Positions 1-64,000 of a stretch of 64,000 nt of DNA are shown here, one piece after another. The position numbers were made by a program, and so were the translations under genes. Numbering within the stretch: the first letter of the stretch is position 1; the number at the start of each line of letters is the position of its first letter. Under the pieces are notes generated by a model. The model had not been told where the DNA came from. It made no database searches and saw only the letters and a program-made list of their open reading frames with translations. The DNA is from Trypanosoma brucei (taxonomy: Eukaryota): positions 1,088,001 through 1,152,000 of the forward strand of contig CP000066.1 in the NCBI GenBank assembly GCA_000002445.1, given 5' to 3'.

Positions 1-131
1 TGTTTTACGTGGTGGTGCTTCGGTGCACTCGACCATGCTAGAAAAGAGCTTGGTTGTGGGTTGTACAATTGTTCGTGGTTTCATTACCCCTGCTCATCAT
101 TTCGCTTCTCAGTTAGTACTGCACGGAGGTA

Positions 132-1199
132 ATGACCTCAGTGCCGGGTGTGAACAATGCTGAGCAACGCATACTTGCAAGTTTGGCGTTGGCTGGGCAG
201 GGTGCGCTGTTACTCGCAACACTGCAGCAGGACCTCGGGCTTCACCACCGCACAATGGCTGCAGCGTTGCGGGGCTTGATGGAAGGCGGGCGGGTGGTTC
301 TGCGCCATGGGAACCGCGAGGGTGATATGTACGTTGCACTCGTGAACAGCATGCCAGAGGGGCCCTCACTGGTACTTGACGCCATACGTGCCAGTGGGAA
401 CAGCGGCATTGACCAGGCTGCGCTCTGTAGTTCCCTGCGCTTGCCTAAGGGGGAGATTATTAAATCGTTGCAGATGCTGCTATCACAGAAGCGTATTAAG
501 GAGCGTCGCTGCTTTTCCAACCGTGCAAAACGCATCTACCTCCTATTCGAGTTTGAGCCAAGTGACGAAGTGACTGGCGGGACATTCTATGGCGGAGAAG
601 ACTCCCGTGAAATGGACATAGGTTTTGTGGACGAAATGCGGCGGCGCATTATGTTACTTGTGGCTCAGCGGCATTCCGTCTCCTTGGAACAGATTACGCA
701 GCATTTGCAGGAGGCGCGCGGCGGCAGCTCTTCTGCTGATGTGAATGCCACAGCAGGGGGTACGGTCGTGATGACAACATCTCCCAACGGCACGGTGGCA
801 ACGTTACTGGGCGACAGTACTGGAAGTTGTAGTGGGGGGGGAAGTGTGGGGGCGGGCTGTGTTAAACGAATTTCTCAGCGCGATGCGCAGTTGCTCGTGC
901 AGACGTTAGTACTTGATGGTTTACTCGATTGCGTAACGCCCTCACCTGCCGTTCCCGCGCAGTACCAATTGGCCACGGGTCGGAATGTAATGAGGCACTT
1001 TTCGGCCGTGCCCACCGCTGCCGGCGCCGGCTCCGGGACGAAGTGGGTGCCGGCGCCCGTTTCACAGCCGAGTGCGTGGGCGATGCCGGCTGTCGGTCTT
1101 CCTTGCATGGGTTGTGCGCAGCTTCATGTTTGTACGGCAAGTGGCAACGGTGTGGTAAACCCACGCAACTGCGCCTACCTCAAGGAGTGGATGTCGTGA
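132..1199 (+). CDS. RPC34: DNA-directed RNA polymerase III subunit C34 (RPC6/POLR3F family)
   Basis: The 355-aa ORF has a central block 'KRIYLLFEFEPSDEVTGGTFYGGED' matching the conserved POLR3F region 'KKVYMLYNLQPDRSVTGGAWYSDQD'. Its C-terminus 'LPCMGCAQLHVCTASGNGVVNPRNCAYLKEWMS' matches the Fe-S cysteine cluster of RPC34/POLR3F ('APCGLCPVFDDC..GGEISPSNCIYMTEWL'). The comparison was recalled from memory, not searched. Confidence 0.85.
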   Translation: MTSVPGVNNAEQRILASLALAGQGALLLATLQQDLGLHHRTMAAALRGLMEGGRVVLRHGNREGDMYVALVNSMPEGPSLVLDAIRASGNSGIDQAALCSSLRLPKGEIIKSLQMLLSQKRIKERRCFSNRAKRIYLLFEFEPSDEVTGGTFYGGEDSREMDIGFVDEMRRRIMLLVAQRHSVSLEQITQHLQEARGGSSSADVNATAGGTVVMTTSPNGTVATLLGDSTGSCSGGGSVGAGCVKRISQRDAQLLVQTLVLDGLLDCVTPSPAVPAQYQLATGRNVMRHFSAVPTAAGAGSGTKWVPAPVSQPSAWAMPAVGLPCMGCAQLHVCTASGNGVVNPRNCAYLKEWMS

Positions 1200-1495
1200 C
1201 GGATCTTCCCTTCTTCTTTCTTCGCCGGATCACGCAGTAGATCTGTGCATGAGTGACTATATCCGTACAGCGAGAAAACTGCACACACCGGGGTGGTTGA
1301 GATGCAGCCCCACCATCACTTGGCATACCGCTGTTGAGGGCTCCGAGGGTGCAGGCGCTTCTGCCGTTTGCGGTCAGTGAACTTTTTCTGCATATACCAC
1401 GAGACGCACTGTATTTCCATTAAGCTTTGTTAACCGCTTTCCGTCCACGAGATTCGCCTCTCGCGAGATGTCGGCCTGCTCTTGGCACTGTCATG

Positions 1496-1600
1496 GTTCC
1501 TTGTGTTGTTATCTTCTTCTTCAGGCCACTGGTTACATTTTTGCCCATTTGTTTGCGTCTTTTTCTCATACTCTTCCGTTGCTACACATTTGCTTTATAC
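1496..1600 (+). promoter_or_regulatory. polypyrimidine tract with AG dinucleotides; probable trans-splicing acceptor region upstream of the kinase gene
   Basis: A T/C-rich run 'ttccttgtgttgttatcttcttcttcag...tctttttctcatactcttccgttgc' lies just upstream of the first in-frame ATG. This is the typical kinetoplastid arrangement of a splice-acceptor tract followed by AG. Confidence 0.4.
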
Positions 1601-1618
1601 CGCCATGAAGGGAGGAGG

Positions 1619-2761
1619 ATGGTTATTTGGTTTTCCGCTGGTGATGGTGTGGGCTTTCCCACCCCAACACCATGGGAAATTCAACCCCCACGGGGCTTAA
1701 CCTCCGCTGATGGTTGCCGAGGTGGCCTGAGGGATGGTGGGGAGCCGGCTGTAATCTCCCGTCAACAGCGACAACAAAAGCCTTCTCGGCATCAACAACA
1801 GCATCATTGTGTGAGACAGCCGAAACCGAAGGTTGTGATCCAGCAGAGTGATCTGCGTGATGAGCAATTCCAGCGGCTGAGCGTGCTGGGGGAGGGTTCG
1901 TACTCTGTTGTGGTTGCCGCCCGGCACCTCCCTTCACGTCAAGTCGTTGCGCTGAAAGAACTGTCGCGACAGCGGCTCCGTGATGCTAAGTTAGAGACTC
2001 AGCTGCAGTGGGAGATCAATCTCCACCGAACTTTGCGGCACCCCAATATTGTGCGTTTGCTCAGCTATTACATAACTCCGCGAAGTGTCGTGCTTGTGCT
2101 GGAACTATGTAGGGGTGGGTCGCTGCTGCGGAGGCTTCAGGCGACGGCGGAGAGACGATTTGACGAGGGCCGGGCGACACGTTATATTCGACATGTTGCT
2201 CAGGCACTGGCATATCTTCACGAACACGGCATTGTTCACCGTGACCTAAAGCCGGGAAATATTCTCGTCGACGCCAGAGGTGTAGCACGGCTTGCTGACT
2301 TCGGCTGGAGTAAGGGTCTTGCCGGCTCTGCAGCCGCTGCTGTGATAACAAACGGGTATGATGCGTCTGAAGTGGCGCCACGCTGCGCGGCGGGTGAAAC
2401 CGACGCATGTAGTGAGACGGAGGACGGCCACGGGAGGCTGACAGTGTGTGGGACGCTTGATTATATGCCACCAGAACTTTTGGGCGGCACGCCATGCTCC
2501 TACAAGGCTGATATGTGGTCGCTGGGTGCACTCTTGGTGGAAATACTGTCCGGACAACCGCCCTTTTACCGCACGTCTCAGCAGGAGACGTTACAGGCTA
2601 TTCAAGACGAGGGCCCGCAGCTAGATGTTGATGGTAGTGTCCTTTCACCACTTGCCCGTGATCTCGCCTTGCAGTTGCTGCAGAAAGACCCCAACGTGCG
2701 CCCGACCGCTGCCGAGGTGCTGCAGCATCCGTGGTTACGGGGAAAACGTCCTCGCGTGTGA
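1619..2761 (+). CDS. Aurora-like serine/threonine protein kinase
   Basis: The track ORF runs 1427–2761, but its first 64 codons pass through a polypyrimidine tract, so the first plausible ATG is at 1619. Kinase motifs are present: GEGSYSVV (Gly-loop), VALK, HRDLKPGNILVD, DFGWS, GTLDYMPPE and the Aurora-typical 'SGQPPFYRTSQQETLQAI'. It may be an AUK2-type orthologue, but that is inference from gene neighbourhood only. Confidence 0.8.
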   Translation: MVIWFSAGDGVGFPTPTPWEIQPPRGLTSADGCRGGLRDGGEPAVISRQQRQQKPSRHQQQHHCVRQPKPKVVIQQSDLRDEQFQRLSVLGEGSYSVVVAARHLPSRQVVALKELSRQRLRDAKLETQLQWEINLHRTLRHPNIVRLLSYYITPRSVVLVLELCRGGSLLRRLQATAERRFDEGRATRYIRHVAQALAYLHEHGIVHRDLKPGNILVDARGVARLADFGWSKGLAGSAAAAVITNGYDASEVAPRCAAGETDACSETEDGHGRLTVCGTLDYMPPELLGGTPCSYKADMWSLGALLVEILSGQPPFYRTSQQETLQAIQDEGPQLDVDGSVLSPLARDLALQLLQKDPNVRPTAAEVLQHPWLRGKRPRV

Positions 2762-3895
2762 GGTGAAGTATATATGTTTATTAATTCATACACACGCACA
2801 TATATATATAAATATATATATGTGCGTGTGTATGTGTGTGTACCTTTACTCCCATCATGTAATCACAGACAGGCAGATGCGGTCATTCAGTTATGGGAAC
2901 GTAGGTATTTGTATGGGTGCACACCTGGAGAGGACATTGGGAGGGGGAGGGGGAGGGGTCACGCGTGGGCTCTGGTTTAAGTACGTATTTGTCCAGTCGT
3001 CGTGGTCTTTGCTGTAATTTGAAATGGCAGCGCGTTTGCCATCATTACACGTACTGCCGTTGCTGCCTTCCTCAATTTGTCATATGTGCCACCAGGGGTT
3101 TTCAAAATCTATCGGGGCCTTTCCATTTCTTAGTGTATTTTTACTGATTTCGCCTTTTTTTTTTCATTGGCCCGCTTTTTGTTTTTGTTTTTTTGTTGTG
3201 GGTTTTGGTGGCTCTGCGTGTTGCTTACGCACACAAATTTGTAATGTAAAGAGGTTGTGCATAACAGTGGATACACGCCATATTTCCCTCCATGCTTCTC
3301 TTCTGTGTCCATATGTTTGTTTGTTTGTTTGTTTTTAGTTGTTATCACCTTTACATGGCCATTCAACGGGCGTAACCAGGGCCGGTGTGTAGTGGGTCGC
3401 CCCCTTTCTCACTCTCTGTCATTATTATTGTGTATATTTTGCACATTTTGTACTTTATCATGGTTCGTTTTAATATCTCTTTCATTCCCTTGTTTCATTA
3501 CCTAGTGTGTGCATCTCTCTCTGTGTATGTCTGTGTGTGTCTGTCTTTGTGTAATTTGTGCCTCCTCTTTTATCTAAAATAATATATATATATCTTTTCA
3601 CCTTTTTTTTTGGTTGACAGCGTCGGGTTGTTGTCAACAGCTTTCGCTGCGCAGGGTTTTCGCTGCCTTAACCCTGACGCTGCCGCCTCCTATTCTTTCT
3701 GCTTTAGCGGGCCTCTGCTGTGTTTGACATCAGTGTTTTGGGCCTCTTTTTCCTTTTGTGTTTTTTTAAGGAGTGTTTGTGTGTGTGTGTGGGGGGGGGG
3801 GCACTTTTTTCCTCAGAGTGAATCGCATTTTTTGTCTGTCCTAAACATATGTGCTGCGGGCTCGACATGTTCATGTCTTTACCATCGCTTTCAAT

Positions 3896-3924
3896 ATTCC
3901 TTTTTTTTTCCCCCTCTCCTGTAG
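3896..3924 (+). promoter_or_regulatory. polypyrimidine tract plus AG; probable splice acceptor for RRM protein A
   Basis: The run 'cctttttttttccccctctcctgtag' ends in AG at 3923–3924. The first downstream ATG in the long ORF frame that is free of the pyrimidine tract is at 4097. Confidence 0.4.
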
Positions 3925-4096
3925 CAACGCTTCAGTGAGTCGTTCGCACGTTATCTTTACGTTACAGAGCAAATTAACAATCAAGCGTGCCTTCACTAAA
4001 AGGAGAAAAAAAAGAACAATAAAGGAAGTAACTTACAGCGACATTATTACCCCTATTATTATAATCTCTGCACGAATTACGCGGTACCAAAAGCAC

Positions 4097-5377
4097 ATGT
4101 CCCAGGAAGGGGTTCATCCTTATTCATCTCAAAGTAACGCCGCTCCCCTTCCCATATGTCCTACCAGCCCATACGAGTGGGATATTTCTTCAGGAACTCA
4201 TGATTCCGCTGGAGAAATGATGTCTTTGAGCATCTCTCGAGAATCTCCACCGTGCCCACGACGGCATGGAAGGCGATCGGATCGGACGCAACCGCGGGGA
4301 CCCTTTGTGAAGCTACCGGAAAGCAAATTAACACCAAACGAATGCCAAAGCAAAACGAACCTAATTGTACGTAATCTTTCCAATCGCGTGGATGAAGCGG
4401 TGCTTAAGCAAATCTTTTCGCCATATGGAGAAATTCTTTCTGCGGCTGTAATGCGAAATATTCATACGGGTGACAGTCTCGGAACGGCTTTTGTGCGTTT
4501 CGCCACAACAGAACAGGCGCGTGCGGCTCTGGTGGGTTGTCATGGGCGAGTGGTTTGTGGCCGTGTGCTGTCGGTTCAATGGGCGAAGAGGCAACACGAT
4601 GGCACTCCCGTAGGCGAGGCCCGAAAGAAAATTGTGAAGTTATTCATACGTAACATTCCTTTGGATGTGGGACCTGAAGATGTGCAACGTCTCTTTGAAC
4701 GTTTCGGTACTGTGGAGAGCGTATCACTGCACAAAGACACTGCTGCTGCAACTCCCACTACTGACAACAACCGACCCCAACGCCGCATTGCATTTGTGAC
4801 ATTTACGGAATCTGGTGTTGCTGATCGTGCAGCTGAGGCTGTACACAACACTCGTCCCTTCCCATCTCATGGTTCCGTCCCATTAATGGTAAAACTTGCA
4901 GAAGATCATTCGGAGCGCCGGCTCGCTGCTGCCGCTGCTGTGGCTGGTGGAGGTTCGGGGCATAACTCCCGTCGAAGACCGGAAAATCATCAGTCAAATT
5001 CCACCTCATCCCTAACTGCAAGTTGCGTTGGAGACATGACTCCAACAATTTCCGATGCGGGTCGCTTTAGCGCAGCGTCGGTTCATGTTGCTGTTCCCGA
5101 CTCACCTGAGGCTTCCCTAATAAATAACTTGCCATTGCCACGAGGCGGTGTAAAGCAACAAAGTCAACCGAGAGAAGCGGAGCGGTCTCAGCTCCCACTT
5201 GCTGCTGTGCTCGATATTTCTTTACTTTCGTGTTGCTCAGCACTTGCAGCGGAGGGGCTTCCACACATGTCGCCGGAAACGTCGAGTGTCAGCGGAAGTG
5301 ACCGCCAATGGGCGCGGTGTTATGTGCATGATCCATACAATCCGAGCCGTTCCCGCCAATACTTGGATGAAAAGTAG
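4097..5377 (+). CDS. RNA-binding protein with two RRM domains (paralog A)
   Basis: The track ORF is 3851–5377, and the probable start is 'MSQEGVHPY' at 4097. RRM1 carries RNP2 'NLIVRNL' and RNP1 'GTAFVRF'. RRM2 carries 'KLFIRNIP' and 'RIAFVTF'. It is paralogous to the ORFs at 9682 and 22465. Confidence 0.75.
   Translation: MSQEGVHPYSSQSNAAPLPICPTSPYEWDISSGTHDSAGEMMSLSISRESPPCPRRHGRRSDRTQPRGPFVKLPESKLTPNECQSKTNLIVRNLSNRVDEAVLKQIFSPYGEILSAAVMRNIHTGDSLGTAFVRFATTEQARAALVGCHGRVVCGRVLSVQWAKRQHDGTPVGEARKKIVKLFIRNIPLDVGPEDVQRLFERFGTVESVSLHKDTAAATPTTDNNRPQRRIAFVTFTESGVADRAAEAVHNTRPFPSHGSVPLMVKLAEDHSERRLAAAAAVAGGGSGHNSRRRPENHQSNSTSSLTASCVGDMTPTISDAGRFSAASVHVAVPDSPEASLINNLPLPRGGVKQQSQPREAERSQLPLAAVLDISLLSCCSALAAEGLPHMSPETSSVSGSDRQWARCYVHDPYNPSRSRQYLDEK
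4387..4969 (+). repeat. 583-bp segment near-identical to 22569–23151 (gene-conversion tract, copy 1)
   Basis: The encoded peptide is identical to the copy at 22569–23151 from VDEAVLKQ through GGGSGHNS, except for one residue (N versus S, nucleotide 4770 a versus 22952 g). The antisense ORFs 4576–4851 and 22758–23033 are also identical. The flanks on both sides are unrelated. Confidence 0.9.
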
Positions 5378-6845
5378 TGTTTTGTACAGATGGTTAACGC
5401 GTATTATGTGTATTTGTTTTGTTTCCTTCTTTTTATTTTGCTCATGTCAGTTTATTTATTCTTTTTTTCCCCCCTCCCCCTTCCATTCTCCCTTTTTTTT
5501 TCTGTTGTTGGTATTCTTTTAATTGGTCCAACTTTTTTTCTCGTCCGCCATGTGTGTGTGTGTGTGTGTATGTGTGTTTTGTTTTTGTTTTTGTCTCCAC
5601 TGTATTTTGTATTTTCCTTCCTTCCTTCACCACACTTCTTTTTTTTTTTGTTGTCGACCACTATCTGTATTTATTTTATATCCTCATGTGTTTGTGCTTT
5701 TGCTTTGTTGTATATCCTAATATATATATATATATATAATATACGTTAACTTTATTATTATTATTATTTTACGTTATTTATTTATTATCCTCCGATTGAG
5801 CTCGTGTCTTCCCGTTTCTCTGTATTTACACATTCTTCTTTTTTTTTTCCCCCTTTCCCTCTCCTTTGCGGTTACACTTGTGTTTATTTGCTTCATTTAT
5901 TTATTCGGTTTATTTTCTCCTGGTTCGCACGTGTACTGTTTTTCTTTTTTTTTTCTTTTTTCTTCCTGTTGTGTCCCATCAGGGGGAAAATAAATTCAAT
6001 CTTATATTTTGTATTTGACTACTCTTCCCTTCTTTTTGAGTTTTTGTTTTTCTCAAATTTCTTATTTTAAAAAAAAAAGAAATAAAAAAAACAAATCTCT
6101 TTTTTTTTTTTTTGATACGTTTTTATCTCCGTGTTTATTCTTCATTTCCCAATTATTTGCTTTCCTCGGTTGTCACGGCGGTCCGCCGTCCCCTTTTTAT
6201 TTATTTGTTTTTTTCTTTTTCTTATAGACACGACTTATATTTGTGAATATATATATATATTTTTACACCTTCCTCTTGTTCTTTAGTCATTTATTTACTA
6301 TTAACTAATTAATTTCACTTTCTTTTGTTTAATTATTTTTTTAAATTTTATTTGTAGTTATTATTCCAATAAATATATAATATAAATAAATGCTTGAAGG
6401 AACTGAAGTGTGTCCAAGTGGAGACTTGTTTTTGTTTTTTTAATAAAAAGAGAAGAAGATATAGAAAGTAAAGGGATGAAACAAGAGGAAAAAAAAGGGG
6501 GAAAAGTAATGAAAGTTCCTTTTATTTTCATAATAATATATTTATATATATATATATATATTTATTTATTTATATATTTATGTATTGTTTGTTTTGTTTA
6601 TTTAATGGCAAACTTCACGTGTGCGTATGCGTGTAACGGGAGGGAAAACCAAAAAAGAGTGAAAAGGAAATATTTCTCCGTTTGTTTGTTTGTTTGTTTT
6701 TTGAGTTTCTGGTTTTAAAAGAAAAAAAGTAATACAAAACAAAATAAAGCAAAATAGCGAAATGACGAAATAAATGACATTTGTACGAAAGTCATGATAT
6801 TAATAAATATATATAATTAATCACTTCTAATGCCTGGTTTCCACC

Positions 6846-6878
6846 GTTATTATTATTATTATTATTATTATTGTTTCG
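6846..6878. repeat. (TTA)n microsatellite of about 11 units
   Basis: A ttattatta... run read directly from the sequence. Confidence 0.9.
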
Positions 6879-9681
6879 ATTGTTATGTTTCTTCCTTCCT
6901 TCTATTTTGTTTGTTTGTTCGTTTGTGTTCCGACTCAAATGAAGCGGGAGGGAAAACAACACAACACAAGACAAAACATAACGAAAAAAAAATGAAATGA
7001 AATAAAGTAAAGTAAAAGTATCGGAATCAAATGAGTTAAAACGCTGGGAGAATTAAAATGATTGAGCGAAAAGAGTAAAGGAAGAATATATATATATATA
7101 TATAGAAGGAGGAATAATGCATAAAGGAATTATGAGGTGGGGAATAAATAAATAAATAAATAAATAAATAAATGAGTGAATAAATGAATTATTGAGGGAA
7201 ATGTGGACACTACTCAGTTCATTTCCGTAACGATTCCGCGCACCTTTTTAATTTTATTATATTATTATTTATGTTGTTATTATTACTATTTTTATTATCG
7301 TTGCTTTCGTGATGCGGTCCTCTCTTCATTTCCCCTTCTTTTTTTCTCAAATAATAGTTATTTGTTGTTGTTGTTGTTTTTGCCTGTCCCCGTGTTCTTT
7401 CTTCTTGTTTCTTTTAAAAAATTTTATTCACCATTATATTAAAATTAAAATTATTATTATTATTATTGTAATATCATTATTTATTCGGTGTCTTGTTATG
7501 TCCCTCTCCCCGAAAAATAAATAATAAAAAGAAAAATAAATTAATATTTCAAATTCACGGCACTCGGAAGCGGAGGAGAAAAAGGAAATAAACAAACGAT
7601 AACAATAATAGAAAGAATAGAAATAATCAAAAATAAATTATTCATATTTATTTATTTATTCATTCATGTTAAATAATGACGAGAAGAAGTTGAAAATAAA
7701 AAAAAAATAAAACAAAAAAAAGAAAAAAGTAGAAGTAAATGAAAGGAAAACAAAAGACCGAAGTGATTTGTTTTATCTTATTTAGGGTGCTTTAAAACAT
7801 TTGGCCGACAAATACAATACGTGAAGTTATTTTCTCTTCTTTTTATTATATTTATTTTGCCTGAACCTTATTTGTTATTTAATCGCCCTTCTTTTTTCTT
7901 TTTTGTTTTTTGTTGTTGATAGCTCCTCTGAAATGAAAGAAAAAAAAACAAGATAAAAAAAAAGAAACATATATATATATATATATATATGAGCGGAAAT
8001 GTATGTTTTTTTTTTTTTTTTGGGGGGGGGTGTGTGAGGGAAAGTTTTCCCTTTCTTTCCTTTTTATTTTCTTTTCACAGTTGTTCCTCCTCACTCAAAA
8101 ACAAAACAACAACAACAAAAAAAAAAAACAGCTACTATTACTACTGCTAATTGTGTCACCATTTATTTCCTGCTATTATAATTGTTAAATGCTTCCGTTA
8201 TTATTATTGTTTTTATTATTATTGATATTAATATTATTGATTTTGTTATGGTTGAACTCCCTTAAGTACATGTGCTTCTCTTCATTTTCCCCCTCTTTTC
8301 TTCTCTTCTCTTTTCTTTTTTTTTTTCTTTCCTTTAAAAAAAAAAAATCATTTGTTTTGTTTTCTTCTTTACATATCAGCGAAGGAATTACAATAAATTA
8401 AACAGCAGCAGCGACATTTCCGTCCAGAGTTAAAAACAAAAAACAAAAACAAAACAACAACAAAGAAGGAAACTGAAGGAAGGAAGTGATCGAATTAAAG
8501 AAAGAAAAGGCAAAGGCAAAAACAAAACAAATAAAATAGTGCGAAAAGAAAGGGAAGGAAAGTGGAAAGGCAGAGAGAAAGAAAAAAAAAAGAACAAAAA
8601 AAAAAGGGAAAGAAGAGAGAGAGAGAGAGAAGAAAATAAATAAATAAAAGCGAAAGGGGAAAAGGGAATTCATTTACTTGTATTTGTACTTGTGTATTTA
8701 TAAGTAAATACAAAAGAAGAAAAAGGACCAAAAAAAAAAAAGATACAACAACAGCAGCACCCCCCCCCACACACACAAAAAAAAAAGAAGCGGAATAACA
8801 CGGACACACACAAAAGTGAAAGTGAGCGTGTCACGTGAGAAGCAACAAAAAAAAAAAGAAGAGCAAAAGGAGGGTCGGATAAGTCCTTGGGTGATTTTTT
8901 TTTTTTTTTTAAAGGAGAAAAAAGGTGCGGAAAAAAAAAAAGAAAATTAAAACAAAGGGTACGAGGCGCACTTTACCGGGCCACATTGCTTTTTTTTTTT
9001 TTCAATACCATATTTTGGTTGGTTGGTTGTTGTTGTTTTGTCTTGTGTTTCTTTTGCTCTTAAAGGGTGAGTGTAGTTGACACAACTGCAAACACAAGAA
9101 GGGAGAAGAAATAACATATACGCATTTAATAAAGGGAGACAAATACAGCAACCACCACAAAATAGCTGAAAAGGTTGCAAAGGAAGAGAGAGAGAGAGAG
9201 AAAAAAAAAACACCAACACCAACAACAACAACAACAACAAACGATCTGAGAAGTGACTGAAATCACTCGCAGCGGTTTTTGAGCGTGAGTGAACTTCACA
9301 ATACAGGCGAGAGGCAGCCGCACAGCCTCCTTTCACCCTTCACTCACGAGGGTTCCGTGAGGCAGTTAAGGAGCGTGACGAATTAATAAAAAAAAGAAAC
9401 AAGAAAAAAAAAAGAAGAGGAGGAGAAACAGCAACATCAGGTGATATAGCTGTGGGACTGTGAAGAGGAGGTTTCACACACAAGAGGGAGTGTGGTACCA
9501 AAACTATACATACAGATAAAAGCAAGTGCGCATAACCTTCAAGGGAATACGAGAGGGCGTTGTTTGTGTATTTGTTTGCGTTTTTGCGTGTGAGTTTGCG
9601 TGTGTGTGTGTCTGAGAGAGAATAGTAAAAAACAACAACAACAACAACAGCAACAAACAAACCCCAACTGCAGGGTGAGTC

Positions 9682-11463
9682 ATGGAAGTTCCTTTTGAAG
9701 AAGGGACGCAGTTGGTTCATGCAATTGAGCGGTCCCAGCAACGGATTTTGGATGCCTCAGCGGTGAGTGACGTGGAGACGGTACCACCGCCGACAACTAC
9801 TGCAAATGCAAATGCAACTGCTGCTGTTGCTGTTGCTCTTAAGGGTTTAGCCACCACATCTGCGCATGTGCCGCTGCCACTCTTTGGTTTGGATGATGAG
9901 GGTCGAAGTGGCAAAACGCCATTGAATAATGAAAGCGGTCCGGGAACGAGCAGTAGTGGAAGCCATAGCAGCAGCAGCAATGTTCCTGTTGCGAGTTTGC
10001 GAGCCGGTACCGCTGGTACTCCTACCGTCACCCCGGCTGCGGACTCCCGTGCGGAATCTCAAAGTAGGACAAATCTCTTTGTGAGCAATATTCCCCATTT
10101 GTTAGGGAAAAATGAGTTGGTAGATTTATTTTCGCCATATGGAGAAATTCTTTCTGCGGCTGTAATGCGAAATATTCATACGGGTGACAGTCTCGGAACG
10201 GCTTTTGTGCGTTTCGCCACAACAGAACAGGCACAGGCGGCGATGGAGGCTCTAACGGGTTATGTGCTGGAGGGCCGCTCGATGGTTGTTCAATGGGCGA
10301 AGAGGCAACACGACGACACTCCCGTAGGCGAGGCCCGAAAGAAAATTGTGAAGTTATTCGTACGTAACATTCCTTTGGATGTCAGTGACGCCGATCTAAC
10401 TGAAGTGTTCAGCGCGTTTGGTCCAGTGAAGGGCGTGTCAATACATAAAGACACCACGCCAAACGCCGGTCGCCACTTGGAACGTCGCATCGCCTTCATT
10501 ACGTTCCACACCGACGGAGTCGCTGAGAGGGCAGCTGAGGCCATCCACAACACTCGTCCCTTTCACAGTTGTGGAAAAATTCCCCTTATGGTGAAGCTTG
10601 CGGAGGATAACCCCAGACATGGACGCAGTCACAACGCACAAAGTGGCCGCAGCGCTTGGGGACGGAATGGCAACACAAATCAAAACAACGATGGCAGCGT
10701 CAGTCGCAGTAGTCCAAGTGGCAGCGTTAGAAGTAACAAGTCATTAGGGATATCGGGCCATGGTTCCGCGAGAGGGGATATTCGTGGACTCGGTATTGAC
10801 ACACCAGGTGGCCTTCCGGGACTTTTTTCGCTCGGAACCGATGCTTGCGGTTTCCCGGGAGGCGCTTTTGCCGTCTTTCCGACTATGATCCCACAGGGCG
10901 GTGTTTTTGTGCCTCAACCCGTTCTAAACGTTGGCGTAGGCGTAAATGGTCAGGCAATGGCACTGAGGACTCCAATGTTTTGGCATCAGGCCGGCTCCAC
11001 CATTCCGGTTGGTGTTATGGGCCAAAGTCAATCCGCAAATATGGGAGCCACAGGCGGCAATTGTTCACATCAGGGGTTTGCATCCGTTTCTGAGGGTTCA
11101 TCATCCGAGCAGCAGCGTGTGGACATCTTTTCGTCCTTTGCACAACCGCCGCCATTCCCCACAGATCCGTTAGCGGGTCTTGTAGATTCCACGGGGTTTT
11201 CGTTTACGGCTCCTCCTCCTCCTCCTCCTGCTCCTGCTCCTCTTTCTTCTTCTGCAGTGGAGGTCGGCCCGGTTGTAAAAGATGATGTGGAGCCAACGAT
11301 GTGTCCGCATCCGAGCAGTAGTGATGTGTATGACGCCGATTCATCATTATCGCTTGATTTTCTGGAGAATTTGGGCGCGGCGGAGTTGTGCCACGTGACG
11401 ACTCCGTCTGGTGATGAGGACCACCGCCTGCATGCCCCCGGCTCATTTGTGCCGTTTTTGTAA
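9682..11463 (+). CDS. RNA-binding protein with two RRM domains (paralog B) with long low-complexity C-terminal region
   Basis: The ORF is 593 aa. RRM1 reads 'NLFVSNIPHLLGKNELVDLFSPYGEILSAAVMRNIHTGDSLGTAFVRFATTEQA'. RRM2 reads 'KLFVRNIPLDVSDADL...RIAFITFHTDGVAERAAEA'. The C-terminus is rich in Ser, Gly and Pro. Confidence 0.8.
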   Translation: MEVPFEEGTQLVHAIERSQQRILDASAVSDVETVPPPTTTANANATAAVAVALKGLATTSAHVPLPLFGLDDEGRSGKTPLNNESGPGTSSSGSHSSSSNVPVASLRAGTAGTPTVTPAADSRAESQSRTNLFVSNIPHLLGKNELVDLFSPYGEILSAAVMRNIHTGDSLGTAFVRFATTEQAQAAMEALTGYVLEGRSMVVQWAKRQHDDTPVGEARKKIVKLFVRNIPLDVSDADLTEVFSAFGPVKGVSIHKDTTPNAGRHLERRIAFITFHTDGVAERAAEAIHNTRPFHSCGKIPLMVKLAEDNPRHGRSHNAQSGRSAWGRNGNTNQNNDGSVSRSSPSGSVRSNKSLGISGHGSARGDIRGLGIDTPGGLPGLFSLGTDACGFPGGAFAVFPTMIPQGGVFVPQPVLNVGVGVNGQAMALRTPMFWHQAGSTIPVGVMGQSQSANMGATGGNCSHQGFASVSEGSSSEQQRVDIFSSFAQPPPFPTDPLAGLVDSTGFSFTAPPPPPPAPAPLSSSAVEVGPVVKDDVEPTMCPHPSSSDVYDADSSLSLDFLENLGAAELCHVTTPSGDEDHRLHAPGSFVPFL

Positions 11464-12361
11464 CACACAGATGACTATAAAAGAATACGAAGGGTGTGTA
11501 TGTGTGTGGGTTACGAGTTTGTGTACCCTTCGTTCCATTTCGTTTCGCTCCGTTCCGTTTCTTCTCGTTTTCGTTTTCGTTTTTGTTTCGTTTTCGTTTT
11601 CGTTTTTGTTTTGTTTGTTTTTTTAATTTGGGGGACGGGGGATGGGAGGGGTTCCCACTTTTCGGAAACTTGTCTGCGTTCGTGCTTCTGTGTGCCTTTA
11701 GAAGAGGATCAAAAGGAGGAGGAGAGGAGTAGGAAGAAAGGGGGCAAATGATTTTTTTTTTTAAAAAAGAAAATAATAACAAGAGGGAAATGGCAGAGTG
11801 TACGGAGGGGAGTTATTGTACCCTTACTCACCTGTAAAAAAAAAAAAGAAATAGAAGAGTAAATAATAAAATGAAAAACAAAACAAAAAAAAACAACAAC
11901 AAAAGGAAAGGAAAGGAAAGGAAATGGATTCGGTGATTAGAACATAGTGAGCACAAATGGTTGGAGAAGAAAGTTCATAAAAAGAAGGTTTGCAAATGTG
12001 CGCGTTGTAGTGAATTTGGTGTACGTGTGTACGGCGGGGTGGGTTAGGGGTGGCAGGGAAGGAACAAGGAATGTTGTATATTTTTGTAATGAAAAATATA
12101 GTGAAACAAGAGGAATGTCACGCGTTTTTATTGTTATGTGCGCTTTATTATCACTGCTATTGTTATTGTTATCATTATTATTATTATTATTATTACTGTT
12201 ATTGTTATTGTTTTGTTGCTTACCAGAGAGATTTAATGAAGGATTCAGGTACGTGATTGATTGTGTGAAGAATATTGATGATGGATACGGATATGAATAT
12301 ATGAATATATGAATAATATTGTGATAATGATATACAGGACTGAAGTGTGTATGTGTGGAGA

Positions 12362-12392
<31 letters not shown>

Positions 12393-15300
12393 AGACAAGA
12401 GTTATGGGCGCAGGATGCGGGGAGATGTGCGCATTTAATGTGACCAATGAAAAAAAAGGAAAATGAAAATGAAAATATAATAATAATAAGAATAATGTTT
12501 TTCCCCCTTTTTTTAAAAAAGAAATGGAGTGTGAAATGAAAAGAATTAGAGCAGACACGGAAGAGAGTGAGGTAATGAAGCAGAGGAGGGAGATGAGTAG
12601 GAATAATAGAAAGGAATGCCGAAGCTGTGGGAAAGAGAGAGGCGAAAGAAACGAAGCGGAAAATAAAAAGAGGGATGTAACATATCCTTATGTAAATTAA
12701 TGGCTACTTCATTACCCTCAACTCTTTCTTCGATCCCTTTCCTCTCTTAACTCGTCACTTTATATTGTATTATTATTATTATTGATTATATTGTATTATC
12801 TTGTTTAATCTCTTGTGTCCCCCGTTCCGTTTTACCTTCCCACGACATTCAAATAAATTTTTCAATCGTTGACTTCTCGTTCCACCTTCTTTTCCTTCAT
12901 TTCATTTCATTTCACTTCATTTTCCTTTCCTTTCCTTTCCTGTTCTCTTTTTCTTTGCTCTTTTTTTCTTGTCTTTCTCTGTTCATTTCTTTTTCTTTTT
13001 ATCACTTGTTCCCCCCCGCGCGCGCTATTTACCTCCGTTTCCTCTCTTATTTTTGTTGTGTATGTTCGGGCTCTCTTTTTTTTTTCTTTTTTTTTTCTCG
13101 TTGTTTCTGTTCGATATTATTTGTTTTTGTTCTGTCGTGTTTTGTTCGGTGTTCTTTTTTTTTTTTTTTAAGTTTTAGTTTTTTGTTGTTGCGTGTGTTT
13201 TACCTTTTCCCCCATCATCTTGTTTTTTTCCCTGTCATTGTCTCTTGGGATCCGTTTTTGTTTCTGTTTCTCTATTGTTACTTTCCCGTTCATAGTGTAC
13301 GCTTTTCTTTCTTTTTCTTTAATGATAATAATAATAATTATTATTATTGTTTTTATTATATTAAATCAAACGATTCTTTTTCCCTCTTTCGTTTTTTTTT
13401 CAAACAAATTCCCAATACGGCAAAAATCCGGAAGAATGAAAGTAAAGGAATTAAAAAACAAAACAAAAAAAAACAAAAAAAAGCAAAGACGGGAGGAGGA
13501 ACGAGAACAAGAATAGACTTTTTTAAAACAAATGAATTGAACTGAAATGAATTCATATATATTCTCATTTTAAAGGAGGAAAACAACAAGGGAAAGAGGA
13601 AAAAAGAAAACTAATATTTATGATATGAAGGGAAATATTTCTCCCGTTTTGTTCGTTTTTCTCATGGGTGCATTCGAGCAAAATAAATGAGACAACTCAA
13701 GACGAAATAAAGTGAAAAAGAGAAGGAAAAAAAAAAAAGAAAAAGAACAACAAAGAAATGAGGGAATGAAGAAAATATCTCTCGGTCTTCCATTAGTTCA
13801 CTCACCACCTCCACTCATATAAAAAATATATATATATAAATAATTAATTAAATATATCAATATAAATTTATACATTTATTATTTTATTATTACTACTAAT
13901 ATTATTACAGTTATTATCATCATCATCATCATCACTATCATCATCATTATTGTTATTATTGTTCTTTTTTTTTCTTTATTGTTTATTGTTTTTAAAATTA
14001 TTATTATTATTATTATTATTGTTATTGTTGTTCATCGTAGTTGTGATGGCGGCAACAAATAATGAGTGGAGGTTGCATGGCCAAACTAAAAGGAAGAGGG
14101 AAACGAGGGGAAACGAGGAAAAGGAAAAAAAAAGAAAAAAGAAAAGAGTGAAATTAAATGAATTAAATGAAATGTATAATATATAATGTATAATCCACCA
14201 ATATTTTGTTTTTTTTGTTTTTGTTTTTGTTTTTTTGCCTTTGGTTTACTTGTGAAAGAAAGGAAAGAAAGACCAAACAAAATGAATTGAAGTAAATGGC
14301 AAAAAAAAAGAAAAAAAAGTAACAAAAGCAAAAGACAAAGGGGGAAAAAACAACAACAACAAAAAGGTGTGAGATTATACAAAATTGTATGTTCCTTTAA
14401 GAATTTGTGTTTGTTTGTGGTTTGTTTATTATTATTATTATTATTATAATTTTCATCGTGACTCATTACCGTTGAAAGTAGTCGTCCATTTTGACAAAGC
14501 GGAGAGGCGAAGGGGGAGTGGTGGTGGTGGTGGTGAAGTGGAGAAGTGGAGAAGTGGAGAGGGGGGGGGGAAAAAACAAAAGAAAAGAAGAAATTTTGTA
14601 TGAGAGAAAATCAAATTTAAAAACAAAAACAAAACAAAAAAAAACAAACAAAATGTATAAATATAAATAAAAGAAAAAGAAAAGAAAAAAAATGACATAT
14701 TGGGGAATTACACCACGTCAAGTGTACGAAAAAAGTGAAATTGAATTGAATTGAATGAGATAAGATGAGATGAGATGAAACGCAAAATGTACACACGTAA
14801 AAAAAGGGGGGGGAGGAAAAAGAAAAGAAAAGAAAATAATAATTCCTTTTTTTTAAAAAAAAAGGAGGAACTGAAGAAATATCGCCATGGGAGGAGAGAC
14901 GGTGACCGCTAAAGTGACCGATATGACACAAATAACAATTAAATAAAATGAGCGAATGAGCGCTTTCGTTTAGCAAAAAAAAAAAAAATAATAATAATGA
15001 TAATAATAATTAAAAGTGACGGGCTTTCGTTATTATTTCCAAGTGGCAGAAAAAAAAAAAGAAAAATAAAGGAAAGTGAAGAATATGTTGTGTGCGTGTG
15101 TTTTCTTTTTCTTTTTTTCTTTTTTTTTTTTCTCTCCTTCTCACAAATTAAAAGAAAAACAAAATAGTAATAAAAGAGAGAGAGAGTGAGTGAGTGAAGA
15201 AAGGAAGAAAGGAAGGAAAAAGAGGTAACAGAAAAAATGAAAAGGAAAAGAATAAAGGAGAATATACCTTTATGCAGAAATAAATAAATAAATAAATAAA

Positions 15301-15870
15301 TGTACACATTCATATACGTTATGGTCACATAAATTTAGAGAAGGATATGAAGAAGGAGGAGGAGGTAAAAAAAGAAAAAAAAATAAAGGAATGCAAAAAA
15401 AATAAAATATATAAATAAATATATATATATATACACAGTTCGAATGAAGATTAACAAGTGAAAAGTTGATGGGATTATGGAATTCCAAAAATAAATAAAA
15501 AAAAAGAGGAAAAATAAAATGGGGGGGAGGGAAGAGAGACCGGGTTACGCAATAATAATAATAATAATAATATTTTTTCCCTCCCTCTTTTCTATTTTCT
15601 TCTTCTTCTTTTTTCTTTTTTTCTTTTTGTGCCTCACACGTGTGTATTTATTTATATATGTGTTTATATTCCGTCTCATATCTTTTTCCCACCATCACTG
15701 CTATGGTTTTGATAGCGGAATTCAGCAGAAGATACAACACCAACACGTTGCATTTACACGGGCACATTTTTTTTTTTTTGCTTCTTCATATATTTTTACT
15801 CACGCGGTTTTTTTGTTGGTATATTTGGTAAAATGCCCCGGTGTTTTTATTGTTTTTTCTTGTTATTGCC

Positions 15871-15906
<36 letters not shown>

Positions 15907-16089
15907 GTGTTCGCTGCTTTTCCCTCCCAAACCGTAACGCCGTGTGTCATGTAAACAAGTGATTTTTGTTGTTTCCTTTTTTTCTTTTTCTTTTCCTTTT
16001 TTATTTTATTTTAATTTGATTAATTCTTCCTTTCTTTCCTATCAAAAACAAAACAAAACAGAAAATAAATAAAAACACATATACACATA

Positions 16090-16092
<3 letters not shown>

Positions 16093-16145
<53 letters not shown>
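16093..16145. repeat. (CA)n microsatellite of about 26 units
   Basis: An uninterrupted acacac... run read directly from the sequence. Confidence 0.95.
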
Positions 16146-16148
<3 letters not shown>

Positions 16149-16404
16149 GAATAAATAATAATAATAATAAAACAACCGTTCATTTGCCACCGTTAGCATA
16201 TTTTACTAACAACAGCATCATTTCAATAATATTAATATCAATAATAATAATAATAATAACGGTAGTAATGGTAACTATTATATTATCAATATTATTATTA
16301 CGTTATTATTGTTATGTTTATTTATTTATTTTGAATTGTTTTTGATATTATTATTATTATTGATATTATTGTTGTTGTTGTTCTTATGTTAATGAGATAT
16401 GAGG

Positions 16405-16410
<6 letters not shown>

Positions 16411-16455
<45 letters not shown>
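16411..16455. repeat. (TA)n microsatellite of about 22 units
   Basis: An uninterrupted tatata... run read directly from the sequence. Confidence 0.95.
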
Positions 16456-16458
<3 letters not shown>

Positions 16459-19400
16459 TACATTTATTATTATTATTATTATTATTTTAAAGAGCGTGGC
16501 ACCGAAGTGCTGAATAAAAGTGAAAATGAAAATGAAACGAAATTTTATGTTATGTTATGTTGTGTTGTGTTGTGTTATGTTTTTATTTTATTTTTGAATG
16601 GAGATGGGAAAGAAACACATAAGGCACTGAAAATGGAATGCATCGTTCATCGTTTTTTTTTTGTTTTCTAGAAACAACCCCGGAGAAACCCGAAGGGGAA
16701 ATACAAAAAAAAAAGGAAAGGGAATATAATATGTATATTTTTATATTTATAGCAATGGGATGATGAAAGGTGGAGGGAAGAATATGCGAGGATACGTATG
16801 GAGTTTTATGTTGTATTAATAATTTCAGCAAAAAAAAAAAGGAGGAGGAGGAAAGGAAGAACAGGAAAATAAAAAGGAAAAATAAAAAAAAAAGATAAAA
16901 TAAAAGCAAAAAAAAAAACTTGAAATATGTGTGGACGTGATAACATAATCACGCCTTTCCCCTGTTCTTTGCTTTTAATTTTTATTTTTGTTAGCGTTGT
17001 TTTTCTTGTCATTTGCTACGAAAGACCTGAGATAAATGCGTATCTGTTTTGTTGTTTTTTTTTCTTTTGTTAATAATCTCTTTATTATGTTATATTATAT
17101 TATATATTGTACTCAAATTAAATTAAATTAAATTTTTGTACTGTATTGTCTTGTCTTTTCTTGTCGTAACGCTGCCAGTAGTCGCAGCAGCAGTTTTGGT
17201 CTCGAGGGAAGAGATGGATTGAAATGAATTTTAGAAAAAAAAAACAATAGGAAATAATAATAATAATAATTATTATTATTATTATTGTTGTTATTGTTAT
17301 TGTTATTGGTAAAACCGAAATAATTGTAAAGCAACGAGGAGGGGATGGTAATGAAAGTGGTGAAAAGGTACGAGTGGTGCATGGAACTCTTTTCTTTCTT
17401 TTTTTTAGAAAAAAAAGAAAGAAAAGAGAATGACATGAAGAATTTTTATGCCCGTTATACTTTAGATGTAAAGGAATAACAACAGAAACAAAAACAAACG
17501 ATAATAATAATATTAATAACAACAATATCATCATCATCAAGGAAGTCGCTTAACAAAAAAAAAAAGAAAATGTACACAAAGGTGCAAAAATGCACAAACT
17601 TATAAATATATAAATATAAATATAAATATGTATGAATACATGTTTGTATTTTGTATTTTGTATATATTTATATATACGTAAATTTCTTTAAGTGTTACGA
17701 TTGCTATGTTGAAGTGAAGCGATTCATTTGACGGAGCGGTACCCGGTAATCGCACGAATTTTATTTATGCCATTTCCTTACCGGACTGTCCTCTTTTTTT
17801 TTTTTTCTTTCACTTCCTCTTCATATTGTTCCTTTTCTGATTTATTGTTTTTGTTTTATTTACTTATTTTTATTTCCTCCCCTCTTAGGCATATTTCCCC
17901 CACCTTCCTTCCCTCCGTGGTTTCATTTGCTATCGGCAGTACCGATCTGTGTTCTTTTTTTTTTTAAAATAAAAGAAAAAGGAAAACAAAAAAAAACTTT
18001 TGGCTTTGATATTTCCCCCGATTATTATTGTTATTATTGTTATTATTGTTATTATTATTATTGTTATTGTTATTATTGTTTTTGTTATCGTTTGTTTTCA
18101 TTGCTGTGTTTTCATCGTGTAACCGCATCTTTTTTTTTTGTTATTTGTTTTTCTTTCCTTTTGTGTACGCTTATATTTGTACAAATATATTTGCATATGT
18201 ATCTGCGTGAATGCGTGGTTTGTGTTTTGTTTTTGTTTTATTTTATTTTCCTGCTTCTCACTTGCACGTCAGTTTCAACATCAACAACATCAACATCAAC
18301 ATCAACAACAAAAAGAAAAAGAAAAAAGAAAAAGAAAAAGAAAAAGAAAGCAGCTCTGCCCACATTCCCTCACCCGTTTCCTGTTTTTTTCACTTACACT
18401 TTTTGTTTTTGTTTTTGTTTCCATTTTGCTCTGCTCGACTCTTTTTTGTTTTTTTTTTGTTTTCAAGTTTGTTTCCACCGCGTGACTTTCTTTTTCCATC
18501 CCAGTGTGTTATGATTAGGATTATGACAGCTATAGTTACTACAATTATAATTATAATTACAATTGCAATTTATTGTTATTATGATTGTGGTTGTTGTTAT
18601 TTGCCCCCTTTTCATTGTTCGTCTGTGTCATTCTTCCACGCCCCTCTGCCTTTTTTTCTTTTCCTTTTTTTCTTTTCTTTTCTTTTTTTTCTTTTCCCAT
18701 TTTGTTTGTTCGTTTGTTGTTTTGAATTTATTCATTCATTCATTCGTTTTCTCTTTGCCTTTTATTTTTACTTTTAATTGAATGAAAGGCTTTTCACTTA
18801 TGTGTGTTGCCACCTGCGGGAATTTTTTTCACACACCTCATCTCTTTTTTTTTTCTCTCTCTCTCTCTCTTTCTCTTTCTCTTTCTCTTCTTTTTCTTCT
18901 TTTGCCACTTTTCCCTTCTTTCTTCAGCTGAGTCAAACAATCCGTAATATATATAAATAAATATATAAAAATATAAATATATATATATATATCTTTTCCC
19001 TGTTGTTTTTTTTTCTTCTTCTTTTACTGATATTACTCACATATGTATTCTTTTACTTGAGCCCTCATTCCATTTATCTTTTTTCCTTCTTATTCTTCTT
19101 TGTTCTTTTTCTTTTTTTCATATTTCACTTTATTCGAATAACTTTTGCTCGTGTAAATGATAAAAATAAAATAGAAAGAACAAAGAAGAAGAAAGGGAGA
19201 CAGCCATACAAAGAGGTGGGAAATAGGAAAAGGTAGAAGAAAATAATAAAAAAAAAAGAGAGAGTGAGAGTAAGAGTGAGAAATAGTGCGCGTGTTTGTG
19301 TGAAAGTTGTTCGCATTAGTGTTTTTGACGACACGTGAGCGGACGGTGCTTTTTTTGTTTGTTTGTTTGTTTTGTTTTGTTTTCAGTACTTAACCAACGG

Positions 19401-19570
19401 AAAGAGAAAAGGGAGAGAGAGAGAGAAAAAAAAAGAAAGAAAAAAATATATAAATATACACATAAATATATAAATAGTAGCAAAGGTTGAAAAGAAAACA
19501 ATAGCACCGTATCGAAGTCAAAAGGAAGTGAGTGAGTGAGTGAGTGCGTAAGAGGAAGGAGGAGAATAAA

Positions 19571-21223
19571 ATGCCTCCAAAACGCTCAAAAGGTGTAACA
19601 TTTAAACTCGTCCACCAGCCATATGATGACGCGGAGAACACCGGAGGGCGTAAAGCCATAATGGTGGAAGAGCGAATAGTGCGTCAGCATTTACCGGCAT
19701 CGGGTTCAGGACGCGGACGCCGTCAGCGGGATGATGATGACAGCTTTTGTGATGATGGAGGAGCCTCTATGTCAACTGTAAGTCGTTGGGCACAAGAATG
19801 GGATGAGACATCGGCACCAACTGAACGTAACGCAGGAATGTTAGAAGGTGAAGAGGATTACTTAAATAGGCACAACTTTCTTTTGGCACAGGACCCTGAT
19901 GATGATGATGATAATAATAATAATAATAAAAATAAAAATGATGAATGTGCTGATGATGGCGGCTATGAGGATATTAGTGATAATGACGGTGGTGCATGTG
20001 AAGGAGTTACTAAGAAGTCTAGAAGTGAAGCCGCTGACGGTGAGGAGGAAAGTAGTGACGATAAATTGTTTGATGACCAGGAGGAAGGTGAAGTAACGGA
20101 TGAGTTTCTGAGACAGTTGGTTTTTGGCGGAGAAGACGATGATTTGGATGTTGACAGGCGCCGATGTGGTGATGATGATGATGATGATGATGACGGCAAT
20201 GATGACGGAAGTACAAACCGTGACAACGTCCCGGCAAGTTTTGTGCCACATGACACGACACGGCGTGCGATTGACCGCCAGTTCACACAACTGATGCGTG
20301 AGTTCACCGTTGATGAGAGGTTAAATGACGCTTATACCGATGACCCGCGGACGCAAGGTGCGCTAGACGCTGACCAGTACCTCCGCGCTATGGAAGAGTT
20401 TGTCGTTGAGCGTGCCGGTATTGATTATAGAACTGCTGAGCCAATGCGAAATAAGGGCCTTATTCACCAGCTAAAGAGCATGGCATACGGCGTTCCAACC
20501 GACATGACGGCTTCGGGTGATGTAATCACAACGACAATTTTGCCTGACAAAAAAATACGTTTCGCAACGGAATTTAAACGGGAGACAGAGGAGATCCGGA
20601 GAGCCGCTCGGGAGCGTATATTGCGCCGTCAGGCTGAGGCTCAGAAGAACGCTGCGGACGGTGAAGTGAAAATAGGTCATGATAGCATGGGCGCTAGTGA
20701 AGAAATGGATGATGATTGTAATCACGATGATGGCACATTTCAGGTGAGGAATGCTGCAAAAGCGAATAACTCATCAGAATGTGGCAGCGAGTCGCAGGAG
20801 GAGGAGGAGGAGGGGGAAACATATGTTGTGCGGAGGATCGTAGATAAGTCCAACCGCCTTGATTGCGAGACAGTTTTATCAACTTACTCCACGTACTTCA
20901 ATCAACCTAACGTCATACGGGCCCCAGACGCGGGAAAGAAGCGGAAGGGTAAAAAAGTTACTCAACCGCACCGTGACAATAATGAGGGTGATGACATGTC
21001 GCAGGAGGTGCCGGACTTGAGCACGTCGGTGTTGTCCTTAGCGAAAGGAAAGAATGAATCGAAGGAGGAGAAAAAGATGCGAAAGCAGTTGGTAAAGGAT
21101 CTGAAGCGCGAACGCCGTGGGAAGAAGAAGGAACTTCGACAAGTGTACAAGACAATGGAGGCTGAAGAAGCCCGCCGTGTGAAGGAGTCGCAAACGGCGA
21201 GGAAGACATTGTCCTTCTTGTAA
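19571..21223 (+). CDS. LTV1: LTV1 homolog (pre-40S ribosome biogenesis/export factor), highly acidic
   Basis: The track ORF is 19544–21223, and the likely start is 'MPPKRSKGVTFKLVHQPYDD' at 19571. The N-terminus matches the LTV1 N-terminus ('...KKKAVSFHLVHRSQRDP'). The C-terminal blocks 'LDCETVLSTYSTYFNQPNVIRA' and 'KNESKEEKKMRKQLVKDLKRERRGKKKEL' match human LTV1 'WDCESICSTYSNLYNHPQLIKY' and 'KNESKEDKRARKQAIKEERKERRVEKK'. Long Asp/Glu runs are present. Confidence 0.8.
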   Translation: MPPKRSKGVTFKLVHQPYDDAENTGGRKAIMVEERIVRQHLPASGSGRGRRQRDDDDSFCDDGGASMSTVSRWAQEWDETSAPTERNAGMLEGEEDYLNRHNFLLAQDPDDDDDNNNNNKNKNDECADDGGYEDISDNDGGACEGVTKKSRSEAADGEEESSDDKLFDDQEEGEVTDEFLRQLVFGGEDDDLDVDRRRCGDDDDDDDDGNDDGSTNRDNVPASFVPHDTTRRAIDRQFTQLMREFTVDERLNDAYTDDPRTQGALDADQYLRAMEEFVVERAGIDYRTAEPMRNKGLIHQLKSMAYGVPTDMTASGDVITTTILPDKKIRFATEFKRETEEIRRAARERILRRQAEAQKNAADGEVKIGHDSMGASEEMDDDCNHDDGTFQVRNAAKANNSSECGSESQEEEEEGETYVVRRIVDKSNRLDCETVLSTYSTYFNQPNVIRAPDAGKKRKGKKVTQPHRDNNEGDDMSQEVPDLSTSVLSLAKGKNESKEEKKMRKQLVKDLKRERRGKKKELRQVYKTMEAEEARRVKESQTARKTLSFL

Positions 21224-22464
21224 AGGTAGAGAAATGAAAAGTTTTTGTCGTTTGTTTCCTTTTAATTGCCACTTTTGTGTGGATTCACGCCAGGAGGTGC
21301 CACACGGTGTTTTGCAATGTAGCGATGTGTTGTTACCGCTCCATGTGTTTCTCCTGTTGTCCGTCGCAATTAAAACTTCACTTCCGTTTAGCAGCCGTTT
21401 GTAGTGGTTACTGGCCGTTGTGATTGGTGAATCAATTAATGTCTTGCAGTGTATATGCGTTTATGCATACTTTTCACCTCTCCTGCAGGTGCTTCTTTTT
21501 GGGGAAGTGGAATTCATATGCACACGCAACACAAGGTGAGCACAATCTAAAAGTATTCGAGTAACTTTATTTGTGGTAATACAGGAAAAAAGTGAAATAC
21601 AAATATATATATATAAGAGATGCAAATGTAGGGGGGGGGAGCTAAGAAGAGAAGAGCAGTGAAACAACAACAACCGCTAGGGATTCGGCTAAGGGAAGAG
21701 TAAACGTGGGGAATGTTAGTGAATTTCAACTGCGCCACGTCCGTGGTCAACACACACACACACATATATGTCATGTATATATCATGTATATAATATATAT
21801 ACATATATATGTGTGTTTATTTATGAGTGCGTGTTAGAATCGAGAAGCATTACGCCTTATGTCTCTTGCTGAATCATGTGTCTTTTTTTTTTTTTTAAAA
21901 AAAGCACATGAGTGTAGCAGCGCCCTTCTGTTTGTTGCATTTCAAGGTTTTTTTTATTTTTACTTCCCCTTTCTCTTTTTCACATTCCGCAGTATAACGT
22001 TGCACAGTTTGCAAAGGCCGAGAACTCCTCTAAGAAGTCGCATGAACTTTAACACTCTCCTCCAACTCTATTGCTTGTCGCTATCTTACTCCCTTCCTTC
22101 CTTCCTTCCTTCCTTTTCATTTCATTTTATTTTATTTACTCTACTTTTACTTGCGCATTTTCTTATTGTTGCTGTTGTTCCCTGCTTTTGTAATATTAGT
22201 TTATTTTATCTGATACACTTGTGACCCTTTGGAGGGGGAGGGGTGAGGAAACCAACGTATCACCAGGTTTGTAAGGTGCAAAACGAAGGAAGCGGGTAGT
22301 TTCAGGGGGAGGGGCCCTGTTCGGCGTTCATAACAAATCTAAACACTGAAACAGACAGAAAAAAAAAAGAAATAATTATACATACATTAAAAACTCACAA
22401 AAGTAGCCTAGCAGTAGGAGGCATCTTGTAGAGGGAATAACCGAACAGGGGTAACGCACCGCAC

Positions 22465-23598
22465 ATGATGCCGTGCAAGTCATTTCCTCCGTCCTCTAAA
22501 TTATTGAGGCATCGGTCAAGCGAACTTTATAGCCGTGACAATTTATTCATGTGTAACTTATCGGCTGCCGTGGATGAAGCGGTGCTTAAGCAAATCTTTT
22601 CGCCATATGGAGAAATTCTTTCTGCGGCTGTAATGCGAAATATTCATACGGGTGACAGTCTCGGAACGGCTTTTGTGCGTTTCGCCACAACAGAACAGGC
22701 GCGTGCGGCTCTGGTGGGTTGTCATGGGCGAGTGGTTTGTGGCCGTGTGCTGTCGGTTCAATGGGCGAAGAGGCAACACGATGGCACTCCCGTAGGCGAG
22801 GCCCGAAAGAAAATTGTGAAGTTATTCATACGTAACATTCCTTTGGATGTGGGACCTGAAGATGTGCAACGTCTCTTTGAACGTTTCGGTACTGTGGAGA
22901 GCGTATCACTGCACAAAGACACTGCTGCTGCAACTCCCACTACTGACAACAGCCGACCCCAACGCCGCATTGCATTTGTGACATTTACGGAATCTGGTGT
23001 TGCTGATCGTGCAGCTGAGGCTGTACACAACACTCGTCCCTTCCCATCTCATGGTTCCGTCCCATTAATGGTAAAACTTGCAGAAGATCATTCGGAGCGC
23101 CGGCTCGCTGCTGCCGCTGCTGTGGCTGGTGGAGGTTCGGGGCATAACTCCTCATCATTTTGTGTTCCTCAGCCCCGTTTTGTTGGCCGACAGCAGCCAA
23201 AAGTTCTGCGCCCCCCATCGGGCGAACGTTTGCCCGTGCAACCGCTTTGTGTTTTGGGCTCGAAAGGAAGCGGCCCATCACCAATTCTCCGCTCTCCAAA
23301 TATTGTGGCAGCTACGCGAGTTGATGATTTTATGGATATTGCGGTTGGGCGTTGGAAAATGCCGGAACCCCTTTCTACTACAATAAACACATGTTGTACC
23401 GTTATGCCACAGGCTCCGGTTGGAACCAATGGTAAATTTTTTACCGTTTCAGGTAGTGGACTCTGCGCGGCATCGCGATCAGCCATAAGTTGTTCCATAT
23501 GTGAGAGCAAAAAAGGCATGAGGTACACTCATGAACCATACCGAAGCGTTGTGTGTAACCCCACTGGCATTCCGGTGCCGCCTTCACCAGTGGATTAA
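22465..23598 (+). CDS. RNA-binding protein with two RRM domains (paralog C); chimeric, with central 583 bp converted from paralog A
   Basis: The ORF is 377 aa. The N-terminus 'DNLFMCNLSAAVDEAV' is divergent but homologous to RNP2 of paralog A. Residues 34–226 are identical to paralog A. The C-terminal 150 aa are unique. Confidence 0.6.
   Translation: MMPCKSFPPSSKLLRHRSSELYSRDNLFMCNLSAAVDEAVLKQIFSPYGEILSAAVMRNIHTGDSLGTAFVRFATTEQARAALVGCHGRVVCGRVLSVQWAKRQHDGTPVGEARKKIVKLFIRNIPLDVGPEDVQRLFERFGTVESVSLHKDTAAATPTTDNSRPQRRIAFVTFTESGVADRAAEAVHNTRPFPSHGSVPLMVKLAEDHSERRLAAAAAVAGGGSGHNSSSFCVPQPRFVGRQQPKVLRPPSGERLPVQPLCVLGSKGSGPSPILRSPNIVAATRVDDFMDIAVGRWKMPEPLSTTINTCCTVMPQAPVGTNGKFFTVSGSGLCAASRSAISCSICESKKGMRYTHEPYRSVVCNPTGIPVPPSPVD
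22569..23151 (+). repeat. 583-bp segment near-identical to 4387–4969 (gene-conversion tract, copy 2)
   Basis: See the 4387–4969 entry; the offset between the two copies is 18182 bp. Confidence 0.9.
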
Positions 23599-26191
23599 GC
23601 GACGCCTTGCCTACCCTTTGCCTTGCCTTTCTTTGCCTACCCTTTGCCTTGCCTTCCTTCTTTCCTTCTTTCCTTTATTTCGTGTTGTTTTTTTTTGTTT
23701 CTTTTCAAAAAAAAAACAAAGGAAAGTTATGTGGTGATATGATTTGCATTTTTTTTTTCATATATATATATATATATATTGAATAAGTTGTGCCGTTTCT
23801 CTGGCATGCTAGCTCTTTAGTTTATTATTATTATTATTACTGCACCTTCAGCAGCAGTGGATGAAATGAAGGGGAGAGACGGGAGTATTTGCTGATCCGT
23901 TCTTTTTTTTTCATTTTATTATTTTCATTAGTTTTATTATGTTTATTTGGACCATGTGCGTGGGTCTTTATTTATTTCAACGTCGTCTCCTCTCATGATT
24001 TATTCACCACATTTTGTTTGTTTATTTTTATTTTCCCCTCCTCTCCTCCCCTCTCCCGTATTTATTTTATTTGCTTCCAGTATTTCCCTTGAGTCAAGGG
24101 TGAGGTGACAGTCATTAATGACATCAATAATTTCCTCCCACTTGCCTAATGACGTTGAGACGATTCTTTTCGAGTCTCTTTTATTTATTTATTTATTTAT
24201 TTTTTCTCTCTTATTTTTATTTATTTAACTTTATTTATTTAGTTTTATTGCTCTCCGAGTGTTTATTATTGTTAATATCATTTATGACGTTTGATTTATC
24301 CTTTTTATTTTTTATTATTTTTGAATAGAAGGCGACTGAAAATAGGAGGGGGGGGAATTACGAAGTTGAGCGGGGTTTTGTTATATTTGGCCCCTGCAGT
24401 GCTTGAAAAAAGCTCAAAGACAATAACTTCGGCTCCTCCTAATCAAATGAAATGACGCTCTGAATAAATTCCCGTTTATTTTTTGTGTTTATTTATTTTT
24501 TTTATTTGCTTATTTTGTTTGTTTTCTTCAAGGTTATTATTATTATTACTGTTACTATATATATATATATATATATATGATATTTATTTTACGTTTATTT
24601 TTACGTTATTAAAAAAAAAAATATAATGATTCATTCATTTTATTTTTATTTATTTCGTTTAGTTCTGCTTGTGAGTGATTTGTGTATCTGTTAGAGAGGA
24701 TAAATAAAATTAGAGAGAAGAAAAAATAAAATAAAATGAAAAAGAAAATGAAAGGAAAGAGGGAAGAGGAGGAAAATAATAATAATAATTATTATTATTA
24801 TATACAAGTGATGGGACTGGCATATTTTACATAAACCAGTGTGTGTGTATGTATTTTTATCTTGTTAATATTTTAATACGTACGAATTGATTGACAATGA
24901 TGATGAAGGAGGGAAATAAATAAATAAATAAATAATTGAAACAAAATCGAGCCGAAAGGGAAAATGCAGAGGTGACAACAACAATAACAAAAACTGGTAG
25001 CAAAGCTAATATGAATGTCAATGAAAATAATGACAATAATAATAGTAATAATGACAATTATATAATATTAATAATGACAATACCGAAAAAGGTATTACTT
25101 TTGTTTTTGTTTCTATTTACCCTTTCCTCCCTCCTCTTCCCTCCTCTTTTCTTTTACCCATCAGCCGAAGTGTTTGTATTTTTTTTTCCTGTTTATTATT
25201 ATTATTTATTATTATTGTTGTTATTATTGTTGCGGGTTTTTGTTACTGTTTTTGCTACTAATGTTGAGCTGTTCCTCATTTCCTTTCCTTCTTTCTTGTT
25301 TGTTTGTTTAAGTTTCATTATTATTATTATTTATTTATTTTTTTAAAGGAAAACTCTCTTGTTTTAATGAGAAGTGAAATGCGATCACATAAATCAATAA
25401 ATGGATGAATTAAAAGAAAAGAAAAGAAAAAAAATGCCTGATTTTGCGTGAACTTAATCTCTCCACATTTATTTATTTCTTGTGTTGTTTATCTTATTCT
25501 TTACGTAATGCAGTTTTAATGGAGCAATGGTGAGGAGATGACACACAAATATATACAGAATCAAAGTCCCGAAGCAAAAGAGAAGGAGAGAGAGGAAAAA
25601 AAAACGGTAAGATATTTAAGATGACGGTAGATTTTTTTTTTAAAAAAAAGGAGAGATAAAAGGAAATAACAAAAGAAGTGAAGTGTCAACATAAAAAAAA
25701 AAAAGAAAAGAGAAAGGAAGAAAGAGAACAGCAAAGAAATGAGGAAAAAGAAATATATAAACACATAAATGGTGAAAATGACATTTCATCCCTTTTTTTG
25801 GTGATGCTCATATTTCTTCACTGGAGCTATCAGCGATACTTCCGGCACCAAAAAAGAAAAAAAAAATAAGAATTTGTTTTGACTTCATAGCATAATGTTT
25901 GTTTGTCTTTTTTTCTATCCATATCTTCTCATTGATTTTTGTTAATTAAATGGTAGCGTCATATTTAGCGTCTCATTTTGGTGGTTGTTGTTGCTGTTGT
26001 TGTTCAAGCCGCGTGTTAGGCGCATTATTATTATTATTACAACTAGTCCTTAGTCACAAACAGAAATACGCACACGCATATATATATATATATATTGTGG
26101 GTTTTTTTTACTTTGTGTTAAACAATAAATAAATAAATAAATAAAAAACGCATTTAGTTGCTTAGCGCACTTTATAGGACACATCCGTTCA

Positions 26192-27085
26192 ATGGTTTCC
26201 TTCACTTGTAGCGTCTGTCAAGACGTTGTGAAAAAACCCAAAGTTGCGGGTCACGGGAATATGTGCCGCGGCGCCTCTTTTGCGTGTGTGGATTGCATGG
26301 AAGTGTTTGACATTCACACTGTTAAGGGCCACACTTCATGTGTAACGGAGGTTGAAAAATATCAGGGAAAATGGCGGCGCAACACTTCAGGTGGATTTCA
26401 GCCGCAGCAACAACAAAACCAAAAACTTAATGGACATCAAAAATCTGCTAATGATAGTGATGATGAAAACCACTACGGTAATGGTAAAAGCGATAGTAAA
26501 GGATACATCAATGGTAATAATGCGGGAAGGAATGGTGCAGATAAGAAAATGCGACGGCCCGCCATGCAGCTAAGCAGCGATTCAGACGACGATGACGACT
26601 CGTGGGTAAAACAAAAGAAGAAAACTTCCAATAAGGCGGGAGAAGCAGAAAAAACAACTCAATCAACAGATGCATCATCATCATTATCATCATCATCCGT
26701 AGTGGCAGCGAAGGCGGTATCAAATGTTTTAATTACCGCTGCGACGGTTTATGAAGCGGAAGGCGCTGAAGTGCGGCGGGGGAAACGACATCGGTTAGAA
26801 CCATTAGTGCTACCGCGTTCCGTGTGCTCGACGGAGGCATCCGATTGCGTTGTTCCAAGTTTTGTATTGGGAAGTGATGATGAGGTGACAAAAGTGGTGC
26901 GGTGGGTTCTTGAAGATGCGGCACCGGCAACACTCAACATGAAAGAACTCGCACGGAAACTTGTGGAATGTTATGAGGCCCGGCTCGCACGGAAGTTGCG
27001 ATGTGTTGTGGAGTCACTCATACGCCGGGGGAAACTCCGCCTTGAGGAGGGTGTGGTAATGATGCGAGATGAAGAGGCGGGATAA
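26192..27085 (+). CDS. LYAR: LYAR-type C2HC zinc-finger protein (cell growth-regulating nucleolar protein-like)
   Basis: The N-terminus 'MVSFTCSVCQDVVKKPKVAGHGNMCRGASFACVDCMEVFDIHTVKGHTSCVTEVEKYQGKW' follows the human LYAR pattern 'MVFFTCNACGESVKKIQVEKHVSVCRNCECLSCIDCGKDF..YKNHVKCISEDQKYGGK'. The middle of the protein is acidic and Ser-rich. Confidence 0.8.
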   Translation: MVSFTCSVCQDVVKKPKVAGHGNMCRGASFACVDCMEVFDIHTVKGHTSCVTEVEKYQGKWRRNTSGGFQPQQQQNQKLNGHQKSANDSDDENHYGNGKSDSKGYINGNNAGRNGADKKMRRPAMQLSSDSDDDDDSWVKQKKKTSNKAGEAEKTTQSTDASSSLSSSSVVAAKAVSNVLITAATVYEAEGAEVRRGKRHRLEPLVLPRSVCSTEASDCVVPSFVLGSDDEVTKVVRWVLEDAAPATLNMKELARKLVECYEARLARKLRCVVESLIRRGKLRLEEGVVMMRDEEAG

Positions 27086-28801
27086 CAATGTGTGTAACAG
27101 TTGTAATTGTAACTATTGTAATTGTAATTGTAACTGTTGTTATTGTTATTGTTTTTACAGGAGAAAAGGAAGTAGGAGTTAAAAATAAGGGGGTTAATAC
27201 ATAACATGTGTGAGAGATTGCAGAGGAGGAGGAGGAGGAGGAGGAATTAAAATAAAATAAAGATAAGAAGAAGAAAAATGAAGAAAGTAATAACGGTCAC
27301 AAGGGCGGCAGGAGAGGAAGGAAGAGTTAAGGAAGAAAAATAAGTGCTCGTTTAGTGAACTTAATAACTTTTGACTCAGGAAAGTTAACGGAATGAGGAC
27401 GGGTCTTATTCTTTGTCGTTTTTTTCTTTTCGTTCGTCTTATTGTCCTCGTTTCGCCGTCTACGGCTTCGGCATGCTTCTTTAGCATCAGTTCTACACTT
27501 ACAGTTCTCTTGTTGTTTTGGATCCTCTTGTTTTTCAAAACGGGAGATAAAGGTGAGAGATGACAACATAAAACAAAAAAAAGAAGTATATGAAAAAAAC
27601 AGTAATAATATTAATATTATTAAAGATGTTAGTGAAAACAACGATATCAAAATAAGGGGGACCCAGACGAAAATAATTGAGATAAGCCCATTTCTTTTTT
27701 TTTTTTTACTCGCGTGGGGAATGCGGCCTTGCGGGTTCACATGAATTCGGATCTCTATTATTATTGTGATGATGATGATGATGATATTGCGTTAGTTGGG
27801 CATATTTTCTGCGTTTGCATGTCTGTATTTTCCTTCATGCTGTCGCTTCGCTTAATCCTCTCATGTATCATTTGTTTCTTTTTTTTTGTTGTTGTTGCTC
27901 TACTGTTGACATAATTTACTGTCGTCACTTGTCATTTTATTTCTTTATTTCCTCGATCTTACTTCTTCATTCGGTAGCGTAGTTACGCCTCAATTCGATG
28001 TTCCGCCCGTTTTAAATGGAAGACGCCGCATGCGCATGTACATGTTATTATACATGTTATTATACATATTAATGTATATATTAATGTATATATTAGTGTA
28101 TATATATATATATGTCACAGTGTGCCATACGTTGTTTTAAACACGATGGAGAATCCCTCTCTTCCTCCTCCTCTTTATTTTACGGGTGAATATAAATAAA
28201 TGTTGGTGGAGATAAATATTCCTTCTCATTTGCACAGTGTGTGTTTGCCAGCACCGACTGATGTATTTCGGGTTCGTGTGTCGTTTAGGGATGCTTTTGT
28301 TGGGTTCTTCCGGTAAAGGGGAAGAAAAGTACACGACATCATTTCGTTTTATTGTGTTTGGGAATGAATCACTAAACAAATGCATCGCGCAAGGCTGCTG
28401 AGGCCAGGAGTTGCAGTTCGCACACGAACACAAACATTTGCGTATATATATATATATTCCTTTTTTCTCTTTCTCTCTCCCTTTTCTCTTTCCCAATTCC
28501 CAGTTTAGTGTAAAGTGAGTGCGTGAAAGCATTCAGGCGTGGTAACAACAGCAATTGGTTCCGGTTGACACGGCCAACCATCACCAACTCAACCCACCAT
28601 AGCGGAGCATAAACGAAAACGTGCCCCGCCGTATTTGTACAGTGGCGAGTTGTGGTGTTGGTAACAAAAACAGAGGGAAGCGTTTTATTTTTCTTCGCTG
28701 TCTCAACTCATTTGCCATAAGGCTCCCTCCCCCCCCTCAAAAAGTAAAAATAAAAAAATAAAACCGTGCTCTCGTAGTGGTGGGGGCATTGTTGGATTCT
28801 A

Positions 28802-30163
28802 ATGAAGTGCTGGTCTCCGCATTCTGTACGGAAGAATCTTGCAAAACACCTGCGGGATCTTAAGGAGGATTCGGACGCCCCGCCAGCACTCCGCTGCCTC
28901 GCAGCGGAAAGCAGTTGGGACAGTATTGATGCATTTGGTGATACCTGCAATGAAGGAAGTGGTGCAACTTGGGGCTATTCCGAGCTGGAGTTTAGTGGGG
29001 GAGAAATTGATGAGGCGATCCGAGAGGAAGTGTCCTCGCGACAATCGTCATTAACTCCGGTTGGAACCAAAAGGGAGCTTTGTATTGGTGACAGTGCGGA
29101 AGAAGTATCTGGGTTCATACGGACACTCAGTTCAGGGTCACCGGTAGGCCGTTCTGTGAAGGGTGGCGGTGGGCGTAAAGTTAGTTGCACCCCAAAGGGA
29201 CGGTTTATGAACCACGACGGTGCTAGGGCTTTATCTGTTTTACTTCCCCTTACGGGTTTAAGACATCATCCAACGTTTCCTGTAGATCCGTCGCTTAGTT
29301 GCAGTCAGGTGCGCAAGTCGGGTGGGAATAAGTTCAAGTCTGCGCCGTTGCTACTGTGTGACAACAAACAAAGGAAACCAATTTCTAGCCGTCAACCAAA
29401 GGGTTCTTTTCGGAATCATCGGGCACATCTGCACCAACCACTTGCATCGCTGCAGCCCGAATCGTTCTTTGCTTCCTACCCTTGCGGTAGGTTGCATCAC
29501 CTCGTTAGAAATCCAAAAGTCAAACAGTTTGTGGCATATAGAAGCGGCAACGGCAACAGCGACGTGTCGAACTTTGCTCTGGACGCCACGGTGACACGCC
29601 GTTCCCGCCGCCAGAGAGTAAATGAGCATTTGTTCGTGGATGGAGAAGTGAAACCCCACCCGCGTAGCCGGACACACTCCAAACATTTATCCGAGTCCCT
29701 CCTAACCCCTACCGCCAGCGCGCCTATTTTGGAGCTTTTGGCCCCGCGGAAAACGCCGCACAGAAATGCGGGTGAAGGCGTACGTGGGGGAACGCTAAGT
29801 GTTCGTAGTCAGTTCGACTATTGCTTCAGCCCGGGAGGAACCTCACGGAGCTCAAACAACAATCGCATCATCCGCCAGGGTTCTGCGGAATGGTTCGAGC
29901 GCGCCTCTGGTGGGCAAAACAGTCAATCGAATTTGTATTGGAGGCATGCAACTCGCGTGCGTGCCGCCCTCACAATGCGAGGTATGGGAGATGGCGGTGA
30001 TGCGGGTGCGGCGCTATCGCAAGAATGCGGCAGTCCAGTCAGTTCATTATGGGCGAGCACAACTTTCACAATTGATATGCGGCCTTCCCTGTGCGATGCG
30101 CCTTTAGACATCCTCATGACATCATCCGCAACAACAGGCAGTCCATACACCACCATTGGGTAA
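28802..30163 (+). CDS. hypothetical protein, Ser/Arg-rich, no recognisable domain
   Basis: The 453-aa ORF lies on the same strand as its neighbours. A pyrimidine tract ('ctccctcccccccctc...') sits upstream. The sequence is low-complexity with no motif I recognise. Confidence 0.4.
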   Translation: MKCWSPHSVRKNLAKHLRDLKEDSDAPPALRCLAAESSWDSIDAFGDTCNEGSGATWGYSELEFSGGEIDEAIREEVSSRQSSLTPVGTKRELCIGDSAEEVSGFIRTLSSGSPVGRSVKGGGGRKVSCTPKGRFMNHDGARALSVLLPLTGLRHHPTFPVDPSLSCSQVRKSGGNKFKSAPLLLCDNKQRKPISSRQPKGSFRNHRAHLHQPLASLQPESFFASYPCGRLHHLVRNPKVKQFVAYRSGNGNSDVSNFALDATVTRRSRRQRVNEHLFVDGEVKPHPRSRTHSKHLSESLLTPTASAPILELLAPRKTPHRNAGEGVRGGTLSVRSQFDYCFSPGGTSRSSNNNRIIRQGSAEWFERASGGQNSQSNLYWRHATRVRAALTMRGMGDGGDAGAALSQECGSPVSSLWASTTFTIDMRPSLCDAPLDILMTSSATTGSPYTTIG

Positions 30164-31193
30164 CTTTTGTGTGCAAGTCTTCCCTTTTGTTGACCATTTT
30201 TTCCATTTTCGTTTCTCCTCTTTTCTTTTCTTTTTATTTCCGTTTTCGTTCTATTTCCGGTTGGAAGGATACGGAGTTGTGCTGGTGAGCACCGAAACGC
30301 TATTTTAAATATCAACTGTTTGCTCTCTTCTCTCCCCTTTGCTTGTTCGAGGTGCTGAGATTGCTTCTTTCCACTTTATGATTGCTTATTTCGCGTGGCT
30401 GCGAGTTACGCTGCGGGACTACTGTGCAATGTACCGGAAGGTGCCTCGTGCATGGGCGTCGAAGGCAGTACGCGGTTATAAACATATGCAATAACATACA
30501 ATAATATACATTAATATGTATACAATATATATATTAATCCAAGTATATGTACAAGTATGCGAATAAAAAAGTATATTACATAAACAAGAGCGGAAGGCGG
30601 GTGTTTACGGATGTAGCAGCACACATGCTTGCATACACTGAGAACCCCGCGGTGTAAGTTCTTCGCTTCGCTTTTCAACATTTTTTTCCCCCCTGAAACC
30701 CGACCGTTGTGTTTCGTTTTTCTTTTTTTTTTTTCGCCTCATCGTCGTGGTGGTGGGTGTGGGCTCATTTGTTGTGTGCGCGTTATTGTGTTTAAAAGGG
30801 GGGGGGGTGCGTACCACGCTGTTGAAATACTTTTAGTGCTGCCGCGGCCCTTGCGGGGAGATAAACAGAGGAAAGGCGTGAGGAATATATATATATATAT
30901 ATATATTTCTGTAGTTTTGGAAACGCTGGAGAGCTCTCGTTTTTTTTTGGGGGGGGGGGAGGTCGGGGAAGGGGGCGTTTTCGCCTCCCGCCACTCATGC
31001 GGAGATGGTGTGCTACCGGCATTGCATAAACTCGTGAATACTGCCATTTATTTATTTCATTAGTTTCTCTTTATATTTCTTCTGTTTCTTCGCCATGTAG
31101 TTTTTTTTTTTTGGAATATATATATATATATATATTTATTTATTTATTTATTTATATATTCCTTTCCAGAAAGGAGTAGTTGGTAGGGGATAT

Positions 31194-32510
31194 ATGACTC
31201 CTGTATTTGGTACCGCTGCTTTCTTTTGTAGGTTGCGGTCCTCGTCTCTGCGACGATTTTGCCTCAATCATCAACGCAGGGCTCGCAGTAGCGGCAGTTC
31301 AATTGGTATTGCTCATGAAGTTACTTCACTTCACCCATATGGTTGCAGCAACAATGTTGTTGGTTCTACACGGGTTTGGAATGAAACGGAGAATTGGTGC
31401 AGTCTTTGCTTGGAGCCACTTAACAGTTGGAGCGAGCACCGCGGGAAGCGCGATCACATTTGTTTGGAGATGTTTTATAATGCGATAACTCAATACGGGC
31501 GCCGCTGGTCACCATCGACATTATGGTGGGAAGTGGAGGAATGCACTTTGCTGCGTCGCCATGCTTCTCCGCGACTTGTGTTGGATGGTGGCGAGGGTTT
31601 TTTTAGTGGTTGTATTTTGGATTATGTACGCGACTCAACTGGAAAGAGGGGAGGTCTTAGTCTTTTGATGGATTATTACGATCGAATGGAGCATTACAAG
31701 CGGCGTTTGGAGCTCTACGCTTGCATTCAACATTTGATTGACAATGGTATCGTGCGCACCGATCGGGGTTCGCTGGGCGGCGGCGCGTCATTCCACGGTT
31801 CTCTCGTGACATTCAAGGAATTATTTCCAAATTTAGTAAATATGTTTCCATTTGCGGACGCAAAGGAGATCTCCGCCTTAACACAAATGATAGCCTCGAC
31901 GTATAACGGTGAAACGGTATTCGACTTGTGTAACTTCCAGGGGTTGCTTCCAGCGGGTCAAGGAGGAGGCGATACAACAGGAGGAAAAGGCAATACTTCA
32001 GGATGCGGAAACTCGCAGCAGCGACTGGCATTCAACGCCGAACAAAAGGGAAGTGAAGATTCGTCCGTTACCGCATCTGCTGAGGGGGTTTATTCATATC
32101 ATTGGAAAGGAATGTTTTGTCGCGGCGTGATGGGTCAATTACGATGGGCATTGGAGTGTGATAGCGTTGCCTGCCCACTGAAACGTGCCGATGGCTCCAA
32201 GCACGTTTGCGACCCCTATTGGCAAGTTCTTTCGGAATACACCTGTCGGGCCCTCCTTGCGGAAATGGTTTTTTGTCGTGTTTCGGAGTATATCGTGCGC
32301 GTTGAGGGTGTTTGGAGAAAATGTGGTCAGGAATTGGCGAACAAACATGTGTCGCATGGGAGTCAAAAGGAAGAAGAGGAGAGGGCGCATCCGCCGCGCA
32401 CGTCGAATTGGGGTTACATACGATACATGGGGGATCATTTGTATGATGACATGTTTGGGGGAAACTTGCCAAATGAAGGGGCTCCGAAGAGATTGTCTTT
32501 GATGAGGTGA
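31194..32510 (+). CDS. hypothetical protein with possible U1/matrin-type C2H2 zinc finger
   Basis: The 438-aa ORF has an Arg-rich N-terminus. 'CSLCLEPLNSWSEHRGKRDHIC' fits the C-x2-C-x9-H-x5-H pattern of matrin/U1-like zinc fingers. I recognise nothing else in it. Confidence 0.5.
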   Translation: MTPVFGTAAFFCRLRSSSLRRFCLNHQRRARSSGSSIGIAHEVTSLHPYGCSNNVVGSTRVWNETENWCSLCLEPLNSWSEHRGKRDHICLEMFYNAITQYGRRWSPSTLWWEVEECTLLRRHASPRLVLDGGEGFFSGCILDYVRDSTGKRGGLSLLMDYYDRMEHYKRRLELYACIQHLIDNGIVRTDRGSLGGGASFHGSLVTFKELFPNLVNMFPFADAKEISALTQMIASTYNGETVFDLCNFQGLLPAGQGGGDTTGGKGNTSGCGNSQQRLAFNAEQKGSEDSSVTASAEGVYSYHWKGMFCRGVMGQLRWALECDSVACPLKRADGSKHVCDPYWQVLSEYTCRALLAEMVFCRVSEYIVRVEGVWRKCGQELANKHVSHGSQKEEEERAHPPRTSNWGYIRYMGDHLYDDMFGGNLPNEGAPKRLSLMR

Positions 32511-33109
32511 GGTAAAAAACAAGCGAACAAACAAAAAGTAAAACCATGGGCAAAAAGAAAAAGAAAAGAAAAGGGTCCTGTTTTTGCTCTCTTTGTTGTT
32601 TATATCTGTGTGTTTGGGTTTTCTGTGGGGTTTCAACTGGGCTTCCCGAGTGATGCCGTGCCATACGTTTTTTTTTCTGCTGCCTGTTCGGCCCTGCCCA
32701 TTTGTTTTTTTTTTTGCAATTCGAACCGTACAGTGGGAGAATGTGTCACTTCCGTATATGTTGGAGTTGCCTCTTCTAGCGTGATGTAGTTGGTTTTGTA
32801 ACTGTGTGAATGCGCGCTTTTGAAACCGTAAACCGCTACCAAGCATATGCACATGCGTGTACAATTCCATTCGGTCTTTTTTGTTTCCATTTCTGATCCC
32901 AAAACGACGACTTCACTTATATTTTCCATCCCCCTTCTGACTTTTCCCTTTCCTTTTCCCTTTCCTTCCCCCCCCCAAAAAAATTAACCGAAAAAAAACA
33001 AAAAAAAAAGTTCTAAAAAGAAGGTGTGACGAAGGAAGGAGGTAAACCAGAAGCATATATTAAACTTGCGGTGGCCGCGCGTGCCAATTCCATCCATAAC
33101 GTCATTGGC

Positions 33110-33589
33110 ATGATAAGATATCTTTTGCTTATAAGTCGCCAAGGCAAAGTACGGTTGGCGAAGTGGTACGTTTCCATACCGAACAAAGAAAAAACTCGAA
33201 TTGTTCGTGAACTTTGCCAAACCGCTTTGGGTCGTTCCGCCCGTTTCTCCAACGTGTTGGAGCTCCGCGGCTCCAAATATGTTTGCCAGCGGTATGCGTC
33301 TCTTTATTTTATTGCCTGCATTGACAAGCAAGACAATGAATTGGCAATTTTGGAGATGATTCACCACTTCGTAGAGCTATTGGACCGATACTTTGGCAAT
33401 GTTTGCGAGCTGGACCTTATCTTCAACTTCCACCGGGCATATTTTGTGCTTGACGAAGTTATTTTGGGAGGGGAATTGGAAGACACAAGTAAGAAATCAA
33501 TATTACGGCAGATTGAAATGCACGAGGCGGCAGCGGAGGACACGGAATTATCCAGAGGATCCGGCACAAATTCCTCAAAGGCACGCTAA
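33110..33589 (+). CDS. adaptor-protein complex sigma (small) subunit, AP-1 sigma-like
   Basis: The track ORF starts at 33026, and the conserved start is 'MIRYLLLISRQGKVRLAKWY' at 33110. 'YASLYFIACIDKQDNELAILEMIHHFVELLDRYFGNVCELDLIFNFHRAYFVLDE' is almost identical to AP-1 sigma consensus blocks. Confidence 0.85.
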   Translation: MIRYLLLISRQGKVRLAKWYVSIPNKEKTRIVRELCQTALGRSARFSNVLELRGSKYVCQRYASLYFIACIDKQDNELAILEMIHHFVELLDRYFGNVCELDLIFNFHRAYFVLDEVILGGELEDTSKKSILRQIEMHEAAAEDTELSRGSGTNSSKAR

Positions 33590-36500
33590 AACTCCCCTTC
33601 TTTTCCCTTCCCTTCCCTTTCCTTCCCTATCCAAAGGCGGCTAACAAAAAGAAAAAAAAAGAAGAGCATGAGGAGGAGGAGGAGGAGGAGGAGGAGGGAA
33701 AACAAAAACAAAAACAAACACAAACACACACACAAGGAGGGTTCGAAATGAAGCGTGTCGCCTCCATTTTTTTTTCTTTTTCCCACCACCACTCTCGCCT
33801 CTGTAGTTGCTGCAGCTTTCTCTTCCCTTCTTTCATCTGTTGTTTTTTCCACCATTTTCTTTCTGTGTGTTTTGCTTCTCTTACAGAAATTAAACTTTTA
33901 TTCCTATTTGTATTGCCTTTTCTTTCTTGTGGAAACGTTCCGTTCACCATCAGAAGTTACTCTTGTTCCTCGCAAAGGTCGCAAAGGATTAACGTGATTA
34001 TTATTATTATCTTTAAAAGGAAGAAAGAGGGAAATAAAGAGAAGGAGAGTCAAATTTCATAGGCAACATCGCGTTAAATATGGACTAACGCGGCGATTAA
34101 GTGGTCAAAAGTTACTCGACCAACAAAGTCAATGGTATCGCCGGTAGCGTCAAAAATAAAAAGTGCATCTCACCGGATCATCCCTCAATAGCGCACCAAA
34201 CAGTCCTCCACGTGAGAGCGGAAGCAAAAGGCAGAAAAGGTGCATGAACAAATGCGGAATAAGCCCCGCGCCCTAATAGCAACAGAAATAGTAAAAATGG
34301 TATCGTCGCCGCCCAAGAAAAAAATTAAATTGTAACTCCCCCCATTCAAAACCGAAAATACGAGAAGATCATAAATAAAACAGCATTCTCACTTTGGCAG
34401 TATCGGCTTTCAAAAGATTCCACAGCTATTCACACAAAAAAAATAAATAAAATTTACACAACCCGTTTTCAAGAATAAAAAACACAGATCTATATAAAAT
34501 CCATCAAAAGCGAAAAAAAAAATAATGAACAAAGAGTAAGGGAAATGCTATACTATCAGCCGCCGCGTCTTTTCCCATAAAAAGAAATCGAGACATAAGT
34601 CTCGCCCCCGTCGCTCTTTAAAAGACCCCTCCCCTTTTTTTCCGTGTGGCCCAGGGCGGTGGGGAAACGGAAGGGTGTGTGTTTGTATGCTTTTGGGGCC
34701 GCCTGATTTGTCAGGGTGGCCCAGGGCGGTGGGGAAACGGAAGGGTGTGTGTTTGTATGCTTTTGGGGCCGCCTGATTTGTCAGGGTGGCCCAGGGCGGT
34801 GGGGAAACGGAAGGGTGTGTGTTTGTCTGCTTTTGGGGCCGCCTGATTTGTCAGGGTGGCCCAGGGCGGTGGGGAAATGGAAGGGTGTGTGTTTGTATGC
34901 TTTTGGGGCCGCCTGATTTGTCAGGGTGGCCCAGGGCGGTGGGGAAATGGAAGGGTGTGTGTTTGTATGCTTTTGGGGCCGCCTGATTTGTCAGGGTGGC
35001 CCAGGGCGGTGGGGAAACGGAAGGGTGTGTGTTTGTATGCTTTTGGGGCCGCCTGATTTGTCAGGGTGGCCCAGGGCGGTGGGGAAACGGAAGGGTGTGT
35101 GTTTGTATGCTTTTGGGGCCGCCTGATTTGTCAGGGTGGCCCAGGGCGGTGGGGAAATGGAAGGGTGTGTGTTTGTATGCTTTTGGGGCCGCCTGATTTG
35201 TCAGGGTGGCCCAGGGCGGTGGGGAAACGGAAAGGTGTGTGTTTGTATGCTTTTGGGGCAGCCTGATTTGTCAGGGTGGCCCAGGGCGGCGGGGAAACGG
35301 AAGGGTGTGTGTTTGTATGCTTTTGGGGCCGCCTGATTTGTCAGGGTGGCCCAGGGCGGTGGGGAAACGGAAGGGTGTGTGTTTGTATGCTTTTGGGGCA
35401 GCCTGATTTGTCAGGGTGGCCCAGGGCGGTGGGGAAACGGAAGGGTGTGTGTTTGTATGCTTTTGGGGCCGCCTGATTTGTCAGGGTGGCCCAGGGCGGT
35501 GGGGAAATGGGCGGGGGGTTGTGAAGTCTTTTATGTGGGCGGTGTTTGGTGCTGGGCGAATTCGGATGTGATTGTTATGCGTTGCTTGTGTTCCTGCGTA
35601 ACCTTATTTTCCCCCTTTTTTTGAGGTGAGAGAAAAGGTTCGGAAAGGGCGAAACATGGAAGGGAAACGGGACTGCCTGGTGTCGGTTGAGCAGTTTTTC
35701 CGGCGAGTTCACTGCTCACACGCGTTTTGTGGGACAGAAAATCCGACAGCTGCCCGGAGGCAAGTGAATCGGGCGCTTGTGTGGATGGCAGGCGGGGATC
35801 GGGCGTCCGGTAAGGACGGTGATGCCGGGAAGCGCGGTCGTTAGGGCCAACGGTCGTGGCGGCGCGGTGGGGGGCGCTTGATCCTTAACTTTGGAAGGTG
35901 CGTCTCCCTTTTTTTTTTGAAGTAAACTTTGGAAGTTATTTTAACCAGGTGGACGGTGGTTGCGCTACTGTTTTAGTTTTTTTTTCTTTATGCTTTTTAG
36001 AATGCTCTTTGCGGCGGGGCGATTGAAAGTCGCCTCGGCTTGGGGGTGCGCTTTTTTTTTTATTATCATTATGCAGGCGGGAAAGCGTTGAGCTTTTCGG
36101 GGGGACGGGCTTCCGCCAAAAGCTCTTGTGGGTGGAGGTGCAGTTTTATAAGGGGCGGCAGCGACAAAGCTGTTTCTAATGCTCCCTCTTTTTTTTTTGC
36201 ATTTCGGTGGCCCTGAGGGTTAGTTCCTCAAAGAAATCCGCTGCAGCAGCTTAATTCATTCGAGCGTCATCGGAGGGACACGGGGGACTTGTATGAGGGA
36301 CGACGGGTTCGGCAAGTGGAGAGTGGCGCCGTCGCACCCTTTTTTCGAAGTCAAGAAGGTGTGCAGAGAAAACCTTTTGAATGGTTTTGGCACCGTTTTG
36401 TTTCTTTTTAGAGGAGAAAGGGGAAACACGGCCCACTTTGACGTGTGGTGTGGCTCTGGGAGAACTCTAACCGCTTATTTTCAATGAAAGCCTTTCCCTG

Positions 36501-39209
36501 CTCCGAGTTCCGGCGCGAAAGAGAAGCACGCGTTGGGGTTTGGGAAAGGGGGGTGCAGCAGAGAAGGCTTGGGGAGCATCCTTTCAAAACGTCCCTGCAA
36601 TCCTTCTTGCCCACCGAAATAAAAAATTTCTTCATGACCTTTCCCTAATCCATGTTTTTTTCAGAAAAAATTCATGTATTTTTTTCTTCTTAGAACTTTG
36701 CTTAAATCAGGAGTGCCTTAAATAAAGTAAGGCGCTAACACTTTCGCCGGATTTATTAAAGGGTGTTCCTACCTCAGTTCCCCCAGCTTTGAAACTTTCG
36801 ACTTTCACCAACCCATGCCCCACAAGGGTCGTCAAGTTAGTGATGTAGCGGTTCGAGATGCGCCCCGCCAAGTCGGTGTAAGAAAGGCCTGTGACCGGTT
36901 TGCCAACAACACGAAAGGCGCTAGCGTCAGGCCCGGTTGTTGCCGCCTCTGTTCGTGCTTGAGCCGCCTTGCTTAAGAAATTCGTGGCGGAGACGCTCGG
37001 CTTTTTCTTGTGAAAAGACAAACCCCCTTCCGCGGTGTTGCCCGTTTCGCATCTCCCCGGAACGGCGGAAGTTGCTTGGGGGGGGGGGGGGAGGGCGGGA
37101 TGCCCTGTGCCCGTATTCATCTGCATGCTGCGCTGGTCTTGCGTTCCGTAGTCTTGCCGATTTTGCGTCGGCTTGCTGCTTCCCGCTCCCGTTGGCCGCT
37201 CTGTTCTCTGTTCGACGGACCCCTCACGACCGGTGCTGCAACCTGTTTTTTGGAAGGGCACGTGACGTGCAACGTGCCCGGGACGACACACCCGCATTCG
37301 CCTTATCGGCCGGCGGCCCTTTAGCCGCGCGTGTATGCGGAGGGAGAAGGGGGAGGGGAGGGGATGTGCTCAGAAAGCCGCGGAGGTGCATTGGACGCTG
37401 CCTTTGACCGTGGTGAATTACATTGAGGGGTTCGTGTATTCATCTGGTTTTGGCAGCGCCAGTGGCTATGACAGTCGTTCCTTGGGGCGCATTTTATTGG
37501 GGTCGGGGTGTCAGAGGAATCTTTTCCAATTTGCCGTGCACTTTTCTCACCGCAGGGCATTGCCGCTCCGCTGCACAGGGAAGGTCCCGCTCGATGAGGC
37601 GGGTGGTCTTCTGCCCCCTATAAGAGACGCAAATCGAAGGTCAGCTCAAGTCGAATATTTACTTTCTACGGGCGCCGGGGCAACGGCCTCACCCGTTCTA
37701 AAATGGGGGACTGCAGAACGTTACCGCTCGTTCGGGAAGGGCTGGACGTGGTTGAAGGTCCGAAAACAACGAAAGCTTTGGAAAGTGTAGCGTTTACGCT
37801 GTAGCTTTCGAATATTAAGTAGCCCGCTATGGCGGCAGCCCGTTTTCCCCATAGCTTCAATGAAAGCACGGTAAGATTGGAGCAACCGAGCGGGAATCGG
37901 TGCTCATTAGCCATGGGAAAGTGATGCAAGCTCTCATCGTGATGTGTGGGGCGCCTGCGCGCCAGAGGGCGAAAGCGGGAAAGCGACAGTAGATTACTGC
38001 CCGGAGCGGCGTTTCAAAGTAACCAGTGACGTGGGCTCAATCCGACTGAGACCGGTTAAGGGAGAGCAGTTCCCCCACCGGAACCACTTGCAAACAAGGC
38101 TGCAACGTGAAAGCTGGAAAGGCTGCCGAAATTTTTGACGGTGGTCGTGGATTTGCCTTCCTGCGCACGGCAAAACCGGGGGTGGCGTAGAAAGCATCGA
38201 TCAGTTCGGACGGCGGTAGCATAACGCTAGCGGTGGAAAACGGTTTGGCCAGGGTCTCGGAGACAATGTCCAGCAGGACTCTGAAGGAGGTGAGAAAAGA
38301 CAACTAACGGCGCAGGATGGCCTTGACAACGCCGTTGCATCCGCTGACCGGTAACCGGTGGCCATGAAAAAAAGACGTGGGGCGATGGCGTGCGGACAGC
38401 CGGTGGCAGAAGCTTCCGGTATTTCCCGACGTGGCGGACGATGTGCTTTTGCCCTCCCGCACGTGATTCCGCGCTCCTTTGTGCACGCACCGTCCCCTTC
38501 CGCCACCAACCGAAGCTCACGGCCAATTTTAAACGGGTCGAAATGCGGTTTCGAAGGTCCCACAGCCGCGCGGCTTCGCGCTAACGAAGAACCTCTATAC
38601 GATCCGATGGCGGATTTTCGGGTGCCACAGAAAACGATATCCCACGCGGGGGAGCAACGCCCAGCCGCCCGCGGAAATTCCGAGGGGCGCTGACGCGCGA
38701 CGGGAGCGCCGTTCGGCGAATGGAACGTCTCCGGGTCCCTCTTTACCTGCGGTCCACACTACCTTCAAAATATTTGCGGGCACCTTCCCGACGAGACCTG
38801 TGCAGACAAAGTTGCAGTTCATCCAACCCAGCTTGAAACACAAAGAAACGAAAAGCAAGCATCTACGAAACCCGCGAAGCAGTGACAGCAATAACGGAGC
38901 AACTCACCCGCAGCAATCTAGGCACAGTAGATGAGTTGAGCCATCTCTTTCTTTCTTTTCAGTTACCTTACGGCAGCCCCAGGTGCACGTCCGCAAGGTA
39001 AACGCTAATAGAGGTCAGAACCATGTCGTATCGGTTGCGACGTACTTCTATCCCTTTTTCTTCGTAGTGTACCGGTCTTCCTTCACCCCATTACCTTACC
39101 TTCGCTCCCTTCCTTCAATCCCCTTTGTGGCGCAGAAGCGCCTTGCGCTTGCCGATGCCAGTCCCAGTCCATATTGAATTCGCAACTCCTCTGCAGTGCC
39201 TTTGGACCC
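33590..39209. other. convergent strand-switch region between plus-strand and minus-strand polycistronic units (probable RNA pol II termination zone)
   Basis: All credible genes upstream of this region are on the plus strand and all credible genes downstream are on the minus strand. This 5.6-kb region has no credible long ORF. Intergenic pyrimidine tracts are T-rich on the plus strand before it and A-rich on the plus strand after it. Confidence 0.75.
34640..35510. repeat. tandem array of about 12.5 units of a 70-bp G-rich repeat
   Basis: The unit 'gtcagggtggcccagggcggtggggaaacggaagggtgtgtgtttgtatgcttttggggccgcctgattt' recurs at exactly 70-bp spacing; the ORF-track starts from 34646 to 35346 step by 70. 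Units differ only by rare point variants (aaacgg/aaatgg, tatgc/tctgc, gccgcc/gcagcc). Confidence 0.95.
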
Positions 39210-42200
39210 CTACATTTCAATACCCTCGGCGTAGTTCTGGTAGCGGTCGTAGAGAACCGTTCGAACGTTCTCCCTGGATTCTGCGATCCGCTTCCGCATG
39301 AAGTCTGCTGCCCACGCTTCACTCTTATGCATCGCGAGGCGCCAGGACAGATCGTGAATTGTCTTTTTGGGCTTAAAGCAAGGAAGACCACTGCTGAGCA
39401 TCAGTTCAACAAGCACACAAATCTCGTGGGCGTATTGTCGAACAGCGAGGAAGCAACGAATCGTCAGGTCCACAAATAGATTGTAGCTCTCCAGATCCAC
39501 TAGAGCTTTTGCGAGGGAGGGGCTTGGTTGCTTCCCTTTCCCTTCATTCACCGGGTACCCCATGAGCTGCGCCATTTCCAGGGTTAACTTGAACGGGGAC
39601 GACTCGAAGTTGATGTCGCCTCCCGGTGAAAGGTCAAACAAAAACCCGAAGTCTATGTGCACCAAGTGGCCATAGGAGTCGATAAGAATATTGCCGTTGT
39701 GACGGTCCTTTATGTTGAGGACGAAAGAAGCGGTGGCATATGAGGCCATGCTTCGGATAAAACACTCCCGAGCGCGATGGAATCTTACGGATTCTGGGTA
39801 GCCGTAGGTCTGTACAAAGTACTCCGAGAGGTTACCTTCCACCAGTTTCCCAATCTGATCACGACTCATTGCCCGGGGAACACACTCGATAACACCACAA
39901 TCCCTCCCGGTGGCAACCACCTTGTACGGATAAAGAAAGGATGGTAGCTGGATGGAGTCAAACACACGGCGGAAGAGCCCTATCAGTTGCAATGCAAGTT
40001 GATCCTGCCTGCAATCATCCCCCATCTTGAAAATGCAGAGCTTTGACGTTACCGCTTCTTTATCCGAGCCGGTCGCCTCTCCTTGTGCATTTTCCCCGTC
40101 CCGACTATTCTGCGGAACGCAGTGAAACTCCACCATGATGGGGCACTTTGCCGCGCTCTGCATTGCACCAGCGGTGTCAGGGCGAAGGGCGACGATTCTC
40201 CAGTTGGGATCTGTGGGCAAATATAAGTGCTGTCCACCGATAGAGTCGTGGAATTCCTTATCGCGCAACCGAAGGCGGAGCCTTCCCTTTCGAAGCGGCC
40301 TCTCGATAGGCATCATTTCTCCAGACAAGGAAATAATTCGGTCAATGAAATTGAACTCACCGTCATGGAAAGCTTTCCTTGAGGCATTGAAGGAGTGCCG
40401 GATCTCCGACGCGAGCTGGGAGCACTTCCGTGCGTGCTCGCTATCTCCACCCCCTTCCGCTTGTAGGGACCAAAGGAGCTGGTGCTCAAACGTTTGGCTC
40501 CTTTTGCACATTTTCTTCAAGAAAGACGGCACGGCCCCGATTGGGTCCTCTGAAAGTATCTGAAGTATTTGAGGGAGGTAAAACGTAAGCGAGTCGCACT
40601 TTTTACACAAAAGGCTGCGAAGGGCGTACGCGGAGACCTGCGGGTACCGAGTCGCATACCGCGCGTGCAGATGGCGGAGGGACTGCACAAGACCACCGTT
40701 CCTGAAGAGGTGGAGCGCAGGATACCCGTTGACCAGCGTTACGCTGTTCAAATAGAGATCCACTGCTCCAGGTATATTGCAGTAGAGCTCTGGATTCTCA
40801 GAGACGATTTGCGCAGCCCAACCCACCACATGTCTGTTGGGAAACCGCGCCACCAACGCAACCAGTACTGCGGGGTCGCTTTCTGACGCCGCCGTGCAGT
40901 GCGATAACCATTCGCCACTGGAAATGGCGTCAAAATAGTCGCGGGACGGCGTTGAGAGGGAATCGGAAGGATGGAGCCAAACGAGGAGTCGATGGTGCTC
41001 GTGTTTGACCAGGAGTTGCAGGAGTCGGATGAGGCTCATTAGCCGTTCCCGCTCAGCGGCAATCAGGCTTTCAATGTCCGTGAAAGTTCCACCCGCAATG
41101 TCTTCACCTATCCTGCGCTGCGCGACACTTCCCACAAGCGTCAGGTTGACAAGGGTGGAATCAGCTGACTTTTCTGGTGAGGCAAAGTCCAGAAACCCAT
41201 CGCTAGAACGTGACAATGCTTTCATGTCCCTGTCCAACATTTCCATAAGTTTTCGCAAGGCCGCTAGTTCCTTCTCCGCGGCCGTGCGGTCCCGCGAGAA
41301 GTACCAAGAAGGCGGCGTCTTTTGAAACCAGTGCATCAAACAGCGATAAAAGCCTTGGCGCAGGGCTCCGACGAAGAAGGCGGGGGTTAGGGCCGGCAAA
41401 CCCTCGCGCGCACGGCACTCGTTTGCAGCTTGTAAATTACGGCAAATGAGACCTATCATCAGGACGCAGCGCGTCATTTCCGAGAAGGACGCATCTTTTG
41501 TGGAGAGCCTGGACGGAGTTTTCACAATCCTCAAGGCGAGTTGCTTTAAAAGGTGGAGAACGGGCGGGACAAATGATACTGGCCCGCCCTCATCGACATA
41601 GCACGCAATTAAAAACTCGGCGAGAAGCTTATGTGGAGAGTTCGTGGCATAATCATGTGAGTAAATGGCCGCATCCCTCCTTAACTGTGGTTTCCTGCCT
41701 GACTCCACTTCGTCAAGGCCTCTCGGTCGGGAGCCGTCAAACAGTCCAACACGATGGGTAATTGTCCACACAAATCCCTCTACAACTTCTGCTAGCAGTG
41801 GGGCTGCAAAGAGCCCCGGTCTCTCAAATAAGATCCACCTCCAGCAACTGATGGCCTTGGCCAGGGCGTCGCTTGAAAACGAACGGATGGGGTACTGCAC
41901 GATGCACCGCAGAAGGCTTATATGCATTGATGTACCAAGCCGCGCGCTCGTCAGGAGCACAACCGCGGAGCAAGCTAGTGTGTCACTTTCATGCAGCTTA
42001 TCTGACAAGGTCTGACCACTAGGTGGGGTACATGTGGACGTCCAGGAACCCCGGTGAACCGTGTCCTCCGCTTCCCCACCTTGGCAACCACGACTAAAAT
42101 CATCCACACCTATTTCACCAGACAGAGCGTTCGTCAACGTCACGAACTGCTGCTCCCTTAGTTGTTTACTCAAACCGAAGGTCTTCACAAGGTCCTCTCC

Positions 42201-45200
42201 CGCTTCCTGCAGGTGCTGAAGCAGCAACTGATCAGCACCACCATGGGTTGCTACCCGAAAGAGTGCCCTAACGTGGCCCTTTGCGTTACTCCTCCTTATG
42301 AGGCTTCGCTCACACATCGGCTTCGACGTTGCCGATAAACCCCCAGCGTTGTGTGCACGAAGGGCCAGGCTTAACCCGATGCCGGGCTCGACCGTGCCGT
42401 ACGTCGGCTGTTCAACGATGAAACGCTCGGCATGTTCCCGCAAGGCGATGGGGGAGCCTTGCTCTGCTAGCTGGGCCCAATGCACTGCAAAAGAGACGGC
42501 ATCACTCAACTGTTTTCGTCGTTCCGGGGATTCCGGATCCGCAGCGACGGCGGGGGGCTCCAACATTTGCTTTGATTGGCAGTAAAGCTCCACCTCTGCT
42601 GCACTTCCCTTTTCAAGCACGCCGATGACGTCCCACAGAAGTGGAAGAGCCTGGCAAGTCCCCACAAACGACGGGAAGGCTGATATAATTTTACTTAGTA
42701 TTTCTTTGGCGGAGCGCCTTACTGATTGAACGGCGAAACCATATAATAAGACGAGTTGTGGTACGTCCGCCTCGATCCGTTTCGCGGCCGTGTCGGGAGA
42801 CGTGGCTTTCAACGCTGAGAGATACCGATTTGTTGCAGCAGCCGTTAGGCACGACGTTGCTGCCCGGAAATCTGCACTAGCGTCGAACTCACAAATTTCG
42901 AACCGGTGGTACTGTGCAATAGTTGAGATGAAGCCGCAGGAAGCTCGGAGGATTTCGAGGGTTGCCAGCGCATGAAAAAGAAAAAGTTCAGAAAACGGCA
43001 ATCGGCGCCCCACCGACGATACACCAGGGCAGCAGTCTTCCAGGTATTGCAGCAACCCCTTTCTGTAAGGCTTTATGGCGTGGCTGTCAGTGCTGTAGTT
43101 GCGCAAATGACGTTCCAAAAGTTCAATATCACTCATGACCTGTTGGTAATCGGTGGATCGCATGCGCAAAAGCTGTGGTGATAAAGAGGCAAGGAGGCGC
43201 ACGCACTTCGTTTGGTTCCAAGACAACACGTACTCACCCCCACGGGGTTGCTTAACATCTGATGATCCCTCCGCACCTTTTCCCTCAGCTTGCGTTAGGA
43301 GCATCACCTTGGAAGTAAAGCCATAATACGTAAGCATCAGCCAATAGGAGCGCAGCTGGGCGGCGTCGCTGTCATCATAGAGTGGAAGACTCATGCTATT
43401 AGGCTGAATGCCACTGTGGTGCATGAAAGAGTCTGTACTTTCCAACTGCTTGAACCTCTGCACGTTATCACGGTAACTCTTGAGACACTGTACGTCTTTT
43501 TCAGGCAAAAGTGTGAGAAGCTGGCAGAGCAGACACAACGGTTGCAGGAACAGCGAAAGCGTCGCAAGGGCCACCTCGCTCATATCGGAACGCATATGGT
43601 GACCGTTCTGCGTTTCCTTCCCACCGTCAATGTTAGTGTCGTAAATAATCCCGGAGCCTGGCCACAAACAGTTGATCATGCATCGGAGGACCGAGTGTAG
43701 TAGGAGACGCAGTACCTTTCCCTCGTTGTTGATCGCCTCAACAAGAGGCGATTTGTTCCATTCATCGCCGGCATCGCCCGAAGCATTGTGGGGTAAATCT
43801 CGAAGCGCCTCACGGACCATCGCAAGGACACGATCATGGCAACGCCGAGTAAGGTGCCAAAAAGCGTCCGCCGTGACCTGTAGTTCGTTGCCTGGAAACT
43901 GTTTATTTGTATGCGACAATTCGATACACCGAGTGTGGGCTCGCAGAGTGTCCTCCACCGTATCAAACAGCAGCTGGGTGTACCGACGTAGACTCTCGTA
44001 AGGCAACGGATTGCACAACGAATGGTGCCTCGACAAGAGAACACGGTTCATCATCTCAAAGCACACAGAAAAGCGCAGCGATACGTCGACGGGACCTTGA
44101 TCCAAACGTCCCTCAACGTTACTCCCTGCTTCATCAGCACCGTCCCCCAACTGCTGCAACCCGTCATTTCGCGTTACAGCATCGTTGACCTCTGTGCTGA
44201 CAAGGGCGCGTATGTAAGCATTTGTGGCACACAGTCCCTGCAAGCAGAGCGCGGCGGTTCGGCTTCTCGTCTCCACATTGGATGATGTGGCAATTCCCAG
44301 ATTTCCCGCCCTTAAAATGCAACGAATGAGTTCATGTGTTACTTGTTCAACACCACCGTAAAATTTGTTGGAAAATTGTATTCTCCTCATTTTGGCCCCT
44401 AAGACCGAGAAGGGATGTGTACTTGTCGACAGCGCTCTGCCATCGGTGGATGCGACGAACGCCAGAACTTTTGCACTGTGCTCCGCAATATCTTGGTGAA
44501 GCGACACCACCGGCCCAGCCGTACCAATCGCGGCGAAAGCACTCTTGGGTAGGAGAAGAAACTTAACGATGTTGCCAATCACCCCGAGGCGAAGGGCGTC
44601 TTCCTCCATGGAGGGCACATACCCCGCATCACCTGAGCCGTTACCACGCTCGTGTTGTTGTCCGCTGTGCGCGTTGTGTTGGCAAGTGCTGTTGACTATG
44701 GCGTAGCACCGAATACGCTCCAGCTCCGCTTGGAGCAAGCTCACCACTACAGCACGCAGGCTGGTCCCATACAATACAAAACTACGATTTTGAACCTTGC
44801 CCCATTTGTCCTCAGAATCCTGAAGAACCGCCCAGACGCCTTCAATGAGCGTTTCGGCTTCGACAACCTCCCTTCGGTCAACAAAATTAGATATTGAACA
44901 GCAGGAAGTAGTTCCCCCATCCCCATTTCCCCCACTACGTGCTGCACTGTCGCCCGGACAGGAAATTGACATCGCAGTTTCCTTCAGCCACCCCATTAGA
45001 AGCCTCAGCGTAGCTGCCACTAATCGCGCCTGGATGCCCTCCCTTCGCTGGAGGCCCCTGAGTATATATTCCGGCCGTAACAGCGTTAGACACCAATAGC
45101 GCAATTTGGTATAGCAGACACCATGAACCGATGATAGTGCTTCCACAAGGTAACACAAAAGCTCCTTGTATGGAGGATCCCTTCGATGTGAGGATGTAAC

Positions 45201-46148
45201 GAGCGTATCCGTTAGGTTGTGCAGGTGCTCTATGAGCTCCGTGCCGAGATCCACGTTGCCGGCTTCTCCAGCGATGGCGATTCCCTCAAGCGCACCGAGT
45301 GCAATGGAGTTGTCTACGCACTCGTCTGCATTTGAGGGAATGCATTGAACGAGGAGTGGATCGACGACATGCGCCCCAAAACCCACTAAACCTTCCCTAC
45401 TCAACTCGACACTACCATCACCAACATCCTTGCCAGCATAAGTAGACGTGGGACAACCCGCCTTCTCCCTTTCCAACCCTCCGCTGCCACTGCTTGCATG
45501 CCGAAGGTGGATGCCACATGCAACAAGTGAAGAGACAAACCCCCGAATGTCAACCCCCAATGAAAAAGTTGTTGCGTTGAGCTGTTGCATAAGTGAGGTG
45601 TACAAAGAAACGCACTCCAGATAGAACGATTTTGTGCGATCAAATGGGAGTGAGCGGCACTCGACCGCTAGAGCCACAAGCGCGATTAGCACTGGAGCAT
45701 TCTTCCCAGAAATACGACCCTGTCCCGCAATCAAATCCTTCGCTTGTGACATCTCGAATAGCTGCGTTACTCGTGGGTGAAGCAACATGTAACCACTGTT
45801 GACAACCGAGAGGGCATGTGTGGTTGGCATGGCACCACCGTGCAGATGCTGGGGCATACTTACACTTGACAAAGAGGCCAACCATGGGTCTGTACGACTT
45901 CTCCCGAACAGCACATCCGCACCCGAATAGCCCTCTTGCATGCACGGGCCCAACAATTCCTCCCTCCCGGAGACGGCGAGCGGCGCGTCGCCCCACCTCG
46001 GACCTCCGCTACCGAGCGCAAGCGCCTGTGGCGAATTATCCGTTGCGGGGGTGTCTAGCGGTTGTCGACGCAGTTGGTAGCCAAGCACACGAGCAAAGGC
46101 GAATGCAGGAGAGTGGCTGACCCATGAGGGGAACCTGATGTCGTCCAT
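39210..46148 (-). CDS. PI4KA: phosphatidylinositol 4-kinase III alpha (Stt4/PI4KA-like), 2312 aa
   Basis: The very large helical N-terminal region ends in a PI3K/PI4K catalytic domain with '[21 protein letters not shown]', '[24 protein letters not shown]' (catalytic DRHxxN and DFG). The size and architecture are typical of PI4KIII-alpha. Confidence 0.9.
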   Translation of the reverse strand: [2312 protein letters not shown]

Positions 46149-47384
46149 ATCGAAAGTGGTATAATAAAAAGGATTTGGGGCAGCGATGCGGCGGAGGTCA
46201 GAACCACAAGAGCGAACGCACGTGCCTTCTCCCCAAATCCTTTTCCTTGTCTCTCCCCCTACTTTTCCTATCCGAACTCCTCTTCAGCACCCACTCAACA
46301 GCCCTAATCTTGTGATGTAGGGGGATACGTAACACTTGAAACTACAAACGACGGGGGGGGGGGAGAAAAAGAAAAAAAAAGCGAAAGCAAAGAGGTGACA
46401 ATTTAGGACATTAGAGTGCCCATTGGGCGTCTTTAAACTCTACCAACCTGACTCATCTCCGAGGGCTCTCTGCGAACGCGCATCGTTTAAAAGTTCCCAT
46501 TCCAACTCCTAACGACCCACAACATTATTTCCCAATGTGCTTCTTTGTTTCTCTCAACCTCAAAGGCGCGAACTATTCTTCGTCCACTGCACTGAGAGAA
46601 ACTGGGAAAACGAAGGGACTCCGTGTTGCCCATAAGAACACTGTCCGCCGCCTGTAATCCCAACCACTACCCACCTTTCGTTTCCCATTTCATCACCGAC
46701 CCGACATTCGCCTGAAAACTCGGGGAAGCAGCGGAACCACATTAATTACGCAGCGTTTGGTCACGTGGAGATACAGCGACAAGCAGGAGGAGGTTACCCG
46801 AATCGAAAATAGCGGCGGCTCAATGGGGCCAGTACGCACCAAAAAAGAAAAACAAACATGCCGCAGTTGGCGCAACACGTTGCACAATCTGTGAGCGTGG
46901 TACAAAAGCGAAATATTTGCGGCGATCGGTACCGACGGCATGCGCCGTAAGTAGTACTTTACCCCTTCCAAGAAGAGGGTTCGCACAATTGCCTCTGCCT
47001 TATGCGCTCTCTCCATTTCACTGGTACCACCACTGACCCCATCAACAACATCAGGGAACATCGATGTTTCTTTTGCTCACGGATGTCCTCTCTGGTGGCG
47101 GTGTGGTGGGGGAGGGAAGGGAAGGAGTGGGGGATAAAAAAAAGAGACGCGAAATTTGCCTTCAGATGCGGACGGGGAAATGAACAATCCATGCAGAAGG
47201 TGAACAAGCCAACATACACATCCGTCTGGCGAACCAACCCCCTTCACCGCCGTGACTCCTCGCAACAGATGCGTGACGCGTAAATGTGCGCTACCCTGTC
47301 GAACACACACACGCACACACATATAGAAACCGATTCCCACCAAATTTGCGCTTTGCCCCCTTTCTACACTTTTCTGTGTGTTAT

Positions 47385-50300
47385 CTATTCAAGTGGCGGT
47401 AGGTCAGTATAGGTTGGTGAGCGTGCAATGGCGTCCGCAAGATCCTGTTCAAACAAATTTTCCAGAGCACGTAAAGAGGCGATGTGGAGGGCTTGCGCCC
47501 TCGTAAGTGCCGCACCAAACCCCACCAATTGCACCTCGCCCTTCCTTGTTTCCCTCCTATGCCTCTGTAAGTAAATGCGGCACTGAAATCCACCACCGTT
47601 GCTCGGCTGTTGCTCGACACGCAGCCAGCGCTCATTGCGAAACTCCCGAGTAACACACCGTCGCAAAAGTGTGTAAGGCCGAGGAGGACCTGCCGACTCT
47701 GCTCGCTCAAGTTGACGCTGGAGGTCTCGCAAAACGGCTGCTGGCAACACTTCCACCACTGGTGCCGTAAGTATTTCTTCAGCAAAGGAATGAATCTCCT
47801 TGGAGTGTGCTGAAAGATACGTCAGTGCTCTTGGGAAGCTCTGCCGACATGCGAGAAGCAGCACGTCACGCACCCCCTCGCGCTTTGACGTGGCGACTGC
47901 CCGCGCAACCGCCAAACCCCCCGCCCTCGAGAAGGAAAGAGTCACGAACCAATACCCTCCAAGCTCCCTTGCATCAATATCAACCACCTGTTGCTCCACC
48001 GTGGAAGGTGATGCTCCATCGTCCTCAATGGCAGTAGCAGTGCCGGTAGACACACCAAAGAAGGTGTTGAACATGTAGAGCGAAAGTTCACGCGAATTGG
48101 TTATGGGTGGGGGGGCGTGGCACTCATATTCTGTCCACAACTGTTCACCCTTGTCGCCAGCTAGTCGGTTCGTGGCCGCCCTCAGCGCACTACACAGCAC
48201 ACATGCAGCGCTCTCGCCCTCCTCACCAATACGTTCGCTGACAAGCAAGTCACCTTTCTGGCCACATACAGCGGCACGAAAGCGGGCACGGAATGGTCGC
48301 AGCAGGTACTCGACACTTCCATCGTTCCCCGCCTCCTCTTCAGCGCCATCCGATTCCTGCTGCTCCAAACTCCATGTGAAAGGGGCCATGCTTGGCGCTT
48401 GTTCCTCCAACAGCAGCATAACCTGGTGGACGAACGATTCCGACCCAACTCGAAACACAGAGTTGTACACGTTTTGTGCATCCTGGTCGGGATTCACTGC
48501 GTCGCCACGGTTCAGCTTCGCGTACGCCTCAAGTTCCTTTGGAAAGTACCTTTTTGCGAGCGAATAAACGAGGACACGTCGGGCATGTTTAACCTGCGGA
48601 TACGGAGGTGACACGGCGACGACACGCCGCTGCTCTTCACCCTCCACCTGCGCCTCCATCTCCGCAACCCACTGGGGAAGACCCAAGTCACCTGATGCGT
48701 TGCGTAACCTCACCCTCAAGTTGTGCCACCCCAAATCTTCCTCGGCAAAGGCAGAAACAAGCGAAAAAATGTTTCCCATATGCTCCACTCGCTTTTCACG
48801 GGGAAGAGCCCGAAATTTGCTTCCACGAGCCATTGTATCTCCAGAAAGATCAATATCTGGGTGCAACAACAGTGCATCACGGTACTGATTGGGGAAATTT
48901 TCCCTCAGTGCGTCAAGGCAAGCATTGCGCCACGCCTCACCCCTCTTCCTTGCGCGCCGCTCAATTAGAAGCTGATTCGAACGCAAACCATCATCAACTG
49001 TAAGCACTGCTGTGGCTTCGCCCGTGGCACGGTCAGTGTGATAAGTTGTCTGGTAAAAACTTCCAATGAGCTGCGAGGTTAGGGTTCCCAGGAGTGCATA
49101 GGCATTCCATTTCCCACGGTGGTTGGTAGCCACGTTGTAATTGTCATGTTTTTGAACAGCGAGGCTTAGAAGTTGCGTAGTTGGGAAGAAAACACCCCCG
49201 CCTCGTGGATCGAAGTAAACGCGACCCACCTCGGGGTACTGGTCAAGAAGGTACGTAAGCGCCTGCACATAGCAGTCAAACTCGAGGCGATAACGACCAG
49301 GACCGCTTTGCTGCCAAACAACACACCCATCTGACGTGAAGGAAGCGGTAAAGAAGTATCGATGCTTTCCGTGTGGCACGCCCTGATCACCGTCACCGTC
49401 CTTCGGCGCGGTAGAAATATCCCGTTCCTTGTCATCGCCAGCACCATCACCCTCAACACGCACCAAAGCAATATCCTCCGTTTTCTTTCCATATTCCCGG
49501 GAGAGGTGCTGCACCATCGCATCAAACTGCCAGCGCATCCGAACGAGGAGCGGCGAGGATGGGAGAAGCTGAGTGGCGATGTTTGCATCGGGCGAGAAAG
49601 TTAACTCAGCCCGTAGTGCCTGCAACGATGCGTTTTGATAGGCAACTAATGGTGTGGCCTGCCGCTTCACCTGGTGAACGCTTATGTTTCCCCGTGCGTC
49701 CTCCACGGTAACGGCAGCAGTAAATGTTGCCGCCCGAAGCACACGGTACTGTTCCTCTACGGGAATGGGCTCTGTTGGCTCAGCTCCCTCCCCGTGGCAC
49801 GTGACCGGTGATGGTGATGATGGCGACGGAGTTTCCTGGTCATGCCTCTGGGAGTCACCTTTTTCTTTTTCCAACGAACCCTCAGTGCATTCCTCGAAAC
49901 AATGGCTTTCCACAATTTTCTCCCAAGGCCGTACGAGGACCTCAACCTCACGGACGCTTTCCAACTGAACAGAAGGTGACTCCAATTCCGCACGGTAGCG
50001 ATCACGCAGCATCGCCAGGCAACGCACCAACGAGTCGTTTGCGGATTGACCACGGGCCTCTGCGCTGAAGGAAAGGGAGGGCGTCATGCCCCATTCATCA
50101 CGCTCATAGGCACGGCACCGCCACCTCAAATCTGCCCCTTGTTCTGATTCTTGCCCTTGCTTCCCAGAGGAGTTCCGCGGGGACTTAATAGAAAACTTAA
50201 GCACTCGGCTAAAGTGAACACACAACTCTCTCAGTTCATCGATGATTGCTTTAAGCTCCAATTGACGTGGCGATAGCGTCGGCTCTTCCTTGCCTTTACG

Positions 50301-51026
50301 ATAGCTACCTCTTTTTTGATATCCGCGGTTACGTCCCGTACCGCGGCACCCATGCGATGAAGCGGAGGCCCTTTGCTGTGGGTGAATAAAAACTACGTCG
50401 CTTTCTAACGCATCATTCAGCACCGCGTGCAAAACTTCCTTTGCCTCGCCTCCGCTCGCCACCGCTAGCTCTAAGGGGAAGCCTAGCAAACGACACGTAG
50501 CGGATGCTCGGTATTCCGTGACACCACACAGTTGCTGCTCTTGCTTTGATTGTTCTTCTGAATCAAATGAAGCACCCCCTCCTACGGGTTCGTCGTCTTC
50601 TACAACCTCTTCTTCTTCCTCACCGTGTGGAGCTGCCTTGGTTGAATTCCTCGAGTGGCGCCGCTGGCAACGCCGGAGCACAAGTTTGGCCTGCGGGCCA
50701 AACCTTTCCCGCAACAGCGCCTCCGCTTCTGGGAGTCCACAACCACCGTTGTCCGTGCCCACTTCTTCCACTGTTTCACCTGCAGTAAATAACTGCCGGC
50801 GCCCGTGAAGGAGGCAATCGGTCATCGGTGCCGTCACGAGTGGCAGATGAGAGCGCCTGATGGATGGGCTTCGAGTGGAACAGCTCACAGCTGCAGGACA
50901 CGTGTGGGGGGACAAGGTGCGTAACAAAGCGTAACTACGGTTCCCTACGAAGGCCCACGAACAGATGTTGTGCGGTGTGATCAGGGGCAAGAAGGCCCTC
51001 CTTCGCACAAGCGTGCTAAAGGTCAT
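47385..51026 (-). CDS. large conserved hypothetical protein (about 1213 aa from the probable start)
   Basis: The track ORF is 47385–51242 and begins inside a polypyrimidine tract. The first ATG beyond the AG acceptor is 'MTFSTLVRRRAFLPL' at 51026, which looks Arg-rich and possibly like a presequence. There are several degenerate dsRBD-like helices ('RARKRGEAWRNACLDALRENF', 'GFGAALTRAQALHIASLRALENL'). No firm domain assignment. Confidence 0.6.
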   Translation of the reverse strand: MTFSTLVRRRAFLPLITPHNICSWAFVGNRSYALLRTLSPHTCPAAVSCSTRSPSIRRSHLPLVTAPMTDCLLHGRRQLFTAGETVEEVGTDNGGCGLPEAEALLRERFGPQAKLVLRRCQRRHSRNSTKAAPHGEEEEEVVEDDEPVGGGASFDSEEQSKQEQQLCGVTEYRASATCRLLGFPLELAVASGGEAKEVLHAVLNDALESDVVFIHPQQRASASSHGCRGTGRNRGYQKRGSYRKGKEEPTLSPRQLELKAIIDELRELCVHFSRVLKFSIKSPRNSSGKQGQESEQGADLRWRCRAYERDEWGMTPSLSFSAEARGQSANDSLVRCLAMLRDRYRAELESPSVQLESVREVEVLVRPWEKIVESHCFEECTEGSLEKEKGDSQRHDQETPSPSSPSPVTCHGEGAEPTEPIPVEEQYRVLRAATFTAAVTVEDARGNISVHQVKRQATPLVAYQNASLQALRAELTFSPDANIATQLLPSSPLLVRMRWQFDAMVQHLSREYGKKTEDIALVRVEGDGAGDDKERDISTAPKDGDGDQGVPHGKHRYFFTASFTSDGCVVWQQSGPGRYRLEFDCYVQALTYLLDQYPEVGRVYFDPRGGGVFFPTTQLLSLAVQKHDNYNVATNHRGKWNAYALLGTLTSQLIGSFYQTTYHTDRATGEATAVLTVDDGLRSNQLLIERRARKRGEAWRNACLDALRENFPNQYRDALLLHPDIDLSGDTMARGSKFRALPREKRVEHMGNIFSLVSAFAEEDLGWHNLRVRLRNASGDLGLPQWVAEMEAQVEGEEQRRVVAVSPPYPQVKHARRVLVYSLAKRYFPKELEAYAKLNRGDAVNPDQDAQNVYNSVFRVGSESFVHQVMLLLEEQAPSMAPFTWSLEQQESDGAEEEAGNDGSVEYLLRPFRARFRAAVCGQKGDLLVSERIGEEGESAACVLCSALRAATNRLAGDKGEQLWTEYECHAPPPITNSRELSLYMFNTFFGVSTGTATAIEDDGASPSTVEQQVVDIDARELGGYWFVTLSFSRAGGLAVARAVATSKREGVRDVLLLACRQSFPRALTYLSAHSKEIHSFAEEILTAPVVEVLPAAVLRDLQRQLERAESAGPPRPYTLLRRCVTREFRNERWLRVEQQPSNGGGFQCRIYLQRHRRETRKGEVQLVGFGAALTRAQALHIASLRALENLFEQDLADAIARSPTYTDLPPLE

Positions 51027-52038
51027 GGTGCACCTCTTCATGTCATTGTGGGGTGGCAAAAAATAAAAAATGAAAAAAAAACAAAAAAGAGAGTGTGTGA
51101 CAGAAGTATGGAAACATTGAATAAAAGGAATAAATTCAAGTGGACGACACACAGAACGAGAGAGCGCCAACCACAAAGGGTGACTAGAAATGAAAGTGTG
51201 TCTGGAACGCGACACAGCGGAACCGTAATGGGGTATTCTCAAAAAAAAAATAGCTGGACAAACTGCCGTTAGTACAAAAATTGAGTCGTCTATGTGCCTT
51301 AGTATGCAGCGCCCTTCCCTTTCGTTTTACCCCACCTTATTCGCCCCTAAGCCCCGTTTTCTTTACCTAATTTTTTCCCCTTTTTCTCTCTTTCCAATCC
51401 ATCCTCTTACCACACAGTATTGTACGCTCAGTCAGCGATTACCGTGGCGCATAACTACCCCTTCCACATCTACACGCGACGGTAAATCGTACATCAACAC
51501 AGAAGAACAATAAAGAACAACGACAACGAAAATAAAATGACCACGCGTGCTAAAGCCGCTGCGACACAAATATATATATATATATATAAAGTACGGAGCT
51601 GCACCTACATACTCATGTCCTTCCTTTCATGTGTGCTGGTGTGCTGTGGCACCTCCCATTGGGGATACGTGTGCGTTACGTTTTACTCCAAACGCCCGTG
51701 GGACGACATGCTTTAGGTGGTAACGTCACTCAGGAGGAGGCAAATAATTTTTTATTTGGCCTTCTTTTCTTTTTCACCCTCTCATTCACACACAACGCCA
51801 AGGAACGCTGTTAATCCCTTCTCTGAAAAGAGTCAGCACGCGCAGCCTACACACAAGCATAGAGCCTACCCCCTCAATAAAAGGGAGAGGGATGGAGGAA
51901 ACGAGATCACGTATTGACTGTAGCCACGGATTTCCGATGAGTTATGCCGCTGGCCTCTCATTCTTTCCTCTTCACTCTGTTTCCTCCTCCCTTTTCTCCA
52001 TCTCCCCTATCTTCGTTCCCTTTGCGCACTGCCACTCC

Positions 52039-52076
<38 letters not shown>

Positions 52077-52258
52077 CGTGTGTGTATGCGTGCGCAAGTT
52101 CACCCACCCGCTATTCCTAACAGAGGAAAACAACACACCCCACTAATCATACCCAGTCGCCCAGCAGGCCACACTCGCATGGTCGAAAATAAATCGCGAA
52201 TTAAAAATAAAAAAAGATATAAAAGAATGCATGCGTGGGGAGGGAAGGGTGCTGAATA

Positions 52259-54118
52259 CTAAATGAAGAAGCATGGAATAGCTACCTTCGACATCGCCGT
52301 TGCCCGCACAGCGGCATCTGTGACGGCTCGCGGCATATACAAATACTCGCGGAGATGCAGCAGTTCCTCGAACATTGCTTTGCTGAGATCACTGTCCAGA
52401 AACCCAAACATATTCGGGATGAAAACGGTTTCGGCCTTTAGACTATAGGCGAGCGCCAGCACTTCCTCCGCCTTCGCAGGCCCTTTGAGGGAGCTGAACA
52501 TGGCGTACACACAAACAGCGGCCAGCGGGTTCAATTCTTGAGACTCGCCTTTCCCCGCTCCTCCTGGGCGCAGCCGCAATACGACAACATCTGTAATCCC
52601 ACCGCCTGTTGACGGTCTGTGTACAAACGAAGACAAACCTTCCCCCACAATGGACGTGAGGAGGTCATCTACGGACTGGGTGAGGTAAGCCACATCAAAC
52701 AAAGTTTCCGCCTGAGAGGTGATAAAGCTGTGCAGATGGTGTAACTGCTCGGTGTTCTTACGATCAACGAGTTCCCATCTGGCACAACGACCGGCATTAT
52801 CACAAAAAGATTTAGTAAGTGCATTTTTAGTGATAATATCTGCACGGAGTACGTCATCGTACTGGAAAAAGTCGGGAAAAACTTCCGTAGCATACCGCCT
52901 CTTGAAGACGTGGCCGGGTGCTATAGACCTTCTCGACCACTTCACCAAACCAACGGCCGGAATGGGGAGCTGAAGGTAACTGCGGAATACGGCAGTTGTT
53001 GCCCCACTGCTCAGCAGAAGTTTGTGCATCTCCTCCAGAAGCAGCGGCGTACGGTTGGCGCCTCTCAGAGCCGGGTGAAGCGCCAACTGCGTTATCAAAA
53101 AGGGGTTCTCAATACGAGCACCACCACTCTTGAGTGCGACGGAACCACCTAAAGGCACAGCCATGACCAAACCAGAAATGTCCTCCTCTTTTCCGTCACC
53201 GTTATTCGGCTTCCGTAAGGCGCCAACTACTTTTGCACGCGGGAGAACAGCTGCAGTAACTGCTGGCTCAGCAGGGGGAAGCCAACTATGGAAACCATGC
53301 CCCTCCTGCGCAAGCTCCAACCCACTCAACCCGCGGAGGATCAAACTGTGGTGGGCATCCGTCAGCTGAGAGACGGTAATATCAGCACTAGCCGTGGCTG
53401 AGGCGGTACGCTCCGCTTTCCAAAATGCTCGCGGCCTGGAGTTTTCCTCAATAGGTGGGGCTGGCTTTGTCATCGTGAACCGAGGTGGCGGGACGGCAAA
53501 CAACTCAAGTACCTCTTCATAGCTTTTAACAAGATCCGCTGCCTGGGGAAACGTCTCAGCCAAAAGCTTCACGACGTCATTGTACTGATTCAGTGTCGCA
53601 ATGTCCACTGGGGTCATTTTCTTTTCGTCCGTTGTGAAGGGAACATTGCTATCAATGAGGTGCTGAAGCAATGCAATATTTCCACTGTCCGCAGCGTAAT
53701 GCATCGCGTTCCTTCCGTGGTTGTCCCTGAAAGTGGTGGGATCGGCGGAGGTAAGAGCAGCAAACTCCCTGAAGGAAACAAGGTCCCCCATCTTGGCCAA
53801 ACGCAACAACTCGAAATCTCCCACTATGCCCCGTCTCACGCATGGACTAGTTTCTAATGTGTGGCCCAATGGCTCCTCCATCGGTTCAGCAAACATACAC
53901 ACTCCAGCCGCATTTTCAGCTCCCGTAAAAAAGTCTTCGTCAGAATCATTGCTACACTCGGAGCCCTCATCATACCCGGGAACGTCTTCCTGCTGTTCAT
54001 GTTGTTGGGCTCCTGCTGAAGCAGTTGAAGGGTGACCCCTCCCTTCCAGTTCGGAGCGCAGCTCACGCAGGCGAGCTTCCTTTGCTTTACGCTCCTCATC
54101 AGTCAATGGCGTCTGCAT
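52259..54118 (-). CDS. ankyrin-repeat-containing protein
   Basis: The ORF is 619 aa. Ankyrin repeat motifs are present: 'GRNAMHYAADSGNIALLQHLIDSN', 'MTPVDIATLNQYNDVVKLL'. The N-terminus is acidic and the C-terminal half is unassigned. Confidence 0.7.
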   Translation of the reverse strand: MQTPLTDEERKAKEARLRELRSELEGRGHPSTASAGAQQHEQQEDVPGYDEGSECSNDSDEDFFTGAENAAGVCMFAEPMEEPLGHTLETSPCVRRGIVGDFELLRLAKMGDLVSFREFAALTSADPTTFRDNHGRNAMHYAADSGNIALLQHLIDSNVPFTTDEKKMTPVDIATLNQYNDVVKLLAETFPQAADLVKSYEEVLELFAVPPPRFTMTKPAPPIEENSRPRAFWKAERTASATASADITVSQLTDAHHSLILRGLSGLELAQEGHGFHSWLPPAEPAVTAAVLPRAKVVGALRKPNNGDGKEEDISGLVMAVPLGGSVALKSGGARIENPFLITQLALHPALRGANRTPLLLEEMHKLLLSSGATTAVFRSYLQLPIPAVGLVKWSRRSIAPGHVFKRRYATEVFPDFFQYDDVLRADIITKNALTKSFCDNAGRCARWELVDRKNTEQLHHLHSFITSQAETLFDVAYLTQSVDDLLTSIVGEGLSSFVHRPSTGGGITDVVVLRLRPGGAGKGESQELNPLAAVCVYAMFSSLKGPAKAEEVLALAYSLKAETVFIPNMFGFLDSDLSKAMFEELLHLREYLYMPRAVTDAAVRATAMSKVAIPCFFI

Positions 54119-55430
54119 CGCTTGTGAGTTTCCACTTTTGCTTTTCGTCGTGTATTCGCCCCCTCTTTGTTTTTTTTAAATTTATCTATCTGATAACTTA
54201 AATGCTGCACAGGCGTTGTTCAAACCACGCGGTAGTTACACAGCCAACCCTAAATGGGAGTTAGGGAAGGACAAAGAAAAAAACAAAACGTCTTCCTAGC
54301 GCCCACAAACGAGCACAATCCCTTCTCACCCTCTTACGCCTTCTTTTATTTTCTTTCCATGTATGCGATGTAGCGAATAGCAAAAGAAAAAAAAGAAAGT
54401 CATGAGAGGGAAAAAAAAACAAGTGGACGCTTGGGGAAAAAACAGTGCACAAGAGCATGGCAATGGTTGAACCCAACCGTGAAATGCTCAGGGTCGACGT
54501 AAAGGCACACCGCTGGCACCGACGGTCGTCAGCGCTTTGAAAACTCACACAGTCACCTCACACACGGAAAAGAGAATTGGAATCAGTCCACCAGGGAGTT
54601 GCTGCACTGTCTCACGTTCACTACACCCGGCAAACAAAGTTCGCACCGACGGATATCAACCACTGCCGACCGATGAGCAAAACTTCTCGTTCTTTAGGCG
54701 TTCGGCCGGTGCGGTGATGGTGGTGGCACCGGGGACGTACGGTGTGTACTCAGGTGAAGGGACCGGCTCCACCGCCTCCAACAAAATATTAAGCGCTACA
54801 AGAAGTAGGGCTGCAGCAGCTGCGAAACCCCATACTATGTTCCAGTTGGTGAATTTGTCTGCGTCAACAAGCTGTTGCTCTACCGCGGCCTGCTCCCTGA
54901 TGCGAACCGCCTCCGAGCCAAGCTTCACACCGCCATGGCGTCGACTCACCTCCACCTTCTCTGGATTCCGCCACTTCTTAGGACACGTGTTGTGCTCAAT
55001 GAAGGCACATTTCGAACAAATAAGAGGGGCTGAAGGCGACGAACCGGCAAAGGCAGCAGCGCTGCCGCCGCCTCTGCTGCGCAACAAGCCACGCGGCACC
55101 AGGAAACCAGTCGTGCACGTGGCTAAGCAGCAACCTGCATAGCTCGAAAACATTAATAACGCCCCAACGAGAGTGCAAGCCCACCAATACGCGTGCAACA
55201 GTCTGTCGCACCTGCAGCCAGAGTCCAAGCGGGCAAAACATCGGATAATTAAGCGGGGAAAACGGTAGAGGGGAAAAGAAAGAGGATATCCTGCTGTAAA
55301 CCGATACCAGTTTCACAAAATGGAAAACACGAAGTGATATTTAAACAACCAATAAACAACGGCTGGGCGTGGGTGGGAGAAAATTTTCTCTTCTTGCTAC
55401 GCTTGCATCTTACAATTTTAAGCGAACAAA

Positions 55431-58001
55431 TCAGGGAGAGCTGCAGCATTGCTTCGCAATGCGTGAGCCGAACTGTATCGCACGCTTTTGCAGCCGTACA
55501 ACGTCGCCAAGTCCCAATAGCGCGGCACAGCGCCGCAAAATTTTCTTGTCTCCTACACCGGGTGTGCCACCAGCCCCTGTAAAGCTACAGACCGACGACA
55601 CGGCCAGTTCCAGCACCGAATCATCCACCGCCCCTGCTGAAGTGACACCAGTTTCATCAGATGGCGTGTGGTGGTCGCTAGAGACAAGATGCTGGTGCGC
55701 CCCCGCCACCACTGCACCAAGCACGGCAAGTACTCCCTCATCCAGATAAGGATATCGACCCTCCCTACCACTGTCACTCACCACCCGGTCGTCCCTGCCG
55801 AGATTGCGTTCCCATAGCCGTGAAAAGTCGTGATCAAGTTCTCCAACAAGGCCGCGAATACCACGGCGCTCAAAAGCTCGACGGTGCCGCGTATAACCAC
55901 CGAGGGTTTCGTCAGCACCCATCCCGAGCAACAGGACACGAGCTTCACATTCGTATTCTTCGACGCAGTAACCGAGCGGTGAATCTTCCTCGGTGATTTG
56001 CAGCCATTTAGCAGGCCGCGTGCGCTGTACCCGCGCCACGTCCTCATCCCGAACAAGCCTTATAGCCTTCGACGGTGCTTCGTTTCCTTTCGCGAACGCA
56101 ACCAAACCAGCAAGTGATGCGTCATTCAAGTACTGTCCAAGTTTCTTGTAGCCGTACTGCGACAGCGTGGGGCGGAGCGCAGCGGCGTACTCTTTCCCTA
56201 GTGTCGACAAGAGAACGGGAGCAGTTGCGCATTCCCCACCAGACGCCTCCAACTCTTCTATCATGACATCGATTAAAGGGGAAAACTTCGCAAATTTGCC
56301 ACCGACTTCGTGACCAGACTCCATATCTGTGTTGGCGTCAGAGTTAGCCCCCCCTTCTGATAGTCGATATAGCTTGTGCCGCAATTGATACGCCTTTCTT
56401 GCGGCAAGTTGCTCCGCAACCTGGCTGTCTTGCGTGATGCGTTGCATGCGACCCCGACCCCGTGCAGCGTGCCATAGCGCGGTACCGATACTGATGTCAA
56501 TATCGGTGTCTTTGGGAAATATGAGTCGTCGTATATGCGCATCATCGCTACCAACAGGCACGTCAATCAGTACTAACCTCCACTCCCTCTGCGCCTGCGT
56601 TGCCGCCCCAACCGTTCCGTTAGCCTTATCGTTGGGTTCAACTGCCGGAAGCTGAAGAAGTTGCTCAACTGCGTTAAACGTTGCAAGCCTATCCGGTGTC
56701 AGTTCCGGGGCATCTCCGAAGGCCACGTTGATTAGTTCTATAGGCGTCGCTGTCGGCAAGACATAGTGGGCGATAGCGGCCAATATAGTGCTATCGATGC
56801 CCCCTGAGAACAAAACACCAATGGGCGTGGCCGTATCACCACCACAGTGATCGGCGCGTACACGCACTGAAACTGCCTCCCATAGGGCCGACAAATAGCT
56901 TGATGCAGCCCACATGCCGAACGCTGTCAATTCCTGCATCACGGCGTGGTGGGATATCCTGCCTTTGTTCAAAAGGTACCTCAGCGTGTGCGGGTATTCT
57001 TCCTCCCTTCTGTTCAGCAACTGCGCTTGTACACCGCATGGTGGACGCACCAAAGGGTGGGCACAGTGACTCAATTTCCATGGGTAATGCGCCAACGACG
57101 ATCCAACATTCGAGACCGCTGCCGCACTGAGAGTGAATAAGCCCGTGTTTGGGAGCTCCTTCCAACAGCCGAACCGCAAGGAAGAGCAACCGTCCGCTGT
57201 AGGTGTATTATCCCCGTCGGTTCCCAAAACACCGTTTTCATTGTGGGTATCATTGCATTCGTACTTGCACCGCTTCCTTAGCCCCGACAGTCCGCTTCCT
57301 GCCGCGCAGTGGCCATCGTGTTCCACAGCAACGGAAGATATAACAAATTCCACCACCGATCCGCATTCTGCCGACGCGGCCGTCGCTGCATGCGTCAGAA
57401 GTGATCGCCTCCCCAGTGGGTCTCGACCAAACATGAAAAGGTGCAGCAAATGAGCGTAGTAGACAAAGGCGAAGGGTCCTTTCACTTCCGTTTCCAGGAA
57501 ACTCACACACAATTCTGCGAATGCAGCCTGCGCTACACTTAAGTTGTCTGCACGTACATGGTTGTCACCGAATGTGCAGTCCTGGGAGATCGCGCTGCAT
57601 TCACGCTCAAGCTGAAACAAGCGGTTGCCAATGGCAGCGGTATCCGAACCACACGGTGCCAGCTGTATGCTGCCGCCGAACACCTCCCCGTTCCATTGAA
57701 GAAATGACGGGCAAGTTGACTGATCACCACCGTTGCATTCGGTTACGAGGGACTCACTTCCTAATAGTAAAGGCTGCACCACTGGCTCGCTACCACCACG
57801 CAGTCGAAGTACGCCACTGGCAGCCTCCACAAATACATGTGCATTAACATGTCTCTTCAGCACTGACCAGGCGTCGTGTCCACGTCGACGTACCGCCTCG
57901 AAGAGGGAAGTGCGTGACACATTGCCCTTTTTGCATAGTTTCACGTGGTAGTCATCATCTCTTACGTGCTGCGCATGAATTACGCAACCGATGCCACACA
58001 T
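55431..58001 (-). CDS. ASNSD1: asparagine synthetase domain-containing protein (ASNSD1-like; class-II glutamine amidotransferase N-terminus plus Asn-synthase PP-loop domain)
   Basis: The track ORF is 55431–58103, and the probable start is 'MCGIGCV' at 58001, with the Ntn catalytic Cys at position 2. 'FLQWNGEVFGG', 'GPFAFVYYAHLLHLFMFGRDPLGRRSLL' and the PP-loop 'VLFSGGIDSTILAAIA...LINVAFG' match human ASNSD1 blocks ('FLWNGEIFNG', '[28 protein letters not shown]', 'ILFSGGIDSMVIATLA..LLNVAF'). Confidence 0.85.
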   Translation of the reverse strand: MCGIGCVIHAQHVRDDDYHVKLCKKGNVSRTSLFEAVRRRGHDAWSVLKRHVNAHVFVEAASGVLRLRGGSEPVVQPLLLGSESLVTECNGGDQSTCPSFLQWNGEVFGGSIQLAPCGSDTAAIGNRLFQLERECSAISQDCTFGDNHVRADNLSVAQAAFAELCVSFLETEVKGPFAFVYYAHLLHLFMFGRDPLGRRSLLTHAATAASAECGSVVEFVISSVAVEHDGHCAAGSGLSGLRKRCKYECNDTHNENGVLGTDGDNTPTADGCSSLRFGCWKELPNTGLFTLSAAAVSNVGSSLAHYPWKLSHCAHPLVRPPCGVQAQLLNRREEEYPHTLRYLLNKGRISHHAVMQELTAFGMWAASSYLSALWEAVSVRVRADHCGGDTATPIGVLFSGGIDSTILAAIAHYVLPTATPIELINVAFGDAPELTPDRLATFNAVEQLLQLPAVEPNDKANGTVGAATQAQREWRLVLIDVPVGSDDAHIRRLIFPKDTDIDISIGTALWHAARGRGRMQRITQDSQVAEQLAARKAYQLRHKLYRLSEGGANSDANTDMESGHEVGGKFAKFSPLIDVMIEELEASGGECATAPVLLSTLGKEYAAALRPTLSQYGYKKLGQYLNDASLAGLVAFAKGNEAPSKAIRLVRDEDVARVQRTRPAKWLQITEEDSPLGYCVEEYECEARVLLLGMGADETLGGYTRHRRAFERRGIRGLVGELDHDFSRLWERNLGRDDRVVSDSGREGRYPYLDEGVLAVLGAVVAGAHQHLVSSDHHTPSDETGVTSAGAVDDSVLELAVSSVCSFTGAGGTPGVGDKKILRRCAALLGLGDVVRLQKRAIQFGSRIAKQCCSSP

Positions 58002-59608
58002 TCGCAGCCTTCTTTCTCCCATGTACGCACACGAATATGTAGACACAAAGAAAAAGAAAGGGGTGCAGACATTAAAGCAAAAGGAAGGAGAACTGGGATG
58101 CATTCACGCCAGTAACGGACAGTCCTGTGGTTACATGCAGCAATGCACAGGTAACAAGTGCATCAAGAGACGGCCCAGAGGCGAAATTAGATAGACAAAG
58201 TCAGAACATGGAACCAAAAAAAAAAAACAGTACCAAAACGACGATATACAAACATATGGTTATTTATGCATGTATTACATGTTAAACCAAATTAATTATA
58301 CAAGCCGTTTTTATATCCTTACCATTAGTAGCTCCAAAGGTGAACCCATTACCTTTCCATCAGAAACACAATGTCGTATCTAATTATAAGTTGCAAAAGC
58401 AACGTCACTGCGAGGTCCACCCCCACATCCGGGTTTAAGAACCATAACAGTGACAGCAAATCACGCGAATCACTAAATATTAGCACCGTGTAAGCAACAA
58501 ATAGCGCGGATATAAACGCATCCGGTAGGTGAAGTGCATCAGAAAAGTGGGCAGGCAGCCGATTCACGTCATTTTTCCACCAACTAAAACACACACGGCA
58601 AAACATAACATGAAAATAAAGAAGCAGCCTTGGCACCACCTTGTGGATAAAATGAGGGAGGAAACAGTTCGTGGATCCACAATACAATACTGAGGTAATG
58701 CATTTGGAACACGCCACTCATTAACGTTCACCGAAGAAGCAAGAGGCAGTAAAGCCGGCATGACTACGAAAAAAAAAAAGAAACGAAATAGCCGTTCCCA
58801 GCCAGAGTGGCACACTTCAAAACATGACACAATGCATCCTCCCTCACTTGCCAAAGTAAGAGCAGGAAGATCGAGAATTACAGAATGTACGATGCTCGAA
58901 TAAAATTGCCATTTACAAGTTTACGTACCCTTTTCTCTTTGTTATTTCCCTCTTTTTAATCACATATCAGCTGCTTACCATCATTTTATTCCTTAGACCT
59001 TCCAGAATCCTCACACCCCACGCCCCTTTAAGGTTAAGGGACATTAATAAACAATTTTTGAGCATAAGCAGTTCCAGCGGAGGACTCAAGAGCCTCAAAA
59101 GGCCATCCCACTAACCTATAAATTCCACACCTCAAGTGTCAACAGCAGCTTTTCCAAACACACACACAAACACAAAAAAAAAACGGAGCAGTGGGAACGC
59201 CAATGAGCAGGAAATACGAAAAATGGAATAAACAGCGAGAGACTGCAACCAGACAGCACACGACAACCATTCAAAACGTATTTAAAAAACATTATATATT
59301 CATTCCCACTACCTTTACACAACAACAATATCAGCAATATATCCACAACAAGATTTCGAAATTTATACAACAAAACACAGAATAAAAGGAAAAAAATATA
59401 TACATATGTATAAGCTACGCAAAGAAAAAAAAAGTACATGTAAAAAGGATTATAAACAGATCATTAATAAAAAAACTAAGGCCAAATAAACATACTACAC
59501 ACCAGCATAATTGATGAAAACGAGAACCGTAACACAGACTCAATTAACAAAACAGCAACTTACAATACAAGAGATCAACGACACAAAACATTTTGTTCAC
59601 CCGAAACG

Positions 59609-59731
59609 TTACGTCTCCCGCAGATGTGTCGCAAAAACGGAGAATCCGTAAGTCGATGATACAACAAGACCAGCATAAACTCCTGCCATCAGCATGCGTA
59701 CTCGCGCAAGGTCATCGACAAGGTAAACCAT
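59609..59731 (-). pseudogene. decayed 5' fragment (40 codons then stop) of an MFS transporter gene; terminal partial unit of the tandem array
   Basis: The reverse-complement translation 'MVYLVDDLARVRMLMAGVYAGLVVSSTYGFSVFATHLRET*' compares with the intact copy 'MVYLVDDLARMRMLMSGMYAELGVSKAYCFSIF...'. The upstream flank 59731–59980 is nearly identical to 62052–62290. Homology ends abruptly at about 59600. Confidence 0.6.
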
Positions 59732-60264
59732 AACTGCAGGGACTGCGGGTCGGTTTGTTCTGAGTGGAAGTGCGCAAGTAGTAGCTCTATTTTACTCTTT
59801 GTGTGGAAACATTTGTCAGGTAAAGAAGAAAAATGAGTAATAAGAGTGTTAGAAAAGGAATCCATAGAGAGGTAAAGGGAAGCACTGATATGTATCACTG
59901 CCGTGTTGCAACGGCTTCGTGACGGAAAAAACAAAGGTTTCGCAGAGACTGGGAAACTGACCACGTAAAATCATTCAAATAGCGTTTTATTTTTACCACA
60001 AGGTGGAAGAGCGAAACGTGGCTACCTGCTCACACGAACAAAACACTCTAAGGTAAAACAAAATCCGCCCATCAACCACTAAGAGTGATCAAATGGCACA
60101 CCCTCTTGCTTGCAAGAAGCAACACAATGTGGGAGTGAGGAGCAATTATTATATTGATTAGTAGTCACATCAAGGATAAATTCAACGTAACAAGATTTAT
60201 GAGATAGAGGCAAATGCATATTTTCAATTTAGAGTTCAGGTACGGCAACAGCTGTAAAACAACC

Positions 60265-62052
60265 CTACTGCTGCGCTGCTCCGCCACTGTGTGAGCCCCC
60301 TTCATTTGGCTGCCCCGCATCCTCTGTAACAGGAGCAGCGACACCACTCATCTCATCAGCTGGCTCATTACACCTGTTCTGCTCAGCATTAATGAAACGC
60401 GAAAATCTGAAGTGGACAATCGCTGCAGCGATTACTGCCACAATATTGACACCCATCAGTATGAGCATCTGGTTTTTGACACACGAAGGGTTTTTACACT
60501 CGGGTTTCGTACCAAGCTTCTCAGCCTCAGCATCGTACATACCACCGAACATGAAGAGGTTGAGCGCTATCGTTGACACAATTCCGGAGGAAAAGCCGAA
60601 GTTATAGTGCTTTCCCAAATCCTGTGAATACATTATACGAAACGCAAGCACAACACTTCCCCAACCTGCTCCGTTACCCAGCGACCCAAGGAAGAAAGGA
60701 AGGATCAGCGCGTTAGCGGGAAGCAACGCGAAGAGCAGGAAGGCGATGCACAACATCAGAGGGCAAAATGGGAGCGCAATTGTTGTGGGAAACGTTTTAA
60801 GCCCCTCTCGCTGCCGCCGTGTCAGCACCATATCCAGATATCCCATAGACATGCGACCAACAGCACTGCCAACAGATATCATGGTGATATACAGTGTTAG
60901 AGTGGAGCTTTTCTTCTCACCGTAACTTTTGCTCTCATAAATTTGTGCAGCGTTCATCTGCATGACGACCGCAGTACCCCACACGCCGAAGCATGTAAGC
61001 CACATGCACCAAAGATCCACGGTAAGCAAGTGCTGCCAGAAGGACCCGCTGTACTGCGGCAATGGCTTCACCTCGTTCTTCGTTGTAGCTACCGCTGATT
61101 CGGTCACAACATCCTCCAGTGCCTCTCCAATTGTGTCCATATCCGTAGGGCGCACTGGAGTATATCGTCCAAGCCATTGAAACGGCAACGCAACGACACA
61201 AAATGATGCCATCATGAGCACTGCAATAATCGAAAAGGCCAAATAGGCAGCCGGAGGAAGCTTTACATATCCACCAATGAGTGATTGTGTGGTGAGAAAC
61301 AACAGCAGGCTGAGGACGAGTCCCACAGCTGTCTTCATCCTTCTGGGAGGCGCAGGCTGGTTCATGTATAACTGAAGTGTCTGCTGTCGCTTCGTCCACT
61401 CCTCTTCACTTAGCCGTTGCTTCCGCCACGCACAAGGAAAGTACATGGGAAGCCGAATGAGAACGAAGGCAATGAGTGACACGACCACCAACTGTATGGC
61501 AACAAAGTACGCGAAACCCGAGTAGTTGTTTTTTTCCACATCATCGGATGTGGTATCCTTAAACCACCCGTTGAAGTAAGCCATTAGCACTCCGGTACCG
61601 AGACCACCAATTGTCTTGGACACGAGCACAATGTAACCCCTGTCAAGTGGAAACTGCAGCATCAGTGGCATAACAGAACTTACATCCAAGATAGGAAATG
61701 CACAGTATACAAGGGCATTAAAAAAAGACAAAAGGCCAACGCCTGGACTCGCTATCTTTCTGTCGAAGGTGAGACCAAAAAGCAGGAAGCCCAAGAATCC
61801 AAGGAAACCAGCAATTGGCAGGACCACCATCGGACCAGCGTAATCGAACAGGGCGCCGCTGGGAAAACTGAAATACATAATGCAATTGCCAACGGTACTG
61901 ATAGTTGTAACTTCAGTTTGTGTTAAATTGAGTTTTTTCTTCAGGAATGGCGTGAAAATCGAAAAGCAGTATGCCTTTGAGACACCCAACTCCGCATACA
62001 TGCCTGACATCAGCATCCGCATACGGGCAAGGTCATCGACAAGGTAAACCAT
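60265..62052 (-). CDS. MFS-type (nodulin-like) membrane transporter, array copy A, 595 aa
   Basis: About 12 predicted hydrophobic helices. The central cytoplasmic loop is 'QRLSEEEWTKRQQTLQLYMNQPAPPRRMK'. The overall architecture is that of a major-facilitator superfamily transporter. A near-identical paralog lies immediately downstream. Confidence 0.8.
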   Translation of the reverse strand: MVYLVDDLARMRMLMSGMYAELGVSKAYCFSIFTPFLKKKLNLTQTEVTTISTVGNCIMYFSFPSGALFDYAGPMVVLPIAGFLGFLGFLLFGLTFDRKIASPGVGLLSFFNALVYCAFPILDVSSVMPLMLQFPLDRGYIVLVSKTIGGLGTGVLMAYFNGWFKDTTSDDVEKNNYSGFAYFVAIQLVVVSLIAFVLIRLPMYFPCAWRKQRLSEEEWTKRQQTLQLYMNQPAPPRRMKTAVGLVLSLLLFLTTQSLIGGYVKLPPAAYLAFSIIAVLMMASFCVVALPFQWLGRYTPVRPTDMDTIGEALEDVVTESAVATTKNEVKPLPQYSGSFWQHLLTVDLWCMWLTCFGVWGTAVVMQMNAAQIYESKSYGEKKSSTLTLYITMISVGSAVGRMSMGYLDMVLTRRQREGLKTFPTTIALPFCPLMLCIAFLLFALLPANALILPFFLGSLGNGAGWGSVVLAFRIMYSQDLGKHYNFGFSSGIVSTIALNLFMFGGMYDAEAEKLGTKPECKNPSCVKNQMLILMGVNIVAVIAAAIVHFRFSRFINAEQNRCNEPADEMSGVAAPVTEDAGQPNEGGSHSGGAAQQ

Positions 62053-62561
62053 AACTGCAGGGACTGCGGGTCGGTTTGTTCTGAGTGGAAGTGCGCAAGT
62101 AGTAGCTCTATTTTACTCTTTGTGTGGAAACATTTGTCAGGTAAAGAAGAAAAATGAGTAATAAGAGTGTTAGAAAAGGAATCCATAGAGAGGTAAAGGG
62201 AAGCACTGATATGTATCACTGCCGTGTTGCAACGGCTTCGTGACGGAAAAAACAAAGGTTTCGCAGAGACTGGGAAACTGACCACGGAAAACCATTCAAA
62301 TAGCGTTTCTAAACTGTCGTGCAGAAAAGAATGAAGTAAAGGTAGGACCGTTGTAGGAAATATATATTTCGTGAATTTGTTAAAAGAAAAAAAAACAACA
62401 TCATAAAAAACGACAGATGGCAACACTACTCATGATAATGAAGCCGCCATTAAAAAAATAATGAAAAAAAAATAACGGTACAACGAAGTTTTGATTATAA
62501 AAGAAACCAAGCATAAAATATAACCCTACTGCACTCCCGTAATGTCACCGTGGTCACCTCC

Positions 62562-64000
62562 TTAATTTTCTTTTTCTGAATCCTCTGTAACAGGAGCAGC
62601 GACACCACTCATCTCATCAGCTGGCTCATTACACCTGTTCTGCTCAGCATTAATGAAACGCGAAAATCTGAAGTGGACAATCGCTGCACCGACCGCTGCC
62701 ACAACATTGACACCCATCAGTATGAGCATCTGGTTTTTGACACACGAAGGTTGCTTACACTCGGGTTTCGTACCAAGCTTCTCAGCCTCAGCATCGTACA
62801 TACCACCGAACATGAAGAGGTTGAGCGCTATCGTTGACACAATTCCGGAGGAAAAGCCGAAGTTATAGTGCTTTCCCAAATCCTGTGAATACATTATACG
62901 AAACGCAAGCACACCACTTCCCCAACCTGCTCCGTTACCCAAAGCCCCAAGGAAGAAAGGAAGGATCAGCGCGTTAGCGGGAAGCAACGCGAAGAGCAGG
63001 AAGGCGATGCACAACATCAGAGGGCAAAATGGGAGCGCAATTGTTGTGGGAAACGTTTTAAGCCCCTCTCGCTGCCGCCGTGTCAGCACCATATCCAGAT
63101 ATCCCATAGACATGCGACCAACAGCACTGCCAACAGACATCATGGTGATATACAGTGTTAGAGTGGAGCTTTTCTTCTCACCGTAACTTTTGCTCTCATA
63201 AATTTGGGCAGCGTTCATCTGCATGACAGTTCCAGTACCCCACATACCAAAGCATGTAAGCCACATGCACCAAAGATCCACGGTAAGCAAGTGCTGCCAG
63301 AAGGACCCACTGTACTGCGGCAATGGCTTCACCTCGTTCTTCGTTGTAGCCACCGCTGATTCGGTCACAACATCCTCCAGTGCCTCTCCAATTGTGTCCA
63401 TATCCGTAGGGCGCACTGGAGTATATCGTCCAAGCCATTGAAACGGCAACGCAACGACACAAAATGATGCCATCATGAGCACTGCAATAATCGAAAAGGC
63501 CAAATAGGCAGCCGGAGGAAGCTTTACATATCCACCAATGAGTGATTGTGTGGTGAGAAACAACAGCAGGCTGAGGACGAGTCCCACAGCTATCTTCATC
63601 CTTCTGGGAGGCGCAGGCTGGTTCATGTATAACTGAAGTGTCTGCTGTCGCTTCGTCCACTCCTCTTCACTTAGCCGTTGCTTCCGCCACGCACAAGGAA
63701 AGTACATGGGCATGCGAGTTACGCTGAGAGCAATGAGTGACACGACCACCAACTGTATGGCAACAAAGTACGCGAAACCCGAGTAGTTGTTATTGCTCAA
63801 GTCATCGGATGTGGTATCCTTAAACCACCCGTTGAAGTAAGCCATTAGCACCCCGGTACCGAGACCACTGATTGTCTTGGACACGAGCACAACATAACCC
63901 CTGTCAAGTGGAAACTGCAGCATCAGTGGCATAATCGTCGAAACATCCAACCACGGCGTCCCCAGATAAAGAATAGCGTTAAAAGTGGAGAAGAGACCGA
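62562..64000 (-). CDS. MFS-type (nodulin-like) membrane transporter, array copy B (5' end beyond window)
   Basis: About 95% amino-acid identity to copy A over the shared region. The reading frame stays open upstream of the track start 63950 up to the window edge. The C-terminal tail differs ('...TEDSEKEN' versus '...TEDAGQPNEGGSHSGGAAQQ'), and the 5' region diverges at the nucleotide level after about 63920. Confidence 0.8.
   Translation of the reverse strand, partial: GLFSTFNAILYLGTPWLDVSTIMPLMLQFPLDRGYVVLVSKTISGLGTGVLMAYFNGWFKDTTSDDLSNNNYSGFAYFVAIQLVVVSLIALSVTRMPMYFPCAWRKQRLSEEEWTKRQQTLQLYMNQPAPPRRMKIAVGLVLSLLLFLTTQSLIGGYVKLPPAAYLAFSIIAVLMMASFCVVALPFQWLGRYTPVRPTDMDTIGEALEDVVTESAVATTKNEVKPLPQYSGSFWQHLLTVDLWCMWLTCFGMWGTGTVMQMNAAQIYESKSYGEKKSSTLTLYITMMSVGSAVGRMSMGYLDMVLTRRQREGLKTFPTTIALPFCPLMLCIAFLLFALLPANALILPFFLGALGNGAGWGSGVLAFRIMYSQDLGKHYNFGFSSGIVSTIALNLFMFGGMYDAEAEKLGTKPECKQPSCVKNQMLILMGVNVVAAVGAAIVHFRFSRFINAEQNRCNEPADEMSGVAAPVTEDSEKEN

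Follow-up and report, generated by a model that had tools for sequence, protein, structure and literature searches.

The window analysed here, 64 kb of chromosome 3 of T. b. brucei TREU927, contains three genes for double-RRM proteins, A (DRBD6B), B (DRBD11) and C (DRBD6A), all on one strand in a single polycistronic unit (Table 1). In each of the three, Pfam recognises RRM_1 (PF00076) in two stretches (E 1e-28 to 1e-31). The spacing is 5.7 kb for A-B, 12.5 kb for B-C and 18.2 kb for A-C, and the whole set spans 19.5 kb. An LTV1 homologue, whose ORF gave no Pfam match, occupies the syntenic position in every species examined. The A protein is 99.5% identical to its T. b. equiperdum counterpart. 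DRBD6B is the name used for Tb927.3.3930 in PMC3985637; the name and repressor phenotype of DRBD11 were reported in PMC4055773, and the name, MKT1 interaction and activator phenotype of DRBD6A in PMC3985637 and PMC4055773, the MKT1 binding coming from two-hybrid work (PMC3985637). An earlier, sequence-only reading was right about LTV1, about the numbering 3930/3940/3950/3960 and about the location on chromosome 3, but the genes are DRBD6B/DRBD11/LTV1/DRBD6A, not DRBD10/DRBD11/LTV1/DRBD9. A repeat search of the interval from 3.5 to 24.5 kb returned mostly low-complexity intergenic repeats and one family relevant to the paralogues.

Table 1. Genes, shared segments and motifs at the DRBD locus (positions in the 64-kb window).
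Feature	Position	Strand	Description
Paralogue A, Tb927.3.3930, DRBD6B	4097..5377	+	426 aa, two RRMs, C-terminal HDPY; from ORF and translation
RRM1 beta1/RNP2 of A (CQSKTNLIVRNLSNR)	4343..4386	+	Homologous to B and C; outside all tracts; orthologue-specific
A copy of the putative A/C conversion tract	4387..4969	+	A residues 97-291; 582/583 identical to 22569-23151
A copy of three-way patch 1	4415..4518	+	FSPYGE...TTEQA, including RNP1 of RRM1; 104/104 vs B 10129-10232 and C 22597-22700
A copy of three-way patch 2	4574..4668	+	VQWAKRQHD...NIPLDV: end of RRM1, linker, RRM2 beta1/RNP2; 92/95 vs B
Sole A/C mismatch in the tract	4770 A vs 22952 G	+	Asn vs Ser
HDPY motif of A	5327..5338	+	MKT1-binding H(E/D/N/Q)PY class; outside the tract; from translation; kept in all A orthologues
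Paralogue B, Tb927.3.3940, DRBD11	9682..11463	+	593 aa, two RRMs, without HxPY; exact match to TREU927 XP_843986
B copy of patch 1	10129..10232	+	104/104 identical to A and C
B copy of patch 2	10288..10382	+	92/95 identical to A and C (C 22756-22850)
LTV1 homologue, Tb927.3.3950	19544..21223	+	Between B and C; matches human LTV1 chain 6g18_t, E=1.2e-6 (PDB sequence search)
Paralogue C, Tb927.3.3960, DRBD6A	22465..23598	+	377 aa, two RRMs, C-terminal HEPY; exact match to TREU927 XP_843988
RRM1 beta1/RNP2 of C (LYSRDNLFMCNLSAA)	22525..22568	+	Outside the tract
C copy of the putative 583-nt A/C conversion tract	22569..23151	+	Base-by-base comparison with A
HEPY motif of C	23530..23541	+	Outside the tract

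We found a block of 583 nt that is shared almost perfectly by A and C; the base-by-base comparison bears out the approximately 99.8% identity read from the sequence before. From inside RRM1, the block runs to the end of that domain, across the linker between the RRMs and RRM2, and 21 residues into the linker that follows, up to GGGSGHNS. Identity drops abruptly at both edges, blastn of the A and C loci with their flanks detected no shared sequence beyond the block, and no further copies are present in the 64-kb window. Antisense-frame ORFs are identical too, as had been pointed out, which follows trivially from the identical DNA. At position 4770, the A copies of T. b. gambiense and the chromosome-level T. 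b. equiperdum assembly carry G and that of the T. equiperdum OVI contig carries A; position 4770 is therefore a polymorphism of copy A younger than the tract. The A and C blocks of T. b. gambiense are identical at 583/583 positions, compared with one SNP in TREU927. GC3 is not enriched in the tract (0.41 vs 0.41-0.43 in the flanks), which leaves no footprint of GC-biased conversion.

Paralogue B shares two shorter patches with A and C. Both had been noted, at about 10121-10228 and about 10290-10385, and both are present, although their true limits deviate from these coordinates by as much as 8 nt. Patch 2 of B has one extra difference, a Val to Met exchange, in T. b. gambiense and T. b. equiperdum. 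A third, weaker stretch of 47 nt lies at B 10516-10562 (83%). The B and A proteins are 65% identical across the RRM core, 97% within the patches and 47% outside them; the former estimate of 60-70% for the sequence other than the patches thus fits the core as a whole, but not the part to which it referred.

Outside the block, A and C are not entirely unrelated, contrary to what had been assumed: blastn finds nothing else in common, but the 15 codons directly upstream encode the homologous beta1 strand of RRM1, and the two C-terminal tails have a homologous RY.H[DE]PY motif at their ends. Over these 45 nt of homologous RRM1, A and C differ at 26 positions, and dS is saturated. The RRM1 beta1 segment with its RNP2 belongs to no tract and is orthologue-specific in all species compared. 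The notion that conversion homogenises the RNA-binding surface therefore does not hold in full, since RRM1 beta1/RNP2 escapes in all species. The N- and C-termini of A, B and C are also orthologue-specific across species. The H(E/D/N/Q)PY motif, which has a role in MKT1 binding (PMC3985637, PMC6597758), is found in A, in C and in all A/C-type orthologues (11/11), and in none of the eight B-type proteins; HDPY of A and HEPY of C agree with the published table entries for 3930 and 3960.

Substitution rates, site permutation and trees all separate the shared segments from the rest of the genes, and the pattern lies well outside what chance would produce. Between T. brucei A and C, dS is 0.000 over 507 nt of the tract; between A and B, it is 0.15 in the patch-bearing segments and 2.18 in the remaining core. 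A Sawyer-type permutation test on 338 variable sites, in a simple implementation of our own (not GENECONV) and on short segments, gave p<=1e-4 for 10 of 10 within-genome paralogue pairs, while the five between-species orthologue pairs used as controls gave p=0.016-0.999. In segment trees (nearest-neighbour and NJ, the latter again a simple implementation on short segments and without bootstraps), RRM1 beta1 clusters by orthology. For segments 1 and 3, the trees instead place all paralogues of T. brucei, of T. vivax, of T. theileri and of T. melophagium with those of their own species.

T. brucei, T. theileri and T. melophagium have in common the gene order Rpc34 - kinase - A - B - LTV1 - C - zf-LYAR. 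The same order is found without A in T. cruzi and without C in T. vivax, where tblastn detected no remnant of C below E=0.2 in the LTV1-LYAR interval. The three paralogues are ancient and older than the species compared. Within-genome paralogues contain long runs without nucleotide differences in T. brucei, T. vivax, T. theileri and T. melophagium, and segment 2 of T. congolense C, compared at the protein level, matches its own B at 18/18 residues, versus 4/18 for T. brucei C. Tract edges and partners vary among T. vivax, T. theileri, T. melophagium and T. congolense, and each of the sister species T. theileri and T. melophagium has within-genome identities of its own, although their orthologues have diverged to a dS of 0.6-0.9. 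We found no tracts between B and C of T. cruzi, which are about 1 nt per codon apart, and none in the T. grayi pair, in a comparison at the protein level. Conversion is thus not universal across trypanosomes.

These comparisons also bear on two explanations that require no repeated exchange. Purifying selection at the nucleotide level, whereby an overlapping RNA structure, a regulatory site or an antisense ORF would bar synonymous change, could produce the identity of all synonymous sites, to which the antisense frames add only what identical DNA implies. Orthologues of different species, however, differ by about 1 nt per codon throughout the core, in the homogenised segments same-gene orthologues differ at 58-71 of 228 nt with saturated dS, and the identical segments and paralogue partners change from species to species. 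Since the orthologues as well as T. cruzi B and C differ throughout the core, neither protein- nor nucleotide-level constraint explains the identity, and we regard nucleotide-level selection as barely credible. Alternatively, a single recent event in which the core of one gene replaced that of another, or was partially duplicated into it, through a double crossover or a template switch, would suffice for the T. brucei A/C tract, which is common to all sampled subspecies, and the B patches would then be slow-evolving sequence. This is very unlikely in view of the dS of about 0.15 in the patches against 2.18 in the adjoining core, the significant permutation, the independent tracts in T. vivax, T. 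theileri, T. melophagium and T. congolense, the two sister species among these each having identities of their own, and a strain-specific B-type micro-tract in T. b. equiperdum A.

With this micro-tract and the SNP at 4770, tract content differs among T. brucei strains; a comparison of strains had been proposed as a sign of ongoing conversion, and it turned out positive. In the chromosome-level T. b. equiperdum assembly, where our comparison covers the A and B copies, A reads GCA CAG, the state of B, while other A and C copies read GCG CGT. These 3 nt of B type lengthen the A/B patch. The T. equiperdum OVI contig leads from the upstream flank of A through the block into the downstream flank of C, with B on a separate 6.8-kb contig; the join would correspond either to an assembly collapse or to a deletion allele of 18,182 bp.

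A perfect repeat of 583 nt is a known assembly hazard, and the A/C join in OVI shows that errors, or real deletions, do happen at this locus. The tract in TREU927 could reflect a wrong join, or a repeat whose copies were collapsed or merged into one consensus during assembly. Both TREU927 contexts, however, run in frame into orthologue-specific termini that match the syntenic A and C elsewhere, and the two copies are separated by one SNP. The context of A with the block recurs in DAL972 and in the chromosome-level T. b. equiperdum assembly, which has private changes of its own, and the context of C recurs in DAL972, although the DAL972 assembly used TREU927 as template and is not fully independent (PMC2854126). 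Comparable tracts are present in the T. vivax, T. theileri and T. melophagium assemblies, which come from other projects. Taken together, we consider an assembly artefact very unlikely.

The sequence pattern, its statistics, its recurrence among species and its variation among strains were observed directly. They suggest that ectopic gene conversion has very probably, and recurrently, overwritten the double-RRM cores of A, B and C. The proposal of recent, repeated mosaic conversion in the sequence-only reading is in line with dS, site clustering, tree switching, recurrence in four other Trypanosoma species and strain variation, all of which agree. A double crossover would leave the same end-state sequences; a single crossover is incompatible with the intact gene order and intervening genes. 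Crossovers would delete B and/or LTV1, the latter whenever C recombined with A or B, and would presumably be purged.

From this pattern we infer the repair pathway, and likewise the direction of transfer and what the exchanges mean for selection. A break or a stalled fork in one copy may be repaired by homologous recombination with another copy as template, the simplest route being synthesis-dependent strand annealing without crossover, in which about 100-600 nt would be copied non-reciprocally. Tract ends would be confined to where the copies remain similar enough, that is, to the RRM core. Because protein-level selection keeps this core similar, each conversion would ease the next. This would leave out the UTRs, RRM1 beta1/RNP2 and the rapidly changing tails at both protein ends, and would yield the sharp-edged mosaic. 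In T. brucei, the latest large event would have linked A and C through 583 nt no later than the divergence of the sampled subspecies, and smaller exchanges between A/C and B would have left the 104-nt and 95-nt patches, with at least one micro-tract being strain-specific. Hints at the direction of transfer disagree: a 'CHG' motif is A-type, and the post-RRM2 linker resembles that of T. congolense C.

The DRBD trio is a fresh case of an already well-known process. Chimaeric gene copies, taken as traces of partial conversion, were described from 21 of the 47 T. brucei tandem arrays studied by Jackson (2007, BMC Evol Biol 7:54, PMC1855330). These arrays share with the trio the organism, presumably the recombination machinery and the grouping of paralogues by species. 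They consist, however, of head-to-tail, near-identical dosage copies, whereas the DRBD genes are dispersed, with unrelated genes including LTV1 between them, differ in length, termini and reported activities, and are homogenised only in the domain-coding core. A tandem array of the dosage type is ruled out for the trio, whose members lie 5.7 and 12.5 kb apart and whose identity extends over at most 583 nt of CDS. The DRBD6B/DRBD11/DRBD6A locus is absent from the main text of PMC1855330.

Segmental conversion of VSG genes in T. brucei resembles the proposed DRBD exchanges in that short, homology-bounded, non-reciprocal copying between diverged paralogues produces mosaics. VSG conversion is subtelomeric, directed to expression sites and creates diversity under immune selection; conversion among the DRBD genes, by contrast, would act in a housekeeping region of the chromosome core and lower the diversity between paralogues. 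UBP1 and UBP2, adjacent trypanosome single-RRM proteins with near-identical RRMs and differing termini, would have the architecture of the trio, in which neighbouring genes combine a common RNA-binding module with separate tails; our literature search on identical RRMs returned no passage backing this likeness, and the pair is not known to have been analysed for conversion. The beta-tubulin genes of Leishmania are likewise reported to be dispersed kinetoplastid paralogues whose coding sequences evolve in concert (PMC1533823). Tubulin copies are functionally equivalent and homogenised over the whole CDS, unlike the trio with its domain block. Conversion at this DRBD locus was not described in the literature we searched, and a prior mention in the RRM catalogue (De Gaudenzi 2005) is possible.

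The locus provides a clean multi-species case of domain-restricted concerted evolution in regulators rather than dosage genes. In T. brucei, two proteins with MKT1-binding activator tails and one tethered repressor carry essentially one RNA-binding module, and sharing this module predicts common targets with opposite outcomes. DRBD6 mRNA was reported to be up in salivary-gland forms and after heat shock (PMC5015846), a rise which suggests that the RNA-binding module may matter for differentiation. It is tempting to regard the homogenisation as a selectively maintained 'shared reader, different effector' module instead of a neutral by-product, but we think this rather doubtful. If it were so, the activator-type DRBD6A and DRBD6B (HxPY) and the repressor-type DRBD11 would compete for the same mRNAs with opposite outputs, the never-converting RRM1 beta1/RNP2 would provide paralogue-specific fine-tuning, and the antagonistic set would shift its target specificity together, lineage by lineage.

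For practical work, orthology and phylogeny of A, B and C derived from the RRM region would mislead, and at least one public assembly (T. equiperdum OVI) has an A/C chimera via this repeat. RNAi fragments, probes, CRISPR guides, RNA-seq or RIT-seq reads and tryptic peptides that derive from the core leave the paralogues indistinguishable. A proteomics study indeed lumps 3930, 3940 and 3960 into one protein group (PMC9896412).

Gene conversion among the three double-RRM paralogues A (DRBD6B), B (DRBD11) and C (DRBD6A) appears from our comparisons to be recent and ongoing in T. brucei. The sequence-only reading had described a near-identical 583-bp block in A and C, and direct comparison bore this out, with a single mismatch; the shorter patches it saw in B are present as well, although its coordinates for them were off by up to 8 nt. 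The tract corresponds to A residues 97-291, sets in about 9 residues into RRM1 (A residues 89-158), and in its 3' part takes in all of RRM2 plus 21 more linker residues. A/C identity is at background level a few bases beyond either end. Given the A and C loci with flanks of over 1 kb each, blastn detected no similarity between them besides the tract, and the 64-kb window holds no third copy of the block. Nei-Gojobori dS is 0.000 over 507 nt of the tract; the 45 homologous nt directly upstream carry 26 differences, and dS there is saturated and not computable. Between A and B, dS is 0.15 in the patch-bearing segments and 2.18 in the remaining core.

Paralogues, shared tracts and surroundings in the window
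Feature	Coordinates	Strand	Remarks
A	4097-5377	+	Tb927.3.3930, DRBD6B, HDPY motif
B	9682-11463	+	Tb927.3.3940, DRBD11
C	22465-23598	+	Tb927.3.3960, DRBD6A, HEPY motif
A/C tract	4387-4969 (A), 22569-23151 (C)		1 mismatch in 583 nt: 4770 A vs 22952 G, Asn vs Ser
Patch 1	4415-4518 (A), 10129-10232 (B), 22597-22700 (C)		104/104 identical
Patch 2	4574-4668 (A), 10288-10382 (B), 22756-22850 (C)		92/95 identical
RRM1 beta1 with RNP2	4343-4386 (A), 22525-22568 (C), residues 127-141 (B)		outside A/C tract; A NLIVRNL, B NLFVSNI, C NLFMCNL
Upstream extension of A frame	3851-4096		GTG at 3851
LTV1 homologue	19544-21223		ORF as listed begins at GTG
Low-complexity intergenic sequence	5400-9600, 11500-19500		very long, dense repeats
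Convergent strand-switch region	~32500-39200		between two polycistronic units

The paralogues themselves are old. The order Rpc34 - kinase - A - B - LTV1 - C - zf-LYAR is kept across genomes, among them T. b. gambiense, T. theileri and T. melophagium. Each set of orthologues has its own type of N-terminal region, RRM1 beta1 and C-terminal end across species; a H[EDNQ]PY motif lies about 15-20 residues before the C-terminus in 11/11 A- or C-type proteins and in 0/8 B-type proteins. Paralogue loss differs by lineage: in T. vivax, where A, B and LTV1 are present, C is missing, and tblastn detected no remnant of it between LTV1 and zf-LYAR (locus L011, 11704-21704); in T. cruzi, where B, LTV1 and C are present, A is missing between the kinase and B (locus L012, 3002-4143). 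Deletion by inter-paralogue recombination is a conceivable cause of both losses.

The cores depart from this history. On protein-guided MAFFT alignments, codon-level difference tracks for T. brucei, T. vivax, T. theileri and T. melophagium contain long stretches in which paralogues of one genome do not differ at all; orthologues of different species differ by about 1 nt per codon over the entire core. Identical codons continue without a break for up to 194 codons in T. b. gambiense A/C, 112 in T. theileri A/C, 94 and 48 in T. melophagium A/C and B/C, and 39 in T. vivax A/B. Sawyer-type permutation over 338 variable sites gave p<=1e-4 in all ten within-genome pairs and p=0.016-0.999 in five orthologue controls; these statistics are simple custom implementations, with one genome per non-brucei species. 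When the core was cut into segments, distances and NJ trees (without support values for the short segments) grouped RRM1 beta1 by orthology, and segments 1 (FSPYGE...TTEQA, roughly patch 1) and 3 (VQWAK...PLDV, roughly patch 2) by species in 4/4 lineages, with mixed, lineage-dependent grouping for segments 2, 4 and 5. Segment 2 of T. congolense C agrees at the protein level with its own B at 18/18 positions and with T. brucei C at 4/18, so the donor/recipient pair differs in this species. Constraint at the nucleotide level, which would keep the A, B and C cores identical, is contradicted by the divergence of the orthologues, whose dS is saturated between T. brucei and T. vivax or T. theileri. 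T. cruzi B and C, with about 1 nt difference per codon and no tracts, and T. grayi, where paralogue identity is not in excess at the protein level, serve as internal negative controls: the nucleotide identity thus does not stem from protein constraint alone, and the process differs among lineages.

Tract boundaries also differ between strains, a check that the sequence-only reading had proposed. In T. b. equiperdum A (GCA_003543875.1), GCG CGT has become GCA CAG, three changes in 4 nt that are unlike all other A/C copies, equal the B sequence exactly and, sitting where patch 1 ends on its 3' side, lengthen A/B identity. The A/C tract of T. b. gambiense DAL972 is identical at 583/583 positions. 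At position 4770, copy A has G in DAL972 and chromosome-level T. b. equiperdum, while TREU927 and T. equiperdum OVI have A there; the TREU927 difference is a polymorphism of copy A. A Val/Met polymorphism of B falls inside patch 2, where A and C share the TREU927 state. Several things argue against mis-assembly of TREU927 as the origin of the identical block: both junctions pass in frame into orthologue-specific sequence, each copy has SNPs of its own, analogous tracts occur in other species, and both contexts recur in other assemblies, among them DAL972, although TREU927 served as the template for that assembly (PMC2854126).

An annotated 439-aa 'RNA-binding protein' of T. equiperdum OVI (SCU66091.1; locus L008, 3001-4320; GCA_001457755.2, CZPT02000499.1) is an exact A-5'/C-3' chimera, equivalent to window 4097-4969 joined to 23152-23598. 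Its contig corresponds to window 1097-4969 followed by 22569-26602, with an overlap that is exactly the 583-nt block; 18,182 bp are missing, B and LTV1 among them, and the OVI B lies elsewhere, on a contig of 6.8 kb. This chimera most likely arose when the assembly collapsed through the repeat or, alternatively, from a heterozygous unequal-crossover deletion.

The pattern fits homologous recombination that recurs, without crossover, between paralogues arranged as direct repeats. A single event suffices for the T. brucei A/C tract, but it leaves the B patches, the strain micro-tract and the other species unexplained. Under recurrent recombination, crossover products would lose B and/or LTV1, and repair could follow a RAD51-dependent, SDSA-like pathway; this pathway, a donor-to-recipient direction and a possible selective benefit of conversion are inferences. 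GC3 is not elevated in the tracts, and a footprint of GC-biased conversion is thus not visible. Tract edges match the limits of usable homology: every tract has its 5' edge past RRM1 beta1, by about 9 codons at most, and 3' edges coincide with the end of RRM2 (...KLAED), except that the T. brucei A/C tract extends to GGGSGHNS. RRM1 beta1/RNP2 is the sole RNA-contacting element found in no tract of any species, and its signatures follow orthology (A NLI[VL]R[NK]L, B NLF[VI]SN[IF], C NLF[MIV][CR][NH]L). This absence may reflect a selective barrier or just the edge of usable homology.

The phenomenon is already known, and this locus is a new example; we found no prior account of its conversion in the searchable literature. 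Among 47 tandem arrays of T. brucei, Jackson (2007, PMC1855330) reported partial gene conversion in 21, and VSG mosaics show short-tract conversion to be routine in the same organism. Unlike these cases, A, B and C are dispersed, functionally differentiated regulators, in which homogenisation is confined to a domain block, always leaves out one RNA-contacting strand, and recurs with changing partners in at least five species.

Each paralogue has two Pfam RRM_1 domains. B and C match XP_843986 and XP_843988 exactly (T. b. brucei TREU927 chromosome 3, 1,653,225 bp). The chromosome and gene numbers given in the sequence-only reading were correct, and its names DRBD10 and DRBD9 were wrong. Two-hybrid partners of MKT1 include A and C (PMC3985637); tethered DRBD6A activates a reporter, and DRBD11 is on the repressor list (PMC4055773). 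The 426-aa A protein has no exact entry in the protein collection, where a near-identical 426-aa T. b. equiperdum protein is present; the TREU927 annotation may use a different start, or there may simply be no entry. The open frame of A reaches 508 aa with its upstream extension. In strains of the T. brucei group, B is 593, 594, 601 or 607 aa long, because two runs expand or contract: (Ala-Asn)n close to the N-terminus (alignment columns 41-46) and a Pro/Ala-rich one around residue 520 (columns 520-532).

Between B and C, the LTV1 homologue matches human LTV1 (PDB 6g18_t, E=1.2e-6) over its C-terminal ~130 residues only and has no Pfam match at E<=0.01; its product is thus a very divergent LTV1. 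The intergenic repeats comprise (TA)n, (TTA)n, (AATA)n and poly-purine and poly-pyrimidine runs; blastn found no intergenic sequence common to the three loci. ARAGORN found no tRNA genes at 24000-40000. Long ORFs occupy the + strand up to 32510 and the - strand from 39210 on.

What the first reader, a model, noticed from the sequence alone, without database searches (positions are those of the whole stretch)
11464..19543. An 8-kb AT-rich, microsatellite-dense gap downstream of RRM paralog B (and 4.3 kb downstream of paralog A): probable giant 3'UTRs of regulatory RNA-binding-protein genes
Typical kinetoplastid intergenic spacing is about 1–2 kb. Here 11464–19543 (8.1 kb) and 5378–9681 (4.3 kb) have no credible ORF. 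They are packed with poly(T)/poly(A), (TA)n, (CA)n, (TTA)n, (GT)n, (TC)n and T-rich 'ttatt' elements. They are also T-rich on the sense strand, as expected for a 3'UTR of plus-strand genes. In T. brucei, developmental regulator RBPs are known for exceptionally long, instability-element-rich 3'UTRs; RBP10 is about 7.3 kb. So these gaps are likely long regulatory 3'UTRs, possibly with embedded non-coding transcripts, rather than empty spacer.
Basis: partly seen in the sequence, partly recalled or inferred. Interest (0 to 1): 0.5.

Follow-up and report, generated by a model that had tools for sequence, protein, structure and literature searches.

The report
Probable giant UTRs of trypanosome DRBD11
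The 8-kb gene-free, repeat-rich stretch lies downstream of the RNA-binding-protein gene DRBD11 on Trypanosoma brucei chromosome 3 and is most likely that gene's ~7.5-kb 3' untranslated region, an ordinary example of a known habit of trypanosome regulator genes, though no poly(A) site could be retrieved to prove it.

Summary
The window is T. brucei brucei TREU927 chromosome 3 (v4 positions 1,088,001-1,152,000). Paralogs A, B and C are DRBD6B (Tb927.3.3930), DRBD11 (Tb927.3.3940) and DRBD6A (Tb927.3.3960).

The stretch 11464-19570 is 8.1 kb and 30% GC, and 22% of its bases lie in perfect microsatellites. It has no coding-like, conserved or annotated ORF, no tRNA and no Rfam match. It is not T-rich on the sense strand: T/(A+T) is 0.516.

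Published spliced-leader mapping (Kolev 2010) shows one acceptor between the DRBD11 start codon and the next gene, at 19175. It lists no novel transcript in the gap. Polyadenylation is coupled to the downstream splice site (median 142 nt). This predicts a DRBD11 poly(A) site near 19.0 kb and a 3'UTR of about 7.5 kb. No poly(A) data could be retrieved, so this step is inferred.

The 4.3-kb gap is composite. DRBD11's acceptor is at 8380, giving a 1,302-nt 5'UTR with no ATG at all (13 expected). Orthologs keep a long ATG-free leader.

Long 3'UTRs of RNA-binding-protein mRNAs are already described (RBP10, DRBD12, ZC3H20-22). Verdict: an ordinary new member of a known kind, of low to moderate interest.

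The parts
8267..8379 (+). Polypyrimidine tract (8267-8335, 69 nt) and AG acceptor (8378-8379) used for trans-splicing of DRBD11 (Tb927.3.3940) mRNA
   Evidence: The Kolev 2010 Table S12 major splice acceptor is at chr3 1,096,380, which is window 8380. That position falls directly after an AG. The longest PPT in the 200 nt upstream is 8267-8335.
8380..9681 (+). DRBD11 5'UTR: 1,302 nt, A-rich (44% A), with no ATG at all
   Evidence: The acceptor is at 8380 with a dispersion of 6.1 nt, so no appreciable use of acceptors nearer the ATG. There are 0 ATG against 13.0 +/- 2.8 in 1000 dinucleotide shuffles, none of which reached 0; ATG is the only absent trinucleotide. Orthologs keep ATG-free leaders of 609-1,415 nt, against 175-342 nt for neighbouring genes.
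9682..11463 (+). DRBD11 (Tb927.3.3940) coding sequence: 593 aa, two RRM domains
   Evidence: Exact match to XP_843986.1 of T. brucei brucei TREU927. Pfam RRM_1 matches in two stretches. Named DRBD11 in PMC4055773.
11464..19000 (+). Putative full-length DRBD11 3'UTR, about 7.5 kb; the 3' end is inferred, not mapped
   Evidence: No ORF, RNA gene, mapped acceptor or listed novel transcript lies inside it. The poly(A) site is predicted 123-235 nt upstream of the acceptor at 19175. A gap of comparable size exists in T. vivax: 7,004 bp with no Ns.
12873..13401 (+). Largest internal polypyrimidine block, with tracts of 195, 42, 33, 20, 68, 43, 25, 25 and 28 nt and AGs at 13171, 13294 and 13433. It is a candidate cryptic trans-splice region that would give a 3'UTR isoform of about 1.3 kb
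   Evidence: PPT scan and sequence. Use of this region is inferred, not shown.
14464..15463 (+). A/purine-rich block: pyrimidine fraction 0.24-0.39, including (GAAA)-like and (AAAC)n repeats
   Evidence: Composition windows and sequence.
17759..18925 (+). Distal run of long polypyrimidine tracts, including 99, 83, 133 and 103 nt
   Evidence: PPT scan and sequence.
18935..19060 (+). Predicted zone of DRBD11 polyadenylation: an A/T-rich (TA)n/(AAATAT)n stretch just upstream of the PPT that serves Tb927.3.3950
   Evidence: Inference from the Kolev 2010 median splice-site-to-poly(A)-site distance of 142 nt (interquartile range 123-178) and from the sequence. It is not mapped.
19062..19174 (+). PPT (19062-19135, 74 nt) and AG acceptor (19173-19174) of Tb927.3.3950
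   Evidence: Major splice acceptor at chr3 1,107,175, which is window 19175, with a 5'UTR of 396 nt. AG context and PPT are shown.
19175..19570 (+). 5'UTR of Tb927.3.3950 (396 nt, no ATG). This last 5% of the 'gap' belongs to the downstream gene
   Evidence: The ATG-free run begins at 19157.
5378..8240 (+). Predicted DRBD6B (Tb927.3.3930) 3'UTR, about 2.9 kb; the 3' end is inferred
   Evidence: The next acceptor is at 8380 and poly(A) sites lie about 142 nt upstream of the acceptor. No novel transcript is listed. Microsatellites cover 17%.
23599..25815 (+). Predicted DRBD6A (Tb927.3.3960) 3'UTR, about 2.2 kb; the 3' end is inferred
   Evidence: The next acceptor, for Tb927.3.3970, is at 25957. 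Microsatellites cover 14.8%. UAUUUUUU occurs 6 times against 2.2 expected.

Best explanation
The region 11464-19570 is the non-coding tail of the DRBD11 (Tb927.3.3940) transcription segment on T. brucei TREU927 chromosome 3.

RNA polymerase II reads through it as part of the Tb927.3.3440-4000 polycistron. No internal trans-splice site is used at a detectable level. DRBD11 mRNA is therefore cleaved and polyadenylated only where the splicing machinery engages the polypyrimidine tract of the next gene (19062-19135, acceptor at 19175). That places the poly(A) site near 18.95-19.05 kb.

The predicted mRNA is about 10.7 kb: a 39-nt spliced leader, a 1,302-nt ATG-free 5'UTR, a 1,782-nt CDS and a 3'UTR of about 7.5 kb. 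The last 396 nt of the gap are the 5'UTR of Tb927.3.3950.

By analogy with RBP10, DRBD12 and ZC3H20-22, I infer that the long UTR keeps the mRNA scarce and offers many binding sites for trans-acting proteins. I also infer that its roughly 67 internal polypyrimidine tracts must be masked, probably by DRBD18-type proteins, to prevent premature processing. When masking fails, shorter isoforms should appear, for example one ending near 12.7-12.85 kb, together with spliced non-coding fragments.

Shown: gene identities, acceptor positions, absence of coding or known RNA genes, repeat content, and comparative gap sizes. Inferred: the poly(A) position, the continuity of the transcript, and any regulatory role.
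For: - Identity: the window's proteins match TREU927 XP_843984/6/8/9 exactly, and the names come.
- Coordinates: window position = chr3 position minus 1,088,000. All 16 published acceptor coordinates then land directly after an AG.
- Kolev 2010 Table S12 goes from Tb927.3.3940 (acceptor 8380) straight to Tb927.3.3950 (acceptor 19175, dispersion 22.9 nt).
- Its complete Table S7 has no novel transcript between chr3 1,050,259 and 1,115,978. The nanopore novel-lncRNA list has three entries on chr3, none in this window.
- One + strand Pol II unit spans Tb927.3.3440-4000.
- No coding or structured-RNA content.
- ATG density is 17 per kb in the gap. The ATG-free run before Tb927.3.3950 starts only at 19157, so the distal gap is not a long leader of the next gene.
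- Comparative: T. vivax has the same order with gaps of 3,924 and 7,004 bp and no Ns. T. melophagium has 4,136 bp with no Ns. L. martiniquensis has no annotated gene within 10 kb downstream of its homolog.
- Precedent: RNA-binding-protein and kinase mRNAs have the longest 3'UTRs. RBP10's is 7.3 kb and the DRBD12 mRNA is 8.4 kb.
- DRBD11 mRNA and its translation are regulated. RPKM is 235 in bloodstream forms and 22 in salivary-gland forms. The mRNA is a CSD1 CLIP target whose polysome association changes after RBP6 induction.
Against: - No poly(A) site, RNA-seq coverage or Northern blot for DRBD11 could be retrieved. The Kolev poly(A) tables are cut in the held copy, and the supplements of Siegel 2010, Guegan 2022 and the DRBD18 paper are not held.
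- Kolev reported 3'UTRs only up to about 6,000 nt, for 1,902 genes. A 7.5-kb UTR was therefore not among their measured ones.
- Acceptor mapping used short reads from procyclic forms and required at least 10 reads per site. Weak or stage-specific internal sites in repeat-rich sequence could have been missed.
- The gap holds 67 internal polypyrimidine tracts of at least 18 nt followed by AG, and several are longer than the tracts that are actually used.
- The 1,428 lncRNAs of Guegan 2022 could not be checked.
- No sequence block is conserved between species.
- Gap length is not constant: 2.4 kb in T. cruzi and about 4 kb in T. grayi and T. melophagium.
- Clayton's 2019 table suggests DRBD11 mRNA differs little between cultured bloodstream and procyclic forms; the column meanings are uncertain.
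Confidence: 0.68

Rival explanations
1. DRBD11 has a short or medium 3'UTR (about 0.2-1.5 kb), and the rest of the gap is cut into independent, spliced-leader-capped and polyadenylated non-coding RNAs (lncRNAs). Processing would use internal polypyrimidine tracts such as 12873-13401, 15571-15704 or 17759-18925.
For: - There are 67 internal PPT-AG candidates, several stronger than the tracts actually used.
- T. brucei has about 1,428 mostly intergenic lncRNAs with normal processing signals. One of them (grumpy) lies next to RBP7 genes.
- Processed ORF-less RNAs from intergenic regions are a described outcome of alternative site choice.
- Non-coding RNAs arise from inside long 3'UTRs when DRBD18 is depleted.
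- No DRBD11 poly(A) site was retrievable.
Against: - No novel transcript is listed in the gap by Kolev 2010 or by the nanopore study.
- The splice-site table has no entry between 8380 and 19175.
- The low dispersion at Tb927.3.3950 (22.9 nt) excludes appreciable upstream acceptors assigned to that gene.
Confidence: 0.22
2. The gap is functionally inert spacer. Microsatellite expansion would have inflated an intergenic region that is transcribed only because it sits in a polycistron. Whichever UTR it belongs to, its sequence would carry no regulatory information.
For: - 22% of bases lie in perfect microsatellites.
- No sequence conservation with T. vivax, T. grayi, T. theileri or T. cruzi.
- Many repeat-length indels between T. 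b. brucei and T. b. gambiense: 95 gap openings in 7 kb.
- Known motifs are not enriched beyond the repeats themselves.
- Gap length varies from 2.4 to 8.1 kb among species.
Against: - The three longest gaps of 13 all follow the three RRM paralogs (P = 0.0035).
- The same ranking holds in T. vivax despite different base composition.
- The homolog in Leishmania also has a gene-free flank of at least 10 kb.
- RNA-binding-protein mRNAs as a class have long 3'UTRs, and RBP10's was shown experimentally to hold at least six regulatory segments.
- This reading concerns function and is compatible with the region being the 3'UTR.
Confidence: 0.08
3. The gap hides an unannotated gene: a small protein, a snoRNA cluster or another structured RNA.
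For: Kolev 2010 found over a thousand novel transcripts genome-wide, some of them coding for small proteins. Sub-threshold Rfam hits exist.
Against: - No Rfam hit reaches its gathering score, and the sub-threshold hits are (AT)n-type palindromes far below threshold.
- No tRNA.
- No conserved six-frame ORF.
- The codon statistics of all ORFs of at least 100 aa are non-coding-like.
- No Pfam match above cut-off.
- No such protein exists in any public collection.
- No novel transcript is listed.
Confidence: 0.02

Closest known systems
RBP10 (Tb927.8.2780) mRNA 3'UTR of T. brucei
   Same: It is the multi-kilobase 3'UTR (about 7.3 kb, mRNA about 8.5 kb) of an RRM-protein mRNA and contains many internal polypyrimidine tracts. 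The predicted DRBD11 UTR is the same size and also carries (U)12 (9 overlapping hits) and (U)6C(U)6 (3 hits) tracts on the sense strand.
   Different: RBP10's UTR is mapped by RNA-seq, ribosome profiling and Northern blots, and at least six regulatory segments are defined by reporters. For DRBD11 nothing is mapped or tested. RBP10 is strongly bloodstream-specific, whereas DRBD11 shows only an 11-fold difference between bloodstream and salivary-gland forms and little apparent difference between cultured forms.
DRBD12 mRNA (about 8.4 kb) and other DRBD18-dependent long-3'UTR mRNAs
   Same: It is an RRM-protein mRNA dominated by its 3'UTR. Internal polypyrimidine tracts are normally ignored and are used when DRBD18 is depleted, which gives 2.6-kb and about 4-kb isoforms. 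This is the mechanism I propose for how the DRBD11 gap stays unprocessed.
   Different: DRBD18 binding to DRBD11 mRNA, or an effect of DRBD18 on it, was not checked, because the supplementary tables are not held.
ZC3H20, ZC3H21 and ZC3H22 mRNAs (3'UTRs over 4-5 kb with multiple UA(U)6 RBP10 sites)
   Same: They are a tandem cluster of paralogous RNA-binding-protein genes, each followed by a multi-kilobase 3'UTR. The DRBD6B-DRBD11-(3950)-DRBD6A arrangement is similar.
   Different: Those UTRs carry 2-9 UAUUUUUU motifs. The DRBD11 gap has 1 where 4.4 are expected, so RBP10-mediated repression is unlikely. Only the DRBD6A gap is mildly enriched, with 6 against 2.2 expected.
Intergenic lncRNAs of T. 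brucei such as grumpy, upstream of RBP7
   Same: It is a non-coding, AT-richer stretch next to RNA-binding-protein genes and has normal trans-splicing and polyadenylation motifs.
   Different: grumpy is a mapped, spliced-leader-capped and polyadenylated transcript. No such transcript is listed in the DRBD11 gap in the two lists that could be checked.

Membership tests
Long 3'UTR of a T. brucei RNA-binding-protein mRNA (RBP10/DRBD12/ZC3H20-22 type) | The upstream gene encodes an RNA-binding protein | tested here: met
   There are two RRM_1 stretches. The gene is Tb927.3.3940, DRBD11. It acts as a repressor in the tethering screen.
Long 3'UTR of a T. brucei RNA-binding-protein mRNA (RBP10/DRBD12/ZC3H20-22 type) | No other gene (protein-coding or known RNA) lies between the stop codon and the next gene's splice acceptor | tested here: met
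Long 3'UTR of a T. brucei RNA-binding-protein mRNA (RBP10/DRBD12/ZC3H20-22 type) | No trans-splice acceptor is used between the stop codon and the next gene's acceptor | tested here: inconclusive
   None appears in Kolev 2010 Tables S12 and S7 or in the nanopore lncRNA list. Those data cover procyclic forms, short reads and sites with at least 10 reads, and the full table of all sites is cut. The Guegan lncRNA set is not available.
Long 3'UTR of a T. brucei RNA-binding-protein mRNA (RBP10/DRBD12/ZC3H20-22 type) | A mapped poly(A) site several kb from the stop codon, just upstream of the next gene's polypyrimidine tract | not testable with these tools
   The poly(A) tables are cut or not held. 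The position of about 19.0 kb is inferred from the 142-nt coupling distance.
Long 3'UTR of a T. brucei RNA-binding-protein mRNA (RBP10/DRBD12/ZC3H20-22 type) | One continuous mRNA of the predicted size (about 10.7 kb) seen by Northern blot or long reads | not testable with these tools
   No expression data are accessible. Exact-sequence look-ups of the window's genes found no transcript contigs.
Long 3'UTR of a T. brucei RNA-binding-protein mRNA (RBP10/DRBD12/ZC3H20-22 type) | The UTR confers regulation on a reporter or binds defined regulators | not testable with these tools
   This needs an experiment. Motif counts give no support for RBP10 sites or for classical AUUUA elements.
Scanned 5'UTR (for 8380-9681) | A mapped spliced-leader acceptor upstream, and no upstream AUG between it and the start codon | tested here: met
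   The acceptor is at 8380 with AG and PPT. There are 0 ATG in 1,302 nt against 13.0 +/- 2.8 expected. All eight mapped leaders in this unit have 0 uAUG. Caveat: Kolev's table gives the 5'UTR length of this gene as 'NA'.
Independent lncRNA locus (Guegan/Kolev type) | Its own spliced-leader site and poly(A) site define a transcript of more than 200 nt with low coding potential | tested here: not met
   No entry in the gap in Kolev Table S7 (a complete list) or in the nanopore list. The Guegan list was not checked.

The most novel reading that the evidence does not exclude
DRBD11 mRNA may be an extreme 'regulated regulator', about 83% untranslated.

First, its 1.3-kb A-rich 5' leader is purged of every AUG, and orthologs from T. 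vivax, T. cruzi and Leishmania keep ATG-free leaders of 0.6-1.4 kb. This leader may be a dedicated platform for translational control, for example for cold-shock-domain proteins such as CSD1 during RBP6-driven development.

Second, its 3'UTR of about 7.5 kb may be an array of masked trans-splice and polyadenylation signals. Stage-specific unmasking would switch the gene between a long, poorly expressed isoform and short isoforms plus lncRNA by-products.
Probability: 0.2. Interest if true: 0.55.

Novelty: new member of a known kind. Interest (0 to 1): 0.27.

Why it matters
Trypanosomes control genes almost entirely after transcription, so how the regulators themselves are regulated is a central question. 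If DRBD11 carries a 1.3-kb AUG-free leader and a 7.5-kb 3'UTR, it joins RBP10 and DRBD12 as a test case for two things. One is how cells ignore dozens of strong internal splice signals. The other is how very long UTRs set expression. DRBD11 is uncharacterised; Clayton's 2019 table says 'no information found'. The locus is in the reference genome, so public RNA-seq tracks could settle the UTR boundaries in minutes. For that reason the finding is mostly confirmatory and not a discovery.

Tried and rejected
Searches for direct poly(A) or UTR-length data on Tb927.3.3940:
- The DRBD18 paper, Guegan 2022 and Siegel 2010 hold no supplementary text.
- The RBP10-UTR paper's supplements do not list the gene.
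- Fadda 2014's tables are cut before it.
- Kolev's poly(A) tables S5 and S13 are cut and contain no genes from this region.
- Clayton 2019's table lists DRBD11 but gives no UTR length.

Searches for transcript contigs:
- Exact-protein look-ups of DRBD11 and Tb927.3.3950 found nothing on record.
- T. congolense DRBD11 is not in the contig collection.
- Ten gap ORFs are absent from the protein collection.

Cross-species comparisons:
- blastn of the gaps gave only low-complexity hits.
- Six-frame blastp gave none.
- The 7.5-kb gap in T. theileri was discarded as a length estimate because it is 57% N. T. melophagium was used instead.
- The shorter gap in T. b. gambiense (6.9 kb) is explained by a 101-N assembly gap, so it is not counted as a real deletion.

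Internal and motif checks:
- The three paralog-flanking gaps share no duplicated sequence; only microsatellites match.
- Enrichment of UAUUUUUU, AUUUA, UGUA and UUGUACC was tested and none was found. The excess of (UAU)n, (UA)n and U12 simply reflects the microsatellites.
- The Rfam E-value mode returned only palindromic low-complexity hits.

Full report
**What the window is**

Seven predicted proteins were looked up by exact sequence. Five, among them paralog B (593 aa) and paralog C (377 aa), are identical to proteins of Trypanosoma brucei brucei TREU927 on the 1.65-Mb chromosome 3 record. The literature names Tb927.3.3930 DRBD6B (paralog A), Tb927.3.3940 DRBD11 (paralog B) and Tb927.3.3960 DRBD6A (paralog C).

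Kolev et al. 2010 (PMC2936537) list the major trans-splice acceptor of each gene in chromosome coordinates in Table S12. Subtracting 1,088,000 reproduces four start codons exactly. It also puts all 16 listed acceptors of this window directly after an AG dinucleotide. The window is therefore chr3 (v4) 1,088,001-1,152,000, and published processing sites can be read onto it.

**The observation**

- The gap from the DRBD11 stop codon (11463) to the first ATG of Tb927.3.3950 (19571) is 8,107 bp.
- It is the largest of 13 CDS-to-CDS gaps in the window, whose median is about 1.3 kb. The three largest (8.1, 4.3 and 2.6 kb) are exactly the three that follow the RRM paralogs. That has a 1/286 chance under random assignment.
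- GC is 0.30, against about 0.5-0.58 in coding sequence.
- Perfect microsatellites of at least 12 nt cover 21.7% of the gap, against 0-11% in ordinary spacers here.
- Nothing in the gap looks like a gene. There are no tRNAs and no Rfam family at gathering score; only palindromic low-complexity hits appear below it. No Pfam match reaches its cut-off for the ten longest ORFs.
- The codon statistics of all 17 ORFs of at least 100 aa fall outside the range of the 13 real genes.
- No six-frame ORF is shared with the syntenic gaps of T. vivax, T. grayi, T. cruzi or T. theileri, while the neighbouring CDS is found easily.
- None of ten gap ORF products occurs in a 15-billion-protein collection.

The gap is not T-rich on the sense strand: T/(A+T) is 0.516, which is less than in the short spacers. 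It is a mosaic of pyrimidine-rich and A/purine-rich blocks. Polypyrimidine tracts are about as abundant on the minus strand as on the plus strand.

**What the published maps say**

All genes from Tb927.3.3440 to Tb927.3.4000 belong to one plus-strand Pol II unit, so the gap is necessarily transcribed as precursor. Between the DRBD11 ATG and the next ATG, the only acceptor in Kolev's Table S12 is at 19175. It sits behind a 74-nt polypyrimidine tract at 19062-19135 and gives Tb927.3.3950 a 396-nt 5'UTR.

Kolev's Table S7 is held complete. It lists no novel transcript between chr3 1,050,259 and 1,115,978, so none lies in either long gap. A nanopore direct-RNA study lists three novel lncRNAs on chr3, none of them here.

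[quoted passage not shown] The simplest reading follows. DRBD11 mRNA is polyadenylated at about 18.95-19.05 kb, in the A/T-rich stretch just before the polypyrimidine tract of the next gene. Its 3'UTR would then be about 7.5 kb.

This last step is an inference. I could not retrieve any poly(A)-site table covering this gene. Kolev's measured 3'UTRs reached only about 6 kb for 1,902 genes, and those early estimates are acknowledged to miss the longest UTRs.

**The second gap is composite**

Kolev's acceptor for DRBD11 is at 8380, 1,302 nt upstream of its ATG. The dispersion is 6 nt, which leaves no room for appreciable use of a site closer to the ATG.

The sequence supports this independently. 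There is not a single ATG on the sense strand from 8270 to the start codon at 9682. Dinucleotide shuffles of 8380-9681 expect 13.0 +/- 2.8, and none of 1000 shuffles reached zero. ATG is the only one of the 64 trinucleotides that is absent. All eight mapped 5'UTRs in this unit are free of upstream ATGs.

Orthologs keep an unusually long ATG-free leader:

| Species | ATG-free leader upstream of the DRBD11 ortholog (nt) |
|---|---|
| T. b. gambiense | 1,415 |
| L. martiniquensis | 1,008 |
| T. vivax | 905 |
| T. cruzi | 795 |
| T. theileri | 611 |
| T. melophagium | 609 |
| Neighbouring genes (six checked, T. vivax, T. theileri, T. melophagium and T. cruzi) | 175-342 |

So 5378-9681 consists of a predicted DRBD6B 3'UTR of about 2.9 kb, then the splice signal, then a 1.3-kb DRBD11 5'UTR. 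That 5'UTR is ten times the species median of 130 nt.

By contrast the 8-kb gap has 138 ATGs (17 per kb). The ATG-free run before Tb927.3.3950 begins 18 nt upstream of its mapped acceptor. The distal gap is therefore not a long leader of the downstream gene.

**Comparative evidence**

| Species | Gap after the DRBD11 ortholog | Note |
|---|---|---|
| T. vivax | 7,004 bp | Same gene order; gap after the first RRM gene is 3,924 bp; no Ns; other spacers 368-1,468 bp |
| T. melophagium | 4,136 bp | No Ns |
| T. grayi | 3.8 kb | 11% N |
| T. theileri | 7.5 kb | 57% N, so unusable as a length estimate |
| T. cruzi | 2.4 kb | Only one RRM gene in this position |
| L. martiniquensis | At least 10 kb downstream with no annotated gene | Homolog, not a confirmed ortholog |
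| T. b. gambiense | 6.9 kb, collinear | 94% identity with 95 repeat-length indels; apparent shortfall sits at a 101-N assembly gap |

No primary-sequence block is conserved across species. The three paralog-flanking gaps share nothing but microsatellites. The RRM cores of DRBD6A and DRBD6B, in contrast, are 99.8% identical over 583 bp.

Long non-coding flanks are thus a lineage-wide property of this gene family. Their sequence is not conserved.

**Mechanism**

Shown here:
- the gene identities;
- the acceptor positions;
- the absence of other genes;
- the repeat content;
- the presence of 67 internal polypyrimidine tracts of at least 18 nt followed by AG, several of them longer than the tracts actually used (195, 134, 133 and 103 nt).

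Inferred:
- The tracts are normally ignored. This is how the RBP10 and DRBD12 UTRs behave, where DRBD18 is proposed to mask internal tracts and its depletion gives truncated mRNAs plus spliced non-coding fragments.
- The full-length mRNA is therefore about 10.7 kb, of which 83% is untranslated.
- The long UTR lowers abundance and provides many protein-binding sites. This is what Clayton proposed for RNA-binding-protein and kinase mRNAs in general.

Regulation of DRBD11 exists at some level. RPKM is 235 in bloodstream forms and 22 in salivary-gland forms. The mRNA is a CSD1 CLIP target whose polysome loading changes at least 3-fold after RBP6 induction.

UAUUUUUU occurs once where 4.4 are expected. 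AUUUA is depleted (21 against 37.7 expected). The apparent excess of (UAU)n, (UA)n and U12 is the microsatellites themselves.

**Rivals**

- The main rival is a short DRBD11 3'UTR with the remainder processed into lncRNAs. It is favoured by the many internal signals and by the existence of about 1,428 intergenic lncRNAs, one of which lies next to RBP7 genes. It is disfavoured by the absence of any listed transcript or acceptor in the gap. I give it about 0.22.
- 'Inert spacer' concerns function and does not change what the region is: a region can be both the 3'UTR and functionally inert. The association with all three paralogs, and with orthologs in other species, argues against pure accident.
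- A hidden gene is effectively excluded.

**Comparison with what is known, and novelty**

The class is well described. It covers the multi-kilobase 3'UTRs of T. brucei RNA-binding-protein mRNAs, namely RBP10, DRBD12 and ZC3H20-22.

This locus meets the features of that class that can be tested from sequence and published acceptor maps. The defining experimental features are a mapped poly(A) site, a transcript of the right size, and reporter activity. None of these could be tested here.

No paper in the searchable library discusses the DRBD11 UTRs, and Clayton's 2019 table says 'no information found' for the protein. I therefore file it as a new member of a known kind in a reference genome whose public expression tracks would settle the matter quickly.

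The one element that goes beyond the expected is the conserved, completely AUG-free 1.3-kb 5' leader.

Interest is low to moderate (0.27).

Noticed in passing
window 8270-9681: The 1.3-kb leader of DRBD11 contains no ATG at all, where 13 +/- 2.8 are expected, and is 44% A. Orthologs in T. vivax, T. cruzi, T. theileri, T. melophagium and Leishmania keep ATG-free leaders of 0.6-1.0 kb, against 0.18-0.34 kb for neighbouring genes. Kolev's table gives this gene's 5'UTR length as 'NA' without explanation.
   Followed up: yes
window 4387-4969 vs 22569-23151 (also 4415-4668 vs 10129-10382): The RRM cores of DRBD6B and DRBD6A are 99.8% identical over 583 bp, while their flanks and UTRs are unrelated. 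This suggests recent gene conversion confined to the coding core. DRBD11 is 88.8% identical over 258 bp.
   Followed up: partly
window 34646-35507: A 70-bp tandem repeat of 12.3 copies at 98% identity, G-rich, with consensus GTGGCCCAGGGCGGTGGGGAAACGG.... It sits in the convergent strand-switch region, just upstream of Kolev's novel transcript Tb3.NT.49 (window 35626-36616, + strand).
   Followed up: no
window 27978-28366 (+) and 58137-59796 (-): Kolev 2010 novel transcripts Tb3.NT.47 and Tb3.NT.51 map into ordinary spacers of this window. The first lies after the LYAR-type gene Tb927.3.3970, which is also flagged as having an alternative 3'UTR. The second lies in the spacer between the minus-strand genes at 55431-58103 and 60265-62052. 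Non-coding transcripts were thus detected elsewhere in the window but not in the two long gaps.
   Followed up: partly
L001 (T. vivax) 20056-21523; L004 (T. cruzi) 10001-17204: The number of paralogs differs between species. T. vivax has no DRBD6A-type gene between the Tb927.3.3950 ortholog and the LYAR gene. T. cruzi has a single RRM gene upstream of the 3950 ortholog, where T. brucei, T. vivax and T. theileri have two.
   Followed up: partly
window 60319-61673 vs 62580-63934 and 59673-59987 vs 61994-62308: There are tandem minus-strand paralogs at 60265-62052 and 62562-63950; Kolev's Tb927.3.4070 acceptor (62117) lies between them. They are 96.6% identical over 1.36 kb. A 315-bp flanking segment is also duplicated at 96.5%.
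   Followed up: no
window 31194-32510: This 438-aa plus-strand ORF has no Pfam hit. Its position suggests it is Tb927.3.3990, but it has no entry in Kolev's splice-site dispersion table, although both neighbours do.
   Followed up: no
L009 (Leishmania martiniquensis) 1-21977: The Leishmania homolog (LSCM1_04432) has no annotated gene within 10 kb downstream and about 7.7 kb upstream. Both flanks are strongly pyrimidine-rich on the sense strand, unlike the strand-balanced T. brucei gap.
   Followed up: partly

Follow-up and report, generated by a model that had tools for sequence, protein, structure and literature searches.

Between the last genes of two converging gene clusters on chromosome 3 of Trypanosoma brucei TREU927 lies a G-rich 70-bp tandem repeat array, which, judged from its sequence and variation, is rather likely to be a T. 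brucei-group-specific minisatellite (VNTR) that resides as a passenger in a transcription termination gap and whose side effects would be at most redundant. The array is real, yet it is an ordinary, fast-evolving minisatellite. It was analyzed within a stretch of 64,000 nucleotides, here called the window, to which all positions refer (Table 1). A preliminary description of this window had assigned the DNA to the kinetoplastids, which agrees with its identity as T. brucei TREU927 chromosome 3. Tandem Repeats Finder detected a single array at 34646-35507 (period 70, 12.3 copies, 98% matches, no indels, score 1668), and the extent of 34640-35510 with about 12.5 units given before thus needs hardly any correction. 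A 30-nt core of the unit has 13 in-register matches, all of them within the array, at an expectation of 0 from shuffles. The repeat had been called near-perfect, and with 98% identity between the units (mean pairwise identity among the TREU927 units 98.3%) this was confirmed. The G-run pattern GGG-tggccca-GGG-cggt-GGGG-aaacggaa-GGG was found as described, whereby the first GGG straddles the junction between two units, and the (GT)n-like tract is present as well (TGTGTGTGTTTGT), whereas a fifth G-run, GGGG at unit positions 50-53, had been overlooked. All units carry the cluster GGG-N7-GGG-N4-GGGG. The + strand of the array consists of 44.4% G over 862 nt and 15% C (GC skew +0.47, G+C 60%), and its G content exceeds that of every other 800-bp stretch of the window. 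An assembly artefact was ruled out, as three independent assemblies place the array identically; the contig of a fourth assembly, made from short reads, ends 1.75 units inside the array.

Table 1. Features in and around the array, in positions of the window.
Feature	Position	Strand	Remark
AP-complex sigma subunit gene, Tb927.3.4000 (by position)	33110..33589	+	Pfam PF01217 (Clat_adaptor_s); final gene of the + cluster
Convergent strand-switch gap, 5.6 kb	33590..39209	.	From ORF strands; lies between the last convincing genes of both clusters
70-bp tandem array	34646..35507	+	12 full units and a 22-bp partial unit; G/T-rich strand is +
3' array boundary, last partial unit into a degenerate G-run cluster, GGGCGGGGGG...GTGGGCGG	35486..35528	+	G4Hunter 2.4
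G-skewed flank downstream of the array	35508..38300	+	GC skew from +0.36 to about 0, then +0.1 to +0.2
Non-repetitive G-run cluster	36527-36562	+	G4Hunter 2.0
Tb927.3.4010, annotated 196-aa hypothetical ORF	36707..37297	-	Only annotated ORF inside the gap
Non-repetitive G-run cluster	37061-37109	+	G4Hunter 2.96
Non-repetitive G-run cluster	37331-37377	+	G4Hunter 2.64
Non-repetitive G-run cluster	37482-37510	+	G4Hunter 1.84
Phosphatidylinositol 4-kinase alpha (PI4K-alpha), Tb927.3.4020	39210..46148	-	Exact match XP_843994.1; last convincing gene of the - cluster

The minisatellite character of the array emerges from the comparison of strains. At the same position, TREU927 has 12.3 copies, T. 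b. equiperdum IVM-t1 has 5.4, and T. b. gambiense DAL972 has 34.5+2 (about 36), whereby these numbers may include assembly errors and may be inexact where they come from Sanger-era assemblies. A strain-variable unit number had been predicted, and about 5, 12, and 36 units in three subspecies are in line with this. The collinear flanks are 98.3% identical to both T. b. gambiense and T. b. equiperdum, which equals the conservation of the DNA further out (98.3%). Between strains, the units share only 92.2-93.0% identity (TREU927 versus gambiense 92.2%), compared to 98.3% within TREU927, and strain-fixed variants occur at unit positions 8, 23, 28, 31, 56, and 66, so that the recent homogenisation proposed earlier holds. 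Since the units (92-93%) have diverged between strains well beyond their flanks (98.3%), the data point to a copy-number-variable minisatellite evolving in concert. The array thereby combines head-to-tail 70-bp units, lineage-variable copy number, and concerted evolution, as is characteristic of a minisatellite/VNTR. It resembles the classical GC-rich hypervariable minisatellites (human subtelomeric/intergenic) in its unit length within the range of 10-100 bp, its head-to-tail arrangement, the strong G/C strand asymmetry, its non-coding nature, the lineage-variable copy number, and in unit variants that are interspersed and homogenised within the array, but differs from them in that it is located in a kinetoplastid convergent transcription-termination gap and that its variation is known from three assemblies. 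The repeat had been suggested to be perhaps undescribed. The 70-mer sequence was not found in print in the full-text-searchable literature, the literature on the flanking gene IDs yielded nothing relevant to the array, and no paper naming the locus turned up in a search for minisatellite markers. However, arrays of similar size were tabulated genome-wide in 2012, with data not shown (PMC3447711).

The genomic surroundings were deduced from the strands of the ORFs. ORFs of at least 150 aa are located on the + strand through 33589 and on the - strand from 39210 on, and the flanking genes are housekeeping genes of the chromosome core (KREPB6, AP-sigma, PI4K), whereby the AP-sigma protein is identical in T. 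b. gambiense and T. b. equiperdum. Tb927.3.4010 is probably a spurious ORF, as its frame is broken in both other subspecies despite 98% identical DNA (tblastn: two frames) and its protein cluster has one member, from TREU927 only. Two gene clusters thus converge on a region in which the sole annotated ORF is frameshifted in the sister subspecies, as expected of a convergent strand-switch region. The array had been placed exactly where the two units converge; the convergent region as such stands, but the exact point does not, since 1,057 bp lie between the AP-sigma stop codon and the start of the array, and 3,703 bp between its end and the PI4K stop codon; the array hence lies within the gap and not at a defined point of convergence. 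No tRNA and no Rfam family was found in the gap. That the GC-rich flank holds a degraded retroelement or a pseudogene was rejected, as the three - strand frames of 36.7-39.25 kb, to which this search refers, contain no Pfam domain. In T. brucei, convergent regions are generally enriched in H3.V, H4.V, and base J and give rise to dual-strand siRNAs (PMC4721609, PMC3447711). A convergent chromosome 3 region with siRNAs at about 1.12-1.136 Mb appears in both of these studies and is probably the present locus; the array site would then probably correspond to the siRNA locus CTU7 on chromosome 3.

The sequence was also compared with what is expected of a gene or of a known satellite. That the array represents small RNA genes (e.g., snoRNA-like) or a repeat that codes for protein, or that it copies a known satellite (VSG 70-bp, 50-bp, 177-bp, or centromeric), is extremely improbable. 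The unit holds a small hairpin (CCTGA-tttg-TCAGG), which would suit a small RNA, but there is no Rfam family at gathering thresholds and no tRNA, and the folding of either strand is no better than that of shuffles (z-scores -0.51 and -0.72), so that a structured RNA was rejected. With regard to a protein, 70 is not a multiple of 3, all ORFs of the repeat start with GTG, and no protein homologue was found; the 'MAQGGGETEG' ORFs had already been taken as artefacts of the repeat, and rightly so. The unit length of 70 bp matches the VSG repeat in name, and this nominal length is the only likeness to it. The VSG 70-bp, 50-bp, 177-bp, and centromeric repeats are A+T-rich and located elsewhere, whereas the array has 60% G+C and is flanked by housekeeping genes of the chromosome core, with no VSG gene downstream of it. 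The array also differs from the VSG 70-bp repeats, compared here by their general description, in that it does not have their A+T-rich triplet-repeat character.

The G-runs had led to the proposal that each unit is a G-quadruplex candidate, which stands in a relaxed form only. A canonical motif (G3+, loops 1-7 nt) is absent from all repeating units because the third loop comprises 8 nt; in and beside the array it occurs solely at the 3' boundary, with matches starting at 35484 and 35494. When loops of 1-12 nt are allowed, 10 of the 12 units contain the motif, and the 860 bp of the array hold 10-11 such motifs; the units without the four-run motif are unit 9, where one run reads AGG, and the first unit, which is not preceded by a junction. 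G4Hunter scores (25-nt window) peak at 1.60-1.68 in 11 units, as fits an extended motif, and just exceed the usual cut-off of 1.5. In 28 of 34 gambiense units and in three of five equiperdum units, AGG takes the place of the third G-run, and this variant abolishes the compact four-run motif in most units of both subspecies, whereby a single equiperdum unit passes a G4Hunter score of 1.5. One of the six major polymorphic unit positions lies in a G-run, which is about chance level, and the quadruplex motif thus appears free of constraint. Furthermore, the G-run clusters of the downstream flank are stronger than those of the array, with G4Hunter scores of 2.0-2.96 for most of them, and are conserved in the other subspecies (98.3% identity). 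Altogether, the gap contains 14 of the 21 quadruplex motifs (loops 1-12 nt) on the + strand of the window. A G4-seq data set mapped to TREU927 exists (GSE110582; PMC6486626, PMC13179062).

These features bear on a possible function of the array as a direction-specific element of termination or chromatin nucleation, which we regard as rather unlikely. In such a case, transcription from the AP-sigma side would expose a G-rich non-template strand, and R-loops and G-quadruplexes would stall Pol II and/or recruit JBP2, leading to base J and H3.V, whereby the copy number would tune read-through and the production of dual-strand siRNAs. The position of the array would suit this, as the array follows the last + gene at a distance of 1.06 kb and has its G-rich strand as the non-template strand when that cluster is transcribed; the probable identity of the site with CTU7 would suit it as well. 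So would the sequence composition, from which a QmRLFS-type R-loop architecture is predicted; this type calls for a G-cluster initiation zone and then an elongation zone of 100 nt or more in which the non-template strand has 40% G or more, and the array has a G-cluster per unit and 44% G overall. Tandem repeats with a G-clustered non-template strand are a classical architecture for co-transcriptional R-loops and quadruplexes. The array shares this organization of G-rich, clustered tandem repeats with mammalian immunoglobulin switch regions and with G-rich terminator pause elements. However, the resemblance to switch regions is an architectural one, and in genome-wide DRIP-seq metaplots R-loops are only slightly enriched at the convergent regions of T. 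brucei (PMC6294496). The density of 10-11 relaxed motifs in 860 bp compares to 3,231 across the whole 35.8-Mb genome (PMC6486626). On the other hand, most gambiense and equiperdum units no longer have the compact four-run motif, the copies range from 5 to 36, and stronger, conserved, non-repetitive G clusters follow 1-2 kb beyond the array, so that the array is not needed for the quadruplex potential of the gap.

The closest precedent for a role in termination comes from Leishmania, where base J is inserted de novo at convergent regions beside G-rich, quadruplex-capable sequences (Genest et al., 2015; PMC4344527). These base J entry sequences likewise lie in a convergent kinetoplastid termination region and have runs of three to four G on one strand; they support a termination element and count against a mere passenger. 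A further point against a passenger is that tandem repeats are known to be targeted by base J in T. brucei (van Leeuwen, 2000, as cited in PMC4344527). However, the Leishmania sequences are not tandem arrays, the T. brucei array is known here from its sequence, and in T. brucei loss of H3.V or base J does not result in read-through at convergent cluster ends (PMC4721609), which for base J sets it apart from Leishmania. For the array being a passenger, we also count that T. brucei tandem repeats besides CIR147 yielded no small RNAs (PMC3447711).

Other trypanosomes provide evidence in both directions. Beyond the T. brucei group, the array is not conserved. By blastn, no similarity could be detected between the whole 5.6-kb gap and its counterpart in five other trypanosomes. 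The convergent arrangement is conserved in T. melophagium, in which the gap measures 1.9 kb, and in T. rangeli, and in the orthologous gap of neither species is there a tandem repeat, which speaks against a termination element. In T. vivax, a different GC-rich tandem repeat, with a unit of 120 bp, is located in the orthologous gap about 630 bp past the AP-sigma stop codon; homology between the 70-mer and this 120-mer was rejected, as they have only the heptamer GTGGCCC in common and blastn found nothing. The gaps of T. melophagium and T. vivax, though not similar in sequence, also have a patch on the AP-sigma sense strand that is G-skewed and prone to form quadruplexes. These recurrent G-rich patches, together with the T. 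vivax repeat, hint at selection for composition or repetitiveness at the site; they favor a termination element and count against a passenger. In a further-reaching version, which we consider improbable, the array and the G-run clusters over the next 3 kb would form a cis-acting, orientation-dependent brake on Pol II coming out of the AP-sigma cluster, in which co-transcriptional quadruplexes or R-loops on the G-rich non-template strand nucleate base J and H3.V and the 5 to 36 units of the T. brucei subspecies tune read-through and siRNA output, and the T. vivax repeat would result from convergent selection. A search with the PI4K C-terminus returned mostly short, distant proteins, whereby T. 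congolense was represented by a 3.4-kb contig only, so that the gap of this species is unassembled. A protein search with the repeat ORF gave no candidates, which has no bearing on the dispersal of the repeat since GTG-start ORFs go uncalled, and exact-pattern scans of bacterial/archaeal and metagenome collections gave 0 hits, which has no bearing on dispersal in T. brucei as these collections are without trypanosome genomes.

It might also be that the array acts mainly on DNA metabolism, as a replication-fork barrier, an origin-associated quadruplex element, or a recombination hotspot, which is quite improbable. Mapped T. brucei origins are enriched in nearby quadruplexes (PMC13179062) and sit at strand-switch regions (background in PMC6294496), and the rapid change in copy number together with the homogenisation demonstrates frequent recombination or slippage of the array itself. 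However, any minisatellite is expected to be unstable, with no implied effect on its flanks, and here the flanks are conserved like the DNA further out (98.3%).

For a passenger minisatellite, the variation pattern suggests the following course. The array would most likely have originated from duplication of a local G/T-rich segment, and would grow, shrink, and homogenise via replication slippage and unequal sister-chromatid or allelic exchange. It would have no sequence-specific function, and its neutrality is likewise suggested by the pattern of variation. We propose that the lack of coding constraint in the gap allows it to persist. If Pol II from the AP-sigma side transcribes the array, RNA and non-template strand would be the G-rich strand, which would favor R-loops as well as long-loop G-quadruplexes of moderate stability. 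Such structures may help to slow the polymerase and to mark the site with base J/H3.V, but the other G-run clusters of the gap would make this contribution redundant.

Even as a passenger, the array would be of use for the typing of T. brucei subspecies, as a single-locus marker with high polymorphism, and it represents a known break-point for short-read assemblies. To our knowledge, only chromatin marks (base J, H3.V, H4.V) and no DNA element are known for the termination of polycistronic transcription in trypanosomes. If the array does contribute to termination, it would provide a rare sequence-defined handle on how trypanosome polycistronic transcription ends.

The repeat array consists of 12 complete 70-bp units and a 22-bp partial unit, as counted in the raw sequence. 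Tandem Repeats Finder, applied to the 64-kb window, reported it as the only outstanding array, with a period of 70, 12.3 copies, 98% matches, no indels, and a score of 1668. Searching with a 30-nt core of the unit gave 13 matches in the window, against an expected number of zero, and every one of them is in register and inside the array. Since these results agree, the coordinates, unit length, and copy number of the preliminary description are correct, and its observation of the array is sound. The unit consensus, GTGGCCCAGGGCGGTGGGGAAACGGAAGGGTGTGTGTTTGTATGCTTTTGGGGCCGCCTGATTTGTCAGG, comprises 31 G, 19 T, 11 C, and 9 A. Overall, the array contains 44% G at a GC skew of +0.47 and is the richest in G among all 800-bp stretches of the window. 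Neither of its strands shows significant Watson-Crick structure.

Coordinates of the array and of associated features (window positions unless a contig is named)
Feature	Position	Strand	Remark
KREPB6	31194-32510	+	exact protein match
AP-complex sigma subunit	33110-33589	+	protein comparison
70-bp array	34646-35507		
Hypothetical Tb927.3.4010	36707-37297	-	exact protein match
PI4K-alpha, Tb927.3.4020	39210-46148	-	exact protein match
Array-to-PI4K interval	35508-39209		47-62% G+C
G-rich candidate	35491-35528		non-repetitive
G-rich candidate	36527-36562		non-repetitive
G-rich candidate	37061-37109		non-repetitive
G-rich candidate	37331-37377		non-repetitive
G-rich cluster	37482-37510	+	non-repetitive
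Gene-poor interval	11500-19500		27-31% G+C
(TTA)~50	13876-14026		microsatellite in gene-poor interval
(AC)35	16075-16145		microsatellite in gene-poor interval
(AT)23	16410-16455		microsatellite in gene-poor interval
T. vivax 120-bp repeat	L005 13260-13608		at least 2.5 copies
T. cruzi AP-sigma gene array	L007 12220-19878		at least 4 copies
T. b. gambiense array	L002 11545-14178		includes 66-bp units with a TGTA deletion

By exact protein matches, the window belongs to chromosome 3 of T. brucei brucei TREU927. Left of the gap that holds the array, every substantial ORF is encoded on the + strand, and right of the gap every one is on the - strand, so that the array is located in a convergent strand-switch region, as had been proposed. 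Its start lies 1,057 bp past the stop codon of AP-sigma, and its end 3,703 bp beyond that of PI4K. Neither tRNAs nor Rfam families were found in the window. The only gene annotated within the gap, Tb927.3.4010, is annotated in TREU927 only; in both T. b. gambiense and T. b. equiperdum, its ORF is frameshifted despite 98% DNA identity. Thus, it is probably not a real gene but a spurious call, which results in a gap length of 5.6 kb. The 3.7-kb stretch that separates the array from the stop codon of PI4K resembles coding DNA in its G+C content, yet contains no conserved ORF, and between 36.7 and 39.25 kb none of the three - strand frames has a Pfam domain. It could represent a very long PI4K 3' UTR or else decayed coding sequence. 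Elsewhere in the window, an AT-rich interval of 8 kb without a convincing ORF is dense in microsatellites and unusually long for a gene-poor interval within a polycistronic cluster.

For a comparison among members of the T. brucei group, we used the orthologous locus of T. b. equiperdum IVM-t1, T. b. gambiense DAL972, and T. equiperdum OVI. The array is present at the matching position with 5.4 copies in IVM-t1 and with 34.5 copies plus two interrupted distal copies in DAL972; the short-read contig of OVI stops inside the array after 1.75 units (window position 34769). Right of the array, the unique sequence is collinear, with 98.3% identity. When 52 units were aligned, positions 8, 23, 28, 31, 56, and 66 of the unit proved to vary in a strain-specific manner, and the mean pairwise unit identity amounts to 98.3% within TREU927 and 94.5% within gambiense, compared to 92.2% between the two. 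By these identities, the array diverges at about four times the rate of its flanks and yet stays internally homogeneous. Combined with the variation in copy number, this is the hallmark of a minisatellite under concerted evolution. In the gambiense array, 66-bp units without TGTA (6, 11, 12, 16, 18, and 28) and units with a 'GT-GGCC' variant (12, 16, and 26) are scattered among standard units, and a stretch of about 150 bp without a match to the unit lies between the main array and the distal 1.5 units. Past unequal exchanges or a higher-order structure may have left this pattern.

In other trypanosomes, the region was reached through KREPB6 orthologues. AP-sigma and PI4K are still convergent in T. 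melophagium, where the 1.9-kb gap contains no tandem repeat, and T. rangeli likewise has a convergent gap after AP-sigma in which no repeat was found. In T. vivax, the corresponding gap harbors an unrelated GC-rich repeat of 120 bp (95% identical copies), which lies about 630 bp downstream of AP-sigma. Its C-rich strand is the sense strand of AP-sigma, a polarity opposite to that of the T. brucei array, and the 468-kb contig terminates within the repeat, about 1 kb after AP-sigma. The T. congolense contigs end on both sides before reaching any repeat. In T. cruzi, one assembly has the AP-sigma gene itself arranged in tandem in units of about 2 kb, with two alternating variants of 97-99% identity, up to the end of a 544-kb contig. 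Blastn of the T. brucei gap against these five species yielded no similarity. By this comparison, the convergent arrangement is old and the 70-mer young. Contigs L003, L004, L005, L006, and L009, from four species or strains, break about 0.4-2.2 kb from the genes flanking the gap.

The suggestion that each unit is a quadruplex candidate holds in a relaxed sense only. One loop of 8 nt keeps every unit from matching the canonical motif (loops of 1-7 nt), whereas 10 of the 12 units match when loops of 1-12 nt are allowed, and 11 units peak at G4Hunter values of 1.60-1.68 (25-nt window), slightly above the usual threshold of 1.5. With only 3,231 motifs with 1-12-nt loops in the whole T. brucei genome (PMC6486626), 10-11 motifs in 860 bp are dense. 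However, the closing G-run of the compact motif (unit positions 28-30) is not conserved: 28 of the 34 gambiense units and 3 of the 5 equiperdum units have AGG there, and only one equiperdum unit passes 1.5. Conservation extends to three close G-runs and to a fourth at a distance of 15 or 30 nt. Among the candidates of the gap, the strongest are the non-repetitive ones outside the array, which reach G4Hunter values of 2.0-2.96 and are conserved among subspecies. Of the 21 such motifs on the + strand of the window, 14 lie in the gap, as do both of those in T. melophagium, and G-rich patches lie on the corresponding strand in T. vivax. Since this enrichment occurs in every species that could be examined, G-richness belongs to the whole gap, of which the array is one amplified instance. 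The cluster at 37482-37510 scores 1.84, above every array unit, and is kept in the sister subspecies; two of the four rightmost clusters, which are all on the + strand, overlap the dubious Tb927.3.4010 ORF.

In T. brucei, convergent regions bear H3.V, H4.V, and base J and are zones of overlapping transcription giving DCL2-dependent siRNAs (PMC3447711, PMC4721609). A convergent region on chromosome 3, CTU7, is listed in both papers at about 1.12-1.136 Mb; its 4,568 reads drop to 2% in dcl2-/-. CTU7 is probably our locus, because it is the sole convergent region listed right of 670 kb on chromosome 3; extrapolation from gene numbers places the gap at about 1.0 Mb, the centromeric region not yet being allowed for. 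When all tandem arrays with units >10 bp and >10 copies were inspected in 2012, small RNAs came from CIR147 only (PMC3447711). If transcribed from the AP-sigma side, the array fits the sequence architecture of R-loop formation, but the little DRIP-seq enrichment of T. brucei convergent regions (PMC6294496) counts against an R-loop role. The array could also contribute to the braking of polymerase or to the nucleation of base J. In the convergent regions of Leishmania, base J is inserted de novo beside G-rich, quadruplex-capable sequences, and base J targets in T. brucei include tandem repeats (PMC4344527). Loss of H3.V or base J causes no read-through at convergent cluster ends of T. brucei (PMC4721609). 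A contribution of the array to braking or nucleation is rather unlikely and would be redundant with the adjoining G clusters. The array seems rather likely to be a lineage-specific, hypervariable, G-rich minisatellite tolerated in a non-coding termination gap, whereby its moderate and unconserved quadruplex and R-loop propensity would be a by-product of composition.
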